Assembly (NCBI GenBank): GCA_900543975.1
Contig: UQTI01000004.1
Coordinates: 1,474 to 65,473 of the forward strand
DNA length: 64,000 bases
Direction of reading: 5' to 3'
Source: an uncultured Prevotella sp.
Lineage (GTDB): Bacteria; Bacteroidota; Bacteroidia; Bacteroidales; Bacteroidaceae
Part shown: positions 1 to 64,000 of the stretch, piece after piece
Position numbering within the stretch: position 1 is the stretch's first letter
How the letters are laid out: each line of letters opens with the position of its first letter
Program-made: the position numbers and the translations under genes
Notes under the pieces: generated by a model
Told to the model about the DNA's origin: nothing
Databases searched by the model: none
What the model saw: only the letters and a program-made list of their open reading frames with translations

Positions 1-117
1 CAGGTCGCGAACGGTCTGTGCTCCGACGGTCAGGGGGAGCAGCAGCAGGAGAAGGGCGATCGCCCGACGGGGCTGAACGCTTCGCAGCCAGGCGAGAGGG
101 TTTGTTGATATTGCCAT
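1..117 (-). CDS. N-terminal fragment of a secreted protein; gene continues beyond the window start
   Basis: Reverse complement from 117 reads MAISTNPLAWLRSVQPRRAIALLLLLLPLTVGAQTVRDL, a signal-peptide-like start. The ORF is open to the window edge. Confidence 0.3.
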   Translation of the reverse strand, partial: MAISTNPLAWLRSVQPRRAIALLLLLLPLTVGAQTVRDL

Positions 118-267
118 TTTTGTTGTTTTGTGCCATGCAATGGCACGGTTAAAAAAACAAGTGTGCCGGACGGTCCCGACACACTTGTTTTTATCGTTTT
201 TGTTGCTTTAACATGTTATGTTGCGGTCACGCGCTGTGTCCGCGCAAGAAGGGTGCGCGGGGAGAGA

Positions 268-2019
268 TCAGTCGGCGATGCCGAGATCTTTCTCGATGGC
301 GGCAATCTTCTCTGTGGCCTCGGCGTTGCAACGGGTGTAGCAGCCTGCACACTTCATTGTGCCCTTTACCTCAATATAGAACTTGATCTTGGGCTCTGTG
401 CCTGAAGGACGCACGCTCACCTTGGTGTCGTCGTCGCAGAACCACTGGAGCACGTTGCTTGTGGCGGGCATGTCGAGCTTGGTCACGGTGCCGTCGGCTG
501 CCTTCTGCTCGAGAGTCTGATAGTCTTTCCAGAGCACCACCTTGCTGCCGCCGAGCTCTGCGGGAGGATTCTCGCGGAAGCGTGTCATCATGGCCTTGAT
601 CTCGTCGGCGCCGCTCTTTCCGGGGCGCACCACGTTGACGGTAAACTCTTTAGAGAAGCCATACTCGAGATAGATGTCCATGAGCAGGTCGTAGAGCGTC
701 TTGCCCTGGTCCTTGGCGTAGGCGCAGATCTCGGCCAGCAGAGAGCATGCCGACACGGCGTCCTTGTCGCGCACGAAGTCTTCAGCGAGGAAGCCGTAGC
801 TCTCCTCACCACCGCCGATATATTTCTGCTTGCCCTCAGAGAGAGCGATCTCGCGGGCGATCCACTTGAAGCCTGTGTAGCAGTCGCGCATCTCGATGTG
901 CTGCTTCTCGGCGATCTTGCGTATTACCTCGGTGGTCACGATGGTCTTCACGATGAAGTCGGTGGGCTGCATCTTGCCTGTCTTGATGCGGTTGGTGATG
1001 ATGTAATAGAGGAAGATGAGACAGGTCTGGTTGCCGTTGATCAGGATCCACTCGCCCTTGTCGTTCTTGCAAGCCATGCCCACGCGGTCGGCGTCGGGGT
1101 CGCTGGCCATCACGATGTCGGCATCGAGCTCCTTGGCGTCGCGCAGAGCCAGGGTCAGGGCCTCTCCGTTCTCGGGGTTGGGGCTCTTGACGGTGGGGAA
1201 GTCGCCGCTCTTGACCATCTGCTCCTCAACGCAATGAACGTTGTCGAAGCCCCACGCCTTGAGCGAGCGCGGGATCATGGCCATGCCTGTGCCGTGGAGC
1301 GGTGTGTAGACGATCTTGAGGTCGTGCTGGCGCTTGATGACCTCGGGGTCGATGGAGAGGGTCTTCACCTCTTCGAGGTAGACCTTGTCGATGTCTTCGC
1401 CGATGATCTGGATGAGGGTCTTGTTGCCTTCAAACTTCACGTCCTCGATCTGCACCTTGTTAACCTCGTCGATGATGCCTGTGTCGTGGGGAGCGAGCAC
1501 CTGAGCGCCGTCTTCCCAGTAGGCCTTGTAGCCGTTATACTCGCGCGGGTTATGAGATGCCGTGATGTTGACACCTGCCTGGCAGCCCAGATGGCGTATG
1601 GCGAAGGAGCACTCGGGTGTGGGGCGCATGTCGTCGAAGAGGTAGACCTTGATGCCGTTGGCTGAGAAGATGTCGGCCACGGTCTCGGCGAACAGGCGGC
1701 TGTTGTTGCGGCAGTCGTGGCACACAACAACGGCAACCTCCTCGCGCTGTGCGAAATTTTTCTTCAGATAGTTGGCGAAGCCCTGTGTGGCCATGCCCAC
1801 GGTGTATATGTTCATGCGGTTGCTGCCGGCACCCATGATGCCGCGCAGACCGCCTGTTCCAAACTCCAGGTCTTTGTAGAAACACTCAATGAGGTCGGTC
1901 TTGTCGGCCTTGTCGAGCATTGCCTGCACGTCGGCACGTGTTGACTCGTCGAAAGAAGGTGTGAGCCACTTCTCTGCTTTTGCCACACACTGGGCAATGA
2001 GTTCTGCATTATTTTCCAT
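268..2019 (-). CDS. pgm: phosphoglucomutase/phosphomannomutase family (alpha-D-phosphohexomutase)
   Basis: 583 aa ORF with the active-site motif GVNITASHNPREYNGYK and the GGLRG loop. Length matches PgcA-type phosphoglucomutases. Confidence 0.85.
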   Translation of the reverse strand: MENNAELIAQCVAKAEKWLTPSFDESTRADVQAMLDKADKTDLIECFYKDLEFGTGGLRGIMGAGSNRMNIYTVGMATQGFANYLKKNFAQREEVAVVVCHDCRNNSRLFAETVADIFSANGIKVYLFDDMRPTPECSFAIRHLGCQAGVNITASHNPREYNGYKAYWEDGAQVLAPHDTGIIDEVNKVQIEDVKFEGNKTLIQIIGEDIDKVYLEEVKTLSIDPEVIKRQHDLKIVYTPLHGTGMAMIPRSLKAWGFDNVHCVEEQMVKSGDFPTVKSPNPENGEALTLALRDAKELDADIVMASDPDADRVGMACKNDKGEWILINGNQTCLIFLYYIITNRIKTGKMQPTDFIVKTIVTTEVIRKIAEKQHIEMRDCYTGFKWIAREIALSEGKQKYIGGGEESYGFLAEDFVRDKDAVSACSLLAEICAYAKDQGKTLYDLLMDIYLEYGFSKEFTVNVVRPGKSGADEIKAMMTRFRENPPAELGGSKVVLWKDYQTLEQKAADGTVTKLDMPATSNVLQWFCDDDTKVSVRPSGTEPKIKFYIEVKGTMKCAGCYTRCNAEATEKIAAIEKDLGIAD

Positions 2020-2197
2020 AAGATTATTATTTGTTTAATGTTAATATTAATACCAATGTTAGGTGCAAAGATAATGAGAATAAAAGACAACACAAAGAAT
2101 TGACGCTACATTTTTTGCGTCACGAAACGAAAATGTTGCTTCTTTTGCCGCTTTTTTATTGCTTCTTTGCCGCTTCTTTAGCGTTTTTAGCGCTTTT

Positions 2198-2530
2198 TTA
2201 TCGCAACTCGGGCACGATGGCGAAGAACACGAGGTCTTCGGTGCCGTCGTTTGCCATGTAATGGGCGTGGCCTTTGGGGCAATAGTGGACCTGACCCGGG
2301 CCCACGGTTTCCACCACGTCGTCATAATGGCATGTTGCCACGCCGCTGAGCACATAGATCACCTCACAGTTGGTCTCATGTGTGTGCAGACCTGTTGAAG
2401 CTCCTGCGGGGAGAATGTTTTTCATTATCTTACATGTGTCGTCGCCGAAAGCGCGACAAACGAACAGGCCTTTTCCACCCTTGAAGCCGTCGATGTTGGC
2501 GGCAGGAATTTTTGAAAAATCTATTACCAT
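2198..2530 (-). CDS. cupin domain protein
   Basis: 110 aa ORF with a His-rich cupin-like metal-binding pattern (GLHTHETNCEVIYVLSG ... HYCPKGHAHY). Confidence 0.55.
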   Translation of the reverse strand: MVIDFSKIPAANIDGFKGGKGLFVCRAFGDDTCKIMKNILPAGASTGLHTHETNCEVIYVLSGVATCHYDDVVETVGPGQVHYCPKGHAHYMANDGTEDLVFFAIVPELR

Positions 2531-2591
2531 AATATATTTTTATATGTGTTTTGTTGTGAACCACGGTTTTTTGCAGGTTCAGATGTTATTT

Positions 2592-4376
2592 TCAGTTTCT
2601 TTTCGACTTCTTTTTCAGTTCGAGCTTGGGAATTTTCACCTTCGTGCCTTCTGTCACCTCCTTGCCGTTGAGGGCTTCGACATAACACTCCATGCCTTCA
2701 CCCAGATGGGCGCGGCTGATGGAAGCGAGCGTCTGCCCCCGGCGTGCCACAACGACCTGTGCCACACCTGTTATGCGGTAGGCACCTGTCCTGACGCGCG
2801 GGTCGGAATTGTAAGAAGAGGGTTGGGCGGTTGCCTGTCGGGAGCCTTTAGGTTGGGCTGACGGGCCGTGGGCCGCTGCCGACGGTTTGGCGGCAGGAGC
2901 AGGGCGGTTGGCAGCAGGTTTTGCGGGTTTAGGTTCTGACGGGGCGTTGGATGAGCCTTGAGGGGCGCTGGCTTGAGGGGCTGCGGCTGACGGGGCGTTG
3001 GCAGATTTAGACAGGGTGCTGCCTTGAGGGGCGGTTCCCTGAGAGGTGCTGCCTTGCGGGGCGGTTGCTTGCGGGGCGGTTGCTTGAGAGGCGTCTGTTG
3101 GCGCCGTCTGGTCTTTCGTCGCAGCCAGACTGTCTTGTTCAGGCTCGAAGGCAGACCTTTCCTGAAGCATTATGGGGGTGGGTTCAGAGGCCAGGTAGAA
3201 GCAGCCTGCTCCTATCGTTGCAAGCAGCATGACGACACACAGGGCGAGCACCCAGAGCCACAGGCGCATGCGGCGCACGCGCTTCGTGAGCACGAAGTTG
3301 GCGTTCTTCAGCTTGCGGTTCTCGTTGGTGTAGACGAAGCTTTGCTGCTTCATGTCAAACACCTGCTTGCGCAGGTCGTTGGCTATGGAAAGGGCGTCGC
3401 GCAGCTGCTTGTTCCCGGAACCGTCGGCGGCTTGGGAAGAGGCGGTCGAGAGCTGCTTTGACGAGTCGGAAAGGCGCTCCGAGGCCGACGACAGCTTGTC
3501 GGACACGTCGCTCAGCTTGCTCGACGCCGACGACAGCTTGTCGGAAGCATCGGTAAGCTTGTCGGCAACGACATGTATCGGGGTTGGGGCTTCTTCTTTA
3601 TTGGAACCGTCAGCTGGAGCTTTATCTTCAGCTGGGGCTTCTTCTTTAATGGAACCTTCGGCTGGGGCTTTATCTTCGGCTGGAGCTTCATCTTCAGCTG
3701 GGGCTTCTTCTTTAATGGAACCTTCGGCTGGGGCTTTATCTTCAGCGGGGGCTTCATCTTTAATGGAACCTTCGGCTGGAGCTTTATCTTCGGCTGGAGC
3801 TTCTTCTTTAATGGAACCGTCAGCTGGAGCTTTATCTTCGGCTGGGGCTTCATCTTTAATGGAACCGTCAGCTGGAGCTTTATCTTCAGCGGGGGCTTTA
3901 TCTTCAGCTGGAGTTTCATTCTCCTCATCGGCTGTTTCTTCCTCCTCAGCAGCCTCATTCTCCTCAGCAGCCTCGTTCTCTTCAGCCGTTTCGTTTTCAT
4001 CATTCTCCTCAGCCTCTTCTTCTGCCTCAGGGCTTTCGTCTAAGGAAGAAAATTCGACGCCGTCGTTAAGCACAACCGTCTCAAACTGTGCAAACGGGCT
4101 GTTCACGCGGTCGCGGAGAACCACGTCGGGAACAAACGTTATCTTGTTTCGGCTGTCGATGACGATGCGCTCACCCGTGTTCACGTCAACGCTTTCGCGG
4201 GCTCCCACGGGTGTGAGCTTGAATGTGCCAAGGCCCTTGACCTTCACAACGCCCTCTTGCTCAACGGCTTTAAGCAAGACGTCAAACATCTGGGCAACAA
4301 ACTTGTCGGCGTCGGCTTCGGGGAGAGCATAACGCTTGGTCAGCGCTTCGGAAAGCACAGGATACTTGCTGCTCAT
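2592..4376 (-). CDS. HU-like DNA-binding domain / acidic tandem-repeat / transmembrane / LysM-type C-terminal domain protein (HU-CCDC81-like architecture)
   Basis: N-terminal ~100 aa resemble HU (KVKGLGTFKLTPVGARESVDVNTGERIVI). This is followed by about 7 copies of the 16-aa repeat EAPAEDKAPAEGSIKE, a heptad-like DKLSxAS repeat, one hydrophobic TM helix (WLWVLALCVVMLLATIGAGCFYLA), a Pro/Gln/Ala-rich linker and a C-terminal LysM-like motif (YRITGVAQVVVARRGQTLASISRAHLGE...VKIP). It overlaps the upstream HU gene by 4 nt (ATGA). Confidence 0.75.
   Translation of the reverse strand: MSSKYPVLSEALTKRYALPEADADKFVAQMFDVLLKAVEQEGVVKVKGLGTFKLTPVGARESVDVNTGERIVIDSRNKITFVPDVVLRDRVNSPFAQFETVVLNDGVEFSSLDESPEAEEEAEENDENETAEENEAAEENEAAEEEETADEENETPAEDKAPAEDKAPADGSIKDEAPAEDKAPADGSIKEEAPAEDKAPAEGSIKDEAPAEDKAPAEGSIKEEAPAEDEAPAEDKAPAEGSIKEEAPAEDKAPADGSNKEEAPTPIHVVADKLTDASDKLSSASSKLSDVSDKLSSASERLSDSSKQLSTASSQAADGSGNKQLRDALSIANDLRKQVFDMKQQSFVYTNENRKLKNANFVLTKRVRRMRLWLWVLALCVVMLLATIGAGCFYLASEPTPIMLQERSAFEPEQDSLAATKDQTAPTDASQATAPQATAPQGSTSQGTAPQGSTLSKSANAPSAAAPQASAPQGSSNAPSEPKPAKPAANRPAPAAKPSAAAHGPSAQPKGSRQATAQPSSYNSDPRVRTGAYRITGVAQVVVARRGQTLASISRAHLGEGMECYVEALNGKEVTEGTKVKIPKLELKKKSKRN
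3578..3905. repeat. in-frame 48-nt tandem repeat (about 7 copies) inside the HU-LysM gene
   Basis: Repeated unit ...ggggcttcttctttaatggaaccttcggctggggctttatcttc... encoding EAPAEDKAPAEGSIKE on the minus strand. Copies are near-identical. Confidence 0.7.
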
Positions 4377-4660
4377 AGGTCGCCTCCTTTCTTCAGGCGC
4401 TGCTTGACCTCGGCAAGGGGCTTGAACACAAGCACCAGTTTGGGGGGCACCATCAGCTTCTGCCCCGTGGACGGATTTACAACAATGCGCTCCATGCGGT
4501 TTTTCAGTTCGAAAGAACCGAACGACGGCACGGTGACGCTCTCGCCTTCATCGAAGCGCGAAGCCATGGCTTCTATTACGCATCGCACAAGGCGTTGGGT
4601 GTTGTCTTGCGAATAGCCGCTACGTTGCGACAGCTCAGCGATAAAGTCTTTATTGTTCAT
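4373..4660 (-). CDS. HU family DNA-binding protein
   Basis: 95 aa with a typical HU/IHF fold sequence (MNNKDFIAELSQRSGYSQDN...FGSFELKNRMERIVVNPSTGQKLMVPPKLVLVFKP). Confidence 0.85.
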   Translation of the reverse strand: MNNKDFIAELSQRSGYSQDNTQRLVRCVIEAMASRFDEGESVTVPSFGSFELKNRMERIVVNPSTGQKLMVPPKLVLVFKPLAEVKQRLKKGGDL

Positions 4661-4723
4661 CTGTCAGGGGGATTTTTTATTGAACTTTTTGCGTGTTCAG
4701 GGGTTAAGGAAAAACATGGGGGG

Positions 4724-6028
4724 CTACTTGTCGGCCAGCTCGGCATAGAGGTCGAACTCGTCGCTGTCTACTATGCGCACGCGGTGGAACGAGCCCACGC
4801 GCAAGCGGCGGTCGGCAGCAGGGATGAGCACCTCGGGGTCGACCTCGGGCGAACAGTACTGGGAGCGGGCAATGTAATAGTCGCCCTCCTTGCGGTCTAT
4901 TATGACCTTCATCTCCGTGCCCACCTTCGCAGCCTCTACCTCGGCAGAGATCTGCTGCTGAACGGCCATGAGGCGGTCCAGACGGTCTTGTTTCACCTCG
5001 GCGGGAACGTCGTCTTCATAGTGCTCGGCGCTGTAGGTGCCCTCCTCTTCCGAATAGGCGAAGGCGCCCATGCGCTCGAAGCGTGCCCAGCGCACAAACG
5101 ACACCAGCTCCTCAAAGTCGGCCTCGGTCTCGCCGGGGAAGCCCACGAGCAGCGTGGTGCGGATGTTGATGCCCGGCACGCGGCGACGGATCTCGGCGAT
5201 GAGGTCCATGGTCTCTTGCTTGGAGACGTGGCGGTGCATGCGGGTGAGCACGTTGTCGGAGATGTGCTGCAGGGCGATGTCGAGATACTTGCACACGTTG
5301 GGACGCGACGCTATGACGTCGAGCAGCTCCAGGGGAAACTGGTTGGGGTAGGCATAATGGAGGCGGATCCACTCTACGCCCTTTATGTCGGCCATGTGGT
5401 CTATGAGCTCGGCGATGTGGCGCTTGCCGTCGATGTCGACGCCATAATAGGTCAGCTCCTGGGCAATGACCTGTATCTCCTTCACGCCTGAAGCCACCAG
5501 CTCACGCACCTCGTCAAGGATCTCGCTCTCGGGACGGCTGACGTGCTTGCCCGTGATGATGGGTATGGCGCAATAGGCGCAATGGCGGTCGCAGCCCTCG
5601 CTGATCTTGAGGTAGGCATAATGGCGCGGGGTGGTGAGCACACGACGGCCCTCACACGACGGCGTGATGTTGCTGCCGAGGTCCTTGATGAGGTTCTTGT
5701 AGTCGAACTTGCCATAATATTTGTCGACATGAGGAATCTCCTCCTCAAGCTCCTTGCGGTAACGCTGTGAGAGACAGCCCATGACAAAGAGTTTCTTCAA
5801 GCGGCCTTCTTCCTTGGCCTTGGCAAACTCAAGAATGGTGTCTATGCTTTCCTGCTTGGCGTCTTCAATGAAGCCACAGGTGTTTATCACGGCAATCTCG
5901 CCCTGAGGACGCTTGGAATCGTGAGCGCAACGGTAGCCCGCGGCCTCAAACTGACGCATAAGGCTCTCGCTGTCGACAAGGTTCTTGGAACAACCCATCG
6001 TTATAATATCTACATGACCTGACTTCAT
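4724..6028 (-). CDS. rimO: ribosomal protein S12 methylthiotransferase RimO (radical SAM MTTase)
   Basis: 434 aa. N-terminal MTTase domain with GCSKNLVDSE, a CxxxCxxC radical SAM cluster (CDRHCAYCAIP) and a C-terminal TRAM domain. Confidence 0.9.
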   Translation of the reverse strand: MKSGHVDIITMGCSKNLVDSESLMRQFEAAGYRCAHDSKRPQGEIAVINTCGFIEDAKQESIDTILEFAKAKEEGRLKKLFVMGCLSQRYRKELEEEIPHVDKYYGKFDYKNLIKDLGSNITPSCEGRRVLTTPRHYAYLKISEGCDRHCAYCAIPIITGKHVSRPESEILDEVRELVASGVKEIQVIAQELTYYGVDIDGKRHIAELIDHMADIKGVEWIRLHYAYPNQFPLELLDVIASRPNVCKYLDIALQHISDNVLTRMHRHVSKQETMDLIAEIRRRVPGINIRTTLLVGFPGETEADFEELVSFVRWARFERMGAFAYSEEEGTYSAEHYEDDVPAEVKQDRLDRLMAVQQQISAEVEAAKVGTEMKVIIDRKEGDYYIARSQYCSPEVDPEVLIPAADRRLRVGSFHRVRIVDSDEFDLYAELADK

Positions 6029-6075
6029 TGGTGTTTATCTTTTTTCAATATATCTAAATCTAAATTGTTGTTGTC

Positions 6076-6205
6076 TTTGCTGGGGTGTTTTGTTTGCAGG
6101 GGCATTGTTGTTTGCAGGGGCGTTGTTGTTTGCCGGGATGTTGAAATGGGGGTTGAAGGGATGTTGAAAGGGGTGTTGAAAGAGGTGTTGAAGGGGCGTT
6201 GCATG
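6076..6205. repeat. degenerate tandem repeat, about 9 units of GGrYGTTGwwrg(g)
   Basis: gcattgttgtttgcagg ggcgttgttgtttgccgg gatgttgaaatgggg gttgaaggg atgttgaaagg ggtgttgaaaga ggtgttgaagg, located between rimO and ftsY. Confidence 0.5.
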
Positions 6206-6247
6206 GTTTGCGTTGCGAAGCGTTCTGCAAGCCCCTCCTTTTTTATT
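6193..6247 (+). terminator. intrinsic-terminator-like hairpin on the plus strand (GGGGCGTTGCA...TGCAAGCCCC followed by TCCTTTTTTATT)
   Basis: A 10-bp GC-rich stem followed by a T-run on the + strand only. It overlaps the ftsY stop codon. No + strand protein gene lies upstream. Confidence 0.4.
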
Positions 6248-7202
6248 ACTTGTTCTCGAAAAGCGAGTTGACAAACTGCTTCTTGTTGAACAGCTGCAGA
6301 GCCTCCATCGACTCGCCCAGACCGATATATTTTACAGGCACCTTGAGCTGGTCGCTGATGCCGATGACCACGCCGCCCTTGGCTGTGCCGTCGAGCTTGG
6401 TGATGGCGAGGGAGGTGACGGGCGTTACGGCCGCAAACTGCTTGGCCTGCTCAAAGGCGTTCTGCCCCGTGCTGCCGTCGAGCACAAGCATGACCTCGTC
6501 GGGAGCGGTGGGAACGACCTTCTTCATGACGTCCTTGATCTTCTTCAGCTCGTTCATAAGGCCCACCTTGTTGTGAAGGCGGCCAGCCGTGTCGATGAGC
6601 ACCACGTCGGCGCCGTTGGCCTTGGCAGAGGAGATGGTGTCGAAAGCCACAGACGCAGGGTCGGAACCCATCTGCTGCTTGATCACGGGCACGCCCACAC
6701 GTTCGCCCCAGATGCAGATCTGCTCCACGGCGGCGGCACGGAAGGTGTCGGCGGCGCCAAGATAGACCTTCTTGCCGGCTTTCTTAAACTGGTATGCGAG
6801 CTTTCCAATGGTTGTGGTCTTGCCCACGCCGTTCACGCCGACGACAAGGATGACGTAAGGGGTGTGGTCGGAGGGCAGCTCCCAATCGTCGTTGTCGGTG
6901 GTGTTGTTCTCTGAGAGCAACGAAGCGATCTCTTCGCGAAGGATGCGGTTGAGCTCGGAGGTCGACACATACTTGTCGCGGGCAACGCGCTCCTCGATGC
7001 GTTTGATGATCTTGAGCGTGGTGTCAACACCCACGTCGGATGTTATGAGCACCTCCTCAAGGTTGTCAAGCACATCGTCGTCGACGGTCGACTTGCCGGC
7101 AATGGCACGCGCCAGCTTGTCAAACACGCTGTGTTTCGTCTTCTCAAGACCACCATCAAGTATTTCTTTCTTGTTTTTGTTGAAAAGTCCAAATATTCCC
7201 AT
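6246..7202 (-). CDS. ftsY: signal recognition particle receptor FtsY
   Basis: 318 aa with an NG domain and SRP GTPase motifs (GVNGVGKTTTIGKLA, DTAGR, TKLDGTAKGG). Confidence 0.9.
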   Translation of the reverse strand: MGIFGLFNKNKKEILDGGLEKTKHSVFDKLARAIAGKSTVDDDVLDNLEEVLITSDVGVDTTLKIIKRIEERVARDKYVSTSELNRILREEIASLLSENNTTDNDDWELPSDHTPYVILVVGVNGVGKTTTIGKLAYQFKKAGKKVYLGAADTFRAAAVEQICIWGERVGVPVIKQQMGSDPASVAFDTISSAKANGADVVLIDTAGRLHNKVGLMNELKKIKDVMKKVVPTAPDEVMLVLDGSTGQNAFEQAKQFAAVTPVTSLAITKLDGTAKGGVVIGISDQLKVPVKYIGLGESMEALQLFNKKQFVNSLFENK

Positions 7203-7435
7203 TGATTGAAATTTTATTTATTGCAAAATTAAGAAATAAAGCTGAAATAGAAAAGCATTTTCCGTAGATTAATGCAGATAAACCCATAAATAAAGGCAAA
7301 TTAGAGCATTTTGACTAACCAACAAGCACAATCGGCTCCTTTTATATTTACATTCTCAATATTTTTCACTTTTTCTTGTGAAAAAACCTTGATTTGAGAA
7401 ACTTTTCGTAAATTTGTACCCAAAGCAACGTTATT

Positions 7436-7687
7436 ATGAGTCCTGTGTTTAGACGCGAAAGCGAATATACTTTCAAAATATACTCCAACGAGGAGGTACG
7501 GATGCACATCCATGTGCTCTACAACGGCAAGGAGGCCAAATATTGGCTGGAGCCACAGGTAGAACTTGCCAAGAATACAGGCATTCCTGAGCACAAGTTG
7601 AATGAAATTAAGAAAATCGTAGAGAAATATGCAGACAACTTCAAAGAACAATTCCGCCAACACATCGGCAAGCGTATTGATGATTAA
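7436..7687 (+). CDS. DUF4160-like small protein
   Basis: 83 aa (MSPVFRRESEYTFKIYSNEEVRMHIHVLYNGKEAKYWLEP...), typical of the DUF4160 family. Translationally coupled to the next ORF (ATGATTAA overlap). Confidence 0.55.
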   Translation: MSPVFRRESEYTFKIYSNEEVRMHIHVLYNGKEAKYWLEPQVELAKNTGIPEHKLNEIKKIVEKYADNFKEQFRQHIGKRIDD

Positions 7688-7919
7688 CGCTCAGGGCATT
7701 ATGCTCTCTGTGTTGGGTAACGACTATTTCTTGTCATATAACCGCATACCGTGGATGCAGGACGCTCCCATCCGTAGCGTGCTGAACGTACAGATGAGTG
7801 GTCCAGAAGCCATCGAATGGCCCGATCTTGACGTGGATCTCGAAATAGACAGCCTTCGCCATCCTGAACGCTATCCGCTTGTCATCAAACGGAGTCAGAT
7901 GGATTTTGTGGCTGAATAG
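7680..7919 (+). CDS. DUF2442-like small protein
   Basis: In-frame ATG at 7680 overlapping the upstream stop. The product MINAQGIMLSVLGNDYFLSYNRIPWMQDAP...IEWPDLDVDLEIDSL resembles DUF2442, a family commonly paired with DUF4160. Confidence 0.5.
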   Translation: MINAQGIMLSVLGNDYFLSYNRIPWMQDAPIRSVLNVQMSGPEAIEWPDLDVDLEIDSLRHPERYPLVIKRSQMDFVAE

Positions 7920-8138
7920 AGCCGACTGTCTTTTTTTAGAAGGTATGTGGTAAAGAAAAAAATAAGTTATGTACATTTTTTCAAGCAAGCGTCGCCGTGC
8001 TCGATTTTGACGCTTGCCGTCGCCGTGCTCAACTTTGTCGCTTGCTTGAGAAGAAAATCACTTGAAAAGTGTTTATCATACGCTTGCGAAAGTTCAATTA
8101 ATGAATTTAAGACAAGAAGCATTTAACAATAAAGAATC

Positions 8139-8414
8139 ATGAGCACAGAAAACTCTCAACAGATAACGAAAGACAGCGTGGAACAGGCGTTCTGCTTTTT
8201 CCATCAGAAATGGCGCGTGTATGAACATTCTACTATGGATTGGCAAAAGGACGATATAGAATATGCCATCTCTCAATATGTCGAAGAAATGAACACAGCC
8301 CTCTACTCTACCCTCTCGTCCGGAAACAACCATTATCTGCTCACACACGACAGCTTCGCTAAGGATCTGCCTGACGCAATAGACAGACTGGAGGAAATGA
8401 TGGAAAATATTTAA
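8139..8414 (+). CDS. hypothetical protein
   Basis: 91 aa ORF followed by a clean terminator at 8569-8604. No recognisable domain. Confidence 0.35.
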   Translation: MSTENSQQITKDSVEQAFCFFHQKWRVYEHSTMDWQKDDIEYAISQYVEEMNTALYSTLSSGNNHYLLTHDSFAKDLPDAIDRLEEMMENI

Positions 8415-8568
8415 AGGTAAAAGGGTGCTTTAAAGGTAAAAAGGGAGCTTTAAAAGTAAAAAGGTAAAAGGGTAAAAAGGTAAAAAAAGGGCTGGCGCCG
8501 TTGAAAGGAAACGGTAAAAAGGGAAAAAGGTAAAAAAAGGCTGGCTGGGAGCAATATGAATGATTAAC

Positions 8569-8604
8569 GGCGTGCAACACAATGTGTTTGCACGCCGTTT
8601 TTTT
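8569..8604 (+). terminator. rho-independent terminator (GGCGTGCAACAC...GTGTTTGCACGCC then T8)
   Basis: A 12-bp stem with one bulge followed by TTTTTTTT on the + strand. Confidence 0.55.
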
Positions 8605-8618
8605 ATGATAGAGCACGC

Positions 8619-9935
8619 CTATTTTATTATCTCGCAAACGGTTTTCAGACCTTTGATCTTTTCGTTCTTTACCTTTGAGAGAAGAGCCTTGACAGCTGAT
8701 GCGCTGACAGCCACATAAGCGTAACGTTCCTTAACGTCGATCTTGCCTATGAGGGAGCTGTCAAGACCTCCCTTCTTGCAGAGGAAGCCCACAATGTCGC
8801 CACGGCTGATCTTGTCTTTCTTGCCCTTGCCTATGTAGATGGTCTTCATGCGGGGAGCAGCAGGAAGAGGAAGGGGCTCGGGGAGAGCAACCTCTGCAGA
8901 GGGACCGACATACTGAGGCAACGTTTCCTTCGGACCAAGGATGAAGAGGGAGGTGCCTTCGGCCTGCCAACGGGCTGTACGGCCCACACGGTGGATGTAG
9001 GCTTCGGGCGTCTCGGGCAGATGGTAATGGACAACATGGGCTATGTTGTCGATGTCAAGACCACGAGAGGCAAGGTCGGTACACACCATGACGTTGGCTG
9101 ATCCGTTGGAAAAATTGTAGAGGGCTGCCTCGCGTTGCTTCTGGTCCAAGCCGCCATGGAAGGCGCTCACAACGAAGCCTTTGCCCTCAAGGTAACAGGC
9201 TATGCGCTCCACGCTCTCGCGATGGTTCACAAACACGATGGTGCTGTCGGCTGACGTGGTGCAAAGGTAAGCGTAGAGGGTGTCGAGCTTGTCGTTGACA
9301 GGGCTGTGAAGAACCTGAAGCTCTATGCGCTGGCGCACGTCGGCGCTGTCTTCAAGATAGTTGACAAGCTCCACGTTCTGCATGTTGACGAAACGGGGTA
9401 TGCTGTCGGCGTTGGTGGCTGAGAGGAGGATGTGGCGGTTGGCAAACTTGAGCTTGCCCATGACGCTCATCATCTCGCCGCTGAAGCCCATGTCGAGACA
9501 TTTGTCGAACTCGTCGATCACAACTGTGCGCACCTTCAAGGGCGAGATGTTTTCCTTGTCAAGATGGTCGTTAAGACGGCCTGGGGTGGCGAAGACGATG
9601 TGGGGACGCAGGATGCGCAGCTCACGGTGCTCGTCCATGGCCATGCGACCGCCAAAGGCGGCGTAGCCTCTCACGCCGCAACCCATCTGCTGAAGCACCT
9701 TGGCCGACTGCAGGGCGAGCTCACGCCCTGGCACGATGACGATGGCCTGGACGTCGTCGACGGCGGGGTTCACGGCGCCGACAAGCGGCAGGAGGTAAGC
9801 AAGGGTTTTGCCTGTGCCTGTGGGCGACAGAACGACGATGTCGTGGTTGGTGCGCTCAAAGGCGCTGGCTGTGGCCTTCTGCATGGCGCTGAGCGTGCTT
9901 ATGCCCAGCTTTCTGTATATCTCTTTATTGTCCAT
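8619..9935 (-). CDS. DEAD-box ATP-dependent RNA helicase with a C-terminal DbpA-type RNA-binding domain
   Basis: 438 aa with a Q motif, motif I (SPTGTGKT), a DEFD box, SAT, an HRVGRTAR-like motif VI, and a C-terminal DbpA domain (GDIVGFLCKKGGL...). Confidence 0.9.
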   Translation of the reverse strand: MDNKEIYRKLGISTLSAMQKATASAFERTNHDIVVLSPTGTGKTLAYLLPLVGAVNPAVDDVQAIVIVPGRELALQSAKVLQQMGCGVRGYAAFGGRMAMDEHRELRILRPHIVFATPGRLNDHLDKENISPLKVRTVVIDEFDKCLDMGFSGEMMSVMGKLKFANRHILLSATNADSIPRFVNMQNVELVNYLEDSADVRQRIELQVLHSPVNDKLDTLYAYLCTTSADSTIVFVNHRESVERIACYLEGKGFVVSAFHGGLDQKQREAALYNFSNGSANVMVCTDLASRGLDIDNIAHVVHYHLPETPEAYIHRVGRTARWQAEGTSLFILGPKETLPQYVGPSAEVALPEPLPLPAAPRMKTIYIGKGKKDKISRGDIVGFLCKKGGLDSSLIGKIDVKERYAYVAVSASAVKALLSKVKNEKIKGLKTVCEIIK

Positions 9936-11145
9936 TTTTCTTCTTTATTATTTTTTCTATCTCGTCAAACTCTTTTCCCATATTCAAATTGAAATAGATG
10001 GTGTAAAGGGGTAATCCCCACTTGGCCTGTTCCTCGGGACGCAACTTGCGAAACTGCTGGAGATAAGGCATGGCTCGCTTGTAGAGCTGGCGCTGCTTGG
10101 AGCGGTTCTTACGTGCTTCCAGAATGTTGGCATCATATTTTATGGCCTGGTTGTAGAAGGCCAATCCTGCGTTAAGATAGGCATCGGCGAGCGAGTCGTT
10201 TCGGGCGATGAGCTTGTCGCACATGTCTATACACGCGTCGTAAGCCTGACTCTCAAGAAGCAAGGAGCTTTTGGCAAGCAGGAACACCGTGTTGGTGCTG
10301 TCGGCCTTGAGGGCTTGGTCGCAAAGGGTCATGGCCTGGGAGAGATTGCCATTGAGGTTGAAATAGTGGTCAAACAGGCGGGGAAAATAATACATGCTCG
10401 TGGGGAATTTACCGAAGCCCTGCTCCAAGGTCTTGACATAGAGGGCCGTGTCTTTGACCGAACGATAGGTCTCGGCAAGATACTGGTACTTGTTGTTGAG
10501 ATTGGCCGTGTCTTGAAGAGCGAGACCGAGATAACGCATGGTCTTGTCGTAGCTGTTGAGCTTGTAGCCGCAGAACAACGACATGTAGGCGGCGTTGTGG
10601 GCGTTGGCATCTTTCTCTACGCTTAGGCCGCTCTCGGAAAACAGGGGGCAGGAAAGACACTCAAGGTAGGTGTCGAACATGGTGTAAGCATCGGCATAGG
10701 CTTGCTTCTTGACAAAGAACAGACCGCCGGTATAGAGGTTCTTACGATAGTTGAGAAGGAAGGCGGCATGCTTTTTCCTGTATTTGGGGCGCGACTGGCC
10801 ATGAGAGTTGGGACGCGCGTCTATGCTGTCAAAGGCGGCATAGACCTCAAACATCTTGCGGGCGTTGACGAACAGTTGGGTCGTGTCGTACTTGTTCTTC
10901 AGATACAGTTGTTCGTTACCATTGTCATACTGCTTTTTCACGGCATCGAAAAGGACATCCCATATTTTTGTGTTCTCACGATTGTTAGAATCGTTGAGAA
11001 GTGTTCGCATCATCATTTCCGCTTTGGGCAGATCACGATTGTTCTTAACCATGTCCTTGGCTGAAGAGATGTCTTTCTTTTGCGCAAAACATCCAAGAGC
11101 GGCAATGAAGACGGAGATAAACAGAGGGAGAAATCTTTTGAGCAT
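9925..11145 (-). CDS. TPR-repeat protein with signal peptide
   Basis: 406 aa. N-terminal signal peptide (MLKRFLPLFISVFIAALGCFAQ) and repeated TPR-like helical pairs. Paralogous in organisation to the upstream TPR gene. Confidence 0.6.
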   Translation of the reverse strand: MLKRFLPLFISVFIAALGCFAQKKDISSAKDMVKNNRDLPKAEMMMRTLLNDSNNRENTKIWDVLFDAVKKQYDNGNEQLYLKNKYDTTQLFVNARKMFEVYAAFDSIDARPNSHGQSRPKYRKKHAAFLLNYRKNLYTGGLFFVKKQAYADAYTMFDTYLECLSCPLFSESGLSVEKDANAHNAAYMSLFCGYKLNSYDKTMRYLGLALQDTANLNNKYQYLAETYRSVKDTALYVKTLEQGFGKFPTSMYYFPRLFDHYFNLNGNLSQAMTLCDQALKADSTNTVFLLAKSSLLLESQAYDACIDMCDKLIARNDSLADAYLNAGLAFYNQAIKYDANILEARKNRSKQRQLYKRAMPYLQQFRKLRPEEQAKWGLPLYTIYFNLNMGKEFDEIEKIIKKKNGQ

Positions 11146-11294
11146 AATAAGGAATCGGAATGAATGTGGTTATACAAAAACAATCTGTATGAAGCAAATT
11201 GCATGAAAACAATTCATCTCCCCACATCTTCAACGCTCACGCTGAAAACATGGGGAGACGGGTTGTCTAAAAGGGTGTCATGAGCTTACGGTTC

Positions 11295-12500
11295 TTACTG
11301 GTTGACAAGGCCTTTCAGCTCAGCTGTGCGGCTGTCGCTCTCGCCATAGAGAGCATAGTAGCATTGGTAGAGAGGATAAGCCCAGTTGGCCTCGTTACGG
11401 TTAGGATCGAGGTCGCGTGCCTTCTCAAGGTAGGTTACCGACTCTTCGAGCAGCTTCTTCTGGGCTTCGCCGTCGAGGCTTGCTGCCTTTGCGTTGATGC
11501 AGGCGCCGATGTAGGTGCACATGATCGACTTCTTGGGGTCGATCTCGTGGGCCTTCTTGAAATCGGCAATGGCCTCGTCATACTTTCTCTCGTTCATCTC
11601 GCTCTGGCCTCTGATGGCGTAAGCGAAGTAGCACTTGGGATCCTCTGCCAGCTTCTCGGCAACGAGCTTGTCCTGCTTGTCTTTCATGCCGAGGTTGCCA
11701 TACATGCTTGCCAGGTTGGTGAAGATGGCATCGCTCTTGTCTTTTGCATAGAGGGTCTCAAACTGTGAGAGACACTTTACTGAGTCTTCACGGGTTTTCA
11801 GGGTCTGCTGCATGAGATACATCTTAAGCTCCAGAGCGTCCTTGTAAGAGGCTGTGTCGTTGAGGGCCACGTCGCAGTAGGCGTTTGCCTTCTCCATGTT
11901 CTTGTCCTGGAAAGCATAGATGGCTGCGAAACGGGCAATCTGACCAAGATACTGGTCGGGCATCTTTGCAACGTCGCGGTCGGCGAAGAGCTTGTCGGTA
12001 GCGGTCTCTACATAGAGAGAAAAATATTCGGATGCTGCCTTGGTGTCTTGAGCGTTGCCTGCGTCCTGACCTGCATTGATGAGGTTTACACGCAAAGGCC
12101 ACAGGGTTTCCTGGTTCTTCTTGTGGAACTTGGGAGCAATCTTGCCCTTGGCGTTGGGCATGTTGTCATACTTGTCACACTCCATTGCGTCCTTGAGAGC
12201 TGTGCAGATGGCCTTGTTGTAACCCACGGTGTCATAGGGCTCTACCTTGCCCTGACCGAGCTGCTGAGCCACAGCGTTGCCGCTGATGGTTGCGCTCTCG
12301 TGGTTGATCTTCTCCATAGAGAGCTGCACGAGCTTGTTGTAGGCCTTGGCCTTTGACTCGTTGTCAAGAGAAGCGAGGCTGCTCTGCAAGAGGGTCTGGG
12401 CTTCAGAATAGGTTTTTGCTTTTAGGATGGGCTTGACATCCTGAGCAAGGGCCGTTGTGGCAGCTGCTGCCATAAGGGCCATGATCATGAGTTTCTTCAT
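11295..12500 (-). CDS. TPR-repeat protein with signal peptide
   Basis: 401 aa with a signal peptide (MKKLMIMALMAAAATTALAQ) and multiple TPR-like motifs (AYxxxG...Y..A). Confidence 0.65.
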   Translation of the reverse strand: MKKLMIMALMAAAATTALAQDVKPILKAKTYSEAQTLLQSSLASLDNESKAKAYNKLVQLSMEKINHESATISGNAVAQQLGQGKVEPYDTVGYNKAICTALKDAMECDKYDNMPNAKGKIAPKFHKKNQETLWPLRVNLINAGQDAGNAQDTKAASEYFSLYVETATDKLFADRDVAKMPDQYLGQIARFAAIYAFQDKNMEKANAYCDVALNDTASYKDALELKMYLMQQTLKTREDSVKCLSQFETLYAKDKSDAIFTNLASMYGNLGMKDKQDKLVAEKLAEDPKCYFAYAIRGQSEMNERKYDEAIADFKKAHEIDPKKSIMCTYIGACINAKAASLDGEAQKKLLEESVTYLEKARDLDPNRNEANWAYPLYQCYYALYGESDSRTAELKGLVNQ

Positions 12501-12555
12501 ATATCAAAAATTAATAATAAATGTGAATTGTCTGTTATGTGTCAACGGCCTATTA

Positions 12556-15267
12556 TCAGTCGTTGGTGAAGAAATCGGTTCCGGCAAACAGGTCGCCAGG
12601 ACCATCGTTGTTCTTCTTTTCATCCTTTGAAGCGGCACCTTCATTTGCGTCATCTGTCTCCGTTGCTTCGCCAGCTTGTGCTGTTACGGGAGCTTCAGAA
12701 GCCTCGGTTGCCCCGTCGGCCGAAGACGTGGCTGTGTGGTCGCTGTTTATGAGTTCCTGCTTCTCGTTGAAGGTCGACTGGCTGTCTTCCTCTACCGAGG
12801 CTTCGAGCTCGCTGCTCATGACCTTGCACACGCTTGCGATGACGTCGTTCTTCTTGGCGAGGTTGATGAGACGAACGCCCTGTGTGGCGCGTCCCATAAC
12901 ACGACACTCGGCTACAGAAAGACGAATGGCGATGCCGCTACGGTTGATGATCATGAGGTCGTTGTCGTCGGTAACGTTCTTGATGGCTACCAGACGGCCT
13001 GTCTTCTCCGTGATGTTGAGGGTCTTCACTCCCTTGCCGCCACGCGCTGTCTTGCGATAGTCTTCAACCTGTGAGCGCTTGCCGTAGCCTTCTTCTGAAA
13101 CGACCATGACGGTCTCGGTGGCTGCGTCGTTAACGACAATCATGCCTATCACGGCATCGTCGCCATCGTCGAGCTTCATGCCGCGCACACCTGTTGACAC
13201 ACGACCCATGCAACGCACGTCGGTCTCGTTGAAACGAACGGCACGACCGTTGCGGTCGGCAATGATAAGCTCGTTGTGGCCGTTGGTCAGACGCACGTCA
13301 ACCACCTCGTCGCCATCGGCAATGTTGATGGCTATAACGCCGTTGGCACGCGGACGCGAGTAGGCCTCAAGAGAGGTCTTCTTGACCGTTCCGTTCTTGG
13401 TGGCGAACACCACATAGTGGGACTTGACAAACTCTTCATCGTCAAGACCACGGAGGCGCAGAAGGGCGTTGACCGAATCGTCGCTCTCGATGTTGAGCAT
13501 GTTCTGTATGGCGCGACCCTTGAAGTTTTTGTCGCCCTCGGGAATCTCGTAGCACTTGAGCCAGTAGCAACGACCCTTGCGTGTGAAGAACAGCATGGTC
13601 TGATGCATAGTGGCGGGATAGATATACTCGGTAAAGTCTTGTTCGCGTGTGCGTGCGCCCTTGGCTCCCACTCCACCTCTTGCCTGCTCGCGGAACTCGC
13701 TCAGCGGCGTGCGCTTGATGTAGCCCAGATGGCTCACCGTTATCACCACGGGGTCGTTGGGATAGAAGTCTTCGGCGTTGAACTCGTGCTCGTAAGGCTT
13801 GATCTCGGTACGACGGGCATCGCCATACTTTTCCTTAACCTCCTGAAGCTCATCCTTCATGACCTGCTTGCACAGTTCTGGATCGTCAAGGATTGCCTGC
13901 AAATGGGCGATGAGCTTCTCCAGCTCTTCATACTCGTTGCGCAACTGGTCCATGCGCAGACCTGTGAGCTGTGCCAGACGCATGTCTACGATGGCCTTCG
14001 ACTGGAGCTCGTCAAGCTCGAAACGCTTCTCAAGGTTGCGCTGGGCGTCGACGGGGGTCTTGCTGGCTCTGATGATGTGGACCACCTCATCGATATTGTC
14101 GCACGCGATGATGAGACCTTGTATGATGTGGGCACGATCCTGTGCTTTCTTCAGGTCAAACTTGGTACGGCGAATCACAACATCGTGACGATGCTCTATA
14201 AAGTGGGCGATGCAGTCTTTCAGAGAGAGAAGACGCGGACGACCCTTCACCAAGGCAATACAGTTGACAGAGAACGAGCTCTGCATGGCTGTCATCTTGT
14301 AGAGCTTGTTGAGGATCACGTTGGCGTTGGCATCGCGCTTAACGTCAACCACGATACGCATGCCTTGACGGCCTGACTCGTCGTTAACGTTTGAGATGCC
14401 GTCGAGACGTCCTTCCTTTACAAGGTCGGCAATGTTTTCAACGAGCTGCGCCTTGTTGACACCATAAGGAATCTCGGTAACGACAATCTTGTCGTGGGTG
14501 TCGCCACTCTCGATCTCCGACTTGGCACGCAACACAATGCGGCCACGTCCTGTCTCATAAGCATCCTTAACGCCCTGTAGACCATAGATATATGCTCCTG
14601 TCGGGAAATCGGGAGCCTTGACAAACTGCATGAGGCCCTCGGTGTCGATGTCAGGATTGTCGATGTAAGCGCAACAGCCATCGATAACCTCCGACAGGTT
14701 GTGGGTCGGAATGTTTGTGGCCATACCTACAGCAATGCCGTTTCCGCCATTTACCAAGAGGTTGGGAATGCGGGTAGGCATAACTGAGGGTTCTGCCAGG
14801 GTGCCGTCAAAGTTGGGCACCATGTCAACAGTATCTTTCTCAAGGTCGTCCATAATGTGCTCACCCATCTTCGAGAGGCGGCACTCGGTGTAACGCATAG
14901 CAGCTGGTGAGTCGCCGTCAACAGAACCGAAGTTGCCGTGACCGTCGACAAGCATGTAACGCATGTTCCAGTCCTGACCCATACGCACAAGCGCACCATA
15001 AACAGAAATGTCACCATGGGGGTGATACTTACCCAACACCTCACCTACAACACGCGCACACTTCTTGTAGGGGCTATTGCTTGTGTTGCCGATGCCCAAC
15101 ATGCCGAAGAGTATGCGGCGGTGAACAGGCTTGAAACCATCGCGCACATCAGGGAGCGCACGGGCCACAATCACCGACATACTGTAGTTGATGTAAGAGG
15201 TCTTCATCTCCTCCTCGATATTGACCTTCAAAATTCGGTCCATATCAAATGTCTGATTTTCGTCCAT
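12556..15267 (-). CDS. gyrA: DNA gyrase subunit A
   Basis: 903 aa. The N-terminal region carries the catalytic Tyr segment (AMRYTE), the GyrA box (QARGGKGV-like KTARGGKGVKT) and a beta-pinwheel C-terminal domain, followed by an acidic C-terminal tail. Confidence 0.9.
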   Translation of the reverse strand: MDENQTFDMDRILKVNIEEEMKTSYINYSMSVIVARALPDVRDGFKPVHRRILFGMLGIGNTSNSPYKKCARVVGEVLGKYHPHGDISVYGALVRMGQDWNMRYMLVDGHGNFGSVDGDSPAAMRYTECRLSKMGEHIMDDLEKDTVDMVPNFDGTLAEPSVMPTRIPNLLVNGGNGIAVGMATNIPTHNLSEVIDGCCAYIDNPDIDTEGLMQFVKAPDFPTGAYIYGLQGVKDAYETGRGRIVLRAKSEIESGDTHDKIVVTEIPYGVNKAQLVENIADLVKEGRLDGISNVNDESGRQGMRIVVDVKRDANANVILNKLYKMTAMQSSFSVNCIALVKGRPRLLSLKDCIAHFIEHRHDVVIRRTKFDLKKAQDRAHIIQGLIIACDNIDEVVHIIRASKTPVDAQRNLEKRFELDELQSKAIVDMRLAQLTGLRMDQLRNEYEELEKLIAHLQAILDDPELCKQVMKDELQEVKEKYGDARRTEIKPYEHEFNAEDFYPNDPVVITVSHLGYIKRTPLSEFREQARGGVGAKGARTREQDFTEYIYPATMHQTMLFFTRKGRCYWLKCYEIPEGDKNFKGRAIQNMLNIESDDSVNALLRLRGLDDEEFVKSHYVVFATKNGTVKKTSLEAYSRPRANGVIAINIADGDEVVDVRLTNGHNELIIADRNGRAVRFNETDVRCMGRVSTGVRGMKLDDGDDAVIGMIVVNDAATETVMVVSEEGYGKRSQVEDYRKTARGGKGVKTLNITEKTGRLVAIKNVTDDNDLMIINRSGIAIRLSVAECRVMGRATQGVRLINLAKKNDVIASVCKVMSSELEASVEEDSQSTFNEKQELINSDHTATSSADGATEASEAPVTAQAGEATETDDANEGAASKDEKKNNDGPGDLFAGTDFFTND

Positions 15268-15510
15268 TAAATGTATTTATGTTTGTTCTTATTTATTCTC
15301 GTTTTACGACTTGCTTGTTGTGTGCGCAGCAACATGGCATTTTCTCACAAAAACAGGCTATAAGGCCATTCTTTTTGCCTCTGACGCGTTCAGCACACTT
15401 TATTAGGCTGTAAAATTAAGCATTTTTATCCACACTGGCAAGCCTTGAGGCGTTTGTGTGTGTTATTTTAAGTTAACAAGCAAGATTTGAGTGAAGTATT
15501 AAAAAGGGTG

Positions 15511-15558
15511 TCAAGCAAAAAGCCTTGCTCCTCATCTGTTTGATGTGAAGCAAGGCTT
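15511..15558 (-). terminator. intrinsic terminator for the rpmB-rpmG-DUF4295 transcript
   Basis: A 10-bp perfect stem (AAGCCTTGCT / AGCAAGGCTT) followed on the minus strand by TTTTTGC. Confidence 0.45.
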
Positions 15559-15616
15559 AAACCTTTATATCTCTTGCCACGAAGGCAATAGATGAAAATT
15601 GAAATTCAAATTAAGA

Positions 15617-15775
15617 TTACTTCTTGAAGAAGTCCTTAACAGCCTCATTGGGAACCATACGCTCGTCAAAAACGTAAGCGCCGGTCTTGGGGCTCTTTAC
15701 CATCTTAATAACCTTTGTGTATGCGCGACCATCCGTAGATCCTTCATGGAGGGTAGCGACCGCTTTCTTTGCCAT
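15617..15775 (-). CDS. DUF4295-like small protein
   Basis: Translates to MAKKAVATLHEGSTDGRAYTKVIKMVKSPKTGAYVFDERMVPNEAVKDFFKK (52 aa). Conserved placement just downstream of rpmG in Bacteroidetes. Confidence 0.6.
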   Translation of the reverse strand: MAKKAVATLHEGSTDGRAYTKVIKMVKSPKTGAYVFDERMVPNEAVKDFFKK

Positions 15776-15784
15776 AGTGTGTTA

Positions 15785-15976
15785 TTATTTAATCTCCTTG
15801 TGAAGAGTCATCTTCTTAAGGATAGGGTTGTATTTCATAAGTTCCATGCGCTCAGGAGTATTCTTGCGGTTCTTGGTTGTCACATAGCGACTTGTTCCGG
15901 GAAGACCGCTCTCCTTCATCTCTGTACACTCCAGAATAACCTGTACTCTGTTGCCTTTTGCTTTCTTAGATGCCAT
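15785..15976 (-). CDS. rpmG: 50S ribosomal protein L33
   Basis: 63 aa [51 protein letters not shown], a typical L33. Confidence 0.85.
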
Positions 15977-15981
15977 CGTTA

Positions 15982-16245
15982 TTACTCTCCTATTACTTTA
16001 ATGTCCTTCCAGTCTACATAGCCATTAGACACAGCCGACTTAAGAGCAGCGTCAAGACCTACCTTATTGATGAGGCGCAGACCTGCTGCACTAATTTTGA
16101 GGCGAATCCAGCAGTCTTCTTCTACATAGAAGAATTTCTTGCTGAACAAGTTCACATCAAAGCTACGCTTTGTGCGGTGCTTTGAATGAGAAACATTGTT
16201 TCCAATCTGGGCTTTTTTACCAGTAATCTGACAAATTTTCGACAT
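15982..16245 (-). CDS. rpmB: 50S ribosomal protein L28
   Basis: 87 aa [33 protein letters not shown]..., a typical L28. Confidence 0.85.
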
Positions 16246-16443
16246 TTCTATCTAAATTTTTTGTTTTCTTTTTTGATACTTATTCCAAACAGAATGCAAA
16301 ATTAGTATTTTTTTTCTTTGCAGCAAAACTTTCGCATGTCCAGATGCGTTTTTTAAGTTTTTTTTTCTTTTAAACCGCTCTAAAAGGGCAGAAATAAGAG
16401 AAAAACAAAGAAAATCAGCAGTTTAGAACAAAAAACATGCATT

Positions 16444-17481
16444 TTACATTATGCCATCCTCGCGCAACTTGAGCTGCCATTTCCAGGCTGAGCGAAGCAC
16501 GTCCTCAAGAGGAGTCTCTGCCTTCCATCCAAGAACCTTGTTGGCCTTGTCTACATTGCCCCACACCTTCTCTATATCGCCTTCGCGACGGGGAGCATAT
16601 GCCCAGTTGACCTTTACACCTGTGGCCTTCTCAAAACCTTCTACAACCTCAAGGGTAGAAACGCCCTTGCCTGTGCCGATATTGAAAATTTCAACCGGCT
16701 CGGTTTCCTGGTCAAGCACACGCGCCATGGCCTTAACATGGGCCTTGGCAAGATCTACGACATAGATATAGTCGCGAATGCATGTACCGTCGGGTGTGTT
16801 ATAGTCGTTTCCAAAGATCTTGAGTTCTTTACGCACGCCTATGGCTGTCTGTGTGACGAAAGGTATGAGGTTCATGGGCACGCCGTTGGGCAACTCGCCA
16901 ATGAGGGCTGAGGGATGAGCGCCGATGGGATTAAAATAGCGAAGGATGATCGACTTCACATTTGCTCCACTATGGATGTAGTCGTGAATAATCTCCTCGT
17001 TAATCTGCTTGGTGTTGCCATAAGGCGAGAGAGCCTTTTGTATGGGAGCCTCTTCTGTTACGGGGAGATTCTCTTTTGACGGCTGACCGTAAACGGTGCA
17101 GCTTGAAGAGAAGATTATTCCTTTGACGCCGTAAACTGGCATGAGTTCAAGAAGGTTGACAAGAGAAACGATATTGTTGCGATAGTAGAGCAAAGGCTTC
17201 TCTACGCTCTCTCCTACTGCCTTAGACGCAGCAAAATGAATGATGCCGTTGATACCAGGATACTTCTTGAAAACGTTCTCCGTAGCCTCCTTGTCGCGAA
17301 GGTCGACATTTTCAAAGGCAGGACGCACACCTGTTATCTTTTCTATACCATCAACCACCTCAGCCTTTGAGTTTGAGAGGTTGTCTACGATTACCACATT
17401 GTAGCCTGCTTCGATGAGCTCTACGGTGGTATGGGAACCTATGAAGCCCGTACCGCCTGTCACAAGAATTGTCTGTTTCAT
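16444..17481 (-). CDS. galE: UDP-glucose 4-epimerase
   Basis: 345 aa with a Rossmann GGTGFIGSH motif, a YxxxK catalytic motif (YGNTKQ) and SDR-extended-family length. Confidence 0.9.
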   Translation of the reverse strand: MKQTILVTGGTGFIGSHTTVELIEAGYNVVIVDNLSNSKAEVVDGIEKITGVRPAFENVDLRDKEATENVFKKYPGINGIIHFAASKAVGESVEKPLLYYRNNIVSLVNLLELMPVYGVKGIIFSSSCTVYGQPSKENLPVTEEAPIQKALSPYGNTKQINEEIIHDYIHSGANVKSIILRYFNPIGAHPSALIGELPNGVPMNLIPFVTQTAIGVRKELKIFGNDYNTPDGTCIRDYIYVVDLAKAHVKAMARVLDQETEPVEIFNIGTGKGVSTLEVVEGFEKATGVKVNWAYAPRREGDIEKVWGNVDKANKVLGWKAETPLEDVLRSAWKWQLKLREDGIM

Positions 17482-17605
17482 AATATAATATCAAGTGTTT
17501 TTTAATGTTGTCCTTAGGATTTGCTTATTTTCTTTTAGAATTGTGCCTATTGGTTTGTTATTTTTATTGTGTTTATTGACTTTAGAAGCAAACAGAGAGT
17601 GTGTA

Positions 17606-18208
17606 TCATTTTAGTCCAAACAAGGTTTTAAGACCAAGATCCACGCCGCTGAAGCCCATAAAAGCCAATGACAACAGACCTGCCGTTACGAGCACTATGC
17701 TCACGCCCCTCATGCCCTTAGGCACGTTGACAAGCGACAACTGCTCACGAAGACCGGCAAAGACCACTAACGCCAAGGAGAAACCGACGGCTGTGGAGAA
17801 GGCGTAGACGATGCTTTGCATGAGCGTAAAGTTTTTCTGTATTACGAGAATGGCAACGCCAAGAACGGCACAGTTTGTCGTTATCAGAGGGAGGAAGATG
17901 CCCAAGGCCTGATACAGCACAGGCGACACTTTCTTCAACACGATCTCCACAATTTGCACCAACGCCGCGATAATAAGCACGAACGCGATGGTCTGAAGAT
18001 ACTCAAGGCCAAAAGGCATGAGAACGGTCTTCTGAACAAGATATGTCACTATGGTTGACAGCGTGAGCACAAAAGCCACAGCCATGCCCATGCCCAAGGC
18101 CGTATCTATTTTTTTTGACACGCCTAAGAACGGACAGATTCCAAGAAACTGTGACAGGACGATATTGTTGACGAATATCGCAGATATGAATATGAGTAAA
18201 AACTCCAT
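17606..18208 (-). CDS. rnfA: Rnf electron transport complex subunit A
   Basis: 200 aa polytopic membrane protein of the RnfA/NqrE family, last gene of the rnf cluster. Confidence 0.8.
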   Translation of the reverse strand: MEFLLIFISAIFVNNIVLSQFLGICPFLGVSKKIDTALGMGMAVAFVLTLSTIVTYLVQKTVLMPFGLEYLQTIAFVLIIAALVQIVEIVLKKVSPVLYQALGIFLPLITTNCAVLGVAILVIQKNFTLMQSIVYAFSTAVGFSLALVVFAGLREQLSLVNVPKGMRGVSIVLVTAGLLSLAFMGFSGVDLGLKTLFGLK

Positions 18209-18273
18209 GTCGCTTTATTTTTTTATTTTTTTGTTTGTGTTTCTTCTCGAAAGGATGTCTTATCTTGAAAAAA

Positions 18274-18852
18274 CTATTTCATCTTGTTTACGGCTGCAAT
18301 AAGATATCCGAGCGTGATAAACGCTCCAGGAGGAAGGATGAAGACGAGGGCGCCATATTGTTCAGGCACAATAGAGAGACCGAACAAGGTACCTGTACCA
18401 AGAAACTCGCGCAGCATGCCAAGAAGAGTCAAACCAAGGGTAAAGCCTAATCCCATGCCAGCGCCGTCGAACAAGCTTGCCACAACCGTGTTCTTGCAAG
18501 CAAAGGCTTCTGCACGCCCCAAGATTATACAGTTGACCACTATAAGAGGAATATAGAGACCCAACGATGCATTGACAGAAGGCATCCATGCAGCCAAAGC
18601 CATCTGTAGAACGGTAACAAAGGAAGCAATAAGCACCACAAACACAGGTATGCGGACCATGTCGGGCGTTACCTTCTTAATGACAGACACAGCTACATTG
18701 GAACAGATGAGCACAAACGTGGTGGCCAAACCCATGGACAAACCGTTCACAGCCGATGTGGTTGTGGCAAGAGTGGGACACATGCCAAGGAGCAGAACAA
18801 ACGTGGGGTTCTCCTTCAACAGTCCGTTAAGCAATATCTTCAGATTTTTCAT
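18274..18852 (-). CDS. rnfE: Rnf electron transport complex subunit E
   Basis: 192 aa RnfE/NqrD-like membrane protein (LLLGMCPTLATTT...). Confidence 0.8.
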   Translation of the reverse strand: MKNLKILLNGLLKENPTFVLLLGMCPTLATTTSAVNGLSMGLATTFVLICSNVAVSVIKKVTPDMVRIPVFVVLIASFVTVLQMALAAWMPSVNASLGLYIPLIVVNCIILGRAEAFACKNTVVASLFDGAGMGLGFTLGLTLLGMLREFLGTGTLFGLSIVPEQYGALVFILPPGAFITLGYLIAAVNKMK

Positions 18853-18965
18853 CTATATTTATATTGTATTCTTTTATTTCATTATTATAACATGCCGTTT
18901 TTTTGCTTTGCAAGACAAGTTTCTTGCACCAACAAGCCAAGCCTTTAACACAAACAAGCCGAGCC

Positions 18966-19616
18966 TTATTTATGATGCTTGTGTTTGGGCGATGCGCCTG
19001 TTGTTGAATCGACGGCAGGGGCATTTTCAGCACTATTCTTTCTATAAGCTTCGAACGCCCTGTTTACTGCCTTAAGAAAGGCCCTTGAGGTGATGGTTGA
19101 AGCCGTGATGGCATCCACGTCTCCACCGTCGTTTTTTACAGCAAGAGGTTTCTTCTCGCTCATCTCACGCCCGACAATACAGCCTTTCGCATCTTTCTGA
19201 AACCATTGGCCAGCCTTTTGACCCAAGCCTGGAGTCTCAGAGGTCTGCAACACCTGATAGCCAAGAATTGTGCCTTTTGTATCGAACCCGACAAGCACCT
19301 TCAAGTTGCCACCGAAGCCCATGACGCTGCTCTCTACGGCACATCCCAGCGGCGTTCCTTTGCTATCGGTTGCGTTGTGAACGATATAGGTTGAAATGTC
19401 TCCATCATGGTTTATACGCACGGTATCTGTAGACGACACCTTTAGTGAGCCGTCAGCCATGACCAAACCGATAGCGTCGGTAAGGGTCTTCTCCTCCTGC
19501 GCCTTTATAGGCCCTTGCGTCATGTTGTTCACCCACGCCAGCAAGCCACCTGCAAACACGGCAACAAGAGTAAGGGCAAGCGCCATGTTTGTGAAAGTAG
19601 ATTTCAGTTTTTCCAT
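18966..19616 (-). CDS. rnfG: Rnf electron transport complex subunit G (FMN-binding)
   Basis: 216 aa with an N-terminal TM anchor and an FMN-binding domain carrying the conserved ITASTITS motif. Confidence 0.8.
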   Translation of the reverse strand: MEKLKSTFTNMALALTLVAVFAGGLLAWVNNMTQGPIKAQEEKTLTDAIGLVMADGSLKVSSTDTVRINHDGDISTYIVHNATDSKGTPLGCAVESSVMGFGGNLKVLVGFDTKGTILGYQVLQTSETPGLGQKAGQWFQKDAKGCIVGREMSEKKPLAVKNDGGDVDAITASTITSRAFLKAVNRAFEAYRKNSAENAPAVDSTTGASPKHKHHK

Positions 19617-19695
19617 CTTTTCAATTTTCGTTTACAGTTCTTTATTTCGTAAACCATTTATTTTTATCAACCCTTTGTCCTTAAGCCCTTCGTTC

Positions 19696-20691
19696 TTAAG
19701 CATTCTTTCCGAAACGTTTGGGTTTGACATAGAAGTTGATGAGTGGTGTGAAAGCGTTCATAACAAGAATTGCGAATGACATGCCTTCAGGATAAGCTCC
19801 CCAGTTGCGAATAACTATTGTCAGAAAGCCTATTGCCACACCATATATGATCTGTCCGCGAGGGGTCATGGGCGAGGTGACATAGTCGGTTGCCATAAAT
19901 ATTGCGCCAAGAAGCAAACCGCCGCTAAGCAACACACCAATAGGGTTCTCATAAGAGGGTGAACACAGATGCAACACACCCGAGAACACAAGCACGGTAG
20001 CGATAATGCTCACAGGAATGTGCCACGTTATGATACGTTTCCAAAGCATGTAAGCAAGACCCAAGAGCAAAGCCAGGGCACACACCTCGCCCAAAGCGCC
20101 AGCTCCATAGCCAAGGGATGTGTTGCCAAGCAACATCGTCATTTCGTCAGGAAGTTTCTCAAGCACAGAAGGATCGTTGCTCTTTATGGCCCATTTCATA
20201 AGACTTAAGGGCGTGGCGCCTGTCGTGGCATCCGTATATTTGAGAAGCTGGCCAGGCACAGGCCATGACGTCATCTGCGCGGGAAAGGACACAAGCAAGA
20301 AACAACGGCCTACAAGTGCGGGATTGAAGAGGTTGCAACCCAGTCCGCCAAACGTCATCTTGCCGACGCCAATAGCAACAAAGGCACCAATAATAATGAT
20401 CCAGACAGGAAGATTGGACGGAAGATTAAAAGCCAAAAGCACACCTGTAAGAACGGCAGACAGGTCGAGAACCGACTTGCCATCGTTATGGAGAAGCCAT
20501 TTGCTGATGGCCCACTCGAAAAATACGCATGAAGCCACACTTACGGCACACACTATGACTGCGCCTATACCAAAATAACAGAATGACACCAACAATGCGG
20601 GGAGAAGTGCGAACAACACACCACGCATGAGCTTGTTCACGCTATTGTCGGCATGGATGTGTGGTGAGGGAGACACTATGAGTTTTGACAT
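19696..20691 (-). CDS. rnfD: Rnf electron transport complex subunit D
   Basis: 331 aa NqrB/RnfD family membrane protein. Confidence 0.85.
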   Translation of the reverse strand: MSKLIVSPSPHIHADNSVNKLMRGVLFALLPALLVSFCYFGIGAVIVCAVSVASCVFFEWAISKWLLHNDGKSVLDLSAVLTGVLLAFNLPSNLPVWIIIIGAFVAIGVGKMTFGGLGCNLFNPALVGRCFLLVSFPAQMTSWPVPGQLLKYTDATTGATPLSLMKWAIKSNDPSVLEKLPDEMTMLLGNTSLGYGAGALGEVCALALLLGLAYMLWKRIITWHIPVSIIATVLVFSGVLHLCSPSYENPIGVLLSGGLLLGAIFMATDYVTSPMTPRGQIIYGVAIGFLTIVIRNWGAYPEGMSFAILVMNAFTPLINFYVKPKRFGKNA

Positions 20692-20721
20692 AATATTTTT
20701 CTATATTAATAACTGTCGCTC

Positions 20722-22071
20722 TTATCCTTTTTTGCGACTTTTCATTATTCCTATTACTGTTGCCTTACCTATGCGAATGTTGTCGAGCAACGGGCGGTGT
20801 GAGGGACAGGTATATTGGCATGAGCCACACTCTATACAAGCAAATATGTCCTCATTCTCAGCACGTTCCCAATTATGAAGCGAGGAAAGTGTCGCAAGAA
20901 GATATGGCTCAAGACCCATCGGACACGCAGCAACACATTTGGCACAACGTATACAAGGCGACGGCTTCTCACGACGAGCCTCATCGTCTGACAGAACGGT
21001 AAGACAGTTTGTTCCTTTAACAACAGGGGCTTCCAAAGAAACGAGCGCCTTGCCCATCATCGGACCGCCAGAAAGAACCTTGTTATCACAAGCGGGAAGA
21101 CCGCCACAGAGGTCAAGAATGTCGGCAGCACTTGTGCCCATACGAACAACAAAGTTGCCAGGCTTCTCTACCCGCTTGCCTGTAACGGTAACATATCTCT
21201 CAAAAAGTGGCTTATGCTTCATTACAGCCTCATAGACAGCAAAGGATGTTGCCACATTCTGCACAACCGCTCCCACATTGATGGGTATGGCTGGAGGCAT
21301 GGGTACCTGACGGCCTGTAACAGCTTCTACGAGTTGCTTCTCACCACCCTGAGGGTAACGCATGGCCAGAGGCACGACCTTTAAGCCTTTGTGACCCGAC
21401 ACTTTCTGTTCCATGAGAGCTATGGCTTCGGGCTTATTGGCCTCTATGGCAATAAAACCTTTTTCCACATTCACGGCTTTCATGAGCAACTCAAGGCCAA
21501 CAACAATCTCGTCTGCATGCTCAAGCATCAGTCGGTAATCGGACGTTATGTAAGGTTCACATTCTACGCCGTTCAAAATCACACATTCGGCCTTAGCTCC
21601 AGGAGGAGGCGTCAGCTTAATGAACGTTGGGAAACCTGCACCACCCATTCCCGTTACACCGGCATCTTTTACACGCTTGACAATCGTCTCGGGTGTAAGC
21701 TCGGGATGTTGGTCAAGAGTCTCTAACGTGGAAGAACGGTCAATAGCAGGAAGCCATTCATCACCTTCCACATCAATTATTATGGCTGGCTTACGATAAC
21801 CGGAGGCATCGGTCACAACATCTACCTTTGACACCACGCCTGACACAGACGAGTGGACAGGGGCTGACACAAAGCCGCCAGCCTCGGCCAACAAGGTGCC
21901 TACCATAACCCTATCGCCTTTCTTAACTACAGGCTTGGCAGGAGCGCCGATGTGCTGCGACAAGGGGAACCACGCCTTCTTGGGCAATGGAGCCTCTTGG
22001 GTGGCGATATCGGCTGTGAGCTTACTGTCACACGGATGAATTCCGCCTTTACTGAATGTATGCAGTTTCAT
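20722..22071 (-). CDS. rnfC: Rnf electron transport complex subunit C
   Basis: 449 aa with two 4Fe-4S ferredoxin motifs (CIRCAKCVAACP, CIECGSCQYTCP) and an NADH-binding domain. Confidence 0.85.
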   Translation of the reverse strand: MKLHTFSKGGIHPCDSKLTADIATQEAPLPKKAWFPLSQHIGAPAKPVVKKGDRVMVGTLLAEAGGFVSAPVHSSVSGVVSKVDVVTDASGYRKPAIIIDVEGDEWLPAIDRSSTLETLDQHPELTPETIVKRVKDAGVTGMGGAGFPTFIKLTPPPGAKAECVILNGVECEPYITSDYRLMLEHADEIVVGLELLMKAVNVEKGFIAIEANKPEAIALMEQKVSGHKGLKVVPLAMRYPQGGEKQLVEAVTGRQVPMPPAIPINVGAVVQNVATSFAVYEAVMKHKPLFERYVTVTGKRVEKPGNFVVRMGTSAADILDLCGGLPACDNKVLSGGPMMGKALVSLEAPVVKGTNCLTVLSDDEARREKPSPCIRCAKCVAACPMGLEPYLLATLSSLHNWERAENEDIFACIECGSCQYTCPSHRPLLDNIRIGKATVIGIMKSRKKG

Positions 22072-22072
22072 A

Positions 22073-22918
22073 TTATTCGTTATCAGTTTTTTCTTTCTTT
22101 ATTACAGGGAAGCCAACGGCCACAATGGCATGGCGCGGACATGCAGCCACACACTTACGACACAAACGACATTTGTCTTGGTCTATATAAGCCACAGCCC
22201 CTTCAACGGCTATTGCTCCAAATGGGCACTCACGAGCACACTTGCCACAACCTATGCAAGAGGTATCGCATACCTTCATCGCAGCAGCTCCCTTATCGTG
22301 GTTGCTGCACGCCACATAGACACGACGGTCTCTTACGCCCTTGTAGCGCAACTCAATTAGATGTCGAGGACAAGCTTTCACACAAGAGCCACAACCCACA
22401 CAAACAGAACTATCAATGGCAGGAATGCCATTTTCGCCTATTTTGATGCCGTTGAAGCTACAGGCCGACACGCAGTCGCCACAACCTAAGCAACCATAGC
22501 CACAAGCGCCCTCACTTGTGCCACAGGTGTTCATAACGGCGCATGTGCGCAAGCCATCGTAGCTTACTGCCGATGACAGGTTGCAGCCTTGACAACGAAC
22601 AACAGCCACACGAGGCTTCTGTTCTGCACCATCAACACCTAAGAGGGCAGAGCATTGTTTCATCACTTCAGCTCCTCCTACAGGACATTGGGGAATGTCT
22701 TTCTCGCCGTTATCTATAGCTTTAACCATAGCCTCTGCCAACGCTTGACAACCAGCGAAGCCACATCCGCCACAATTGGCCTTGGGCAACAGCTCATTAA
22801 TCTGACCAACACGAGGATCCACTTTCACCGCAAACTTACGCGAACAGACATAAAGAACGGATGAAGCTATGAGGGCTATTATACCCAAAGCTAAAACAGA
22901 AACAATTATATAGCTCAT
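22073..22918 (-). CDS. rnfB: Rnf electron transport complex subunit B (polyferredoxin)
   Basis: 281 aa with an N-terminal TM helix plus multiple CxxCxxCxxxCP ferredoxin clusters. Stop/start adjacent to rnfC. Confidence 0.85.
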   Translation of the reverse strand: MSYIIVSVLALGIIALIASSVLYVCSRKFAVKVDPRVGQINELLPKANCGGCGFAGCQALAEAMVKAIDNGEKDIPQCPVGGAEVMKQCSALLGVDGAEQKPRVAVVRCQGCNLSSAVSYDGLRTCAVMNTCGTSEGACGYGCLGCGDCVSACSFNGIKIGENGIPAIDSSVCVGCGSCVKACPRHLIELRYKGVRDRRVYVACSNHDKGAAAMKVCDTSCIGCGKCARECPFGAIAVEGAVAYIDQDKCRLCRKCVAACPRHAIVAVGFPVIKKEKTDNE

Positions 22919-22978
22919 AAATTTAAATATTCATATTATATAATGTCGCTTACCTATGGTTTTCATCTCCCATGTTGC

Positions 22979-23443
22979 CTATAAAGCAACAGCCTCGGGC
23001 ATGAAATGGCGCGACATAAGACCTCTAAAAAAATAAAGCAAGGCGTAATAGATTATCACTATAACAATAGCAACGCACGCAACAATGTCTTCTTTTACAG
23101 AACACGCAAGACCTATTGCACAAACAGATAGCAACACAAGCAATGGGGCACCATAGCCCATGAAGACAGATGCAAGAGCCTTGCCCCTACTCTCTCTCAC
23201 GATAACATTGTCGCCGGGGCATAAACTTTGACCATTTCTTACAAGAGCTGTGACCACCAACGTCTTGCCTTCTGCTGAACGGCATTTGTCTGAAATGTCA
23301 CAAGAAGAGCAAGCCGACATGCAACCCACCCTCACTTTAACATACGCGCCGTCAACAGCAAGAACCGTTCCTGTTCGCGTGATTTGATTAACCATACTCA
23401 TTTTGATTGCAAAAGTAACATATAATTTTGTTTCTGCAAACAA
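22979..23443 (-). CDS. RseC/MucC (SoxR-reducing system) family protein preceding the rnf genes
   Basis: A small protein with Cys-rich N-terminus (CMSACSSCDISDKC) and two C-terminal TM helices. The true start is probably the internal Met near 23401. Confidence 0.55.
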   Translation of the reverse strand: MFAETKLYVTFAIKMSMVNQITRTGTVLAVDGAYVKVRVGCMSACSSCDISDKCRSAEGKTLVVTALVRNGQSLCPGDNVIVRESRGKALASVFMGYGAPLLVLLSVCAIGLACSVKEDIVACVAIVIVIIYYALLYFFRGLMSRHFMPEAVAL

Positions 23444-23550
23444 AAAGTAACACTTTTTATAACCTTCCCAAGGTTACAATATTAACTCAAGCGATGAAAG
23501 GACATCTTTTCAACCTATATGAACACATCATTTTAAACGATACAAGCAAA

Positions 23551-24246
23551 TTATTTTATCTTACGGGCACGCGAATATAGATCAAGAAGCGAGCCACGAT
23601 GCACACCCATCTTCACAAGCTTATCGAGCTCGTCAAGAGCCTCACCCTTACGCTTGAGCGTAATAAGAAGATCCACATAACTAATATGATAATCGGAATT
23701 ATCAGGATCGCGTTTTATAGCCTCCTTAAAATCGTAAACGGCAAGATCGCCCATGCCACGCTCCTTCTCAATGCCGGCTCTTGCTGCATAAGCCACGGCG
23801 CTGTCAGGATGTTGCTCAACCAAAGCATTTATCTGATCAAAAGCTTCCGTAAAATGGTTGTCGCGTTGGTTTAACAAAGCCAATCCAAGCTGTGCTTGAA
23901 AATTGCCTGGTACAACCATCAATATGGCCTCATAGTCGAGACGAGCAAAATTATAGCGTTTAAGTTTTTCATTGGCAAAGGCACGATAATAGCGTGCCGC
24001 GAGATTTGACGGGTCGCGGTTTATAACATAGTCATACTCGTTCTTTGCATAGTCCCATTGTCCTAATTGCAGGTTCCATGCAGCCTTTCTCAATCGCAAG
24101 TCAATAGAGTCGGTATGATAAGCCAACAGCTCTGTGGCAGCCTTAAGGCTGTCACGGAGCTGCTTCTTATCATCCTGCGCCATTGTTCCAAGCGACAGAA
24201 AAAGGAAGAAAAAGCAGACACAACGTCGCATTGTCAACTTATTCAT
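23551..24246 (-). CDS. TPR-repeat protein with signal peptide
   Basis: 231 aa with a signal peptide and TPR motifs. Confidence 0.6.
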   Translation of the reverse strand: MNKLTMRRCVCFFFLFLSLGTMAQDDKKQLRDSLKAATELLAYHTDSIDLRLRKAAWNLQLGQWDYAKNEYDYVINRDPSNLAARYYRAFANEKLKRYNFARLDYEAILMVVPGNFQAQLGLALLNQRDNHFTEAFDQINALVEQHPDSAVAYAARAGIEKERGMGDLAVYDFKEAIKRDPDNSDYHISYVDLLITLKRKGEALDELDKLVKMGVHRGSLLDLYSRARKIK

Positions 24247-24354
24247 CCTATGATAGTTATGTATTTATGTTTATACTGTTTCTTTAATTTTAGAATGTAG
24301 CGAAAGTTTCGTACATAATAGAAAGTTCAACAATCAAAAAAACTGCATAAACGT

Positions 24355-25416
24355 TTATGCTTTCTTGATATAATCAACAATCCAAGCACCCACTTCCTTT
24401 GTGCCGTATGTAGCGCCTCCCTCGACCTGAATTTCAGGTGTGCGAACGTTGGCATCGAGCGAAGCATCAACAGCCTTGCGAATAAGCGCACCCTCTTCGG
24501 CCAAACCGAAATGTTCAAGCAACATGGCACCTGACAGGATTTGTGCAAGAGGATTGGCAATGTTCTTACCAGCAGCCTGAGGCCATGAACCGTGAACAGG
24601 CTCAAAGAGAGGAGTGTGCTCGCCAAGAGAGCTTGAAGGCTGTAGACCCATAGAGCCGGTAATACATGAGGTCTCGTCGGTAAGGATGTCGCCAAAGGTA
24701 TTCTCTGTAACCACAACATCGAAGAAGCGAGGCTCCGTAAGCACGCGCATTGAAGCGTTGTCAATAAACATATAATCGGTTGTAACCTCAGGATATTGTG
24801 GCTCCATCTCCTTAGCAATCTGACGCCACAGACGAGAAGAAGCCAACACATTGGCCTTGTCAACAACCGTGAGGTGCTTGTTACGCTTCATAGCAAATTC
24901 GAATGCAACCTTCAGAATTCGCTCAATCTCAGGACGTGTGTAGATGTCTGTATCATAAGCTTTGTCGTTGTCTTGATACTTCTCACCAAAATACATTCCG
25001 CCCGTAAGCTCACGAATAACAACAAAGTCGGCACCTCTCAACAGTTCGTCTTTAAGAGGCGACTTATGTATAAGGCAATCGAAAGTTGCTACAGGACGAA
25101 CATTGGCAAACAGTCCCAACTTTTTACGCATGGCGAGCAAGCCTTGCTCAGGACGCACCTTGGCTGTTGGATTATTGTCGAAACGAGGATCGCCAACAGC
25201 TGCGAAGAACACGGCATCGGCATCCATACAGGTCTTGAAGGTTGCTTCTGGGAAAGGATCTCCAACCTCATCAATGGCATGAGCGCCACAAATGGCCTCG
25301 TTGTAAGAAAAATCATGTCCAAATTTTTCTGCCACAGCGTTCAACACATCTACACCCTGAGCCATGATTTCCGGGCCTATACCGTCGCCTGCAAGTACTG
25401 CAATATTAAGTTTCAT
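24355..25416 (-). CDS. leuB: 3-isopropylmalate dehydrogenase
   Basis: 353 aa ([17 protein letters not shown]...), isocitrate/isopropylmalate dehydrogenase family, last gene of the leu operon. Confidence 0.9.
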
Positions 25417-25473
25417 AATTATCTCTATTTTAAAATTTTACATTCTGTTTATTAAAGTTTCTGATTCAAGAAA

Positions 25474-27075
25474 TCACTTCTTGTTATTCTCTCCGTTTCC
25501 ATCCTCAATCATGTTGAGCATTTTAAACGTAGCCTTTATAGCCGACTCCGTTTGGTCAGCATCCAGTCCGCGCGTTCGCATAAGCTTATCTCCGTTGCGC
25601 CAAGTTATGACTGTCTGCACAAGAGCATCGGTACGTCCACCAGGAGGAATAGTTACATAATAGTTGTCGAGAGTGGGGAACGAGCGGTTAAGCTTATTCT
25701 TATATATCTTGCGCAAGGCTTTCACGAAAGCGTCATACTGACCGTCACCCGTACTGTCGTCCTCATACTCCTCACCATTTATATTGACCTTTATGCTTGC
25801 AAGCGGCTTAAGTCCGTAGCTCGTTGTGACCATATAGCTCACAAGACGCACCTTGTCTTCAGGTGCCGAATGTTTGAGCACATCGCTAACGATATATGGC
25901 AGGTCATCTTGCGTAACAAGCTCTTTCTTGTCGCCAAGCTCGGTAATGCGTTTCGTAACCTTCTTTGTTTGCTCAGGCGTGAGGTTCAGGCCAAGCTCTT
26001 CAAGGTTACGCGCGATATTGGCACGTCCGCTATTTTTTCCGAGAGCATACTCGCGCTTACGTCCGAAACGTTCTGGCACAAGGTCATTGCAATAGAGATT
26101 GTCCTTGTTGTCGCCATCAGCATGAACGCCAGCCACCTGCGTAAACACATTCTCACCCACGATCGGTTGGTTTGCCGCAATTGCAATGCCACTATAACCT
26201 TCAACCAATCGGCTTATAGAGTTAAGTTGGCTTTCATCAATGCCTGTTTTGGCGTGAAACTGATCTTTCAATATCACCTGGACGCTTGATAGAGGTGCGT
26301 TTCCACAACGTTCTCCCAAACCGTTCACGGTAACATGAAGACCCTTGGCACCACAAAGCACAGCCGCCAAAGAGTTGCTCACAGCAAGATCATAATCATT
26401 ATGAGCATGAAAGTCGAAATGACACTTGGGATAACGCTTTACCATCTTACGCATATACTCCACACATTGCAAGGGGTTCATGATGCCGAGCGTGTCTGGC
26501 AGCAAGAAACGTTTTATGCGTGTGTGGCACAACACGTCCATCAGCTGATACACATACTCAACAGAATCGCGCATGCCAGAACTCCAATCCTCAAGATAGA
26601 GGTTCACATCAAGTCCTTTCTTATCCGCATATTCGAGCGAAGCGAGTATGCCTTCAAGATGCTCTTGAGGCGTTTTCTTCAGCTGTTGGGTACAATGCTT
26701 GAGTGAACCTTTGGCCAAGAGGTTGATGACACGACCGCCACAGTCGGCAATCCAATCGATCGACTCATGGCCGTCAACGAAACCGAGCACTTCTACCCTA
26801 TCCAGCTTGCCCACGCTTTCTGCATAACGGCAGATCATACGCACGGCATCTTTCTCTCCTTCCGACACACGCGCCGATGCCACCTCTATGCGGTCAACAT
26901 TAACCTCACCAAGGAGCTTACGGGCAATCATGAGCTTCTCATGCGGAAGAAAGCTCACGCCGCTCGTCTGTTCGCCGTCGCGTAGTGTGCAGTCCATTAT
27001 TTCCACATAAGGTTGTGTGAAATGAGGGCGTGCTATCTTTTGAGTATTTTCCATTACTTGTTCTTTGCTTCCCAA
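25474..27075 (-). CDS. 2-isopropylmalate synthase/(R)-citramalate synthase family protein (second LeuA paralog, CimA-like)
   Basis: 533 aa with a DRE-TIM barrel (LRDGEQ) and a C-terminal LeuA-dimerisation-like domain. Position between leuD and leuB is typical of the Bacteroidales leu operon. Confidence 0.8.
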   Translation of the reverse strand: MGSKEQVMENTQKIARPHFTQPYVEIMDCTLRDGEQTSGVSFLPHEKLMIARKLLGEVNVDRIEVASARVSEGEKDAVRMICRYAESVGKLDRVEVLGFVDGHESIDWIADCGGRVINLLAKGSLKHCTQQLKKTPQEHLEGILASLEYADKKGLDVNLYLEDWSSGMRDSVEYVYQLMDVLCHTRIKRFLLPDTLGIMNPLQCVEYMRKMVKRYPKCHFDFHAHNDYDLAVSNSLAAVLCGAKGLHVTVNGLGERCGNAPLSSVQVILKDQFHAKTGIDESQLNSISRLVEGYSGIAIAANQPIVGENVFTQVAGVHADGDNKDNLYCNDLVPERFGRKREYALGKNSGRANIARNLEELGLNLTPEQTKKVTKRITELGDKKELVTQDDLPYIVSDVLKHSAPEDKVRLVSYMVTTSYGLKPLASIKVNINGEEYEDDSTGDGQYDAFVKALRKIYKNKLNRSFPTLDNYYVTIPPGGRTDALVQTVITWRNGDKLMRTRGLDADQTESAIKATFKMLNMIEDGNGENNKK

Positions 27076-27644
27076 CTCTCTATCTTGTCTTTGTTCTCCA
27101 ACAGATAGTCGATATCGTCAAGACCGTTCATGAGACAATGTTTCTTGTAGCCATTTATCTCAAAATGTTCGCTCTTGCCTGTAGCTTTGTTTGTAACCGT
27201 CTGGTTTGGCAGGTCAACCTCCACCTCTGTCTTATGATCCTTGGCAATACTCTCGAACAGCTCTTCAAGGAACGGTTCAGAAACCACTACCGGCAGAACA
27301 AAGTTGTTAAGTTCGTTGTTCTTGTGAATGTCGGCGAAGAAGCTACTTATCACCACGCGGAACCCATATCCAGCAATAGCCCATGCTGCATGCTCACGAG
27401 AGGAGCCTGAGCCGAAGTTCTTACCAGCCACAAGAATGACGCCACTATAAGAAGGGTCGTTAAGCACGAAATCTTTTTTAGGTGTTCCGTCAGCATTATA
27501 ACGCCAGTCGCGGAAAAGGTTATCACCCATGCCTTCCTTGTCTGTGGCTTTAAGGAAACGTGCTGGTATAATCTGGTCTGTATCTACGTTTTCAAGCGGA
27601 AGGGGTATGCAAGTGCTTGTTATGATATTGAATTTCTGTTTCAT
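27054..27644 (-). CDS. leuD: 3-isopropylmalate dehydratase small subunit
   Basis: 196 aa aconitase swivel-domain family protein. Confidence 0.9.
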   Translation of the reverse strand: MKQKFNIITSTCIPLPLENVDTDQIIPARFLKATDKEGMGDNLFRDWRYNADGTPKKDFVLNDPSYSGVILVAGKNFGSGSSREHAAWAIAGYGFRVVISSFFADIHKNNELNNFVLPVVVSEPFLEELFESIAKDHKTEVEVDLPNQTVTNKATGKSEHFEINGYKKHCLMNGLDDIDYLLENKDKIESWEAKNK

Positions 27645-27674
27645 CGTTTTTATTAATAATCGTTTTTATTAATT

Positions 27675-29069
27675 TTACATCAGCTCTCGTGGGTCAGTTA
27701 TCTTACCTGTTATTGCAGCAGCAGCTGCAACAAACGGACTGGCAAGAATGGTTCGTGAGCCAGGACCCTGACGGCCTTCAAAGTTGCGGTTACTTGTACT
27801 TACGCTATACTTGCAAGCCGGAATTTTGTCATCGTTCATGGCCAGACATGCAGAGCAGCCCGGCTGTCGAATTGCAAAGCCTGCCTCTTCAAGCACCTTA
27901 TCCAAACCTTCCTCACGAATTTGCTTGTCTACAGCCCAACTGCCAGGCACGAGCCATGCCACAACATTATCGGCTTTCTTATGTCCTTTCACGATGGAAG
28001 CAAAAGCACGGAAATCTTCAATACGGCCATTGGTACAAGCGCCGAGGAACACATAGTCGATAGAGTGGTTCAGCAACTTCTCACCAGGCTCGAAGCCCAT
28101 GTAGCCAAGACTCTTTACGAACGATGCGCGTCCTGCCTCGTCAACGCTCTCAAGTGTAGGTATGTTTTCCGTTATTCCTATTCCCATGCCAGGATTAGTG
28201 CCATAGGTAATGCGAGGTTCTATGTCGGCAGCATTAAATGTAAGCTCTTTGTCAAACACGGCATCGTCGCCGCTCTTTAATGTTTTCCAATAAGCAACGG
28301 CCTTGTCCCAGTCGTCGCCCTTAGGAGCATACTCGCGACCTTTAATATATTCGAACGTTGTCTCATCAGGAGCGACAAAACCACCACGCGCACCCATCTC
28401 TATAGACAGGTTACAAAGAGTAAGACGTCCCTCCATGGACATGTCGCGAACCACGTCGCCAGCATATTCTACAAAATAGCCTGTTGCACCACTTGTGGTC
28501 AGCTGTGACATAAGGTAAAGGGCAACATCTTTTGCGCACACGCCTTTTGCCAACTTTCCGTTTATGTTGATACGCATCGATTTAGGCTTCTGCTGAAGAA
28601 TGCACTCTGATGCCATGACCATCTCTACCTCTGAGGTGCCTATACCGAAAGCCACAGCTCCCACAGCACCATGTGTAGACGTGTGCGAGTCGCCACACAC
28701 TATGGTCATTCCCGGCAAAGAAAGACCCTTCTCCGGACCAACCACATGAATAATGCCGTTGTCTTTAGACATCATGCCGTAATGTGTCAGTCCAAACTCT
28801 TTACAGTTGGCCTCCAACGTGTCTACCTGATGCTTTGACACAGGATCGGCAATAGGCTTGTCTTGATCGTGTGTAGGTGTGTTATGGTCTGGCATACAGA
28901 TTATGTGGTCAGGGCGGAAACATTTCAGTCCGCGAGCACGCAGACCGGCAAATGCCTGAGGCGATGTGACCTCATGACAATATAACCTGTCAATATATAA
29001 TTGTGTTGGGCCGTCCTCAACGACCTGTACTACATGTTTATCCCAAATCTTATCAAATAAAGTATTCAT
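27675..29069 (-). CDS. leuC: 3-isopropylmalate dehydratase large subunit
   Basis: 464 aa aconitase-family catalytic domain with Fe-S ligand cysteines. Confidence 0.9.
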
Positions 29070-29159
29070 TATTATAATGTTATGTATTATTTGTTAAACG
29101 TCTTCTTTTAGCTGTCAAAACGTCGTGTTTATTTTTAAGACAATCTATCTGCCGAGCCT

Positions 29160-30662
29160 TTATTTCACTCTAAACTTGTTTATACAATCAATATAAGCCT
29201 CCACAGAAGCCGTCACGATATCGGTATTGGCGCCGAAGCCATAATAAACATTTCCGTCATATTCCACCTGCATGTGAACCTTACCCACATCATCGCTACC
29301 CTTAGAAATGGCTTGTATGGTAAACTCCTTGAGAACCATGTGCTTCTGTATAATCTTTTTCAGGGCGTTTATAGCAGCATCGACAGGACCGTTACCCGTT
29401 GAAGCCTCTTCAAACTTCTGTCCAGAAATGTCAAGACCGATGCTTGCCACACTCTTCACGCCCATACCTGTTGTCACTTGCAGGAAGTCGAGTTTCACGG
29501 CGTGAGCCTCAGCAGTATCAGCTCCGGCAAGAATAAGAATGTCATCGTCGTTAACCTCCTTCTTACGGTCAGCCAACTTGAGGAACTTCTGATAAAGAGC
29601 ATCAAGCTTCTGCTCGTTGTCTATGTTCACGCCAAGCACATGCAGACGATATTTCAAAGCGGCACGACCCGAACGTGCAGTAAGCACAATTGAGTTGTCA
29701 TCCAATCCCACATCCTTGGGGTCCATAATCTCGTAAGTCTGAACATTCTTCAACACGCCGTCTTGATGAATGCCACTCGAATGAGCGAAAGCGTTGCGAC
29801 CCACGATGGCCTTATTGGCCTGAACAGGCATGTTCATGAGCGAGCTTACCATGCGACTGGTGGGGTATATTTTTGTTGTGTTGATGTTTGTATCGATTCC
29901 AAGATTCTTATGACATTTCAGAATCATCGCAATCTCTTCAAGCGAGGTGTTGCCAGCACGTTCTCCAATGCCGTTAATGGTAACCTCCACCTGACGTGCT
30001 CCGTTTATCACGCCGCTGAAGGTGTTGGCTGTGGCCATACCCAAATCGTTGTGACAATGGGTTGAAATAATGGCCTTGTCAATATTGTCTACATGTTCAA
30101 CAAGATATTTAATCTTTGCACCATAATCGGCTGGCAGACAATAGCCTGTGGTATCGGGAATATTTACCACGGTTGCCCCTGCCTTGATAACCGCCTGTAC
30201 GACCTGAGCAAGATACTCATTATCAGTACGACCGGCATCCTCGGCATAAAACTCTACGTCCTCGACATAGCGTTTGGCATATTTCACAGCTGCCACGGCG
30301 CGTTCAAGGATCTCTTCGCGAGTGCTGTTAAACTTATATTTGATGTGACTGTCACTTGTTCCGATACCTGTATGTATGCGCTTGTGCTTGGCATACTTCA
30401 ACGAATCGGCCGCAACATCAATATCCTTCTCCACGGCACGTGTCAAGGCGCATATCGTTGGCCATGTTACAGCCTTGCTAATCTCTATGACAGAGTTGAA
30501 ATCACCAGGACTGGAAATGGGAAATCCTGCCTCAATAACATCTACGCCCAACTGCTCCAGTTGTTTGGCCACCTGAATCTTCTCCACGGTGTTGAGCTGA
30601 CAGCCTGGCACCTGTTCACCATCACGAAGCGTGGTGTCAAAAATAAATAATCTCTCGCTCAT
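29160..30662 (-). CDS. leuA: 2-isopropylmalate synthase
   Basis: 500 aa ([12 protein letters not shown]...HCHNDLG), the short bacterial-type LeuA. First gene of the leu operon. Confidence 0.9.
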
Positions 30663-30845
30663 TGTCGTTCTATTAATGTTTGTTTTTCTATTTCCTTTAT
30701 AAAATAACTCTGGTTTTCGCCATTTTTTAAATCATCGTTTTGGCGTTTATCCTTTTTAAAACAAGATATGAAAGCTATAACGAAAGAGCCTTTCACACTA
30801 CACATGGGGAAGTGAGAAAGGCTCTTGCTATATAATCTGCTACGG

Positions 30846-30935
30846 TTATTTACATACCTCGACACTTCTGGCTCCGTTCTGAAGTCGAATTCGAATAATG
30901 ATGCTTAGCAAACCGATGAGCAATATTGTATTCAT
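30846..30935 (-). CDS. candidate branched-chain-amino-acid-rich leader peptide upstream of leuA (MNTILLIGLLSIIIRIRLQNGARSVEVCK)
   Basis: 29-codon ORF about 180 nt upstream of leuA on the same strand. 11 of the first 16 codons are Leu/Ile. A hairpin lies between it and leuA. Confidence 0.25.
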   Translation of the reverse strand: MNTILLIGLLSIIIRIRLQNGARSVEVCK

Positions 30936-31065
30936 ATTTATTGTTTTTTTGATTATTTGATTGCAAAGGTAATAATATTATCGCAACAAACAAAAGAAAT
31001 TATAACTTTTTTAGCACTATTTCTTACAAATTGCCACTTCATCATTTGTTTGAGACATTCATAAG

Positions 31066-31142
31066 AATACAAAAATCGCATGTATGCCTCTCGCTTTCAA
31101 CACACTAATGAATGTATCAAGCCAAAAAGAAGCATACATGCG
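31066..31142 (-). terminator. putative dnaB terminator (11-bp stem CGCATGTATGC/GCATACATGCG with a large loop, then T-run on the minus strand)
   Basis: Inverted repeat at 31077-31087 and 31132-31142, followed on the minus strand by ATTTTTGTATTC. Confidence 0.4.
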
Positions 31143-31226
31143 ACTTACCTAAACATTTTTTTAGAAAAGCGATCCATCCGATCTTATAAAGCGATCCTGC
31201 GGGTCTTAAAAGGCGCACCATAGGGT

Positions 31227-32795
31227 TTAGAAAGGCATTCCATCAGGCAGAGGCGCCAGATCATCACCATAGGGATCAGGCATAGAGCCGTTCACAGCCG
31301 AAGCCCCGAACGGATCATCGTTGGCAGCAGGAGCGCCACCAAGCTTGCTACCGATAAGACCTTCTGGCGGAACATCCTCTCCTGCCCCGCTGTTCTTACG
31401 GGGCGTTGGGTCTTGGAAGCGTGTAAACTCGCCACGGAACGTGAGGAGCACATCGCCCACAGCACCCTTACGATGCTTTGCTATAATGATCTGAGCCATG
31501 CCGCGAAGGTCATTACCCTTTTCATCCTCAAAGATGTGATAATACTCAGGACGATGAACAAAGAGCACCATATCGGCATCCTGCTCGATGGCTCCCGACT
31601 CACGAAGGTCGCTAAGCTGCGGACGCTTTCCTTCAAGACCTTCACGGTTCTCAACCGTACGGTTAAGCTGCGACAGCGCAAGGATAGGGATGTCAAGCTC
31701 TTTGGCCAAACCCTTTAGCGACTGCGATATTTTTGACACCTCCTCCTGTCGGCTACCAAACTTCATGCCGTTGGCGTTCATGAGCTGAAGATAGTCGATC
31801 ATCAAGATCTTTACACCTTTTTCCTTAACAAGACGGCGTGCCTTCGTTCGAAGCTCAAAGATAGAAAGACCAGGCGTGTCGTCTATATATAAAGGTGCAC
31901 CCTGAAGGTTGCCTATACGTTTGTCCAGACGGTCCCACTCGTCAGGCGTGAGCTGACCGTTAAGCATTTTGTTACCCGGAATCTCACACACATTACTTAT
32001 AAGGCGGTTCACCAGCTGCACATTGTTCATCTCAAGCGAGAAGAACGCTATGGGCACATGATAGTCGACAGCTATGTTCTTTGCAAGCGACAGAGCAAAC
32101 GAGGTCTTACCCATGGCAGGACGTCCGGCTATGATGACAAGGTCCGAACTCTGCCATCCGCTCGTCTTCTCGTCAAGCTTCACATAACCTGTCGGAACAC
32201 CCGTCAATCCGCCGTCGTTGGCAGACGCTTTCTGCAGAATCTCCACAGCCTTGGCAATCACGGGGTCCACCTGAACATAGTCTTTCTTCATGTTGCGCTG
32301 AGACAACTCGAAGAGGCTACCCTCAGCTTCCTGCATAAGTTCCTCCACGTCAACCGTATCGTCAAACGCCTTCGTCTCTATGACGCTGGCAAAAGAGATG
32401 AGCTGCCGGGCAAGAAATTTTTGTGCAAGAATGCGGGCATGATACTCTATGTTAGCCGAAGAAGCCACGTTAGAGCTTAGTTCCACAATATATGCGGCAC
32501 CTCCTACCGAGTCGAGCGTTCCCTCACGCTTCAGCTCGTCTGTAACGGTCATAATGTCTACAGGATGCTCGTTTACGTTAAGCGTCTGTATGGCTGTAAA
32601 AATTTTCTGATGACGTGGTTCGTAGAAGGTCTCAGGACGTATGATCTCTGAAATTATAGAGAACGCATCTTTATCAATCATCAGGGCACCAAGAACAACG
32701 CGCTCAAAGTCGAGGGCTTGAGGTTGAAGATGTCCGTAGGTGTTGTCAATAGGTGTTGGGGCCTTATGTCGTGTATTCGTTTTGTTATCTGCCAT
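31227..32795 (-). CDS. dnaB: replicative DNA helicase
   Basis: 522 aa with a DnaB N-terminal domain, Walker A (GRPAMGKTSFAL) and a RecA-like C-terminal domain, plus a Gly/Pro-rich C-terminal extension. Confidence 0.9.
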   Translation of the reverse strand: MADNKTNTRHKAPTPIDNTYGHLQPQALDFERVVLGALMIDKDAFSIISEIIRPETFYEPRHQKIFTAIQTLNVNEHPVDIMTVTDELKREGTLDSVGGAAYIVELSSNVASSANIEYHARILAQKFLARQLISFASVIETKAFDDTVDVEELMQEAEGSLFELSQRNMKKDYVQVDPVIAKAVEILQKASANDGGLTGVPTGYVKLDEKTSGWQSSDLVIIAGRPAMGKTSFALSLAKNIAVDYHVPIAFFSLEMNNVQLVNRLISNVCEIPGNKMLNGQLTPDEWDRLDKRIGNLQGAPLYIDDTPGLSIFELRTKARRLVKEKGVKILMIDYLQLMNANGMKFGSRQEEVSKISQSLKGLAKELDIPILALSQLNRTVENREGLEGKRPQLSDLRESGAIEQDADMVLFVHRPEYYHIFEDEKGNDLRGMAQIIIAKHRKGAVGDVLLTFRGEFTRFQDPTPRKNSGAGEDVPPEGLIGSKLGGAPAANDDPFGASAVNGSMPDPYGDDLAPLPDGMPF

Positions 32796-32900
32796 TTTTT
32801 ATTCCATTTGTCTTTATTCCCGTTTTCCACGTTTTTATTAAAATACATTTTTTAGATATGTTCTTTTATAAAAACAGATTTTCAAAAACAGAAATTAATG

Positions 32901-33533
32901 TCATTTCATTGCCTCTAATGCTTCATCAAGCTTTCGCACACCTTCCTCCGTGCATATTCCTCTTACATAAAGAAGGGTCAGGTTGTGCAAGATATAGCCA
33001 AGCTTAAACTCACGATACATCTGCGTGCGCATTACATATTCCATTGACGAGTCGCAGATACGCCCAAAAATATCATAGTCAACATCATCACGGAAACAGC
33101 CCTCGTTCACGCCACGCTTGAAAAACAGCTTCTGCTTCAGGCGGCGGTCCTTGTGCTTCTGCTCAAAAAAAGCAAGCACACTCGGGTAGCGATGAAGTTC
33201 CTCAAAATAAAGCGGATTGATGTTTGCCGATTGCTTGATCTGCAGATTGTAAAACTCGATAATTGTTTCTATAACATTATGTTCGTCGCTTTCAACAAAC
33301 CGTGTCATGTAAGCGTCAATATCTTCCTCATACATCTTCATTCCTTCAAGAAGAAGCGTCTCCTTGTTAGAATAGATTTCATAGAGTGTACGCTTCGAGA
33401 TGCCAAGCCTGCTTGCTATGTCGTCCATCTTCACGGCTCTGACACCATGCTTGCGAAACTCTTCCATGGAAGCGGCGAGAATGCGCTCACGAAGCTCTTT
33501 GCGATATGCTGTAGGACTGTTATTTTTTTGCAT
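32901..33533 (-). CDS. TetR/AcrR family transcriptional regulator
   Basis: 210 aa with an N-terminal HTH (FRKHGVRAVKMDDIASRLGISKRTLYEIYSNKE). Divergent from maeB. Confidence 0.8.
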   Translation of the reverse strand: MQKNNSPTAYRKELRERILAASMEEFRKHGVRAVKMDDIASRLGISKRTLYEIYSNKETLLLEGMKMYEEDIDAYMTRFVESDEHNVIETIIEFYNLQIKQSANINPLYFEELHRYPSVLAFFEQKHKDRRLKQKLFFKRGVNEGCFRDDVDYDIFGRICDSSMEYVMRTQMYREFKLGYILHNLTLLYVRGICTEEGVRKLDEALEAMK

Positions 33534-33734
33534 AATAATTTCTTTTGCTCACAAAGTTACAAAAAAAATGTAAAACCTGTGATTTTTCGAAAGTTTTTAT
33601 TAATTTTGTCGTACTTTTAGCATCCCGAAAGCAACAGGAAAGCAATATCGCTCAACAAGACATCCCGCAATAACATTTTTACATCCCACAAAAAAACAAC
33701 TGAAATTAAAAACTCTTTATAATAAAAGAACGCT

Positions 33735-36029
33735 ATGGTCAAAATTACAAAAGAGGCCGCCCTGGAGTATCATAACAACGGGCGCCCTGGAAAAATTGAA
33801 GTAAAACCGACAAAACCCTACCACACGCAGACCGACCTCAGCCTGGCCTATTCGCCTGGTGTGGCCTATCCGTGTCTGGAGATTCAGGAAAATCCCGACT
33901 CTGTTTACAAGTACACAGACAAGGGCAACTTGGTAGCTGTCATCTCTAACGGCACAGCTGTGTTGGGATTGGGCGACATCGGCGCAATGAGCGGCAAGCC
34001 AGTAATGGAAGGCAAGGGTCTGTTGTTCAAGATCTACGGCGGCATCGACGTGTTCGACATCGAGGTGGCCGAGAAAGACCCCGAGAAGTTCTGCGAGGCC
34101 GTGGAGAAGATTGCGCCCACATTCGGCGGCATCAACCTTGAGGACATCAAGGCTCCCGAGTGTTTCTACATCGAGGAGCGCTTGAAGAAGAACCTCGACA
34201 TACCCGTCATGCACGACGACCAGCACGGCACAGCCATCATTTCTGCTGCCGGTCTGAAGAACGCTCTTGAGGTGGCTGGCAAGAACATCGCCGATGTCAA
34301 GATTGTGGTCAATGGTGCTGGAGCAGCTGCCATTAGCTGCACCAAGCTCTATGTGGCATTGGGAGCAAAGGTAGAGAACATCGTGATGCTCGACTCGAAG
34401 GGCGTCATCACCTCCGACCGTGAGAACCTCACACCACAGAAGAAGCTCTTCGCTACCGACCGCCGCGACGTCCACACCCTCAAGGAGGCCGTTGTCGGAG
34501 CCGACGTGTTTGTAGGCCTCTCCAAGGGCAACGTTCTGTCACAAGACATGATACGCTCCATGGCCGACAGCCCCATCGTCTTCGCCCTCGCCAACCCCGT
34601 GCCTGAAATCAGCTACGAGGATGCCATGGCAAGCCGTCCCGACGTGCTCATGTCTACAGGCCGAAGCGACTATCCCAACCAGATCAACAACGTGATCGGA
34701 TTCCCCTACATCTTCCGCGGAGCTCTCGACGTTCACGCCAAAGCCATTAACGAAGAGATGAAGATGGCTGCCGTCAATGCCATCGCCGATCTGGCCAAGC
34801 AGCCTGTACCCGATGTCGTGAACGATGTTTATCATGTCAACAACCTCACCTTCGGTCCTAAATATTTCATCCCGAAACCCGTCGACCCACGCCTCATAAC
34901 AGAGGTGAGCGCAGCCGTGGCAAAGGCAGCCATAAAGAGCGGCGTGGCAAGAAAGACCATTACCGACTGGGATGCCTACAAGAAGAGCCTCATGGAGCTG
35001 CTCGGTCAGGAGTCGAAGCTCACACGCAAGCTCCACGACACGGCTCGTCTGCACCCGCAACGCGTAGTGTTTGCCGAGGGAGGACACCCGACCATGATGA
35101 AGGCTGCCGTCCAGGCCAAGACCGAGGGCATCTGCCAGCCCATCCTGCTCGGCAACCCCGACCGTCTGAACCGTCTGGCCCAGCGCCTGAAGCTCGACCT
35201 CTCCGACATAGAGATCATCGACATGCGTGCAGACCAGGAGCAGGGCCGTCGTGCCACATACGCCAAGCACCTCGCAAAGAAGCGTGCCCGTCAGGGCTAC
35301 AACTTCGAGGAGGCTTATGACAAGATGTACGAACGCAACTATTTCGGAATGATGATGGTTGAGACAGGCGAGGCCGATGCCTTCATAACGGGTCTCTACA
35401 CCAAATATTCAAACACCATCAAGGTGGCAAAAGAGGTGGTGGGCATTCGTCCAGAATACAAGACCTTCGCTACGATGCACATCCTCAACACAAAGAAGGG
35501 AACCTTCTATATCGCCGACACGCTCATAAACCGTCACCCCGACGAGAACGTGCTGATGGACGTTGCCAAGCTGTCGGCCCACACCGTACAGTTCTTTAAC
35601 GAGGAGCCACACATCGCCATGATCAGCTACTCCAACTTCGGTACCGACGAGGTGGGCTCGCCAATGAAGGTTCACCTGGCTGTTGAAGAGATGCAGAAGC
35701 AGTATCCTTACCTCGCCATCGATGGTGAGATGCAGGTCAACTTCGCCCTTAACAAGGAGTTACGCGACGACAAGTATCCGTTCTCACGCCTCAAGGGTCT
35801 TGATGTCAACACACTCGTGTTCCCCAACATGAGCAGCGCCAACAGCAGCTACAAGCTGCTCCAGGCTCTTGACCCCGATGCCGAGATCATTGGCCCGATC
35901 CAGATGGGTCTGAACAAGCCTATCCACTTTACCGACTTCGAGAGCTCGGTTCGCGACATCGTCAACGTTACAGCTGTTGCCGTGATCGACGCCTACGTTG
36001 ATAAGGTGAAGAAGAACGCCGACAACTAA
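33735..36029 (+). CDS. maeB: NADP-dependent malic enzyme (malic enzyme domain plus phosphotransacetylase-like C-terminal domain)
   Basis: 764 aa with malic enzyme N- and NAD-binding domains (GLGDIGA) and a C-terminal PTA-like domain. Confidence 0.9.
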
Positions 36030-36043
36030 TAAAAGATAAAGGA

Positions 36044-36102
36044 GAAGGCAACTGCTACATACATTATATATATATGTATGTGGTTCAGTTGCCTTCTTTT
36101 TT
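36044..36102 (+). terminator. rho-independent terminator after maeB
   Basis: GAAGGCAACTG...CAGTTGCCTTC, an 11-bp stem, followed by TTTTTT. Confidence 0.6.
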
Positions 36103-36132
36103 AAAAAACATAGACCTATAAAAACTTTTATT

Positions 36133-36972
36133 ATGATCACTTTCCCTTGCGCCAAAATTAACCTCGGTCTTAACGTCATCAACAAACGGCCCGACGGCTA
36201 CCACAACATAGAGACCATTTTCTACCCCATCCCCCTTAACGACGCCTTAGAGATAAAACTCATGGACGACAGATTTCCTTCAAAACAAAACTGCGACTTG
36301 AAGGTTACGGGCAAAGGCGTCGACTGTAACGAGGAAGACAACATTGTTGTAAAAGCATACAATCTGCTGAGCAAAGATTTTGTCTTGCCACGCATACACG
36401 CTCATCTTTACAAGAACATACCGTCACAAGCCGGACTGGGTGGCGGCTCCTCCGATGCCGCTTTCATGATCAGACTGCTCGACGAGCGCTTCCGCCTGAA
36501 CATCGGAAACGCGGAGATGGAACGCTACGCCGCCATGCTGGGAGCCGACTGCGCTTTCTTCATAACAGCCGAACCGTCATTTGCCACAGGCATAGGCGAG
36601 GTGCTCTCGCCTGCCGACTCGCCCCAGGGCAACCTCAACGGCTATCATCTGGTTGTGGTAAAGGACGATGTGGCTGTGTCTACAAAAGAGGCTTACGCCC
36701 AGATCACGCCAGCCAAGCCTCAAGTGTGTTGCAAAGACATCGTGAAGATGCCTATCGACAAATGGAAGGACCTTCTCACCAACGACTTTGAGGAACCTGC
36801 CTTCAAAGCCCATCCTGTGCTTGCCGAGATCAAGCAGAAGCTCTACGCCTTGGGAGCAGCCTATGCCCAGATGAGCGGAAGCGGAAGCGCCATGTTCGGC
36901 ATTTTCAAGAACAAGCCCGTCATACCTGAAGGCACATTCGGAAAGGCTGATGTTTATGTCATGCAGCTTTAA
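36133..36972 (+). CDS. ispE: 4-(cytidine 5'-diphospho)-2-C-methyl-D-erythritol kinase
   Basis: 279 aa GHMP kinase (KINLGLNV... GLGGGSSDAA). Confidence 0.85.
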   Translation: MITFPCAKINLGLNVINKRPDGYHNIETIFYPIPLNDALEIKLMDDRFPSKQNCDLKVTGKGVDCNEEDNIVVKAYNLLSKDFVLPRIHAHLYKNIPSQAGLGGGSSDAAFMIRLLDERFRLNIGNAEMERYAAMLGADCAFFITAEPSFATGIGEVLSPADSPQGNLNGYHLVVVKDDVAVSTKEAYAQITPAKPQVCCKDIVKMPIDKWKDLLTNDFEEPAFKAHPVLAEIKQKLYALGAAYAQMSGSGSAMFGIFKNKPVIPEGTFGKADVYVMQL

Positions 36973-36987
36973 AAAACAGAAAAAACA

Positions 36988-37521
36988 ATGGACAACAAAA
37001 ACGAACTGTTTCCTCTCGTCAATGAAGACGGACAGGTTCTTGGAAGCATCACAAGAGGCAAAGCCCACGACGGCAGCAAGCTATTGCACCCCGTTGTGCA
37101 TCTGCATCTCTTCAACTCTCATGGCCAGCTTTACCTGCAAAAGCGTCCCGAATGGAAGGACATTCAGCCAGGCAAATGGGATACTGCCTGTGGCGGACAC
37201 ATCGACTATGGCGAAACCGTAGAGGCAGCCCTTTCACGCGAGGTGCGCGAGGAGCTTGGCGTAACATCGTTCAAGCCTCTGTTTATAAAGAAATATGTGT
37301 TCGAGAGTGCCCGCGAACGTGAGCTTGTTCATGTTCACGCCACCACCTACGACGGCCCTGTCGCACCATCAAAAAACGAGCTCGACGGCGGACGCTTCTG
37401 GTCACGCGAGGAGATTGCAGCAAACATCGAAAAGAACGTTTTCACGCCCAACTTTGAGAGCGAATACACGAAAGTGGTGCTTCCATGGCTTGAAGCCACC
37501 TGTAAAGATACAACATTTTAA
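36988..37521 (+). CDS. NUDIX hydrolase
   Basis: 177 aa with a Nudix box (GGHIDYGETVEAALSREVREELGV). Confidence 0.75.
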   Translation: MDNKNELFPLVNEDGQVLGSITRGKAHDGSKLLHPVVHLHLFNSHGQLYLQKRPEWKDIQPGKWDTACGGHIDYGETVEAALSREVREELGVTSFKPLFIKKYVFESARERELVHVHATTYDGPVAPSKNELDGGRFWSREEIAANIEKNVFTPNFESEYTKVVLPWLEATCKDTTF

Positions 37522-37526
37522 GCAAT

Positions 37527-38009
37527 ATGGACATAAAGAAAATAATAAACCCATGGATAGGAATGGAGGGCTACAACTGCATTGGCTGCTCCCCTGACAA
37601 CCCGTTCGGCCTGCACCTCTGCTTCTACGAGGATGGCGACGACATCGTTACAACATGGAAGCCATCGCCTCTCTATCAAGGATGGCTCAACACGCTTCAT
37701 GGCGGCATACAGGCCCTGCTGCTGGACGAGGTGTGCGGATGGGTTGTAACACGCAAGTTGCAGACGGCTGGCGTGACGTCAAAGATGGAGACACGCTACA
37801 AACGCCCCGTCTCGACAAACGACACGGAGCTTACCGTGAGAGCACACATAAGAGAGCAAAGGCGCAACATCGTCATCATAGATGCCACCCTATCCAGCTC
37901 TAACGGCGTTGTGTGTACAGAAGCCACCTGCACCTATTTTGCGTTACCACGCGAGAAGGCAGAGAAAGAAATGCACTTTGTGGCTTGCAAAACAGAAGGA
38001 GAAGAGTGA
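37527..38009 (+). CDS. PaaI-type hotdog-fold thioesterase
   Basis: 160 aa (LHGGIQALLLDEVCGW), hotdog thioesterase family. Confidence 0.7.
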   Translation: MDIKKIINPWIGMEGYNCIGCSPDNPFGLHLCFYEDGDDIVTTWKPSPLYQGWLNTLHGGIQALLLDEVCGWVVTRKLQTAGVTSKMETRYKRPVSTNDTELTVRAHIREQRRNIVIIDATLSSSNGVVCTEATCTYFALPREKAEKEMHFVACKTEGEE

Positions 38010-38090
38010 GTGGTTACCAATGAGAGATAACCAAATAACCAAACAAACAAACAAGCAAACAAGCAAACAAGCAAGCAATAAATAGAAAAA

Positions 38091-38128
38091 GTGTTCGCTA
38101 AAACAAACCTTAGCGAACACTTTTTTTT
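38091..38128. terminator. bidirectional intrinsic terminator between the convergent thioesterase and ettA genes
   Basis: GTGTTCGCTAA...TTAGCGAACAC with a T8 run on the + strand and a T-rich run on the minus strand. Confidence 0.6.
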
Positions 38129-38148
38129 ATCTTTTATTTCAAAGCCTC

Positions 38149-39846
38149 TTAATCTTCCATCAACTTGCGGTAGCGGCCCTTCTTTATGTCCTCATTACCA
38201 AGGCGTCGTGCCTTGTTAATCTCATAATCAGAGTAGCTACCCTCGAAGAAGAACACCTCGCCATTGCCCTCAAAGGCAAGGATGTGCGTACAGATACGGT
38301 CAAGGAACCAACGGTCGTGGCTGATCACAACAGCACAGCCGGCAAAGCCCTCAAGACCCTCCTCCAAAGCACGCAGGGTGTTGACATCGATGTCGTTGGT
38401 CGGCTCGTCGAGCAACAGCACGTTGCCCTCCTGCTTCAGAGCAAGAGCCAGCTGCAAGCGGTTACGCTCACCACCCGACAGGGTGCCACAGAGCTTGCTC
38501 TGGTCCGTGCCGGCAAAGTTGAAGCGTGAGATGTAGGCACGGGCGTTGACATCGCGTCCACCCATGCGTATGGTCTCGTTGCCCTGGCTTACCGTTTCAT
38601 AAACCGACTTCTCGGGATCAATATCCTTATGCTGCTGATCCACATAGGCCAGCTTCACGGTCTCGCCCACCTCAAAGGTTCCGCCATCGGCCTGTTCCAA
38701 GCCCATGATCATGCGGAAGAGCGTGGTCTTGCCTGCGCCGTTAGGACCGATCACGCCCACAATGCCGTTAGGCGGCAACATGAAGTTGAGGTCGTTGAAG
38801 AGCACCTTCTCGCCAAAAGCCTTCTTCACATGCTGAGCCTCGATGACCTTGTTGCCGAGGCGCGGACCGTTAGGAATGAAGATCTCAAGCTTCTCCTCGC
38901 GCTCCTTCTGCTCCTGTCCGAGCATCTGCTCATAAGCGTTAAGACGGGCCTTACCCTTAGCCTGACGGGCCTTGGGAGCCATGTGTGCCCATTCGAGCTC
39001 TCGCTCCAACGCCTTACGACGTTTCGAGGCCTGCTTCTCCTCCTGCATCATGCGCTTGGTCTTCTGGTCAAGCCATGACGAGTAGTTGCCGTGCCATGGA
39101 ATGCCCTCACCGCGGTCGAGCTCAAGGATCCACTCGCTCACATCGTCAAGGAAGTAGCGGTCGTGGGTCACGGCAATAACCGTTCCCTCATACTGCTGCA
39201 AGTGCTGCTCCAACCAGTCTATGCTCTCTGCATCAAGGTGGTTCGTAGGCTCGTCAAGCAGGAGCACATCAGGCTTCTGAAGGAGCAAACGGCAGAGGGC
39301 CACACGTCGGCGCTCACCTCCCGAGAGGTTCGTCACAGGCCAGTCGCCCGGTGGACAACGCAGGGCAGCCATGGCGCGGTCAAGCTTCGAGTCCATGTTC
39401 CAGGCATCGGTAGCGTCAATGATGTCCTGCACCTCAGCCTGACGTTGCATGAGCTTGTCCATCTTGTCGGCATCGCTATAATACTCCTCCAAGCCAAACT
39501 TGAGGTTTATATCCTCATATTCCTTTAGAGCATCATAAGCCTTCTGCACACCCTCCATCACGTTCTCCTTCACCGTCTTGTTCTCGTCAAGAGGCGGATC
39601 CTGGGGCAGATAGCCCACGGTATAGCCTGGGCTCCAAACCACCTCACCTTGTGTGGGTTGCTCTAAGCCAGCAATAATTTTCATCAAGGTCGACTTACCT
39701 GCTCCGTTCAGACCTATAATGCCAATCTTAGCACCATAGAAGAACGAGAGATAGATGTCCTTCAATATCTGCTTTCGGTTTTGGGGAATGATCTTCGACA
39801 CTCCCACCATCGAGAAGATAATTTTCTTGTCGTCTACTGTTGCCAT
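38149..39846 (-). CDS. ettA: energy-dependent translational throttle protein EttA (ABC-F ATPase)
   Basis: 565 aa with two ABC domains (GLNGAGKST, GPNGAGKTT), an arm/linker with the PtIM, and no TM domain. Confidence 0.9.
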   Translation of the reverse strand: MATVDDKKIIFSMVGVSKIIPQNRKQILKDIYLSFFYGAKIGIIGLNGAGKSTLMKIIAGLEQPTQGEVVWSPGYTVGYLPQDPPLDENKTVKENVMEGVQKAYDALKEYEDINLKFGLEEYYSDADKMDKLMQRQAEVQDIIDATDAWNMDSKLDRAMAALRCPPGDWPVTNLSGGERRRVALCRLLLQKPDVLLLDEPTNHLDAESIDWLEQHLQQYEGTVIAVTHDRYFLDDVSEWILELDRGEGIPWHGNYSSWLDQKTKRMMQEEKQASKRRKALERELEWAHMAPKARQAKGKARLNAYEQMLGQEQKEREEKLEIFIPNGPRLGNKVIEAQHVKKAFGEKVLFNDLNFMLPPNGIVGVIGPNGAGKTTLFRMIMGLEQADGGTFEVGETVKLAYVDQQHKDIDPEKSVYETVSQGNETIRMGGRDVNARAYISRFNFAGTDQSKLCGTLSGGERNRLQLALALKQEGNVLLLDEPTNDIDVNTLRALEEGLEGFAGCAVVISHDRWFLDRICTHILAFEGNGEVFFFEGSYSDYEINKARRLGNEDIKKGRYRKLMED

Positions 39847-40181
39847 TTTTTAAAAATTGGTGTTGTTAATAGTTTAGGCAGTAAAATTACAAAAAAAATC
39901 TGACATTTTCGCCCCTTTTCTCAAATAAACACAAAAAACATTATCTTAACATTTTCATTTTTTCTACATTCCGTTTTTTTACTTTTCATCATTTTTCGGG
40001 TCTAAACAAACCAGCAACTGGGTAAACCGACAGCACGTCATCGGAGCGGGCTAAACACAACATTTCAAGCAAGCCAAAACGTCACTTATGGAGCGTAAAA
40101 ACGTCATAAAAGGAGCATAAGCAAGCCCTGAAAGGAGCGTAAAGGCAAGCACGCCTCTTTTAACGGGTCTTTATCTTGACA

Positions 40182-40685
40182 TTATCTGTTAGCGTCAGCA
40201 TCAGGTTCTGCTGCAATGTCGCTTTCTTCTCCCGGCAGCACATACCGTCTTAACTTGTGGTCTTCGACAAAGATGTGGTTGATGGTGAAGACGAGCGACT
40301 GAAGGGTTGCCTCCCTTACCTTTGGCTTCAGTTGACATTCCCATACCGTGATACAATGCCACCCCATGCTGGCAAGGCGTTTCTGCTCCTCCTTGTCCCT
40401 GCTTCTGTTGCGTTCAATCTTCGCTTGCCAGAAGGCAGTCCTGCTCTTTGGCATGACAAAAAGTTTGCAGCCTTCATGGCCGTGCCAAAAACAGCCGTTG
40501 ACGAAGATGACCGTGCGATACTTGCGCATCACGATGTCCGGATGTCCCGGCAGCCGCGGGTGGTTCACCCTATACCGGAACCCGTGCGCAAACAGATAGC
40601 GGCGCACCACCATTTCGGGTTTGGTTGCCTTGCTGTGTATGGATGCCATGCAGCGGCTTCGCTGCTCCTTTGTCATCTTGTCCAT
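40182..40685 (-). CDS. vsr: very short patch repair endonuclease (Vsr)
   Basis: The match to the E. coli Vsr core is direct (MTKEQRSRCMASIHSKATKPE...PGHPDIVMRKYRTVIFVNGCFWHGH...WQAKIERNRSRD...GWHCITVWECQL). The ORF could extend to 40718, but the start is probably the Met at 40685. Confidence 0.85.
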   Translation of the reverse strand: MDKMTKEQRSRCMASIHSKATKPEMVVRRYLFAHGFRYRVNHPRLPGHPDIVMRKYRTVIFVNGCFWHGHEGCKLFVMPKSRTAFWQAKIERNRSRDKEEQKRLASMGWHCITVWECQLKPKVREATLQSLVFTINHIFVEDHKLRRYVLPGEESDIAAEPDADANR

Positions 40686-40719
40686 TGTTCTGCTTTCGAT
40701 TAATGTTGCGCATTTCATA

Positions 40720-42037
40720 AAAATGCGCCGAGGACAAAGTTACGGATATTTTCTGTAAAGAGATTTACTTTTAGAAGGAAAAAAGCTTTGTCATTTGATT
40801 TTTTATAGCGCCAACTTGCTTGAAACCGCTTCCAAACAAGATTTCGTTGCAACTGTTAAGATGTACAGATGTGAGCAGTTGCAGCATCAAAATGTGTTGA
40901 AACGATGAGATTGAGCGTGGTTTGAGGATGCATAAGGGCAAGAAATGCACAATTATGAGCTTTTATACAATGCTTAAAAATGGATGAAGCGTTTGTCGCC
41001 AACGCTGCAACTCGCTAGGTATAAGCCTTTTAGAGGGAAGCAACAGACAGTAAAAGCGTTTCAGTTTCAGTTGTTTCAGTTGATTTTTAAGGAGTACAGC
41101 ATTCTACTCTCTTTATGTAATATATTGATTATTAATTAGTTATAAATAATATAAAGAGGATATGAAACATAACTGACCCTTAAAAAACGAACTGAAACTG
41201 AAACAACTGAAACGCTTTGACAAACCAAGATGTTTCATTATCACCTCTCAAGCAAGCGTCGCATGCCATGAAGAGGCTTGGATGCTTCCAAAAATAAGAC
41301 AGAATGTGTAGATAAAAAGGATAGAATTTGTAGAAAAAGAGGGTTGAAAACATGTAAAAGGGGTTAGAAAGCACGCAAAAGGGGTTAGAAGATATAAAAT
41401 GTGCTCCATTTAGATGTGTTGCATGTTCAGCAAAATATAATGGAACAAAGGGCTTTTGCATGGTTTTTGACCGTTACAAGAGCAAAATAGAGGGAAAAAG
41501 GTGGGAAAAAACCTGTGTTTTGCAGCTTTACAAGGGTGTTTTTTGATGTTTTGTCCTTTCTCATTCGCTGCCTCAAACCCGTAAAGCGTTGATAATGAGC
41601 CTTTTAGAAAGAAGCAAGCAACCCGTCGGTTCCAATTCCAGTTATTCCAATTATTTTTTTTGTATTTCCATTATCTTATATTTATATATATATTATATAT
41701 ATAATATATTAATAATCAATAAGTTATAAAGCTCTTAAAAAGAGGGTTCGCATTTGAAATGCCATTTTTTTAATTGGAATAACTGGAATTGGAACCACTG
41801 GATGGAATAACTGGAATTGGAATAACTGGAATTGGAATAACTGGAATTGGAACAGGAACATCTGAAACAGAAAGGTGTCTTATCGTTAAGCCAAAAGAGC
41901 AGAACCGAGCTTGCTCAGAATCTGCCATCGCGAGAAAAGGTGCTATAAAACAGAACGACAGGTAACATTAAAAAAAACGTCAGGTTTGTCACCTGACGTT
42001 CTGTTTCAAGATTGATGAATAGAAGCCCAATGGTTCT
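40720..42037. repeat. 1.3 kb non-coding block containing two palindromic elements of identical architecture (conserved AGCCTTTTAGArrGAAGCAA box, 26-28 bp inverted-repeat arms made of short tandem units, and a 110-116 bp AT-rich spacer)
   Basis: Element 1: arms 41054-41081 (TTTCAG x3) and 41190-41217 (CTGAAA x3). Element 2: a perfect 26-bp IR, GGTTCCAATTCCAGTTATTCCAATTA at 41629-41654, with its reverse complement at 41771-41796, followed by 4x GGAATAACTGGAATT tandem repeats. Confidence 0.6.
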
Positions 42038-42631
42038 TCACTCAAAGGCCAGTTTGTCAAGACGTGTACGCAGCTGCTCAGCTTCCGATTGTCTGATGCT
42101 TAAGGTTATCTGACATGTGTTGTCGAAGTTTTGCGACACGATTCGTGGCTTCATCTCCTTCACAATGCGCATGACGTCGTTCATCATGACGTAAGGAAAG
42201 TTGAACACCACCTCTTCCTCCACCTGGCAGGTTACGGTCTCGGCATGGTCTATAGCGTCGGCAGCAGCCGTTTTATAGGCCACGAGCAAGCCGCTGGTGC
42301 CGAGCTTCACTCCGCCAAAATAGCGCACCACGATGATGAGAATGTTGGTAAGCTCGTTCTTCACGATCTGTCCGAGAATGGGTTTGCCTGCCGTGCTGCT
42401 GGGCTCGCCGTCATCGTTGGTTCGGAAGAGGCTGCTGTCGGCTCCGAGCATGAAGGCATAGCACACATGCCTGGCGTCGTAGAAGCGCTTGCGATAGGTC
42501 TGCACGATGTCTTTAACCTGTTCTTCGGTTTCCACATGATGAGCGAAGGCGTAAAACTTGCTGCGCTTCTCGCTATAGAAGCCTTCAGCTGGGGTTGATG
42601 TTATGGTCTTGTATTCGTCAATAATTTCCAT
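42038..42631 (-). CDS. yigZ: YigZ/IMPACT family protein (UPF0029)
   Basis: 197 aa (FYAFAHHVETEEQ...CYAFMLG...DDGEPSSTAGKPIL), an IMPACT N-domain plus a C-terminal domain. Confidence 0.8.
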   Translation of the reverse strand: MEIIDEYKTITSTPAEGFYSEKRSKFYAFAHHVETEEQVKDIVQTYRKRFYDARHVCYAFMLGADSSLFRTNDDGEPSSTAGKPILGQIVKNELTNILIIVVRYFGGVKLGTSGLLVAYKTAAADAIDHAETVTCQVEEEVVFNFPYVMMNDVMRIVKEMKPRIVSQNFDNTCQITLSIRQSEAEQLRTRLDKLAFE

Positions 42632-42679
42632 TTATCAAACATTAAAAAAACTGATTTGTAGCAGGAGCGTGATGAGGCC

Positions 42680-43927
42680 CTAAGACAGCTTGTGGATAAC
42701 CAGTCCGGAGCGCAGCTTAGGCTCAAACCATGTTGCCTTGGGCGGCATGATCTTTCCGCTGTCAGCAATGTCCATGATCTGCTTCATGGTCACAGGATAG
42801 AGAGCCAGGGCAGCCCTCATCTCGCCGCTGTCGACACGTTGCTTGAGCTCAGAGAGGCCTCTGAGACCGCCCACAAAGTCGATGCGCTTGCTTGAGCGCA
42901 GGTCGCCGATGTTGAGGATCTGGTCAAGAATGAGACGGCTTGAGATGTCTACATCGAGCACGCCTATGGGGTCCTTGTCGTCGTAGGTGCCAGGCTTGGC
43001 GTCGAGGCTGTACCAATGGCCGTCGAGATAGAGCGAGAAGTTGTGAAGGCGTGACGGGCGGTAGATGTCGGTTCCCTTGTCTTCCACCACAAAATGTTCG
43101 GATAGCTTGTCAAGAAACTGCTCCGAGGTCAAGCCGTTAAGGTCTTTCACCACGCGGTTATAGTCGAGCACGGTGAGCTGGGAAGCCTGGAAGCAAACGG
43201 CCATGAAATAGTTATATTCCTCCTGTCCCGTGTGGTTTGGATCGGCCTTTGCCTTCTCCGCTCCCACGAGAGCTGCGGCAGCGCTGCGATGGTGGCCGTC
43301 GGCGATGTAGAGGGCAGGCATCTGCGCAAACTGTCGGGTTATGAGGTCTATGTCGTCTTTCTTGTCAACGACCCACAGCTGGTGGCGGAAGTGGTCGATG
43401 GGGGCCACAAAATCGTATGTAGCTTTGGTTGCAGCATAACGGGTTATCAGGCTGTCCAGCACGTCGTTATCGGGATAGGCAAGAAACACGGGCTCTATGT
43501 TGGCGTCACACACGCGCACATGCTTCATGCGGTCCTCTTCCTTGTCCTTGCGTGTGAGCTCATGCTTCTTGATCACGCCGTTAAGATAGTCGTTCACATA
43601 AGCTCCTACCACAAGCCCATACTGCGTCTTGCCGTTCATGGTCTGCGCGTAGATGTAGTAGTGGTCCTCCTCGTCTTGCTTGAGCCATCCACGCTCTTGG
43701 AACAACTTAAAGTTGGCTGTGGCCTGTTCATAGACCTTCTGCTCATACTCGCTTGTGCCGGGCTCAAAATCGATCTCGGGCTTTGTTATGTGGTACAGGC
43801 TCTTCTCGTTGTCGCCAGCCTCTGCCCTGGCCTCTTCGCTGTCGAGCACGTCGTAGGGACGACATTCTATCTCTTCCACCAGCTCTTGTGGCGGTCTTAT
43901 TCCGCGGAATGGTTTAATTGTTGCCAT
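42680..43927 (-). CDS. DUF1015 domain protein
   Basis: 415 aa starting MATIKPFRGIRP, characteristic of the DUF1015 family. Confidence 0.7.
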   Translation of the reverse strand: MATIKPFRGIRPPQELVEEIECRPYDVLDSEEARAEAGDNEKSLYHITKPEIDFEPGTSEYEQKVYEQATANFKLFQERGWLKQDEEDHYYIYAQTMNGKTQYGLVVGAYVNDYLNGVIKKHELTRKDKEEDRMKHVRVCDANIEPVFLAYPDNDVLDSLITRYAATKATYDFVAPIDHFRHQLWVVDKKDDIDLITRQFAQMPALYIADGHHRSAAAALVGAEKAKADPNHTGQEEYNYFMAVCFQASQLTVLDYNRVVKDLNGLTSEQFLDKLSEHFVVEDKGTDIYRPSRLHNFSLYLDGHWYSLDAKPGTYDDKDPIGVLDVDISSRLILDQILNIGDLRSSKRIDFVGGLRGLSELKQRVDSGEMRAALALYPVTMKQIMDIADSGKIMPPKATWFEPKLRSGLVIHKLS

Positions 43928-44208
43928 GATTTATCTTCTTTTAGTTATCGGTTATTTGTTGTTTTAGCTCTAAAGCTATTGTCTGTTCGCTCGGCTTTGC
44001 CGTTTGCAGCAACAACTTCAGAACCTGCAAAAGTTCAATATAAGCAGGTCGTTAAAACAAAAGCAAGGCAATGGCTAACAGACTCTCTACCCACGAAGAA
44101 GAAAAGCCGGTTGGCAATTGCCTTGATTGTTTGTGCTAAGAAACAGCTCCCCACGCTAAAGAGAGAGAGCGTTTCTTGCTTTATTGCTTGTTTTTTTACT
44201 TTTTTTGC

Positions 44209-45126
44209 TTATTTGTTGACCTGATATTTTGTGCAGCCACTCTCAAAGAAGGCGTTGATCTGCTTTGCAGCAGCTATGCCGGCGTTGGTGTTGGCCTCGG
44301 CTGTCTGTGCGCCCATCTTCTTGGGAGTGGAGAAATAGCGTCCCTCAAACTGTGCAAACTCGGCATCGGCATCGGGCTTGATGTCGGTAACGAAGCGCAG
44401 GTCGGCACGCTCGGCCATGAGCTTTATGAGCTCGGGCTCGTTGATGACCTCCTTACGCGCCGTGTTGATGAGTATGCCGCCCTTCTCAAGCTTGTTGACA
44501 AGGGCATAGTTGATGCTCTGCTTGGTCTCGGGTGTGGCAGGGATGTGGAGCGACACGATGTCACACTTCTCAAACAGCTCCTCCTGCGAGTTGACAGCAT
44601 GAACGCCAGCCTCCTCTATGGCAGCCTTGGGGCAGAAGGCATCGTAGGCATAGACCTCCATGCCGAAGCCTTTGGCTATGCGTGCCACGTTGCGGCCCAC
44701 GTTGCCGAAGGCGAGGATGCCGAGGCGCTTGCCCTTGAGCTCTGTGCCTGCCTTGCCGTTATAGAAGTTGCGCACGGTGAAGACGAGCAGGCCAAACACC
44801 AGCTCTGCCACGGCGTTAGAGTTCTGGCCGGGAGTGTTCTCCACAACCACACCCTTCTGCTTGGCATAGGCCGTGTCGATGCTGTCGTAGCCAGCACCTG
44901 CACGCACCACGATCTTAAGCTGCTTGGCAGCATCAAGCACCTCGGGTGTGACCTTGTCTGAGCGCACGATCATGGCGTCAGCATCGGCTACGGCAGCCTT
45001 AAGGTCTGCCACATCTGTATATTTCTCCAAGAGCACGAGCTTGTGGCCTGCTCCTTCTATTTCTTTCTTTATGCCTTCTACTGCTTCTGCAGCAAACGGC
45101 TTTTCTGTCGCTACAAGAATGTTCAT
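44209..45126 (-). CDS. serA: D-3-phosphoglycerate dehydrogenase (short-form 2-hydroxyacid dehydrogenase)
   Basis: 305 aa D-isomer-specific 2-hydroxyacid dehydrogenase with an NAD-binding GxGxxG (GILAFGNVGRNVA). Sits next to serC. Confidence 0.8.
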   Translation of the reverse strand: MNILVATEKPFAAEAVEGIKKEIEGAGHKLVLLEKYTDVADLKAAVADADAMIVRSDKVTPEVLDAAKQLKIVVRAGAGYDSIDTAYAKQKGVVVENTPGQNSNAVAELVFGLLVFTVRNFYNGKAGTELKGKRLGILAFGNVGRNVARIAKGFGMEVYAYDAFCPKAAIEEAGVHAVNSQEELFEKCDIVSLHIPATPETKQSINYALVNKLEKGGILINTARKEVINEPELIKLMAERADLRFVTDIKPDADAEFAQFEGRYFSTPKKMGAQTAEANTNAGIAAAKQINAFFESGCTKYQVNK

Positions 45127-45561
45127 TTTTGAATTTTGATTTTTGAATTTTGAATTTTGAATTGTTGCGCCTGATGGCGCAATTATGAGTTTTGAATTTT
45201 GATTTTTGAATTTTGAATTATCGGCTTTCAGCCGATTTTGATTTTTTGAAATTTGCGCTCGGCTCGTAGAGACGCTTGCCTAAGCAAGAATTATTGCGCA
45301 AGAGCAATTTTTATTTTACACTCGGCTCGTAGAGACACAGGCCTAAGCAAGAATTATTGCGGCTTTGCCTCAATTATGGATTAATCAATTCTTTATTTGG
45401 AAAATCAAAAATTGATAATTCATAAATTGATAATTCAAAATTGATAATTCAAAATTGATAATTCAAAATTGATAATCCAAAAATTGATAATTCAAAAATC
45501 GATAATTCAAAATCGGCTGAAAGCCGATAATTCAAAAATCAAAACTCAAAACTCAAAATTC
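45127..45561. mobile_element. MITE-like composite palindromic repeat element between serC and serA
   Basis: About 45-bp terminal inverted repeats (45196-45240 vs 45496-45545, each containing the ATCGGCTTTCAGCCGAT hairpin). TTTTGAATTTTGA repeats on the left and 7x ATTGATAATTCAAA tandem repeats on the right. Two internal copies of CGCTCGGCT...GCCTAAGCAAGAATTATTGCG. Confidence 0.5.
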
Positions 45562-46629
45562 TCAATGCTTTGCTTCAAACTCTTTCATGCAGTCAACCAA
45601 CGCCTGCACGCCCTCAAGCGGCTGAGCGTTGTAGCAGCTGGCACGGAAGCCGCCAACAGAGCGGTGGCCCTTGATGCCGACCATACCCTTGGATGTGGCA
45701 AACTCGAAGAAAGGCTTCTCAAGCTCAGCATACTCGTCGTTCATGACGAAGCAGATGTTCATGACAGAACGGTCTTCCTCCTTAACGGTTCCGCGGAACA
45801 GCTTGTTGCGGTCGATCTCGCCGTAGAGCAGCTCTGCACGCTCCTTTGCAAGCTTGTCCATGGCTTCAACGCCACCCTTGGCCTTCAGCCAACGCAGGGT
45901 CTCAAGAGCCGAGTAGATGGGCACCACGGGAGGAGTGTTGAACATAGAACCCTTCTCCACATGTGTGCGATAGTCAAGCATGGTAGGAATCTGGCGAGGA
46001 GCCTTGCCCAAAGCGTCGTTCTTCACGATAGCGAGGGTCACACCGGCCATGGCGAGGTTCTTCTGGGCACCAGCATAGATGCAGTCGTATTTTGACACGT
46101 CCACAGGGCGGCTGAAGATGTCGGACGACATGTCGGCAATAAGACGCACAGGTACGTCAAGATCTTTGCGGATCTCAGTACCATAGATCGTGTTGTTGGT
46201 TGTGATGTGCAGATAGTCGGCATCGGCAGGAACGTCCCATCCCTTAGGAATGAACGTGTAGTTGGCATCGGCAGACGAAGCCACCTCAACCACATCGCCA
46301 AAGAGCTTTGCCTCCTTCATGGCCTTCTTTGCCCATGTGCCTGTGTTGAGATATGCGGCCTTCTTTATAAGGAAGTTGAAAGGCACCATACAGAACTCCA
46401 ACGAGGCTCCACCTCCAAGAAACAGCACGGAGTAGCCCTCAGGAATGTTGAGGATCTCCTTGATGAGCGACTCTGCTTCGTCGACAACAGGCTGGAAATC
46501 TTTGGAACGATGACTGATCTCAGCGAGTGACAGTCCGGTACCATTGAAATCTAAAATCTGTTTCGCAGTATTCTCAATCACCTCTCTTGGAAGGATTGAC
46601 GGACCTGCATTAAAGTTGTACTTTTTCAT
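45562..46629 (-). CDS. serC: phosphoserine aminotransferase
   Basis: 355 aa class V aminotransferase ([10 protein letters not shown]...), typical SerC. Confidence 0.9.
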
Positions 46630-47091
46630 CTGTATGTATTTTTTTGATTAATACTCTATTTCTATTTTCAGTTTTTATACGTTGTTTCAGTTACGGTAAA
46701 ATATGTCGTAGGACATGTTTTCTACTTTTCGTAAGATTGTAGATGCGAAATTACACCTTTTATTTGAAACACACAAATAAAAAGACAATAATTTACTATC
46801 TAAGGAAAAATAATTACATTTTGACATTTTCAAAGAAAACGTTTTCACATGTTTTTGGTGGTGTTTCCGTGCCTTACACCTTATTTTATAAGACGATGAG
46901 TTCTTGCTTTGGCAAGCAATTTCTAAGAATTAAAATTTCTCTTCGTGTTTGCTTTTCATCATTCTTTGTTGTATCTTTGCATAAGATAAGCTGCACCTCG
47001 GCATAATATTCAAGCAAGCTTGATATTCTGCTCTCGGTTTGCATTATCTTTGCATAACTTTGCGCAACATGCGAACAAAAACGAGAACAAG

Positions 47092-47793
47092 ATGGAAGAA
47101 AAAGACATAAAAAAACAAGCGAGCGAAGAGATGGTCATAAAGCCTATAGCCCACTTCCACTCGCCTCTAAAGACCAAGTTTGGCGTGCCCAAGCAGAGCG
47201 GACTGGCATCGTCCCTAAAGGGGTTCATAACGTTCACAAAAGAGTGGCGCGACCCCGAAGCGCTTCGTGGCATCGACGGTTTCAGCTACCTGTGGCTCAT
47301 ATGGAGCTTCTCTGCCAACCCCCACAAAGCCACGGGCACAACCGTGCGTCCTCCTGTGCTTGGCGGCAACAAGCGCATGGGCATCTGGGCCACACGCTCT
47401 CCTTTCCGTCCCAACAACCTGGGGCTGTCGTCGGTAAAGATCGAGAGTATAGACCTTGAGGCTGCGACAGGCCCTGTAATCCGTGTGAGCGGCGCCGACC
47501 TCATGGACGGCACCCCCATTTACGACATCAAGCCTTATGTGCCTTATGCCGACGCTCACCCTGAGGCCGAGAGCGGTTTCACAGGCGCTGAGAAGATCAA
47601 GCGGCTAAAGGTTGTCATGCCGCAGGAGCGGCGCAACGAGCTTGGTGCAGACCTGAGCGAGGCGCTTGAAGAGGTGCTGGCGCTTGACCCGAGACCACAA
47701 TATCATAATGACAGCAACCGCGTATATGGTCTCAAGTTTGAGCGCCACGACGTGAAGTTTATGGTTAAAGGAGATGAGATAATTGTTTTGTAA
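47092..47793 (+). CDS. trmO: tRNA (t6A37-N6)-methyltransferase TrmO (TsaA/YaeB family)
   Basis: The start is taken at MEEKDIKK. Product carries the TsaA-like beta-barrel motifs (FSYLWLIWSF...GIWATRSPFRPNNLGLS). Confidence 0.8.
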   Translation: MEEKDIKKQASEEMVIKPIAHFHSPLKTKFGVPKQSGLASSLKGFITFTKEWRDPEALRGIDGFSYLWLIWSFSANPHKATGTTVRPPVLGGNKRMGIWATRSPFRPNNLGLSSVKIESIDLEAATGPVIRVSGADLMDGTPIYDIKPYVPYADAHPEAESGFTGAEKIKRLKVVMPQERRNELGADLSEALEEVLALDPRPQYHNDSNRVYGLKFERHDVKFMVKGDEIIVL

Positions 47794-47865
47794 ACAACAG
47801 CTTACAAAAAAAATAAAGACAAGAAGATTAACCTTGTCCTGCAATTGCTGGTCGCAAGGCTAATC

Positions 47866-47910
47866 TACTTGTCCGCTCGGCTTGCCGCTTGCCTAAGCAA
47901 GAACTATCCA
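47866..47910. repeat. third copy of the interspersed CGCTCGGCT...GCCTAAGCAAGAA repeat
   Basis: gtccgctcggcttgccgcttgcctaagcaagaactat matches the copies at 45246 and 45313. A partial copy lies at 43987. Confidence 0.45.
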
Positions 47911-47911
47911 A

Positions 47912-49276
47912 CTAATTTTTGAAGCTATGTACAGGAGCCGGTATTCGGCCCACACGGTTCACAAAAGCTTCGCAAGAGAAGCGGTTTACAGGCATGATGG
48001 GAGCATGGCCAAGAAGGCCTCCAAAATCGACATTATCGCCAACCTTCATGCCGACAGCAGGAATCACGCGCACGGCTGTGGTCTTCTGGTTGATCATGCC
48101 GATGGCAGCCTCGTCGGCAATAATGCCCGAGATGGTGGTGGCAGGCGTGTCGCCGGGGATGGCGATCATGTCAAGGCCCACGGAGCACACACAGGTCATG
48201 GCTTCAAGCTTCTCTATGGTCAGAGCGCCAGCCTCTACAGCATCAATCATGCCCTGATCCTCGCTCACGGGGATGAACGCGCCACTCAGTCCGCCGACAT
48301 AAGACGAGGCCATGATGCCGCCCTTCTTTACCTGGTCGTTGAGCAAGGCAAGAGCAGCTGTTGTGCCTGGAGCGCCGGGGTGCTCAAGACCGATCTCCTT
48401 CAAGATGTCGGCCACGCTGTCGCCTACGGCAGGTGTGGGAGCCAGCGAGAGGTCTATGATGCCAAACGGTATGCCCAGACGGTTTGACGCCTCCTTAGCC
48501 ACGAGCTGTCCGACACGGGTGATCTTAAACGCCGTGCGCTTGATGGTTTCGCAGAGCACCTCGAAGCTCTCGCCACGAACGCTCTCAAGAGCATATTTCA
48601 CCACGCCAGGACCGCTCACGCCAACGCTTATAACAGCATCGGCCTCGCTCACGCCGTGGAAAGCGCCGGCCATGAACGGATTGTCGTCGGGAGCGTTACA
48701 CAGCACCACCAGCTTGGCACAGCCTATAGATGCACGTTCCTTGGTAGCTTCAGCCGTCTGCTTCACGATCTCACCCATGAGCTTCACGGCGTCCATGTTG
48801 ATGCCCGTCTTCGTTGAGCCCACGTTGATGGAGCTGCAAATGAAATCTGTCTCAGCCAAAGCCTTAGGAATGGAGCGTATGAGGAGCTCATCGCTCTTGC
48901 TCATGCCCTTCGACACCACGGCCGAGTAGCCGCCGAGAAAGTTCACGCCCACGGTCTTGGCAGCACGGTCGAGCGCCTTTGCCACCTTCACATAGTCGTC
49001 GGGGGTTTTGCAAGCAGAACCTCCCACCAGCGAGATGGGGGTTATGGCTATGCGCTTGTTGACGATGGGAATGCCAAACTCGCGCGAGATGTCTTCTCCC
49101 GTCTTCACCAGGTCTTTGGCCAGACGGCAGATCTTGTCATAGATGTTTTGACAGAGAACGTCGAGGTTGGAGTCGGCACAATCGAGCAGGTTTATGCCCA
49201 TGGTTATTGTGCGCACGTCCAGGTTTTCCTTCTCTATCATTTTGTTGGTTTCGAAAACCTCGTATATGTTAATCAT
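47912..49276 (-). CDS. UPF0210 (DUF711, PFL-like) family protein
   Basis: 454 aa. Conserved partner of the upstream ACT-domain UPF0237 protein. Confidence 0.75.
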
Positions 49277-49317
49277 AATGATTCTGTCTGATTATGTAAA
49301 ATGGAAGGTCCTTAAAG

Positions 49318-49602
49318 TTAGATGCGATGCATCATGTCAAAAATCTCCTCGCGTTGACATTTCACCTGCACGCCAATCTCCTTGCCGATCTGCTCCAGCT
49401 CATTGGCCACAACCTCAAACGGCTTCTCCATCTTTGTCATGTCAACGATCATCATCATGTTGAAAAAGTCTTGAACGATGGTCTGAGAGATGTCCAGAAT
49501 GTTGACATGGCTTTCAGCGAGGTAAGCACACACTTTTGCAATGATACCAACAGTATCCTTGCCTACTACTGTAATAATGGTTTTATTCATATATGCTAAC
49601 AA
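49318..49602 (-). CDS. ACT domain protein (UPF0237)
   Basis: 94 aa MNKTIITVVGKDTVGIIAKVCAYLAESHVNILDISQT, an ACT fold. Confidence 0.75.
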   Translation of the reverse strand: MLAYMNKTIITVVGKDTVGIIAKVCAYLAESHVNILDISQTIVQDFFNMMMIVDMTKMEKPFEVVANELEQIGKEIGVQVKCQREEIFDMMHRI

Positions 49603-49912
49603 TATAATAATTTTCTGTTTTTGCCCTATCGGCCAAACAAATGCTTGTGTTGGCGCGCTTGCTCAAGTGGTCATAGACCTTAACACCTTATTAATATATG
49701 GTATGAGAACCGTGTGAGAGCTCCTTGTTTTTTAATAAAATGTGAAGACGGCAAGCTAAAGAGTCGCCAAAAACAGCCGATTTGTCTGTTTTTATTGTGC
49801 AAAAGTAGCTTAATATTCACAATTAACAAAACAAAAAGCAAAAAATCTTACAAGAAGAGACTACATAAAGAAAAAAAATCAAAAAACATTGCGTAAGAAA
49901 AAAAATAATATA

Positions 49913-49920
49913 TACCTTTG
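49913..49920 (+). promoter_or_regulatory. candidate Bacteroidetes sigma-AB -7 element (TACCTTTG, matching TAnnTTTG) upstream of rpoD
   Basis: The motif lies about 30 nt upstream of the rpoD ATG. Confidence 0.3.
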
Positions 49921-49948
49921 TATAATCTAAAAAAATCGCGTGAGCTAC

Positions 49949-50812
49949 ATGAGACAACTAAAAATAAGCAAATCGTTTACCAACCGCGAGAGCGACGCTC
50001 TCGACAAGTACCTACAAGACATCGGGCATGAGGAACTTCTTTCGCTCGATGAAGAGGTTGAATTGGCCCAACGCATAAAGGAGGGCGACAACAAAGCGCT
50101 TGAAAAGCTCACACGCGCAAACCTGAGGTTTGTTGTGTCGGTTGCCAAACAGTATCAGAACCAAGGGCTCAGCTTGCCAGACCTCATCAACGAGGGCAAC
50201 ATAGGATTGATCAAAGCAGCGAAGAAGTTTGACGAAACACGCGGCTTCAAGTTCATATCCTACGCCGTGTGGTGGATAAGACAAAGCATCATGCAAGCCA
50301 TTGCTGAGCAAGGACGACCCGTGCGCCTGCCGCTCAACCAGGTGGGGTCGGTAAACAAGATAAACAAGGCGCTGAGCAAGTTTGAACAAGAGCACGAACG
50401 ACGCCCGAGCATCGACGAGATAGCATCGAGCACAGACCTGCCACAGGAAAAGGTGGAGGAAGCGATAAAGGCCAACACGCGTCAGGTGTCGATGGACGCG
50501 CCGTTTAAAGAGGGCGAAGAGAACAGCCTGATAGACGTGCTTTCAAGCGACGAGACCCCTTCAACCGATGCCGAGCTGCTCAAGCAGTCGCTTCGCGAGG
50601 AGATGTCGATGGCGCTGAACGTGCTCAACGAGCGCGAACGCAATGTCATCATGGCATTCTACGGCATAGGCCAACCCGAGATGTCGATGGACGAAATAGG
50701 CAAACGCTATGGGCTCACACGCGAGCGTGTAAGACAGATCAGAGAGAGGGCGTTGCGCCGTCTGCGTCAGAACACGCACAACAAGCTGTTAAAATCGTAT
50801 CTCGGCAAGTAA
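49949..50812 (+). CDS. rpoD: RNA polymerase primary sigma factor (Bacteroidetes sigma-AB)
   Basis: Start taken at the ATG ([10 protein letters not shown]...). Regions 2-4 are conserved ([22 protein letters not shown]-like [23 protein letters not shown]). Confidence 0.9.
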
Positions 50813-50850
50813 GGAAAATAAGATTATTTATATAACAACTTTAAAAGCAC

Positions 50851-51426
50851 ATGATTTTAAAAAAATTACTCCTTGTCCTTGTTGCCTTCCTCATGGTTGG
50901 AAGCGTGGCCAAGGCAGCAGATAAGACAAAGCAGGTTTATGTATATGGCATGGCCATCTCGTTTAACGACTCTACCGTTTATATGACAGACATACAGACG
51001 CTCGATTCGGCTGCCGTGAGAAGCAAGACGGGATTCCTCTACGGACGCGACAACTACTCTTATCAGCTGCGCGACTACTTGAAGAGCAAGGGGTTTCAAA
51101 CACCCACTTGCGAGACAACCTTCTCGGTTAAAAAGAAAGACATCGAGAAAAAGTTTATTGCCGCAAAGAAACGTTACGGCAACGGCAAATACACGCTCAA
51201 ACACATCACACCAAACGAGTTCCAATATACGGTCATAACGCTCGATGTGGACGAAGAAAAGCCCATGACAAAGGAGGAGCGCAAGGCCATGAAGGTTCAG
51301 GCCAAGGAAGCGAAAGCCAAGGCTAAAGCCGAAGCTAAAGCAAAAGCCGAGGAGCGCAAGGCCCTGAAAAAAGAGCTGAAAGACAAGAAGAAGGGCCCGA
51401 AGCCTGAGGAACAAAGACCTGAATAA
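50851..51426 (+). CDS. secreted hypothetical protein with a C-terminal Lys/Ala/Glu-rich tail
   Basis: 191 aa with a signal peptide (MILKKLLLVLVAFLMVGSVAKA) and a C-terminal KAKAKAEAKAKAEERKALKKELKDKKK tail. Confidence 0.5.
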   Translation: MILKKLLLVLVAFLMVGSVAKAADKTKQVYVYGMAISFNDSTVYMTDIQTLDSAAVRSKTGFLYGRDNYSYQLRDYLKSKGFQTPTCETTFSVKKKDIEKKFIAAKKRYGNGKYTLKHITPNEFQYTVITLDVDEEKPMTKEERKAMKVQAKEAKAKAKAEAKAKAEERKALKKELKDKKKGPKPEEQRPE

Positions 51427-51467
51427 GGAAAAAAAAACTAAGGAAACGAAGAAAACAGAAAAAAAAT

Positions 51468-52931
51468 ATGACCATGCACTCAGAGAAATCATACAATTAC
51501 TCAATTGCAGATTTCAACATTGGCATATCGTTCAGCAAAGATGGAATCAACGACAAAAACTTGATTCCATCTTTTCGCGTTTTTGAACAAGACGCCCCAA
51601 ACGGCGACCTGCTCTTCTCCCTTCATGTCGATGACAGCCTAAAACCAATAGCCAAGGAACGACGGGAGAGAATTCGCGAGTTTGACACAGGCAACGGCAA
51701 AACCGTCGTTGACAGAATTGACGACGGAGGCTACCAATATATCATTAAAGATATCATGGGACGCAGCTGCTGCTTGCTACAGGCCGACAAGGAGTTTAAA
51801 CATTGCTTTTGTGCGCTCAACGGCAACTATAACATGCGCAGCTTCGGACTGAACAACGCGCTCATGCTTATCTTTGCCTTTAACGGATGCCGCCGACAGA
51901 CCTTGCTTATACACGCCTCGCTCGTGAGACACAACGGCAAGGGCTACGCTTTTATCGCGAAAAGCGGAACGGGCAAGAGCACGCAGGTGAGCATGTGGTT
52001 GAGACATATACCCCATTGCGACTTGATGAACGACGACAACCCCATTGTGCGAATGATAGACGGCAAGGCGTTCATTTATGGCAGCCCGTGGAGCGGCAAA
52101 ACACCTTGTTACCGTAACGTGAAGGCTCCGCTTGGCGCCATTACGCGAATAAACCGCGCCACAACAAACAGGGTGGAACAGCTGAAACCTGTAGAGGCGT
52201 TTGCGTCGGTTCTGCCTTCGTGCTCATCGATGAAATGGGACGAGGACATTTTCAACGCCATCTGCAACACGGTAACAAAAATAATAGAGACAACGGGCAT
52301 TTATGTGCTCCATTGTCTGCCAAACAGAGAGGCTGCCGAGGTGTGTGCTGCCGCCATCGTGCCAGGCTTCAAGCTTGAGCCAAACGCCAACAAGCCTTAC
52401 ACAAAGCCCGAAACGACGGAGCAGGAGCCAGGGTCGTTTCCTGTGTTATGTGCCGAGGTGAAGGAGGTTCTGTTTCAGAACGCACAGTTCTTGCCCGAGG
52501 TTGTGAAACTGCTCGACGAGGGCCACACCGTGACGCTAAGGCTGAAAGGCTACAGCATGAGACCGTTCCTTGAAAACGGACGCGACAAGGCGCTCCTTAT
52601 AAAGGCCACAACCATACGCAAAGGCGACGCCGTGCTGGCTGAGGTATCGAAAGGGGTGTTTGTGCTTCATCGCATCGTGAAGATTAAAGGCGACGACGTG
52701 ACCCTTCGCGGCGATGGCAACCTGGGCGTGGAGAGATGTAAAAAAAGCGATGTGAAGGGCTTTGTTATCGGCTTCTACCGCAAGGGACGAACGACCATTG
52801 ACAAGACAAACCACCCGAAATGGCTCATCTACTCGTTTGTGTGGACCTCGCTCCTACCCTTACGCCGCTATTTGCTCGCCTTTTATCGCAGAATATGGTT
52901 GAAAATTTTCCCAAACAAAATAAATAACTAA
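51468..52931 (+). CDS. fusion protein: HPr-kinase-like P-loop domain (N-terminal) plus S26/S24 signal-peptidase-like serine peptidase domain (C-terminal)
   Basis: N-terminal domain: P-loop IAKSGTGKSTQVSMWL and LMNDDNPIV, resembling the HprK C-domain. C-terminal domain: KGYSMRPFL (SPase box B-like Ser) and HRIVKIKGDDVTLRGDGN (box D-like Lys), followed by a hydrophobic tail. Confidence 0.65.
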   Translation: MTMHSEKSYNYSIADFNIGISFSKDGINDKNLIPSFRVFEQDAPNGDLLFSLHVDDSLKPIAKERRERIREFDTGNGKTVVDRIDDGGYQYIIKDIMGRSCCLLQADKEFKHCFCALNGNYNMRSFGLNNALMLIFAFNGCRRQTLLIHASLVRHNGKGYAFIAKSGTGKSTQVSMWLRHIPHCDLMNDDNPIVRMIDGKAFIYGSPWSGKTPCYRNVKAPLGAITRINRATTNRVEQLKPVEAFASVLPSCSSMKWDEDIFNAICNTVTKIIETTGIYVLHCLPNREAAEVCAAAIVPGFKLEPNANKPYTKPETTEQEPGSFPVLCAEVKEVLFQNAQFLPEVVKLLDEGHTVTLRLKGYSMRPFLENGRDKALLIKATTIRKGDAVLAEVSKGVFVLHRIVKIKGDDVTLRGDGNLGVERCKKSDVKGFVIGFYRKGRTTIDKTNHPKWLIYSFVWTSLLPLRRYLLAFYRRIWLKIFPNKINN

Positions 52932-52932
52932 T

Positions 52933-53199
52933 ATGAAAGCAAAGAAAGGTTTTAAACTTAGAGATGTGTGCGGCGAAAAGATTATCGTTGCCGAAGGCAA
53001 GGAGAATATCGATTTCAGCAACATTATAAGCATGAACGAGACAGCTGCCTATCTATGGGAACAGCTCTACGGCAAAGAGTTTTCTGTAGACAACATGGCC
53101 GACCTGCTCACAGAACAATATGACATAGATAGGGAAAGTGCCCTTGCCGACTGCCATGAGCTCGCAAAGCAATGGAAAGAGGCGGGAATAACGGAATGA
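52933..53199 (+). CDS. PqqD-family protein (RiPP recognition element-like peptide chaperone)
   Basis: 88 aa (FKLRDVCGEKIIVAEG...NETAAYLWEQL...FSVDNMADLLTEQYDID), a typical PqqD/RRE pattern. Its start is 1 nt after the upstream stop. Confidence 0.65.
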   Translation: MKAKKGFKLRDVCGEKIIVAEGKENIDFSNIISMNETAAYLWEQLYGKEFSVDNMADLLTEQYDIDRESALADCHELAKQWKEAGITE

Positions 53200-53270
53200 G
53201 GCAGGATCCAAAAGATCAGAAATAAAAGCTTGGAAAAACGACCTCAAACGTTTTAACATCGACAAAGAAA

Positions 53271-53314
53271 CAAGGCCTGTTGCAAACATTATCAGCAACA
53301 GGCCTTGTTTTATA
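53271..53314 (+). terminator. rho-independent terminator after the PqqD-like gene
   Basis: CAAGGCCTGTTGC...GCAACAGGCCTTG, a 13-bp perfect stem, then TTTTAT. Confidence 0.65.
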
Positions 53315-53428
53315 TAAGCTTGTTTTCAAAACAGTTTATTGGCTATCTTTCAAAAAGCCAAATGACACCTAAAAAAAACTATTGGCTCTCATTTCAAAAC
53401 CAACAGGTTACTCTTAAAAAAGACTTTT

Positions 53429-54628
53429 TCACTCCTTACGGTTCCATATATTGATAATCTTGCGCCTTATAACCACCGTGTTAACCAAGGTCACAAAGAG
53501 GAAGAGCAGAAGACCAAGAAGGACGGTCGGGAGAAACGACGGCTCAGAGATGTCGGGCAAGAGAAGCGTCAGTACATCCATATAACAGCTACGGGCCACG
53601 AGCACAAGAACCACCACAAGGACAAGCACACAGAAATTGAGACCTGTGGCAAGCAACTGGTAGGGACGCGACACACTTGACGGACTGTAACCTATGAGCA
53701 GGAGGTTCTCAAGCTTGTAAGAGTTTTTCTGAACCAAAAGATAGATGCTCAGCATGAGGATGTAGAAACTTAAGGCTGAGATGGTAAGACCAACAACAAC
53801 AACGATGAAGACCATGAGACGCAAGAAAGAGGTCATCTTCTCGGCGTTAGCATCGTTGTTTTCGGCCTCATAACCCTTGCTGTCAAGATACTTGGAAAAC
53901 TGTCCGTCGGCAGGATTGTTTACATCCATAATGAGACGTGTGGGCTCATCGGGAGCATCGGGAGCGTAACGGCTGTTGCTCCATTTCATAAATGCTTCGG
54001 GCACAAGAATGGAACTGATGCGGTTGGAGAAACCTATTACACGCCCCTTGAAACGATCATGAAGACCATTGCCGTTGATGAAGATATTGAAGTCGATCAT
54101 GCTTACCAAACCGTCAGAAAGCTTTGGTAGCGAGTGAGATTGTGCGAACCCAAAATTATACATCGTGAGATATGAACGAGGCAAGATTATGGGAACCGTA
54201 GTGTCGCCATCACGATAATGCCAATCGGCGCCGGACACAACGACAAAGCGGTCGGGCACACTCTCAAAGAACAGTTCCGAGTTAAGAATGTTGACGCCGT
54301 TAACGCTCATCGTGGCGTCAACCTTATAACCTGTGGAGATGAAACGACCTGCCGACCGGACAAAGGGCTGAGAGGTAAGGTCGTCGATCTCGCTGTTGCT
54401 GAACGTGTTTGACCGTCCCGACATGGTGGTGGCCATGCCTATTTTCTTGCTTACGATAACATAGTCGGCCTTCATGAAGCTGTCGTTCTGGGTGAACACA
54501 GGCAGCACGTCACGATAAAACTGATAGCCAAAGAGCACGATGAACATGCCCAACAGATTGGCAAAAAAGAAACCGACAAACTGCGGCACGCTAACATGCT
54601 GCCGCAACAACTTCCATACAAGGCTCAT
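53429..54628 (-). CDS. ABC transporter permease, FtsX-like
   Basis: 399 aa with an N-terminal TM, a large extracytoplasmic domain and 3 C-terminal TM helices (FtsX/MacB topology). It overlaps the upstream ATPase gene by 4 nt. Confidence 0.7.
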   Translation of the reverse strand: MSLVWKLLRQHVSVPQFVGFFFANLLGMFIVLFGYQFYRDVLPVFTQNDSFMKADYVIVSKKIGMATTMSGRSNTFSNSEIDDLTSQPFVRSAGRFISTGYKVDATMSVNGVNILNSELFFESVPDRFVVVSGADWHYRDGDTTVPIILPRSYLTMYNFGFAQSHSLPKLSDGLVSMIDFNIFINGNGLHDRFKGRVIGFSNRISSILVPEAFMKWSNSRYAPDAPDEPTRLIMDVNNPADGQFSKYLDSKGYEAENNDANAEKMTSFLRLMVFIVVVVGLTISALSFYILMLSIYLLVQKNSYKLENLLLIGYSPSSVSRPYQLLATGLNFCVLVLVVVLVLVARSCYMDVLTLLLPDISEPSFLPTVLLGLLLFLFVTLVNTVVIRRKIINIWNRKE

Positions 54629-55269
54629 AGCTTAAATGTTTTTTCATAGTCCAACTTCATGTGCTTACCGATGCTGGTAACGATAACGCCGGCTCCCAGA
54701 CGATGGGCTTCGCACATCATTATGTCGGCCATGATGGCGGCGTTGTCGTCGTCAAGATGGCTTATAGGCTCGTCAACTACAACAAAGTCGAAAGGTTGTG
54801 CCAACGCTCTGATCATCGCCACACGTTGCTGCTGACCAAACGACATGTGGCCAATCTTTGCATCGAGCTTGTCGGCAACGCCAAGACGCTCAAACCACTC
54901 TTTCAACACGCTCTCCTTCTGAAAGCCTGTCAGGTTGTTCTTTATGGCAACGTTCTCCCAAGCCGTGAGCTCGGGAAACAAGCGCAACTCTTGAAACAGA
55001 TAGCTGATGTGAGCAAGGCGCAGGTCGACCCATTGGTCCACAGACAGGGTTTTGGCGCAGGTCGTGTCAAAGAGCACGCTACCGTCATAGTCGTGACGAT
55101 AGCCCACGATGTAGCTGCAGAACGTGCTCTTGCCCTTGCCACTATCAGCTTCCACGAGGTAGAGATGGCCCTTGCTGAAGCTTATGTCTTTGCCCCACAC
55201 CTCAGAACAAAGGTCTGTACGACCAGAGAAGACATGAGGCATAACAGCCTGAAAACTAATCTTTTCCAT
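54625..55269 (-). CDS. ABC transporter ATP-binding protein
   Basis: 214 aa with Walker A (ADSGKGKST), a signature-like motif (MSFGQQQRVAM) and Walker B (FVVVDEP). Confidence 0.85.
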   Translation of the reverse strand: MEKISFQAVMPHVFSGRTDLCSEVWGKDISFSKGHLYLVEADSGKGKSTFCSYIVGYRHDYDGSVLFDTTCAKTLSVDQWVDLRLAHISYLFQELRLFPELTAWENVAIKNNLTGFQKESVLKEWFERLGVADKLDAKIGHMSFGQQQRVAMIRALAQPFDFVVVDEPISHLDDDNAAIMADIMMCEAHRLGAGVIVTSIGKHMKLDYEKTFKL

Positions 55270-55410
55270 TTTTTAAATAAAAAGAGTTATTTTTAAAAGG
55301 TCCATAAACGGATCTATGTTTTATGTGCTTCTGAAGAGCTGTTTATGAGTTTTATTTAGACCCTTTATTTAAGCCCTTTATTTGCTTTGAATTTTGCTCT
55401 TCATTTGCTT

Positions 55411-56502
55411 TTAAGCCCATTTTATTGCTATGCCTATGAGCATTCCTACAGCCACACCCCACTCGCTGGCGAGAAAGAACGTGCTGATGGCTGTGCCACG
55501 GCGGCAATGGTCGCTACGGGTGATGAGCATGAGCTGGGAACGAGCGCCAACCATGCCCACTCCTCCACCAAGCAAACAAGGGGTAAAATAGCCTGGAAGC
55601 ATGCCGCTGGGCGAACAAAAGACCGACATGGCTGAGAGGATGAAGAAGAACGCCACAAAGAGGTCGGTCCAACCGTGGTTTAACGTGCCCATGAAACGCT
55701 CGGTTAGCAAAGCCCACAAGAAGCCTACCATGACAAGAGTAAAGAAAGCCACAGAACTTACCATGGTCAGCACATAACCATAACAGGCGAAGCTGAGGGC
55801 GGTAAAGAGGAACAGATGCCACTCGCCACCAAGCATGAACCGGTCAAACGACATGTGGGGAACATCGTCTTCGGGGGTCTTGAACGGGAAGCGCACAAGA
55901 CGAACCAAAACGGCAGACGCGAAACCTGCCAAGGCAGCCCACAGGCACACATCGGCGGCGCTGGTGTGACGGAACAGAACGATGGCGGTCAACGGACCTA
56001 ACGCGATACCTAAACGGGCGAGCCAAGCAGCAGAGTGGTTGGCGCGTGTGCGATAAACCGACTCGGTCTTGTCTACGATCAAGGTGCCGAACAGCACGAT
56101 GGCAGCAAGACCATAACAGGCGGCTGTGAAAAAGCGCAAAACCTCTATGACCAAGGGAATGGCCCATTGCGGATTCTTCAGCACGAGCCATGAAGCAGCC
56201 ACACAAAGGGTGTAGCCCTCGATAGCACGCACGCAAACCAACCCACGACGATAACGCTGGGTGAGCCAGTTGCAGAACGGACCGAAGGCAAACAATCCGA
56301 GGGCGTAAGTGACGGCACATAGCAACTGTTCTTGACATATGACCGCGCTTGAAGCCATGCGGGCTCCTATGTGCAAAGGCAGAAGGGCCATGAGCATGTA
56401 AGCCGAAAGAGTGAGCAAGAAGCCCGCCAAGGCTAACATAACGAAACCGCTGTACCACAGATTGTTATGAATGGGTGTCTCTGTGTTAAATTTTACTGTC
56501 AT
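55411..56502 (-). CDS. polytopic membrane protein (MFS-transporter-like)
   Basis: 363 aa with about 10-12 predicted TM helices. Confidence 0.5.
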   Translation of the reverse strand: MTVKFNTETPIHNNLWYSGFVMLALAGFLLTLSAYMLMALLPLHIGARMASSAVICQEQLLCAVTYALGLFAFGPFCNWLTQRYRRGLVCVRAIEGYTLCVAASWLVLKNPQWAIPLVIEVLRFFTAACYGLAAIVLFGTLIVDKTESVYRTRANHSAAWLARLGIALGPLTAIVLFRHTSAADVCLWAALAGFASAVLVRLVRFPFKTPEDDVPHMSFDRFMLGGEWHLFLFTALSFACYGYVLTMVSSVAFFTLVMVGFLWALLTERFMGTLNHGWTDLFVAFFFILSAMSVFCSPSGMLPGYFTPCLLGGGVGMVGARSQLMLITRSDHCRRGTAISTFFLASEWGVAVGMLIGIAIKWA

Positions 56503-56541
56503 TAATGGTGTCTTTAATGAAACATGGGAGCAAGAGGCTCC

Positions 56542-57363
56542 TTAGTAGCTTTCTGCTTCGTTAGGGAACGCCGTGCTCTTAACATCGTCAACATAACGGC
56601 CAACGGCGTTGGTCATGACATCCCACAGGTCGGCATACTGACGTAAGAACTTGGGCTTAAAGCCCTTAGACATGCCCATCATGTCGGCATAGACAAGAAC
56701 CTGACCATCGGTTCCGTTGCCTGCACCAATGCCAATGGTGGGACAGCTCACACGACGGCTAACCTCGGCTGCAAGAGCTGCGGGCACCTTTTCAAGGACG
56801 ATGGCAAAACAGCCGGCCTTGTCGAGCGCCTCGGCATCGGCGATGAGCTTGGCTGCCTCTGTCTCACCCTTTGCACGAAGACCGTAACCACCAAACTTAT
56901 GTACGCTTTGAGGCGTGAGACCTAAATGACCACACACGGGGATGCCGGCAGCAAGAATGCCCTCAACGGCGGGCAAGATCTCTACACCGCCTTCGAGCTT
57001 CAAGGCATCGACACCTGTTTCTTTCATTATCTTTACTGCGTTGCGCACGGCCTCTTCTTTGCTTACCTGATAGCTGCCAAAGGGCATGTCGCACAACACG
57101 AGAGCGTGGTCTACAGCACGGGCAACGGCACGAGCATGATAAATGATCTGGTCAACGGTTATTGGCAAGGTGTCGGCGTTGCCTGCCATGACATTGCTGG
57201 CAGAATCGCCAATAAGAATACTGTCTACGCCGCCAGCATCTATTATGCGAGCTGTGGTGTAATCGTAGGCTGTGAGCATTGTTATCTTCTCGCCACGTTG
57301 CTTGAAATCAAGAAAGCGTGTGGCTGTCACCTTCTTTATGTCTGTACTTAAATATGTTGCCAT
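56542..57363 (-). CDS. panB: 3-methyl-2-oxobutanoate hydroxymethyltransferase
   Basis: PanB motifs (MLTAYDY, GDSASNV, LKLEGG). The start is probably the Met of MATYL, although the ORF is open to 57390. Confidence 0.85.
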   Translation of the reverse strand: MATYLSTDIKKVTATRFLDFKQRGEKITMLTAYDYTTARIIDAGGVDSILIGDSASNVMAGNADTLPITVDQIIYHARAVARAVDHALVLCDMPFGSYQVSKEEAVRNAVKIMKETGVDALKLEGGVEILPAVEGILAAGIPVCGHLGLTPQSVHKFGGYGLRAKGETEAAKLIADAEALDKAGCFAIVLEKVPAALAAEVSRRVSCPTIGIGAGNGTDGQVLVYADMMGMSKGFKPKFLRQYADLWDVMTNAVGRYVDDVKSTAFPNEAESY

Positions 57364-57490
57364 TTTTCTTCTGTTTGTCGAGCACATCATAACGATGATG
57401 CTTGACGTTTGTTGAGTTTTTAGATTTGTATCTTTATTATTATAATTGTCTTTTTAAGAAAAGCCTGCTGTTTCTTTAGCAAAAAGAGGT

Positions 57491-58300
57491 TCAGACCTCA
57501 ATCTCAAGTCCATCGTAAGCCAAGCCCACGTTTCTTGGAAGTTTGGCCTGTGCTTCTGTCTCTAAACCAATATCATGATTAAAATGAATTAACCATGTTT
57601 GCTCCGCTCCAACCTTATGGGCGAAAGCCACGGCATCGGCAACCAACTGGTGCGAATGGTGAGGCTTTTCAAAGCGCAAGGCGTTGACAACGAGCGTGCG
57701 CACACCTTTAAGATAATGGAGCTCGTCTTCTGACATGCTCTTCATGTCGGTTATATAAGCAAAATTGCGACCTATGCGGAAACCCAAGATGGGAAGTTTG
57801 CCATGAAAAACGTTTATCGGCAAGACCTCTATGTCGCCAACAGAAAACGGCCTGTGGGCATGAATAGGGTTGAGCGAGAGGCTTGGGACGCCAGGATAAA
57901 GCTTTAGCTTGAGCCACGGCAGGCTCTTCTCTATCCTTTGCATGAGACCATGGGGAAAGCAGTAAGGCATGCATTGGCGCACATGACGCAAGGTCTTGCG
58001 ATCGCCATAAAGGGGTATGGTGCCAAAACGACAATAAGGCCGAAGGTCGTCTATTCCACCGACATGATCATAGTGCATGTGTGTGAGCAACACGCCATCG
58101 ATGCGTCGGAAAGGCAACGGCATTAGTTGTTGGCGTATGTCAGGACCACAATCGATGAGCAGACGTGTTGTATCGGTCTCCACCAAAGCGGCGCAACGCA
58201 AGCGGCTGTCATGATGGTTCGTGCTGCGACACACCTTGCATGAGCATCCTAACGTAGGTACGCCACATGAGGTTCCCGTACCAAGGAATGTTATCTTCAT
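57491..58300 (-). CDS. MBL-fold metallo-hydrolase
   Basis: 269 aa with an HxHxDH motif (THMHYDHVGG). Confidence 0.8.
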   Translation of the reverse strand: MKITFLGTGTSCGVPTLGCSCKVCRSTNHHDSRLRCAALVETDTTRLLIDCGPDIRQQLMPLPFRRIDGVLLTHMHYDHVGGIDDLRPYCRFGTIPLYGDRKTLRHVRQCMPYCFPHGLMQRIEKSLPWLKLKLYPGVPSLSLNPIHAHRPFSVGDIEVLPINVFHGKLPILGFRIGRNFAYITDMKSMSEDELHYLKGVRTLVVNALRFEKPHHSHQLVADAVAFAHKVGAEQTWLIHFNHDIGLETEAQAKLPRNVGLAYDGLEIEV

Positions 58301-58362
58301 CTGTATGTTTTTATTTTCTTTTTAAGGCTCTCCCAAAAATCCACAAAATCTTTAAGAGATTA

Positions 58363-59211
58363 TCACATAGAGAGCTGCATCAGCTTCCAATGACCTCCCT
58401 TACATTTAAATGTCAACTCGGTTTCCAAGCCATTGGCAATGCCGCGCATCACGAAAATCTTACGGTTACTCTCCGCATATTTCTGACCGTAAAGGATATT
58501 ATATATAAGTCGGCCAGGCAATTCGGGAGCAAACGAAGGCCATTGCTCAGGGGTGAGGAAACCTGTCATGGTGTTAAACTCGTCATCGGGATCAGGACCT
58601 GAAAACTGGAGCGGGTCATTAATGCTCTTTACCTGAAAAGCAGAATCGGCAACAAACGCCTTATAAAACTTAAGGAACGAAGAGTTGTTGCTCGCTTTCA
58701 AACGATCGACATTCAAACCAGTAAGCTTCCATTGCCCCTGAAGACGGTTAAAGACATACTGCTTTAAGATGTTGGTGTTAAGATATATTTTCTCAACAAC
58801 AACATGATTGATGGTCGTATCCTTGACTATGGACATTTGACGCTTACTGTCAAAAATCAACGTGTAATAGTCTTGCGTCATAAAGAAACGCTCCATGCGC
58901 CACGACTTTTTCGTCATTTCCGACTTCTTGCCAAACTTCGTTACGGACAAAGGAAACTGTATGCGCGAATATTGCAACTTGCGATTGGCGGCAAAATTGA
59001 AAATGAAATCGTCAAACAGTTCATCGGCTGTCTTGGGCATGGGCGACTCGGTAATGATTGTTGCCATGGTGTCGACAACAGCCATGCTGTCTGAATCGGT
59101 AGTGGCAACAGAGTCGACAGCTGCAGGTTTCTTATCGCTACAACCTACAGATGAAAAACAAAATATGCTAGCGATTATGGCCAGCACAATAAGGAAAGCA
59201 CCTTTTTTCAT
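58363..59211 (-). CDS. hypothetical lipoprotein
   Basis: 282 aa with a signal peptide and lipobox (FCFSSVGCSD). No recognised catalytic motif. Confidence 0.5.
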   Translation of the reverse strand: MKKGAFLIVLAIIASIFCFSSVGCSDKKPAAVDSVATTDSDSMAVVDTMATIITESPMPKTADELFDDFIFNFAANRKLQYSRIQFPLSVTKFGKKSEMTKKSWRMERFFMTQDYYTLIFDSKRQMSIVKDTTINHVVVEKIYLNTNILKQYVFNRLQGQWKLTGLNVDRLKASNNSSFLKFYKAFVADSAFQVKSINDPLQFSGPDPDDEFNTMTGFLTPEQWPSFAPELPGRLIYNILYGQKYAESNRKIFVMRGIANGLETELTFKCKGGHWKLMQLSM

Positions 59212-59487
59212 AACTAATTATTATTACCCTGTAATAACGGGTCTGTTATCTCTCAATTTCTTCGATGCAAAATTACAACTTTATTTCTATATAATGACCT
59301 TTTAACACAAAAATAAATCGGCAATCCATCCTTTGAGTCTCTTTTAAGCCTTTATCTTTGGCAAAGCCCATTTTTATATTTGACAAAGTTCATTTTTAAG
59401 CCGAACCATAGCTTTTTTATTTTGATATATTTCCTTGTTTGCATTAAAAATGTTAACTTTGCATCGGTAAAAACAGATAAACAGATT

Positions 59488-60525
59488 ATGATATTAGACA
59501 AGATAGATAAACTTCTTAAGGAAGTGAGCACTCTCTCGGCAAAAAACGCTGAAGAGATTGAACAACTACGACTGAAGTATCTCAGCAAGAAAGGCGAAAT
59601 CTCTGCCCTTATGGCAGACTTCCGTGAGGTGTCTGCAGACCAAAAAAAGGCTGTAGGCATGAAGATTAATGAGCTCAAACAGATGGCTATTGCCAAGATC
59701 AACGAGCTGAAAGAGCAACATGAGACCGACGACGACTTGAACGTGGACCTCGACCTCACACGCTCAGCCTACCCCATTGCTCTTGGCACACGCCACCCGT
59801 TGACCATCGTGCGCAACCAGATTATTGACATCTTCCAGCGTATGGGATTCACGTTGGCTGAAGGTCCTGAGATTGACGATGACCTGCATGTGTTTACAAA
59901 GCTCAACTTTGCTGCAGACCATCCCGCACGCGACATGCAGGACACCTTCTTCGTAGAGACCAACCCCAACGATGTAACAAAGAACATCATTCTGCGTTCG
60001 CACACCAGCAACGACCAGAGCAGAATTATGGAGAAGCAACAGCCACCAATACGTGTCATTTGCCCCGGACGTGTGTTCCGTAACGAGGCAATTTCTGCAC
60101 GCGCCCATTGCTTCTTCCATCAGCTCGAAGGTCTGTATGTTGACAAAAACGTGTCGTTCACAGACCTTAAGCAGGTGCTCTTGACCTTCGCACGCGAGCT
60201 CTTTGGTCCTGACACAAAGATTCGTCTGCGCCCGAGCTACTTCCCCTTCACAGAGCCTAGCGCCGAGATGGACATCTCTTGCCACATCTGTGGTGGCGAG
60301 GGTTGTGCTTTCTGTAAGCATACAGGTTGGGTTGAAATTCTCGGTTGCGGAATGGTTGACCCCAATGTGCTCGAGGCGTGCGGCATAAACAGCAAGGTGT
60401 ACACAGGCTACGCCTTCGGTCTTGGTGTGGAGCGTATCACGAACCTTAAATATCGTGTTGCTGACCTCCGCATGTTCTCAGAGAACGATTCACGCTTCTT
60501 GCGCGAGTTTGAAAGCGCAAACTAA
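59488..60525 (+). CDS. pheS: phenylalanine--tRNA ligase alpha subunit
   Basis: Start taken at MILDKIDKLL. Class II aaRS core motifs are present (FRNEAIS, GLGVERI). Confidence 0.9.
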   Translation: MILDKIDKLLKEVSTLSAKNAEEIEQLRLKYLSKKGEISALMADFREVSADQKKAVGMKINELKQMAIAKINELKEQHETDDDLNVDLDLTRSAYPIALGTRHPLTIVRNQIIDIFQRMGFTLAEGPEIDDDLHVFTKLNFAADHPARDMQDTFFVETNPNDVTKNIILRSHTSNDQSRIMEKQQPPIRVICPGRVFRNEAISARAHCFFHQLEGLYVDKNVSFTDLKQVLLTFARELFGPDTKIRLRPSYFPFTEPSAEMDISCHICGGEGCAFCKHTGWVEILGCGMVDPNVLEACGINSKVYTGYAFGLGVERITNLKYRVADLRMFSENDSRFLREFESAN

Positions 60526-60881
60526 AAGACTTGAAAGAAGATTTGCAAGTTTGTTCTGTTTTTCAAGACAAACATTTAAAGACAAAATATAAAGACAACT
60601 CTTGGATAACTTTTGTGTTTATCCAAGAGTTGTCTTTTATGTTTTATAACAGGCAGATTTTTATCTGCTTTTTTTATTCCGCGACCTTTTCTTTACATTT
60701 TTAAAAGCGATAAAAACAATATAACAATTATTATATTGTGACTAAAAAACTGTCAGCTTCCACATGGAAAAATCCATAGCAGAAACTGACAGCCTTGTTT
60801 TAAAAAGTCTTGTTTATAAAGCCTTGATTAAAAAGCTTCATTTATAACTAACAGCCGAGAGGTCTCAACTATTTGCTTTCA

Positions 60882-63800
60882 TTAATACTCACCCCAAGCC
60901 TTGATGCCAATATCCTCAAGCTTCGTTGTACAGAAGGCGTAGATGAACGCACTTGCGAGACGGGCATTGGTGAGAAGAGGCACGTTAAGGTCGATAGAGG
61001 CGCGACGGATCTTGTAGCCGTTGCTAAGCTCAGAACTTGTTAGGTTCTTCGGGATGTTGACAACCATATCGATGGTATGGTCGTGCAACAGATCGAGAGC
61101 CTTGGGCTCATCACCCTCCTCTGATGGCCAGAGCACATGGGTGTTCTCGATGCCGTTCTCTGTAAGGAACTTGCTTGTACCGCCTGTTGCATAAAGTTTG
61201 TAACCATTGTCAATGAGCATCTTTGCAGCATCAAGCATTTCAACCTTTTGCTTGGCACCACCTGTAGAAAGAAGAATGTTCTTCTTCGGTATGCGATAGC
61301 CTACAGAGAGCATGCTCTTGAGCAAGGCTGTGTTTGTATCGTCGCCCAAGCAACCTACCTCGCCTGTAGAACTCATGTCTACGCCAAGCACAGGGTCGGC
61401 CTTCTGTAAACGGTTGAACGAGAACTGCGAAGCCTTGATGCCAACATAGTCGAGATCGAACAGGTTCTTGTTGGGCTTTTCTACGGGCAGACCGAGCATT
61501 ACGCGAGTGGCAAGCTCGATAAGGTTGATCTTCAGCACCTTGCTCACGAACGGGAACGAACGCGAAGCACGGAGGTTACACTCGATAACGAGGATGTCGT
61601 TGTCGCGGGCCATAAACTGAATGTTGAACGGGCCGTTGATATGAAGCTCCTTGGCAATTTGACGGCCTACACGCTTACAACGGCGAACGGTCTCAACATA
61701 CAGTTTTTGAGGCGGGAACTGGATGGTGGCGTCACCTGAGTGGACACCAGCAAACTCGATGTGTTCAGAAATGGCGTAAGCAATAACCTCTCCATTCTTT
61801 GCAACAGCATCCATCTCAATCTCCTTGGCGTGCTCGATAAACTTGCTCACAACAACAGGATGGTCCTCGCTAACGTTGGCAGCCAACTGGAGGAAGCGTT
61901 TCAGCTCATCCTCGTTAGAGCAAACGTTCATGGCTGCACCTGAGAGAACGTATGACGGGCGCACAAGAACGGGGAAGCCTACACGCTCTATAAAGCGGTC
62001 GATATCTTCCATGCTTGTAAGTGCGCTCCACTCGGGCTGGTTGATGCCGTTGTTGGTAAGCATCTGAGAGAACTTGGCGCGGTCCTCGGCGTTGTCAATG
62101 TCCTGAGCCTTGGTACCAAGGATAGGTACATGCTGCTCATCGAGAAGCACAGCAAGGTTGTTAGGAATCTGACCACCTGTAGACACAATCACACCATGAG
62201 GTGTCTCAAGGTCGATGATGTCCATAACGCGCTCGAAGGTGAGCTCATCGAAATAGAGACGGTCGCACATGTCGTAATCGGTTGACACGGTCTCGGGGTT
62301 ATAGTTTATCATTACCGAACGGAAACCCTCCTTGCGGATGGTGTTGAGAGCTTGAACACCACACCAGTCGAACTCAACAGATGAGCCGATGCGGTAAGCT
62401 CCAGAACCGAGCACGATAATTGAACGCTTGTCGTTCTCATACTTTATATCGCTATTTACGCCAGCATAAGTGACGTACAGATAGTTGGTCTGTGCAGGAT
62501 ACTCGGCAGCCAAGGTATCGATCTGCTTAACAACAGGCAGGATGCCATAATTCTTACGACGTGAACGCACAACAAGCGATGCCTTACGCATAGACTTAAG
62601 CTCGTCTTCAAGACCAACGGCACGCGCAATCTGGAAATCGGTAAAGCCGTAAACCTTGGCTGTGCGGAGGAGATCCTTGTCGAGGGTGTTGATGTTGCAT
62701 TTCTTCATCTCCTCATCGATGTCGATGATGTGCTGCAACTTTTCAAGGAACCACTTGTCAATCTTGGTAAGTTCGTGAATCTGGTCTACAGTATAGCCTT
62801 TATGCATGGCCTTGGAGATTACGAACACACGCTTGTCTGTAGGCTCGCGAAGAGCAGCATCGATATCCTCAATCTCAAGTTCCTTATTCTCAACAAAGCC
62901 GTGCATGCCCTGGCCAATCATGCGAAGACCCTTCTGAATGGCCTCCTCAAAATTGCGGCCAATGGCCATAACCTCACCTACCGACTTCATTGAAGAACCG
63001 AGCTCTTTGTCTACGCCACGGAACTTTGAAAGGTCCCAACGTGGTATTTTGCAGACAACATAGTCAAGTGCAGGTTCGAAGAAGGCGCTTGTGGTCTTGG
63101 TTACTGAGTTTTTCAGCTCAAACAAACCGTAACCCATGCCGAGTTTAGCTGCAACAAAGGCGAGAGGATAACCTGTAGCCTTAGAAGCAAGAGCAGAAGA
63201 ACGGCTCAGACGAGCATTTACCTCGATAACACGATAGTCTTCCGACTGTGGGTCAAAAGCATACTGAACATTACACTCACCCACGATACCGATATGACGG
63301 ATAATCTTGATGGCAAGGGCACGAAGTTTATGATATTCTGAGTTGGTAAGAGTCTGTGAAGGAGCAATAACAATTGACTCGCCGGTATGGATGCCCAGAG
63401 GGTCAAAGTTCTCCATGTTACATACTGTAATACAGTTGTCGTAACGGTCGCGAACAACCTCATACTCAATCTCTTTCCAACCTTTGAGACTCTTCTCTAC
63501 CAACACCTGGGGAGAGAAAGAGAATGCCTTCTCGGCGAGCTTGTTAAGCTCCTCCTCGTTGTCGGCAAAGCCTGAGCCAAGACCTCCAAGTGCGTATGCA
63601 GCACGGATGATAACAGGATAACCCAAATCAGCAGCAGCCTTACGGGTTTGCTCTATAGTCTCACACGCCTCGCTCTTTATGGTCTTGACATTAATCTCGT
63701 CAAGCTTCTGAACAAAGAGCTCACGGTCCTCGGTATCCATTATGGCTTGAACGGGAGTTCCAAGCACCTTAACATTATATTTCTCAAGAATGCCCTGGCG

Positions 63801-64000
63801 GTAGAGTTCAACGCCACAGTTGAGCGCTGTCTGTCCGCCAAACGACAACAAGATGCCGTCGGGACGCTCTTTCTTTATTACCTCCTCAACAAAGTAAGGC
63901 TGTACAGGAAGGAAATAGATCTGATCAGCTACGCCCTCTGAGGTCTGCACGGTTGCGATGTTTGGGTTTATAAGAACTGTTTTAACACCTTCCTCGCGCA
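60882..64000 (-). CDS. carB: carbamoyl-phosphate synthase large subunit (N-terminus lies beyond the window end)
   Basis: More than 1020 aa with two ATP-grasp domains, an oligomerisation domain and a C-terminal MGS-like domain. The ORF is open at the window end. Confidence 0.9.
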   Translation of the reverse strand, partial: REEGVKTVLINPNIATVQTSEGVADQIYFLPVQPYFVEEVIKKERPDGILLSFGGQTALNCGVELYRQGILEKYNVKVLGTPVQAIMDTEDRELFVQKLDEINVKTIKSEACETIEQTRKAAADLGYPVIIRAAYALGGLGSGFADNEEELNKLAEKAFSFSPQVLVEKSLKGWKEIEYEVVRDRYDNCITVCNMENFDPLGIHTGESIVIAPSQTLTNSEYHKLRALAIKIIRHIGIVGECNVQYAFDPQSEDYRVIEVNARLSRSSALASKATGYPLAFVAAKLGMGYGLFELKNSVTKTTSAFFEPALDYVVCKIPRWDLSKFRGVDKELGSSMKSVGEVMAIGRNFEEAIQKGLRMIGQGMHGFVENKELEIEDIDAALREPTDKRVFVISKAMHKGYTVDQIHELTKIDKWFLEKLQHIIDIDEEMKKCNINTLDKDLLRTAKVYGFTDFQIARAVGLEDELKSMRKASLVVRSRRKNYGILPVVKQIDTLAAEYPAQTNYLYVTYAGVNSDIKYENDKRSIIVLGSGAYRIGSSVEFDWCGVQALNTIRKEGFRSVMINYNPETVSTDYDMCDRLYFDELTFERVMDIIDLETPHGVIVSTGGQIPNNLAVLLDEQHVPILGTKAQDIDNAEDRAKFSQMLTNNGINQPEWSALTSMEDIDRFIERVGFPVLVRPSYVLSGAAMNVCSNEDELKRFLQLAANVSEDHPVVVSKFIEHAKEIEMDAVAKNGEVIAYAISEHIEFAGVHSGDATIQFPPQKLYVETVRRCKRVGRQIAKELHINGPFNIQFMARDNDILVIECNLRASRSFPFVSKVLKINLIELATRVMLGLPVEKPNKNLFDLDYVGIKASQFSFNRLQKADPVLGVDMSSTGEVGCLGDDTNTALLKSMLSVGYRIPKKNILLSTGGAKQKVEMLDAAKMLIDNGYKLYATGGTSKFLTENGIENTHVLWPSEEGDEPKALDLLHDHTIDMVVNIPKNLTSSELSNGYKIRRASIDLNVPLLTNARLASAFIYAFCTTKLEDIGIKAWGEY

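Follow-up and report, generated by a model that had tools for sequence, protein, structure and literature searches.

Two gene-less copies of a Prevotella phage element, probably a replication origin, in a gene-free block of a Prevotella chromosome

What explains an odd 1.3-kb stretch in the chromosome of an uncultured Prevotella sp. (positions 40720-42037 of the 64,000 nucleotides analysed here, referred to as the window) that holds no evident gene and two palindromic elements built on one plan? A preliminary description of this DNA offered iteron-flanked DNA-unwinding elements, paired att/recombination sites, long-hairpin non-coding RNAs and decayed MITEs as candidates, with an association to the chromosomal origin or terminus to be checked by GC skew. 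We consider it probable that the two elements, E1 and E2, are gene-less copies of a cis-element of Prevotella phages, most likely a replication origin, left as orphans in a decayed module. The argument for an origin is drawn from anatomy, gene linkage and analogy.

The block and its two elements

The block is bounded on the left by vsr, the gene for a very-short-patch repair endonuclease (40182-40718, minus strand), and on the right by the terminator hairpin of yigZ (41974-42002, minus strand). In strain L014, a group II intron is inserted beside this terminator hairpin. Between strains, vsr and the block (40123-41794) are about 90% identical, against 97-99% in the flanks. The insertion between vsr and yigZ was observed in this species only; the block is not present beside yigZ in species with a YigZ that is 74-79% identical, and synteny in related species breaks at the position of the block. 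The earlier statement that the block holds no ORF of any quality is right in substance, although the longest ORF, of 93 aa on the minus strand (41180-41461), is in frame with the decayed helicase-gene relic described below. The AAAAGGGGTTAGAA direct repeats that had been noticed between the elements were found in two copies, at 41356 and 41377, and belong to a tandem array of 21-22-bp units (41290-41390, about 4.5 copies) inside the decayed helicase reading frame and in frame with the relic ORF. A counterpart of this array was sought in the phage loci and not found.

Comparison of the block with plasmids by blastn gave 0 matches, and with phages only AT-rich matches of 31-39 nt to Lak phages, which were judged to be due to chance. 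No Rfam family matched the whole window at gathering thresholds; on the block, at E<=1, only plant miRNA-hairpin models were returned, with 20-28 bits against thresholds of 85-195. A scan for sigma-70-type promoters, a consensus unsuited to Bacteroidota, yielded AT-rich pseudo-matches only.

The leader box AGCCTTTTAGARRGAAGCAA that opens each element occurs exactly twice in the 64 kb, at 41024-41043 and 41598-41617, where 0.05 matches are expected in shuffles with 3 mismatches tolerated. The boxes are 574 bp apart, in agreement with the earlier claim of two elements on one layout, about 570 bp apart and each with a conserved leader, and the positions given for them were confirmed. All their parts lie on the plus strand. 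In E1 (41021-41220), the leader (AGCCTTTTAGAGGGAAGCAA, 41024-41043) is followed by a left arm (41053-41082) of three TTTCAG hexamers, the putative iterons, starting at 41059, 41065 and 41074 and thus spaced 6 and 9. The AT-rich interior (41083-41187, 78% AT), a putative DNA-unwinding region, holds the core motif ATTATTAATTAGTTATA (41128-41144) and AAAGAGG (41153-41159). The right arm (41188-41218) has three CTGAAA hexamers, inverted relative to the left arm, at 41192, 41198 and 41207, so that three units face three, as had been described. Over their whole 46 nt the E1 arms are 74% complementary, with perfect sub-matches of 18 and 15 nt; they are not a strict mirror, the right-arm spacing being 6,9 instead of 9,6.

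In E2 (41588-41801 by its match to the phage profile, 41588-41854 with its tandem tail), the leader (AGCCTTTTAGAAAGAAGCAA, 41598-41617) precedes a left arm (41628-41653) of three TTCCA(A/G) hexamers starting at 41630, 41636 and 41645, again spaced 6 and 9. The interior (41654-41770, 83% AT) carries a (TA)n run (41677-41709), the core motif ATAATCAATAAGTTATA (41712-41728) and AAAGAGG (41739-41745). It is followed by the right arm and a tail of tandem 15-mers with inverted TGGAA units (41771-41854), the arm proper being 41771-41796. The two arms form a 26-nt inverted repeat, 100% complementary, with 117 nt between them, and the 15-nt repeat runs through 5.5 copies (41772-41852); the perfect repeat and its tandem extension had both been seen correctly.

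The arms had been said to differ between the elements. They are not unrelated: both left arms consist of three TTNCAR hexamers at spacings of 6 and 9 nt, where N is T in E1 but C in E2. Likewise, the interiors are AT-rich as described (the window as a whole has 51% AT), but they are no mere spacers, since they carry the conserved motif ATWATYAATWAGTTATA N8-10 AAAGAGG, which occurs within the window only at E1 and E2. Leader and arm were also considered as a small ORF; this was rejected because, by inspection, the reading frame is unlike between E1 and E2.

Phage homologues and a relic of their helicase gene

A profile built from 63 distinct phage copies only (model length 244) was run over the window with nhmmer. 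On the plus strand it matched E2 (E 2.9e-26, 86.7 bits, model positions 4-209) and E1 (E 1.6e-19, 64.6 bits, model positions 11-211) and nothing else. These matches establish, at the level of sequence, that E1 and E2 are homologous to the phage element, and the 20-mer TTTCAGTTTCAGTTGTTTCA of the E1 left arm is identical in one phage locus (L034).

In 70/70 Prevotella phage or prophage loci, which are those examined that offer at least 400 nt of sequence before the gene, a complete element lies directly upstream of one conserved gene of about 446 aa. The gap between start codon and leader is 22-36 nt and that between leader and left arm 22-24 nt; the left arm has three hexamers spaced 6 and 9, and the AT-rich centre between the arms measures 103-106 nt in 68 of the 70. 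The centre holds a core palindrome, TATAACTA N13 TAGTTATA, which is degenerate in both window copies; in E1 it is the left half (TATAACTA) that has degenerated. On the far side stand 3 or 4 inverted hexamers (3 + 3 or 3 + 4 in total). Here the spacing is 8,9,8 or 9,9,9 in 68/70 copies, compared with 6,9 on the left, so the arms of the phage copies are not mirror images; what is conserved across them is the hexamer and its orientation. In addition, at least 39 of the 70 have an inverted copy of the leader box past the right arm.

An exact scan for the leader in 185,579 species genomes returned 10 matches, of which 9 were due to chance and one was a real homolog (L003). The scan found a single true homolog because the leader varies, many phage copies having variant leaders. 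The suggestion of a decayed MITE, or of a dispersed repeat, is not supported: there is no multi-copy family with conserved ends, the window copies have different arms, and elsewhere the element is tied to one gene. Among viral contigs, an exact scan with the TTTCA arm found only the already-known contig L034, and the TTACA arm of strain L011 was found in no phage. Two degenerate arm patterns gave at least 240 chance loci in the viral contigs, and none among the matches listed fits the element profile. No host flanks common to the phage loci and the window were found when an integration site was considered.

The idea that replication of this Prevotella chromosome might start or end in the block has next to no probability in our view. 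Its appeal lies in the cumulative GC skew of the window, with a minimum at about 40-41 kb, in the repeats that flank AT-rich DNA and in the break of synteny at the block. However, the skew past 41 kb is flat, not positive, with a second extreme at a distance of only 27 kb. DnaA boxes are at chance level (12 near-matches in the window versus 11.3 expected, one of them in the block), related species do without the block, and its elements are homologous to the phage element.

A trace of the phage gene was found between the elements. Thirty-two codons on the minus strand (41392-41488; ILLL*RSKTMQKPFVPLYFAEHATHLNGAHF) align to residues 25-56 of the phage protein, here called Rep, and hence to the N-terminus of a Rep-like helicase. 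The hmmsearch score with the Rep profile is 6.6 bits, and the best of 300 block shuffles reached 2.3; strand and distance from the E2 leader are those expected from the phage copies. There is no intact helicase gene in the window, no helicase-gene trace is left beside E1, and a relic of the gene that lies upstream of the element in phages was sought in the window and not found. In L003, which belongs to another species, the element is accompanied by the first 85 codons of the helicase gene only. The intact phage gene, the 85 codons of L003 and the 32-codon relic of the window make up a decay series. Since the window has no rep gene and only this trace, E1 and E2 would be orphan members of the family, and the block would be left over from one or two replication modules of phages. 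The preliminary description had conceded that an intact gene in homologs would make the block a pseudogenised remnant; this largely applies, because in phages the homologous elements adjoin a gene that is intact, of which a relic was found here.

The Rep-like protein itself has no sequence match in Pfam, PHROG, NCBIfam or PDB. With distant homologs in the alignment, AlphaFold2 gave a model with a pLDDT of 91.5 and a pTM of 0.80; a shallow alignment (>=77% identity) had given a pLDDT of only 44, so distant homologs were needed. The best Foldseek matches of the model are MCM2-7, and the predicted fold is that of an MCM-like AAA+ core with a C-terminal winged helix. The protein is probably a divergent DUF3987 member. 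Of 36 distant homologs collected with phmmer (E down to 1e-40), 7 matched PF13148 (DUF3987; best E 1.1e-6; one scored 27.5 bits where the cut-off is 27) and 6 have an N-terminal BT4734-like AEP primase domain. In L034, rep is followed by the gene for a DnaG-type primase with a CHC2 zinc finger; endolysin, tail-fibre-like and S24 repressor-like genes lie in the vicinity. The Walker A loop of the Prevotella subfamily is atypical, SGCNKGQ where the distant homologs have GxGK, so helicase activity is not assured.

PMC4889955 describes the DUF3987 proteins as MCM-related replicative helicases of SF6 that carry a wHTH at the C-terminus and are associated with primases, and helicase activity was shown for one of them (PMC11724360). 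The same combination of an MCM-like AAA+ fold, a C-terminal winged helix and an associated primase was found for the Prevotella Rep. The DUF3987 (PF13148) helicases of phages and mobile elements, including AgaPH and the N4 dns-type, share the MCM-related core and wHTH with it, and their primase is encoded next door or fused. They differ in that the Prevotella Rep lacks a Pfam match and has the atypical Walker A loop; moreover, it has a candidate origin, while none is described for DUF3987 proteins in the parts of PMC4889955 and PMC11724360 used here.

The layout around rep outlives its sequence, as different repeats with the same architecture accompany Rep homologs at 39-45% identity. For example, the locus of a homolog at 39% identity (L370) has three CGAATAAC and three GTTATTCG around an AT-rich core, which contains TAGTTATAAAT and spans 118-128 nt between perfect repeats; that of a homolog at 45% identity (L369) has three TTCCAG and three CTGGAA. 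In the winged-helix domain, the predicted helix 404-416 is taken to be the recognition helix. It reads KNQLYKWV in three phages with TTCCA iterons (74-88% identical overall) and NRQLRVWT in the one phage with TTTCA iterons, a correlation that draws on a single TTTCA phage and is the one hint that Rep may bind its own iterons specifically. Within the TTCCA group, arm classes showed no clustering with fixed winged-helix differences.

A candidate origin and the competing readings

By analogy with SaPI Rep, the element could work as an origin in the following way. The winged helix of the Rep-like helicase would bind the TTNCAR hexamers as iterons; because these are opposed on either side of an AT-rich region of about 105 bp, one helicase ring would be assembled per side. 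The AT-rich centre would then melt, and the adjoining DnaG-type primase would prime synthesis. Inverted initiator or helicase sites also flank an AT-rich melting region in archaeal origins (inverted ORB around a DUE) and in the core origins of SV40 and papillomaviruses. Such a layout is suited to loading two MCM-like or SF3 rings head to head; it is an analogy of mechanism only, the proteins and sequences being unrelated and from another domain of life. In satellite phage P4, ori and crr carry short repeated octamers in direct and inverted orientation that are bound by the C-terminal winged helix of the alpha primase-helicase. These two separate repeat-bearing sites on one DNA recall the tandem E1 and E2; however, alpha joins an SF3 helicase and a Toprim primase in a single fused protein, repeat sequence and layout are unlike, and one repeat serves both P4 sites, whereas those of E1 and E2 differ.

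The origins of SaPIs have 6-12 iterons of five or six nucleotides, divided equally between the two sides of an AT-rich centre. Each side has two or more, those of one side pointing against those of the other, and the winged helix of Rep binds them (PMC9371898). The iteron number falls within this range in E1 (3 + 3 TTTCAG/CTGAAA) and in the phage copies (3 + 3 or 3 + 4), and lies slightly above it in E2, where 3 TTCCA and 10 TGGAA including the tandem tail make 13. An AT-rich centre flanked by iterons is present in E1, E2 and the phage copies, and two or more opposed iterons per side in E1, E2, all 70 phage copies, L369 and L370. A rep gene adjoins in 70/70 phages, where the element is upstream of it and not downstream, and is missing from the window. 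The likeness to SaPIs and other PICIs thus extends from the opposed hexamer sets around an AT-rich centre to the adjoining genes for an SF6 MCM-like winged-helix helicase and a primase, and to an iteron sequence that depends on the lineage. The differences are these: the SaPI ori is downstream of rep, and the phage element has a leader box and the core palindrome. The host is a member of the Bacteroidota, the carriers look like full-size phages (tail-fibre-like and endolysin genes) and not like 15-kb satellites, and the Prevotella Rep has no sequence similarity to SaPI Rep. For a phage origin in a chromosome, oriJ of the E. coli Rac prophage offers a parallel, described as active within a decayed prophage (PMC3945230). 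Rac keeps many genes, however, whereas the window has only elements of about 200 bp and a 32-codon trace, and oriJ is a lambdoid-type origin, not a Rep/MCM-like one.

The position upstream of the gene, where SaPIs have the ori downstream, means that the element may equally, or additionally, be the operator or promoter region of the helicase gene. Its hexamers would then be repressor or autoregulation sites looping out an AT-rich promoter, and the window copies orphan regulatory regions, with E1 possibly driving vsr. The element directly precedes the gene in every case, with a fixed spacing to the start codon; about 2.7 kb away in L032 is a gene whose product has a repressor-like S24 peptidase domain; and in the window vsr lies some 300 bp past E1 in the sense orientation. 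In iteron plasmids such as pSC101 and R6K, moreover, the sites bound by the initiator frequently serve as rep operators too. On the other hand, the Bacteroidota-type consensus (TTTG ... TAnnTTTG) is not visible by eye in the sense orientation of phage or window copies, and the layout is kept with unrelated repeats in distant Rep lineages. Symmetric arrays on both sides of some 105 bp with 78% AT, together with an MCM-like winged-helix helicase and a primase, match the anatomy of an origin (PMC9371898). We regard the regulatory reading as unlikely; it would also be compatible with origin function.

Both elements fold into long hairpins, far better than their shuffles do (z -7.9 and -5.1), and the E2 arms are complementary at 26 of 26 positions, with compensatory changes between strains. 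A long hairpin, as structured RNA or DNA cruciform, could therefore be what selection keeps, the arms staying complementary because pairing matters. Against this, 68/70 phage copies have non-mirrored arms and E1 is also out of mirror register, the "loop" would be 105-117 nt of AT-rich DNA with a conserved motif of its own, and all Rfam families are below threshold. We find a selected hairpin very improbable, and the proposal of a long-hairpin non-coding RNA is not supported.

The inverted repeats of 26-30 bp around 105-117 bp also fall within the size range of the invertible promoters of Bacteroidales, in which a site-specific recombinase would flip the AT-rich segment between the arms. The interior has one orientation relative to the leader in 11/11 chromosomal assemblies (the window and 10 others of the locus) and in 70/70 phage copies. 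No recombinase gene was called in the flanks of about 4 kb on either side of yigZ, and the arms are arrays of short repeats, not a single recombinase core site. An inverton has scarcely any likelihood on these counts, and paired att/recombination sites are not supported, given the uniform orientation. What remains of the earlier suggestions is the iteron-flanked DNA-unwinding element, which is supported as the presumed origin of a phage family and not as a chromosomal origin or terminus.

Strain variation and significance

Differences between strains are unevenly spread. In the E1 arms, 2/60 positions differ between strain haplotypes, against 110/811 elsewhere in the block (p = 0.016, for a comparison chosen post hoc), so that haplotypes differing by about 14% surround near-invariant arms. 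Three E2 alleles exist within the one species, and they switch all units of both arms together, with TTACA in L011 and an AAATC linker in the L012 group. The changes are compensatory, from TTCCA/TGGAA to TTACA/TGTAA and from GTTAT/ATAAC to AAATC/AGATT, and the copy number of the tandem 15-mers in the right arm varies between strains. No recent exchange between the chromosomal alleles and the sampled phage copies was found, all alleles being only 71-77% identical to phages.

A relic should drift, and neither the constancy of the E1 arms nor the concerted switching of E2 is explained by reading the block as a relic. The orphan origins might instead be maintained, whether by the host or by a minimal hitchhiker that lacks rep, as functional sites to which the initiator-helicase of infecting or resident phages binds, a proposal that we hold to be decidedly unlikely. 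They could serve as decoys that titrate or "handcuff" phage Rep, an origin-based interference with phage replication, or phage Rep could fire chromosomal replication at the orphan sites and amplify the neighbouring DNA. If they were kept in this way, the E1 hexamers would be intact and the E2 units swapped together because they track the specificity of circulating phage Rep.

The odd gene-free stretch is explained once it is read as what is left of one or two replication modules of phages. This reading also brings to light a replication module that has no annotation, occurs very widely in Prevotella of the human gut and comes with a clearly defined candidate origin. More than 3,600 members belong to the Rep-like helicase family, with single 90%-identity clusters of up to 9,194 sequences, and the carriers make up a common, undescribed family of Prevotella phages. 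The SaPI-type design of a self-loading MCM-like helicase plus an iteron origin would thereby be extended to phages of Bacteroidota, and the concerted switching of iterons in orphan copies between strains poses a small puzzle of phage-host interplay. Finally, the Rep-like family gains a concrete annotation, and Prevotella, which to our knowledge is still without good genetic tools, a candidate ori/rep cassette for its genetics.

The gene-free block and its two elements

The block is bounded by two minus-strand genes, vsr on the left (40182-40718; Pfam Vsr, E 4e-34) and yigZ on the right (42038-42631; UPF0029). It is a real feature and is now largely explained: its two elements, E1 (41021-41220) and E2 (41588-41854), most likely represent orphan copies within a family of iteron-type origins, the family associated with an MCM-like Rep module in Prevotella phages. 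As the preliminary description had stated, no credible gene lies in this interval of about 1.3 kb, which is surrounded by housekeeping genes (ABC-F, serA, serC, DUF1015, malic enzyme and others), and the two elements are built alike. The proposed leader box AGCCTTTTAGARRGAAGCAA is found in the window only at 41024 and 41598, against 0.05 matches expected in shuffles with up to three mismatches allowed. The inverted repeat of E2, described as perfect, is complementary at 26/26 positions (arms 41628-41653 and 41771-41796, 117 nt apart) and is followed by a 15-mer in 5.5 copies. E1 carries the reported three TTTCAG units opposite three CTGAAA units. The AT content is 78% in the E1 interior and 83% in the E2 interior, compared with 51% in the window.

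Two points had to be revised. The arms had been described as differing within a conserved architecture; the architecture holds, but alignment of E1 with E2 shows that the arms are homologous, each consisting of three TTNCAR hexamers with 6- and 9-nt spacing, N being T in E1 and C in E2. Similarly, the interior is AT-rich as claimed but is not a mere spacer, since both elements, and within the window only these, share the motif ATWATYAATWAGTTATA N8-10 AAAGAGG.

Phage copies and the adjacent Rep-like gene

An exact leader scan covering one genome per species gave ten matches, the sole real one being L003, a locus in a Bacteroidaceae MAG. Scanning viral contigs with the interior motif led to L029, a provirus with a 446-aa ORF on the strand opposite to the element, its start directly adjoining the element's leader side. 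At the equivalent position in L003, a homolog of this ORF survives as its first 85 codons, so that L003 represents an intermediate stage of decay. Relatives of the 446-aa protein were found at 4 loci in viral sequences and 80 in metagenomes, and the whole element, at fixed spacing, was present in all 70 loci having enough sequence upstream of rep. In these copies, the leader lies 22-36 nt from the start codon, and 22-24 nt separate it from a left arm of three hexamers spaced by 6 and 9. The AT-rich centre (103-106 nt in 68/70 loci) holds the palindrome TATAACTA N13 TAGTTATA, which is degenerate in both E1 and E2, and three or four inverted hexamers occupy the far side. The leader is repeated in inverted form past the right arm in at least 39/70 loci.

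A profile HMM built from 63 distinct phage copies alone, with no window sequence, gave two nearly full-length plus-strand matches in the window, one at 41588-41801 (E 2.9e-26) and the other at 41021-41220 (E 1.6e-19); the remaining matches were weaker reverse-strand echoes, as the element is symmetric. Only one other match to phage DNA was found in the rest of the block (69 nt at 41878-41946). Separately, the AT-rich core of E1 (41112-41150) matched the Prevotella Lak megaphages MK250015-MK250029 over 31-39 nt at 90-93% identity. Lak phage genomes are very AT-rich, and these matches are probably due to chance; the Lak hosts are nonetheless Prevotella.

The Rep-like protein has no sequence match in Pfam, PHROG, NCBIfam or PDB. 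The family exceeds 3,600 proteins in one search, all labelled hypothetical, and its 90%-identity clusters reach 9,194 sequences, with 2,455 in another single cluster. Many gene callers add 38 codons to the gene (e.g., L032:6001-7341 in a provirus), extending it into the leader/arm region and giving 484-aa versions. An exhaustive search gave 1,218 representatives, many of them 750-900 aa long and matching in their C-terminal half; among a subset of 36 distant homologs checked, DUF3987 was matched by seven and an N-terminal BT4734-like AEP primase domain was present in six. With the distant homologs as alignment, AlphaFold2 gave a model (pLDDT 91.5, pTM 0.80) whose top Foldseek matches were MCM2-7, and the protein is confidently predicted to fold as an MCM-like helicase with a winged helix. 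The DUF3987 literature supports the helicase assignment: one paper assigns these proteins to the MCM-related replicative helicases of SF6, with a wHTH at the C-terminus and, usually, an associated primase (PMC4889955), and another reports DNA unwinding for one of them (PMC11724360).

In the locus L034, a CHC2 zinc-finger DnaG-type primase gene lies directly 3' of rep. Other genes near rep encode an Amidase_2 endolysin, a collagen/CBM tail-fibre-like protein, an SNF2 helicase and an S24-peptidase repressor-like protein; from this neighbourhood, the carriers look like phages or prophages. The L032 provirus encodes, about 2.7 kb upstream of its element, a 386-aa protein (L032:2138-3298) whose C-terminal domain is a LexA/CI-like S24 peptidase; this protein is a candidate for an SOS-cleavable repressor in these phages.

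The element as a putative replication origin

In the pathogenicity islands of Staphylococcus aureus (SaPI), the origin adjoins rep and comprises six to twelve iterons of five or six nucleotides. These are split evenly around a central AT-rich region, with at least two on each side in opposite directions, and are the binding sites for the winged helix of Rep, a self-loading MCM-like protein (PMC9371898). The Prevotella element shares this anatomy and adjoins the same kind of protein. We infer that it is a phage replication origin, in which the Rep winged helix would read the hexamers, the AT-rich centre would melt and the primase encoded next door would start synthesis. The element may also be the operator or promoter of rep, a role that could coexist with origin function.

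In 68/70 phage copies the right-arm spacing (8,9,8 or 9,9,9) does not mirror the left (6,9), so that the hexamer and its orientation are conserved and the pairing is not. The order of three repeats, AT core and three inverted repeats persists with Rep homologs of 39% and 45% identity, where the repeats themselves are different (CGAATAAC in L370, TTCCAG in L369). The unmirrored spacing and a layout kept with other repeats favour protein-binding iterons over a hairpin. A structured RNA is likewise disfavoured, as mirror symmetry is not kept in the phage copies and no Rfam match was found for the element. The predicted winged-helix helix 404-416 reads KNQLYKWV in three TTCCA-iteron phages, otherwise 74-88% identical, and NRQLRVWT in the one TTTCA-iteron phage; that this change tracks iteron type is suggestive only, resting on that single phage.

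Relics, strain variation and arm evolution

No intact rep gene is found in the window. On the minus strand, the Rep profile detects a relic of the gene (41392-41488; ILLL*RSKTMQKPFVPLYFAEHATHLNGAHF, aligned to Rep residues 25-56) with 6.6 bits, against a maximum of 2.3 among 300 shuffles, at the distance from the E2 leader predicted by the phage copies. A 93-aa ORF (41180-41461) continues this relic, and the dead frame contains a tandem array (41290-41390, about 4.5 units of 21-22 bp, GAAnnnnTGTAAAAGGGGTTA) that is conserved between strains and has no counterpart in phage loci. Neither a rep relic beside E1 nor a relic of the phage gene located upstream of the element was detectable. Most simply, this species alone would have acquired one or two phage replication modules between vsr and yigZ, whose genes were later lost. 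Rac prophage oriJ, likewise an origin retained in a prophage, is a known parallel (PMC3945230).

YigZ homologs carry the names Prevotella or Prevotellaceae. The block is present, colinear and in the same orientation in 10/10 human-gut metagenome contigs encoding an identical YigZ; it is absent from related species with YigZ at 74-79% identity, where synteny stops just past yigZ. An inverton is disfavoured by the single orientation throughout, a MITE by copies that are not dispersed, and a chromosomal oriC by the lack of a DnaA-box cluster and the relatives without the block.

Between strains, vsr and the block form an island about 90% identical within flanks 97-99% identical; the two main haplotypes differ by 10-19% in the block and by about 3% at third-codon positions of the flanking genes. 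Block alleles are mosaic: of the strain variants, L011 has E1 as in the window and an E2 only 85% identical, and L014 has E1 of the other type with a window-like E2. The E2 arms vary as a set. All three left units of L011 change from TTCCA to TTACA and five right inverted units from TGGAA to TGTAA, a few distal tandem copies still being TGGAA; in the L012 group the linker GTTAT/ATAAC becomes AAATC/AGATT. The E1 arms are near-invariant, with 2/60 differences versus 110/811 elsewhere (Fisher p = 0.016, comparison chosen post hoc).

Several other features were observed. In L014, an ORF-less group II intron of about 670 bp (L014:4749-5333) is inserted at window position ~41967, adjoining the yigZ terminator hairpin (41974-42002); it matches Rfam RF02001 (152.9 bits) as well as RF00029 and RF01998. 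Downstream of vsr lies a 22-nt tandem repeat (AAAACGTCATAAAAGGAGCGTA, 3.1 copies, 40076-40143), in a junction (39913-40123) that varies between strains, with an extra acetyltransferase gene in L011. Positions 1-15000 of the window are GC-richer (~0.55 vs 0.45) and have positive GC skew, negative in the next 20 kb though the genes share a strand; this may be a foreign segment.

The near-invariance of the E1 arms does not fit simple drift of a dead relic, nor does the replacement of the E2 arms and adjacent spacer in all units at once, with the core between them conserved. These patterns might come from gene conversion with unsampled prophages as donors, from repair templated by the palindrome together with slippage between tandem units, or from selection for a continued match to phage Reps. 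Every chromosomal allele shares only 71-77% identity with the phage copies sampled, and exact arm scans of viral contigs found TTACA arms in no phage; there is thus no documented case of recent exchange.

The manner of arm evolution is the one oddity of E1 and E2. SaPI-type origins and the relic origins of prophages are known examples of their kind. What is new is the family, whose Rep module is unannotated and very common in Prevotella phages.

Follow-up and report, generated by a model that had tools for sequence, protein, structure and literature searches.

The 435 bp that separate serC from serA in this contig of an uncultured Prevotella/Segatella-group species (45127-45561 of the window, the whole 64,000-nucleotide stretch that was analysed) are almost wholly made of repeats, and they are probably best explained as a mosaic extragenic palindrome whose family is species-specific, dispersed and REP/BIME- or BOX-like, and which would act through an RNA terminator and foldback. 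The building blocks of the family are arrays of the heptamer TTTTGAR and of its complement, a 14-mer array, small GC-rich hairpins and a 63-nt central module. Prevotella and Segatella are dominant bacteria of the human gut and the rumen with almost unstudied non-coding DNA, and we found nothing specific in the literature that describes such a family in Prevotella or Bacteroidetes. Dispersed hypervariable repeats at gene ends would affect the expression of operons, here that of the serine pathway, and they provide a tractable case for the origin and spread of REP/BIME-like repeats without an obvious transposase.

Both flanking genes are on the minus strand. serC (45562-46629) codes for a 355-aa protein of the phosphoserine aminotransferase type (Pfam Aminotran_5, 2.3e-35) and serA (44209-45126) for a 305-aa protein of the D-3-phosphoglycerate dehydrogenase type (Pfam 2-Hacid_dh; named 'D-3-phosphoglycerate dehydrogenase' in the source), and the open reading frame list and Pfam place a DUF1015 gene next after serA. 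A sequence-only reading of this DNA had described a gap of about 430 bp made of repeats, which the ORF coordinates bear out with exactly 435 bp. It had also presented the two genes as split, which is true in relative terms only, as hairpin spacers of ~100-200 nt are common in the family and the median serC-serA spacer is 95 nt. The serC TGA stop codon (45562-45564) directly adjoins the first heptamer unit, and the GC fraction of the spacer is ~0.28-0.38 versus 0.55-0.60 in the genes. The sole ORF within the spacer (43 aa, plus strand, 45253-45384) runs across the central repeats, differs in copy number among strains and has no protein match.

Along the sense strand the 5′ half of the element begins at the serC stop with an outer U-rich heptamer array, (UUUUGAR)n (GAAUUUUGAG UUUUGAG UUUUGAU UUUUGAAUU; 45529-45561, minus strand), part of which Tandem Repeats Finder reports as (TCAAAAC) x3.9 with period 7 at 45532-45558. 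It is followed by the first copy of a small hairpin, hairpin A (45512-45528, minus strand; ATCGGCTTTCAGCCGAT then TTTTGAATT, appearing in the sense-strand order as AUCGGCUUUCAGCCGAU then UUUUGAAUU), which faces transcription from serC and resembles an intrinsic terminator. Next is an array of 7.4 copies of a 14-mer (sense GAATTATCAATTTT, reported by Tandem Repeats Finder as AAAATTGATAATTC; 45408-45513, minus strand), also seen in the strain alignment, and then a low-repeat apex segment (sense ...GATTTTCCAAATAAAGAATTGATTAATCCATAATTGAGGCAAAGC; 45362-45407, minus strand) that is conserved among strains in two allelic forms. The 3′ half opens with two direct copies of the central module (45245-45361, minus strand), located at 45245-45298 and 45308-45361, each with a CTTGC-TTAG-GCAAG stem-loop and ...TCTCTACGAGCCGAG; the copies are 54 nt long, 85% identical and repeat with a period of 63 nt. 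A second hairpin A of inverted polarity comes next (45220-45236, plus strand); read along the plus strand it resembles a terminator (ATCGGCTTTCAGCCGAT plus TTTGATTTTT) that faces transcription antisense to serA, and it is without a U-tail on the sense strand. An inner A-rich heptamer array (sense (AAUUCAAAA)n; 45183-45219, minus strand), evident from Tandem Repeats Finder, the inverted repeat and the minimum-energy structure, leads to a GC-clamp hairpin (TTGCGCCTGATGGCGCAA, sense UUGCGCCAUCAGGCGCAA; 45165-45182, plus strand), which is terminator-like on the plus strand only, with a predicted ΔG of -11.5 to -13.4 kcal/mol. The outermost A-rich array ((CAAUUCAAAAUUCAAAAUUCAAAAAUCAAAAUUCAAAA); 45127-45164, minus strand) runs straight into the serA AUG and makes up the serA leader; Tandem Repeats Finder reports the whole of 45127-45219 as (TTTTGAA) x13.3.

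The two halves of the element are reverse complements of each other. The inverted repeat has arms at 45182-45255 and 45493-45566 that are 74 nt long and 85% complementary, with ATCGGCTTTCAGCCGAT in each, and outside the left arm there are 55 nt more of heptamers together with the GC-clamp hairpin. The sequence-only reading had given these as terminal inverted repeats of about 45 bp carrying the hairpin; the repeats and the hairpin are there, although the arms are longer and not strictly terminal, and the other repeats that it listed, the GC clamp and the two internal copies were every one found in place. The observed motif counts were reached by none of 100 dinucleotide shuffles. The sense RNA has a predicted folding energy of -143.4 kcal/mol versus -85.1 ± 5.4 kcal/mol for shuffles (z = -10.7). 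In the predicted structure a long stem joins one half to the other and matches the inner A-rich array with the outer U-rich array; the units of both arms are nearly identical and can pair in many registers. Hairpin A after serC is a putative intrinsic terminator with seven pairs, four of them GC, a T-tail (TTTTGAATT) and a ΔG of -8.8 kcal/mol. All three of the terminator-like hairpins in the window copy (-8.8 to -13.4 kcal/mol) point inward, the first hairpin A facing transcription from serC, and the GC clamp, like the second hairpin A, facing antisense transcription from the serA side. The window has no Rfam match at the gathering score, and a permissive Rfam search of 44900-45800 gave only sub-threshold matches at chance level (E ≥ 0.27).

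Comparison of twenty strain versions of the spacer (ten obtained by exact look-up of SerA, nine from a scan of metagenome contigs, and the window itself) shows that the serC-serA element is fixed in the species, hypervariable, foldback-keeping and not an inverton. It is present in all twenty versions, with lengths of 305-454 nt, and these differ by whole modules: in the strain alignment the 14-mer is present two to six times, the central module 0-2.5 times, hairpin A in one or two matched copies and the GC clamp not at all, once or twice, and some strains have a third stem similar to hairpin A (ATCGGCTAAAAGCCGAT) in place of the GC clamp. No empty serC-serA site occurs among the twenty. The minimum-energy folds of all twenty contain 47-79 long-range pairs, the outermost A-rich array is retained in every one, and core orientation is shared by 19 of them, the remaining one having a variant core and none an inverted one. 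The SerA protein is identical in the ten versions found by look-up. The same protein is listed under the name 'Prevotella sp.' in 2135 blocks of the collection, among them gut assemblies from the Hadza and from Nepal, and the closest GTDB species representative has a SerA identity of 88%; the host is shown to be a very common human-gut Prevotella, and length variation at each site would provide high-resolution strain markers.

The modules are also found at many other places. A scan of metagenome contigs for an exact 20-mer of the hairpin module (TTATCGGCTTTCAGCCGATT) recovered at least 120 stretches; among the matches listed, nine are the serC-serA locus, two (L207 and L224) are an unrelated GC-rich chance match to the 20-mer, and in all of the remainder the hairpin is within (TTTTGAR)n arrays that have many different gene flanks. 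When clustered on their coding flanks these give at least 27 sites with both flanks (at least 26 after removal of one chance match) and at least about 20 partial ones, and every clustered site varies in length between samples (e.g. 188-373, 230-312 and 374-461 nt). Further copies, whose complete absence from the genome would have spoken against the mobile-insertion proposal, do exist, with modules at no fewer than 26 distinct other sites. The GC-clamp module (TTGCGCCnnnnGGCGCAA) is in at least 40 non-serC loci, and relatives of the central module are at two other sites among the matches listed (L130 and L211); a partial central module is also present within the window at 47870-47905 (18/18 nt plus AGCCGAGCG), just after the stop codon of a DUF711 gene. 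Additional modules that recur at other sites are TTGCGGC...GCCGCAA, GCGCTTCGCGC and an apex TTGTTCAATTTTGAATT, and the small GC-rich hairpins of the family include ATCGGCT-TTC-AGCCGAT and TTGCGCC-nnnn-GGCGCAA. Among the matches listed, the combinations and the order of modules differ by site, and hairpin A, which forms an inverted pair in the window, is found elsewhere singly or in direct repeats. The element is thus put together from modules that are each dispersed independently, and it has more in common with BIME or BOX elements than with an insertion sequence that has lost its interior.

Within the assembly ERZ791573 several contigs with matches have near-equal coverage (nodes of 18.8-21.2x), one contig carries two hairpin-A sites, and the window shares other short repeat families with non-serC loci (e.g. 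8396-8545 with at least 26 loci). The matching coverage and shared repeat families therefore support the assignment of the other sites to one organism or a narrow clade, an assignment based on co-occurrence, coverage and shared repeats and not on a closed genome. Many of the contigs stop inside the element (e.g. L129, L139, L150, L158 and L167), as expected because repeats break assemblies, and the element can be counted among the causes of breaks in short-read assemblies. The 64-kb window has no second hairpin A or heptamer array elsewhere, the four modules have no matches in 1.29 Mb from 80 other Prevotellaceae species, and none were found in phage, plasmid and IMG/VR collections.

The position of the elements relative to genes was examined with one simple gene caller run on the window and the at least 120 metagenome loci, for which gene calls are rough and counts non-independent. 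Among the matches listed, spacers with hairpin A are convergent in 42 instances, co-directional in 36 and divergent in none (n = 78), against a background of 99 convergent, 405 co-directional and 90 divergent for all spacers in the same loci; split by distinct site, the matches listed give ~16 convergent, 8-10 co-directional and no divergent ones. Elements in this set occur only where at least one gene ends, and at 18 of the 42 gene 3′ ends that face an element there is a TTTTGAR array no more than 12 nt from the stop. In ten of these 18 the ORF enters the array and a TGA of the array is its stop codon. An array of 7-8-nt stop-bearing units stops all three frames because its period is not a multiple of three, and a TGA-containing heptamer array does so within 21 nt, although this is a property of the sequence and not proof of selection. 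A selfish repeat that does no more than survive where genes end would be just as likely to avoid divergent spacers.

The arrangement suggests that the most likely role of the serC-serA element is in transcript termination or RNA processing, and that it is not a classic transposon, and we infer termination, processing and an effect on serA from the order and predicted folding of its parts. A transcript leaving a flanking gene would pass a stop codon, a U-rich array, a GC hairpin and a U-tract, which together would constitute an intrinsic terminator, and this would work from either side because of the mirror symmetry. Transcription from serC would be partially terminated at hairpin A and its U-tract, and RNA that reads through would form a foldback of 60-75 bp in which the U-rich arm pairs with the A-rich serA leader. 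Such a foldback would be a likely substrate for a double-strand-specific RNase (RNase III-type) and could mask serA initiation, with the net result that serA would be attenuated and uncoupled from serC. The arrays themselves may grow and shrink by replication slippage and by recombination between modules. A role as a terminator or attenuator had already been suggested, and it is consistent with the terminator-like hairpins found, with activity a matter of prediction; the companion suggestion of a serA promoter inside the element has no support, as the Bacteroidetes-type promoter motif TAnnTTTG is on neither strand of the spacer. This absence is a weak negative because the region upstream of serC has no exact match either. 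Efficient termination at hairpin A would require serA to have a promoter of its own, yet the spacer shows no canonical Bacteroidetes promoter.

Spacers between serC and serA in 78 Prevotellaceae species are 5-430 nt long (median 95) and unrelated in sequence. Conservation of the spacer across genera, which would point to an ancient regulatory region, is thus not seen, and these unrelated spacers together with the dispersed modules bear out the interpretation as a non-coding palindromic repeat element, as opposed to regulatory DNA under conservation. In the closest relatives (L001, L002 and L005) the spacers are gene-free and 105-116 nt long, and two of the three contain a small hairpin with heptamer arms of their own (AAAGTGA). 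A different arrangement is present in rumen Prevotella and in Xylanibacter ruminicola 23, in which a serC-serA foldback encloses a gene of 117-123 aa that belongs to PF05635/TIGR02436 (E = 3e-27 and 2e-31; L024, L036, L038, L053, L091-L101 and L104-L109), with synteny conserved across species. The gene is flanked by inverted (CATTGAA/CATTGAC)n arrays that directly adjoin the stop codon of serC and the start codon of serA, and the arms of these cassettes show paired, compensatory changes of A/C with T/G. Two ORF-less elements (L056 and L061) have an inner repeat in common with an element that carries the gene (TTTATGATTAGC / GCTAATCATAAA). No remnant of a PF05635 gene is detectable in the window spacer (six-frame hmmsearch E ≥ 0.24, and short low-complexity BLAST matches only), and no such gene is near any hairpin-A site of the window species among the matches listed; because of these two results, the link between the window element and the PF05635 cassettes is one of architecture and position only.

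Several other explanations of the element can be weighed against these data. The sequence-only reading called it MITE-like, a term that is partly apt in that the element is small, non-coding and dispersed and has inverted repeats, although the strict label is not established because we found neither a target-site duplication nor fixed termini, partner transposase or empty site. As a strict MITE it would be a deletion derivative of an insertion sequence placed between serC and serA by a transposase acting in trans, which we regard as unlikely. The inverted-repeat ends, small size, lack of an ORF and many dispersed intergenic copies would all be accommodated, and there is a Bacteroidales precedent in BrickBuilt of Porphyromonas gingivalis (PMC4596501). 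However, target-site duplications are absent at the junctions CATTGA/GAATTTTGAG and TTCAAAA/ATGAAC (a comparison of limited power, with ends that are not defined by an empty allele), the ends are variable arrays and not fixed termini, the modules are in many combinations and orders at different sites, and none of the twenty strain versions is an empty allele. We saw no transposase or insertion sequence with matching ends in the window and the 0.93 Mb that surround the other sites, and a motif regex for HUH/Tyr (RAYT-like) transposase ORFs, a weak screen with no profile, returned only spurious antisense ORFs from the window and the at least 120 loci. Somewhat less probable still is that the element is a decayed ancestral cassette for a PF05635 '23S rRNA IVS protein', of which only the foldback arms are left here. 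That the same spacer holds an intact gene in rumen Prevotella and X. ruminicola, that inverted heptamer arrays with compensatory changes flank it, and that the ORF-less L056 and L061 elements share an inner repeat with a gene-bearing one are all in its favour, but the window spacer is without protein or DNA similarity to the cassettes, its modules are common to at least 26 other sites in its own genome, none with a PF05635 gene, and the spacers of the closest relatives are short and gene-free.

The dispersed copies largely refute a serA regulatory leader that evolved in place in this lineage (an attenuator, a promoter or a riboswitch-like structure) and is not a member of any repeat family, and we consider it very improbable. 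Its location immediately upstream of serA, its strong structure and its terminator-like hairpins are what such a leader would have, yet there is no Rfam family at the gathering score and no TAnnTTTG motif, the sequence is hypervariable within a species in which SerA is invariant, and the same modules are between convergent genes at many unrelated loci. Promoter inversion by site-specific recombinases is common in Bacteroidales, and 74-nt inverted repeats around ~240 bp in a Bacteroidales genome therefore bring to mind an invertible, phase-variable segment in which a recombinase would flip a promoter. This is scarcely credible here, with the core in one orientation in 19 of 20 assemblies, a variant core in the other and no inverted form, with the promoter motif absent, and with most sites located between convergent genes, which offer a switchable promoter nothing to drive.

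The preferred reading, a dispersed family of mosaic palindromes, has its closest parallels among repeats of other bacteria. REP/BIME elements and REPINs occur in Enterobacteria and Pseudomonas (PMC2817692, PMC3337134). They are likewise mosaic, partly palindromic extragenic elements composed of small GC-rich hairpins and other motifs, with many copies per genome at gene 3′ ends or between cistrons and a species-specific consensus, and the two inverted hairpin-A copies of the window with a spacer between them resemble a REPIN doublet. In contrast to these, the window family has arms that are mostly tandem heptamers, (TTTTGAR)n, a feature that is not known from REP/BIMEs; it is larger (~150-700 bp) and much more variable in length, there is no sequence similarity, and our weak screen found no RAYT transposase for it. 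In Streptococcus pneumoniae, BOX elements are assembled from modules (boxA-boxB(n)-boxC), and no transposase is known for them. The window family is similar in its variable number of an internal module, intergenic location, dispersal, stable predicted RNA structure and want of a known transposase, but sequence and phylum are unrelated, module order is fixed in BOX and depends on the site here, and BOX elements are not known to have heptamer arrays or to lie flush against stop codons. BrickBuilt is a MITE with a single internal 23-nt minisatellite and small terminal repeats, is present in 19 copies in P. gingivalis ATCC 33277, and is 49-591 nt from coding sequences (PMC4596501). It too is a multi-copy, strain-variable and species-restricted Bacteroidales element with intergenic inverted-repeat ends around a tandem array, whereas in the window family it is the arms that consist of tandem repeats, with a 7-nt unit, and the flanking stop codon is often in contact with an array or inside it. 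The likeness to the Foldback elements of Drosophila (FB/Galileo-type; PMC3573991) is architectural only, as those are eukaryotic, kilobase-scale and transposase-linked.

A broader interpretation can be put forward tentatively, and we hold it to be possible but doubtful: that there is an undescribed class of foldback elements across the Prevotellaceae, with stop-bearing arms of 7-8-nt units that are flush with the upstream gene's stop codon or even provide it and that extend to the downstream gene's start codon, homogenised within each species and different from one species to another, some of the elements enclosing a PF05635 gene, and that the window element is an ORF-less member. Intervening sequences with PF05635 genes are known from the 23S rRNA of Leptospira, Coxiella and others, and the class would be their counterpart in mRNA operons, spreading in a hairpin-dependent manner. 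The window element shares with them long terminal inverted repeats that would form a stem in the host transcript (here predicted, z = -10.7), and related Prevotellaceae hold a PF05635 gene inside a similar foldback at this same site; it differs from them in being ORF-less and in an mRNA operon and not in rRNA. If this is correct, termination or processing at the stem, together with the approach of the flanking cistrons to each other, would render the insertion harmless or even useful, and stop-bearing heptamer arrays, some with PF05635 genes, would bear on what rRNA intervening sequences and their four-helix-bundle proteins are, a long-standing puzzle. By a strict criterion, inverted arrays of period 7 are in eight of the 78 Prevotellaceae spacers, and the heptamer unit varies by species, with AACTTTG in Segatella copri, and GAAAGTT, GAATTAG and CATTGAA in others. 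Loci of 20 kb contain another 20 inverted repeats that pair in multiple registers and have a period of 7, 8 or 14-16, most of them flush with flanking stop or start codons, and in three instances (L027, L032 and L061) one genome has two elements with the same unit.

The dispersed repeats of this organism extend beyond the spacer between serC and serA. A 150 nt segment of the window (8396–8545) consists of tandem TTTAAAGGTAAAAAGGGAGC / AAAGGTAA arrays and is matched by at least 26 non-serC metagenome loci; it thus represents a second dispersed repeat family in the same organism. Further module families lie by gene stops in its metagenome loci (for example L153 13085–13324, L127 3464–3937 and L186 1010–1341). 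They include arrays of two heptamers, (GTGAAGA)n and (AAAGGTA)n, which adjoin gene stops and carry a stop codon within each unit, and CCCCTCCCTAAGGGGAGGGG-type hairpins, also beside gene stops.

Relatives of the central module, the 63-nt-period repeat of the serC–serA spacer, are present elsewhere in the window. A partial copy on the minus strand (47870–47905) contains an exact TTCTTGCTTAGGCAAGCG followed by AGCCGAGCG, and is directly preceded by the stop of a DUF711 gene. A looser relative is at 46901–46918, and AGCCGAGCG also occurs in the serA–DUF1015 spacer (43988–43996).

Two further foldbacks are located at 41–42 kb. One (41058–41213) has an AT-rich core of ~110 nt enclosed by arms of GTTTCAGTT / AACTGAAAC units, the two arms differing by small indels; this foldback falls within 1.3 kb of non-coding sequence bounded by two minus-strand genes. 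The other (41626–41855) has a 15-mer array (AATTGGAATAACTGG, 5.5 copies) at 41772–41852, its inverted partner at 41628–41653, and a TATA-rich core in between. The two cores are alike (..AGTTATAAA..). Long tandem repeats of coding type at 3480–3990, which recur every 48, 66 or 114 nt in as many as 4.8 copies with 91–94% identity, are probably part of a gene for a repeat-containing protein.

In some other Prevotellaceae, a spacer next to serA contains a gene of the PF05635/TIGR02436 four-helix-bundle family ('23S rRNA IVS protein'). In Xylanibacter ruminicola 23 (CP002006; locus L101, 2473–2908) it is between serC and serA, and the gene is conserved in this spacer at further loci (L024, L036, L038, L053, L091–L100 and L104–L109). 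Inverted (CATTGAC/CATTGAA)n arrays lie on either side of it, abutting the serC stop and reaching almost to the serA start. There are more than 7900 close homologues, many on contigs of ~0.5–1.2 kb. A second cassette position is immediately after serA (L023 8540–9083, L027 10909–11485 and L056 3473–3983), where the arms are (GAATTAG)n or (TTGAAAG)n. Across the 1.35 Mb of serA-centred loci searched, all seven PF05635 genes are in one or other of these two spacers. In other species (L005 5404–5503 and L020 6058–6246), the gap between convergent genes is filled exactly by a foldback that is built from (ATTAAGA)n or (ATTCATA)n and overlaps both stop codons.

Follow-up and report, generated by a model that had tools for sequence, protein, structure and literature searches.

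Organization of the locus

The locus lies within a 64,000-nt stretch of DNA from an uncultured Prevotella sp. (hereafter the window) and contains a 487-residue open reading frame that joins a kinase-like N-terminal half and a peptidase-like C-terminal half in one chain, followed by a small gene for a PqqD-family protein. The genes and features, all on the forward (+) strand, are:

49940..50812, +: RpoD-like sigma-70 gene, 290 aa (Pfam Sigma70 r1_2, r2, r3, r4); probably context outside the module
50851..51426, +: protein X, 191 aa (alignment of relatives; upstream synteny)
51468..52931, +: kinase-peptidase fusion protein, 487 aa (kinase-like domain, disordered linker, peptidase-like domain)
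51468..52367, +: PEPCK/HprK-type P-loop (ScmC-like) domain, residues 1-300 (HMM, Pfam on homologues, Foldseek)
51912-51914, +: H149 codon of the kinase-like domain (invariant)
51963..51983, +: P-loop S166-G-T-G-K-S-T172 (alignment conservation)
52029..52037, +: N188-D189-D190 (invariant)
52380..52478, +: inter-domain linker, residues 305-337 (low-complexity; length differs among fused lineages)
52479..52931, +: clan-SF (S24/S26) peptidase-like domain with two C-terminal amphipathic helices (residues 450-486)
52554..52556, +: Ser363 codon, putative nucleophile in G-x-S-M-x-P (invariant; aligns with SpsB)
52668..52670, +: His401 codon, putative general base in the H-R box (invariant; aligns with SpsB)
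52710..52721, +: G415-D-G-N418, a 'GDN'-like box (invariant)
52933..53199, +: PqqD-family protein (RRE type), 88 aa (Pfam PF05402)

A single base separates the stop codon of the fusion ORF (TAA, 52929-52931) from the PqqD ATG at 52933, a spacing tight enough for the translational coupling proposed in an initial annotation of the window. The motifs quoted there were located at residues 166-172 (SGTGKST), 188-190 (NDD), 361-367 (GYSMRPF), 401-404 (HRIV) and 415-418 (GDGN).

Searching the PDB with a profile of the full-length protein returned nothing useful, and searches with the domain profiles gave weak matches to LexA, SpsB, SEC11 and PEPCK, so that structure prediction was needed. The AF2 model of the fusion protein has a pLDDT of 82; in the linker the pLDDT is below 50 and the alignment columns are unconserved.

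A PEPCK/HprK-type kinase-like domain

Searched with the AF2 model, Foldseek returned ATP-PEPCK (E 4e-7) and HPr kinase/phosphatase (1knx, E 2e-5), and the kinase-like profile aligns to the PEPCK kinase-1a motif 'HAS...GLSGTGKTT'. The domain combines a PEPCK-like P-loop fold with the signature G-x-S-G-x-G-K-S/T and a later acidic D-D, and it shares with HprK and PEPCK both the fold and the motif order H-A-S ... G-x-S-G-T-G-K-S-T ... D-D. Residues S166-S171 are unchanged in 39 of 39 diverse family members and S166-T172 in 16 of 16 fused homologues; H149, N188-D189-D190 and P207-W-S-G-K211 are likewise invariant in the family alignments. N188-D189-D190 sits at what we take, by motif order, to be the position of the catalytic 'ADD' of HPr kinase. 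Fold and motifs thus agree with the HprK-like kinase of the initial annotation, but the Pfam Hpr_kinase_C model does not: in the Pfam scan the window protein matched neither Hpr_kinase_C (PF07475) nor PEPCK_ATP, and the one relative that matches Hpr_kinase_C does so at E 0.0086, under the cut-off. The protein also differs from HprK in its N-terminal beta-rich subdomain, which is unlike the HprK N-domain, and the locus differs from those of HprK and PEPCK in having no HPr or PEP-related context.

Against NCBIfam the N-terminal half gives weak matches throughout, the best to ScmC of the SynChlorMet cassette (TIGR04249, E 1e-5), followed by HprK_rel_A and HprK_rel_B (E ~0.01). The ScmC score of 25.1 bits lies far below the equivalog cut-off of 125. 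Homologues of the domain carry precomputed assignments to Pfam PF27840 'ScmC', mostly flagged 'weak' and in some cases unflagged. ScmC, too, occurs beside a PqqD homologue; the SynChlorMet cassette is, however, defined by two radical-SAM/SPASM enzymes, and radical-SAM families were found neither among the neighbours in the window nor in the annotated related loci.

A clan-SF peptidase-like domain with a Ser/His pair

The C-terminal domain adopts the LexA/signal-peptidase beta fold, with LexA, lambda cI and UmuD' as top structural matches. Ser363 aligns with the GESM box of Staphylococcus aureus SpsB and His401 with the catalytic Lys in the SpsB 'KR' box, and both residues, together with G415-D-G-N418, are invariant in 39 standalone and 16 fused homologues. 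Enzymes of clan SF pair a Ser nucleophile with a Lys (S24, S26A) or His (S26B) base, and at the residue level the domain conforms to this definition. The fold, the Ser/His residues and the GDGN box bear out the S24/S26 domain of the initial annotation, but the Ser/Lys pair that its 'KGYSM' and 'K' boxes implied gives way to a catalytic-type pair of Ser363 and His401. This pair resembles that of the Sec11/SipW subtype of S26, and its catalytic role is putative. In Pfam the window domain scores 20.2-22.2 bits with Peptidase_S24/S26, against a cut-off of 23.3; the relatives P0161 (33.8 bits) and L046 (25.1 bits) exceed the cut-off, and 32 of 39 peptidase-like members match at E <= 0.1.

The domain departs from its clan in two additional, conserved C-terminal helices (KW..YS..W..L.P.RR.LL) and from S24 in not being Ser/Lys. 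It differs from type I signal peptidases (S26: LepB, SpsB, SipA, SEC11/SipW) in the lack of an N-terminal membrane anchor, as there is no hydrophobic segment between the P-loop and peptidase domains, and the N-termini of the standalone homologues (~155 aa) are hydrophilic. Being anchorless and fused or adjacent to a cytoplasmic ATP-binding domain, it cannot act across the membrane as a signal peptidase does, and we rejected a canonical signal peptidase on these grounds.

The PqqD partner

The identification of the 88-aa protein as a PqqD-type RRE is firmly upheld by Pfam, in which PqqD (PF05402) scores 57.4 bits against a cut-off of 23.4 (E 1.9e-15) and the match spans profile positions 1-66 of 67. 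An identical protein is named 'PqqD family protein [Prevotella sp.]' at NCBI, and the window protein is present on at least 1000 contigs. The NCBIfam lasso_PqqD models score it at 24.8 and 17.1 bits, below their cut-offs of 70 and 80.

Distribution, gene order and recurrent fusion

At least 587 Bacteroidales species genomes carry kinase-like, peptidase-like and PqqD genes together, and two layouts can be distinguished. Type A, found in the window and in Prevotellaceae, consists of the secreted protein X, the kinase, the peptidase and PqqD, often after rpoD (36 of 56 Type A species loci have it 5' of X). Type B joins the kinase, peptidase and PqqD genes to an ABC exporter of their own (ABC_membrane + ABC_tran), tightly linked in these sister cassettes only, and in some cases includes an NTP_transf_5 nucleotidyltransferase as well. 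Synteny of the trio in relatives is confirmed: of 78 species-representative loci, 69 have the two partner genes no more than 6 kb away. As judged by median identity between the two types, PqqD (48%) is the best conserved of the three parts, the other two standing at 39%. The Type A unit sits amid housekeeping genes and looks vertically inherited; within Type A, identities range from 35 to 73% for the kinase-like part and from 43 to 74% for the peptidase-like part, with the motifs kept.

Relatives of 485-487 aa fall in the same 90% cluster as the fusion protein (1482 members) and come from dozens of independent contigs. The fusion is therefore real, and a frameshift sequencing error as its origin was rejected. 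Most relatives, however, encode the two parts in neighbouring genes, of ~300 aa for the kinase-like and ~155 aa for the peptidase-like protein. Kinase-peptidase fusions make up 40 of 153 family representatives and are interleaved with split forms by nearest-neighbour identity; judged from these sequences, fusion arose repeatedly. The fusion that the initial annotation had made the defining architecture is better described as a recurrent derived state of two neighbouring genes. One locus carries a peptidase-NTP_transf_5 fusion.

The export step assigned to the window locus did not hold up. The FtsX-like/ABC pair at 53429-55269 is convergent and adjoins the trio in none of 86 other loci; nor do the MFS gene and other neighbours in the window travel with the trio in other loci. 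At locus L023 an ABC ATPase homologue lies ~8 kb from the trio. The Type B exporter has no C39 protease domain, which leaves the S24/S26-like protein as the sole protease of the cassette. A PADLOC search gave no defence-system match for any component.

Protein X

Protein X, which the initial annotation did not include, is a conserved extra partner upstream of the Type A trio and the conserved first gene of the Type A unit. It consists of a Sec-type signal peptide, a conserved domain of ~100 aa (SFNDSTVY.TDIQ, RDNYSYQLRDYL) and a Lys-rich tail, and belongs to no Pfam or NCBIfam family. At 56 of 78 species loci the gene directly 5' of the kinase-like one encodes X, with a median gap of -1 nt and a 4-nt overlap as the commonest arrangement across these 56 Type A loci; it was not found in Type B loci.

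Candidate precursor peptides beside sister cassettes

Next to some Type B cassettes lie unannotated peptides of one family, 41-56 aa in length, whose N-terminal half is conserved and of YxxP type and whose C-terminal half is hypervariable, as is typical of RiPP precursors. The family comprises 64 clusters with the leader Y-x-x-P-x-x-E-[IV]-I-x-x-E-x-E...S (for example KELKWYVAPAQEIIETELEGFL) followed by the hypervariable tail, and NCBIfam has no family for it. The peptide adjoins the cassette in four distinct gene arrangements, and tandem copies occur in five of nine metagenome loci; contigs L095 and L096 end just upstream of the peptide. Among Type B species loci, three of 16 have an adjacent family peptide, and two peptide loci are orphans, which indicates that the link between peptide and cassette is real and not universal. 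The peptide's linkage to a lipoprotein gene lying downstream is at least as tight as that to the cassette. Comparison of X with the peptide leaders found no resemblance (hhalign probability 0.3%), nor is X similar to the lipoproteins downstream of the peptides, and kinship with either was rejected. Bacteroides nordii is one source of such candidate substrates; at the B. nordii-type locus L087 the kinase spans 4487-5392, the peptidase 5380-5820, PqqD 5869-6162, NTP_transf_5 6184-7320 and the peptide 9001-9141. When small ORFs surrounding Type B cassettes were clustered, the result was mostly noise from closely related loci.

At the window locus, inspection of the small ORFs after PqqD and six-frame regex and HMM scans gave no precursor-like peptide anywhere in the 64-kb window, in agreement with the initial annotation, which saw no obvious one nearby. 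Regex and HMM scans of the related loci likewise found none up to a distance of 10 kb from the 56 Type A loci. The RiPP interpretation of the initial annotation accordingly draws support from the precursor-like peptides beside sister cassettes but not from a precursor at the window locus itself.

Relation to lasso peptide tailoring systems

In a lasso pathway, the HprK-like kinase BsfK phosphorylates the precursor, and BsfB1, an RRE of the PqqD type, stimulates the kinase as well as the leader peptidase, the leader having a YxxPxL motif (PMC10368454). Lasso clusters are also known in which genes for a kinase, a nucleotidyltransferase, PqqD and ABC proteins are found together (PMC7533575). The trio shares with the lasso tailoring sets (BsfK, PadeK, ThcoK, PsmK; B1, B2, N, D) an HprK-like P-loop kinase and a small PqqD RRE; its Type B relatives add a nucleotidyltransferase and an ABC_membrane/ABC_tran exporter, and their candidate precursors a Y-x-x-P leader motif. 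The protease of the trio, in contrast, is of the clan-SF Ser/His type and not the transglutaminase-fold B2, and the candidate cores are short, with no lasso-core hallmark seen on an unsystematic look. A lasso cluster is recognized by an Asn-synthetase-like cyclase C together with the transglutaminase-fold B2; neither is present in the window neighbourhood or the Pfam-annotated related loci, as the initial annotation had said of the window, and the lasso cluster reading was rejected.

That annotation had also called the combination undescribed, and our literature searches found no paper on a kinase-peptidase-PqqD cassette. A caries metagenome survey reports a mixed Prevotella/Segatella/Hoylesella 'RRE-containing' cluster family, giving no gene content, product or mechanism for it (bioRxiv 10.1101/2025.09.04.674288). 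The taxa of this antiSMASH family agree with those of our Type A loci, the likeness being one of taxa alone.

A proposed maturation module and its alternatives

The analysis documents the folds and the conservation of catalytic-type residues, the shared gene order of the trio, repeated fusion, and a peptide family linked to sister cassettes. On this basis we propose, with moderate confidence, that the fusion protein and PqqD form a cytoplasmic, leader-guided phosphorylate-and-cleave module for peptide maturation. The PqqD protein would dock the conserved N-terminal part of a ribosomal peptide, and the PEPCK/HprK-type P-loop domain would phosphorylate a hydroxyl side chain of the peptide, with a nucleotide as phosphoryl donor. 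The Ser363/His401 clan-SF domain would then cut off the leader, the role of the Cys protease B2 in lasso pathways. The one-chain fusion would hard-wire a complex that most relatives build from two adjacent genes. In Type B the three proteins would cooperate with the NTP_transf_5 nucleotidyltransferase and the dedicated ABC exporter, and the 41-56-aa YxxP-leader peptides are the likely substrate. The Type A locus has no exporter, transferase or peptide gene and is translationally coupled to X instead, which implies a substrate that is encoded elsewhere or is different. Since no precursor was found for the window locus, we infer phosphorylation, cleavage and the substrate in this genome, and likewise the order of the steps. 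The best reading is that of a module related to the lasso tailoring sets but with a new leader peptidase. What counts against maturation is the vertically inherited Type A unit in its housekeeping setting, unusual for a secondary-metabolite cluster; the weak HMM support for the kinase-like domain (ScmC, 25 versus 125 bits); and the peptide itself, which is missing near Type A, adjoins only three of 16 Type B loci and is linked at least as tightly to the lipoprotein gene.

Several of these features would also fit a protein-processing or regulatory role of the Type A unit, in which PqqD docks a segment of a full-length protein (X before export, or another) and the kinase- and peptidase-like domains modify or clip it. 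Every one of the 56 Type A loci has X immediately before the kinase-like gene, usually overlapping it by 4 nt, and the Sec signal peptide of X would make a dedicated exporter unnecessary; the missing exporter, nucleotidyltransferase and peptide gene and the core, housekeeping neighbourhood point the same way. X is, however, unlike the peptide leaders and absent from Type B loci, and the conservation of PqqD, greatest of the components between the two types, argues for a similar ligand in both. Any action on X would take place in the cytoplasm, since neither a signal peptide nor a transmembrane segment precedes the peptidase domain of the fusion protein. On balance we consider this explanation unlikely.

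The structural matches to LexA, lambda cI and UmuD', the UmuD-like size of the standalone homologues and the disordered linker ahead of the peptidase-like domain recall self-cleaving switches, and the domain could free or activate the kinase-like domain, for instance by a cut in the linker, instead of acting as a leader peptidase. S24 autoproteases, however, use Lys as general base, where the window domain has His; the linker is conserved neither in sequence nor in length and is missing in the split forms that make up the majority; no DNA-binding or other effector domain is present; and the constant presence of the PqqD partner points to a substrate in trans. A switch of this kind therefore seems very improbable to us. 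Slightly less credible still is that the Type A unit has lost the exporter, transferase and precursor of a Type B cassette and survives as a decaying, functionless remnant. The absence of the Type B parts would fit such decay, but none of the catalytic-type residues varies among the 56 species-level Type A loci or the 16 fused homologues, the reading frames are intact and the motifs persist at 35-73% and 43-74% identity, fusions have been kept in several lineages, and the window PqqD protein recurs on its 1000 or more contigs.

Returning to the maturation module, we tentatively advance as a possibility that an ScmC-like kinase, PqqD and a clan-SF peptidase with a Ser/His pair, sometimes joined by NTP_transf_5 and the ABC exporter, constitute a new RiPP class widespread in gut, oral and rumen Bacteroidales. 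Its precursors would be the 41-56-aa YxxP-leader peptides, and an S26-type enzyme would serve as RRE-dependent cytoplasmic leader peptidase. Prevotellaceae would then hold a stripped-down, sometimes fused, vertically inherited core version coupled to a secreted protein.

Prevotella and its Bacteroidales relatives are the dominant members of human gut, oral and rumen communities, and to our knowledge few of their ribosomal peptide pathways have been characterised so far. The module described here occurs in hundreds of species and pairs a putative peptide kinase with a clan-SF protease type, for which we know of no use as a RiPP leader peptidase; the sister cassettes supply testable candidate substrates. 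If the proposal is correct, it would raise the question of the role of the precursor-less, core-genome version in Prevotellaceae, and it would reveal both a new enzymatic solution to leader removal and a new family of modified peptides from major commensals, possibly acting as signals or antagonistic agents.

Kinase-like and peptidase-like domains of the fusion

The two genes described in the initial annotation were confirmed in position, in spacing (a TAA stop, one base, then ATG) and in the motifs quoted, and its domain assignments and pairing of a kinase-like domain with a PqqD protein are correct:

51468-52931, + strand: kinase-peptidase fusion, 487 aa (ORF translation); SGTGKST at residues 166-172, NDD at 188-190, GYSMRPF at 361-367, HRIV at 401-404, GDGN at 415-418
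52933-53199, + strand: PqqD protein, 88 aa (ORF translation)

An assembly artefact as the origin of the fusion is ruled out, since 485-487-aa fusion proteins of the same 90% cluster recur on dozens of independent contigs. The NCBI entry identical to the PqqD protein, 'PqqD family protein [Prevotella sp.]', is found on at least 1000 contigs. The surrounding genes are housekeeping genes (SerC-like aminotransferase, TrmO, DUF711/ACT, rpoD, PanB, PheS, CarB).

The proposed HprK-like P-loop is upheld by fold and motifs, whereas matches to curated HMMs are weak: ScmC (TIGR04249) at E 1e-5 with 25 bits against a cut-off of 125, and HprK_rel_A and HprK_rel_B at E about 0.01 each. The domain lies outside the curated HprK and ScmC equivalog families; homologues bear the precomputed Pfam label PF27840 'ScmC'. 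An AlphaFold2 model of the fusion, computed from an alignment of 16 fused homologues, has a mean pLDDT of 82 and a disordered linker at residues 305-337, and Foldseek matched it best to ATP-PEPCK (E 4e-7) and also to HPr kinase/phosphatase 1knx (2e-5). The family profile aligns to the PEPCK kinase-1a motif 'HAS..GLSGTGKTT', and H149, S166-G-T-G-K-S171, N188-D-D190 and P207-W-S-G-K211 are invariant in 39 diverse relatives. The N-terminal part is thus predicted to be a PEPCK/HprK-type P-loop phosphotransferase domain.

For the C-terminal part, the signal-peptidase-like fold had been assigned rightly, but the catalytic type has to be corrected. G-x-S363-M, H401-R402, G415-D-G-N418 and E422 are invariant in homologue alignments, and HMM alignment to S. 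aureus SpsB pairs the Ser with the GESM box and His401 with the KR box's catalytic Lys, which argues for a peptidase of clan SF with Ser and His as its catalytic pair. Such a pair is typical of SEC11/SipW-type S26 enzymes, S24 autoproteases being Ser/Lys. Because no hydrophobic segment separates the domain from the cytoplasmic ATP-binding domain that precedes it, it would have to act in the cytoplasm, unlike signal peptidases. At its C-terminus are two conserved amphipathic helices with invariant W and R, which have no counterpart in LexA or signal peptidases.

Distribution, gene order and fusion history

The family is large: clustered at 50% identity, it has 10,534 representatives that reach E ≤ 1e-3, and 653 reach E ≤ 1e-30. 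A one-genome-per-species scan gave at least 587 loci, of which 80 were kept (L-numbers below denote relatives' loci). By name these are mostly Bacteroidales (Prevotella, Hoylesella, Hallella, Palleniella, Alloprevotella, Paraprevotella, Muribaculaceae, Paludibacteraceae, Rikenellaceae, Bacteroides), the exceptions being four metagenome bins that bear the titles Clostridia, Paratractidigestivibacter, Oscillibacter or simply 'bacterium'. The trio is syntenic in related genomes, in keeping with the initial reading: the peptidase-like gene and PqqD both lie within 6 kb of the kinase-like gene in 69 of 78 species loci.

Two layouts occur. Type A (56 loci, the window's kind included) has the order secreted protein X, kinase, peptidase, PqqD. 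There is usually a 4-nt overlap between the stop of X and the start of the kinase gene, and 36 of these loci have rpoD upstream. Type B (16 loci) combines kinase, peptidase and PqqD with NTP_transf_5 (PF14907) and/or an ABC exporter, a 545-aa ABC_membrane/ABC_tran protein without a C39 domain. A small conserved ORF (MADNYLEKK.E.LQARKAKEQR...WKKRMDAYRKKL) lies on the opposite strand in partial overlap with the peptidase-like gene of three Type B loci:

L070 9296-9517
L071 1182-1451
L084 5241-5438

In L087 (1-18141), as in L088, a Bacteroides nordii-type cassette with a candidate peptide (see below) sits amid RteC, topoisomerase and DUF3945/DUF4099 genes, a set resembling that of a conjugative transposon; the MACPF-domain gene close by may point to an accessory or antagonistic setting for Type B.

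The role first given to the fusion needs revision. In all 80 kept loci the kinase-like and the peptidase-like part are encoded by two genes that lie side by side and often overlap, and fusions account for 40 of the 153 family members analysed. By nearest-neighbour identity, fused forms are interleaved with split forms, which would imply several independent fusion or fission events; this recurrence is good evidence that the two enzymes act jointly on one substrate. In L046 (10917-12500) a single 527-aa ORF joins an N-terminal S24/S26-like domain to NTP_transf_5, so that the cassette shows two kinds of fusion. In the predicted protein P0228 (656 aa) a ScmC-like domain is linked to a TruB pseudouridine synthase, which is either a rare fusion or an effect of run-through in gene calling.

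The proposed export step is not supported by the neighbouring ABC genes:

53429-55269, - strand: FtsX-like permease and ABC ATPase pair, downstream of and convergent to the trio

The pair adjoins the trio in none of the 86 other loci examined, and in L023 its ATPase has a homologue some 8 kb away from the trio; it should not count towards the system. The permease (399 aa) has a bare match to Pfam FtsX (E 0.65). Further along, 57491-58300 (- strand) encodes a metallo-beta-lactamase-fold protein with a sub-threshold match to the anti-Pycsar Apyc1 family (33 bits, cut-off 50). No component of the module matched defence-system models. G+C is 0.53-0.58 at 1-6000 and 34001-36000, and about 0.45-0.50 over most of the window.

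Candidate precursor peptides and protein X

A small-ORF scan near the window trio found nothing precursor-like, in line with the earlier report that none was obvious there. Inspection of Type B loci revealed short ORFs with a common motif (L080 6847-6987, L082, L058), and a profile search gave 64 clusters of 41-56-aa predicted proteins, here called YxxP peptides, which no curated family covers. Their N-terminal part is strongly conserved in alignment, Y-x-x-P-x-x-E-[IV]-I-x-x-E-x-E-x-x-[IL]-[LC]-x-x-S, and their C-terminal part is hypervariable (for example APDFGNGGRWGF, GEDGGRQGW or acidic tails); this is, as judged by alignment, the conservation pattern of RiPP precursors. The peptide gene follows the ABC exporter in L087, L088 and metagenome loci L097-L103, lies 0.5-1 kb downstream of it in L089-L091, and is two genes upstream of the kinase gene in L093, L094 and L058. 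Five of nine metagenome loci carry two tandem copies. In two metagenome loci the peptide gene is an orphan, lacking any cassette within 7-10 kb; precursors can therefore be encoded at a distance from the enzymes. The peptide adjoins the cassette in only 3 of 16 Type B species loci, and the family was not found in the 64-kb window or within 10 kb on either side of any Type A locus.

Among loci with a called-gene table or an inspected downstream ORF, a large gene (361-1223 aa) lies within about 25-45 nt 3' of every peptide gene examined (L087-L096, L058, L104), including:

L087 9119-10696
L089 9184-12225
L091 8162-11143
L093 8172-9257
L095 1256-4927
L104 7024-8505

Its product is a lipoprotein wherever the N-terminus was read (L058, L087, L089, L091, L093, L095), with faint Fib_succ_major, Lcl_C or Mfa-like matches in some. 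Since the large gene is kept even in orphan L104, the peptide may be tied to this protein no less closely than to the cassette.

Type A loci all contain X:

50851-51426, + strand: secreted protein X, 5' of the kinase-like part

X combines a Sec signal peptide with a conserved ~100-aa domain without family assignment and a Lys-rich tail. In the window this tail is Lys/Ala/Glu-rich low complexity (KAKAKAEAKAKAEERK...); its length varies greatly between species, and it is absent in some. X shows no similarity to the YxxP peptides or to the lipoproteins 3' of them.

Relation to known systems

The closest functional parallel to the module is the set of kinase, RRE and leader peptidase in lasso pathways. 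One example is the Bsf lasso system, where the precursor is phosphorylated by BsfK, an HprK-like kinase, and where the RRE raises the activity of that kinase as well as of the leader peptidase (PMC10368454). The peptides' Y-x-x-P motif likewise recalls the YxxPxL leader motif recognised by lasso B1 RREs. A lasso cluster was nevertheless rejected: cyclase and B2 protease are absent, as noted at the outset, and the PqqD protein falls short of the cut-offs of the lasso-type PqqD models. A SynChlorMet cassette was rejected because radical-SAM genes are absent and the ScmC score falls under the equivalog cut-off. Our literature search found no paper on a clan-SF Ser/His enzyme as an RRE's protease partner or on its fusion to a kinase. 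A caries metagenome preprint (bioRxiv 10.1101/2025.09.04.674288) lists an uncharacterised 'RRE-containing' cluster family in Prevotella, Segatella and Hoylesella, which may be the window-type locus.

We rate the module as an RRE-dependent peptide-maturation system with a clan-SF Ser/His protease partner, not previously described in the papers found. The RiPP interpretation first proposed is partly supported: it stands in its domains, pairing and lack of lasso enzymes, but is amended in catalytic type, fusion role and exporter, and its substrate is missing near the window trio. PqqD is the best-conserved part between Types A and B (median identity 48%; the enzymes reach 39%), with the common motif GF.LR..cGe.iivaeG...idF...islNesaa.lW, which suggests a similar ligand in both. 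We lean slightly towards a leader-guided phosphorylate-and-cleave mechanism, in which the PqqD-type RRE would guide via the leader, and the peptide would be phosphorylated and cleaved by the kinase-like and peptidase-like enzymes. For Prevotella this leaves two options: a substrate gene located elsewhere, or a Type A unit that has taken on a new role, possibly directed at X.
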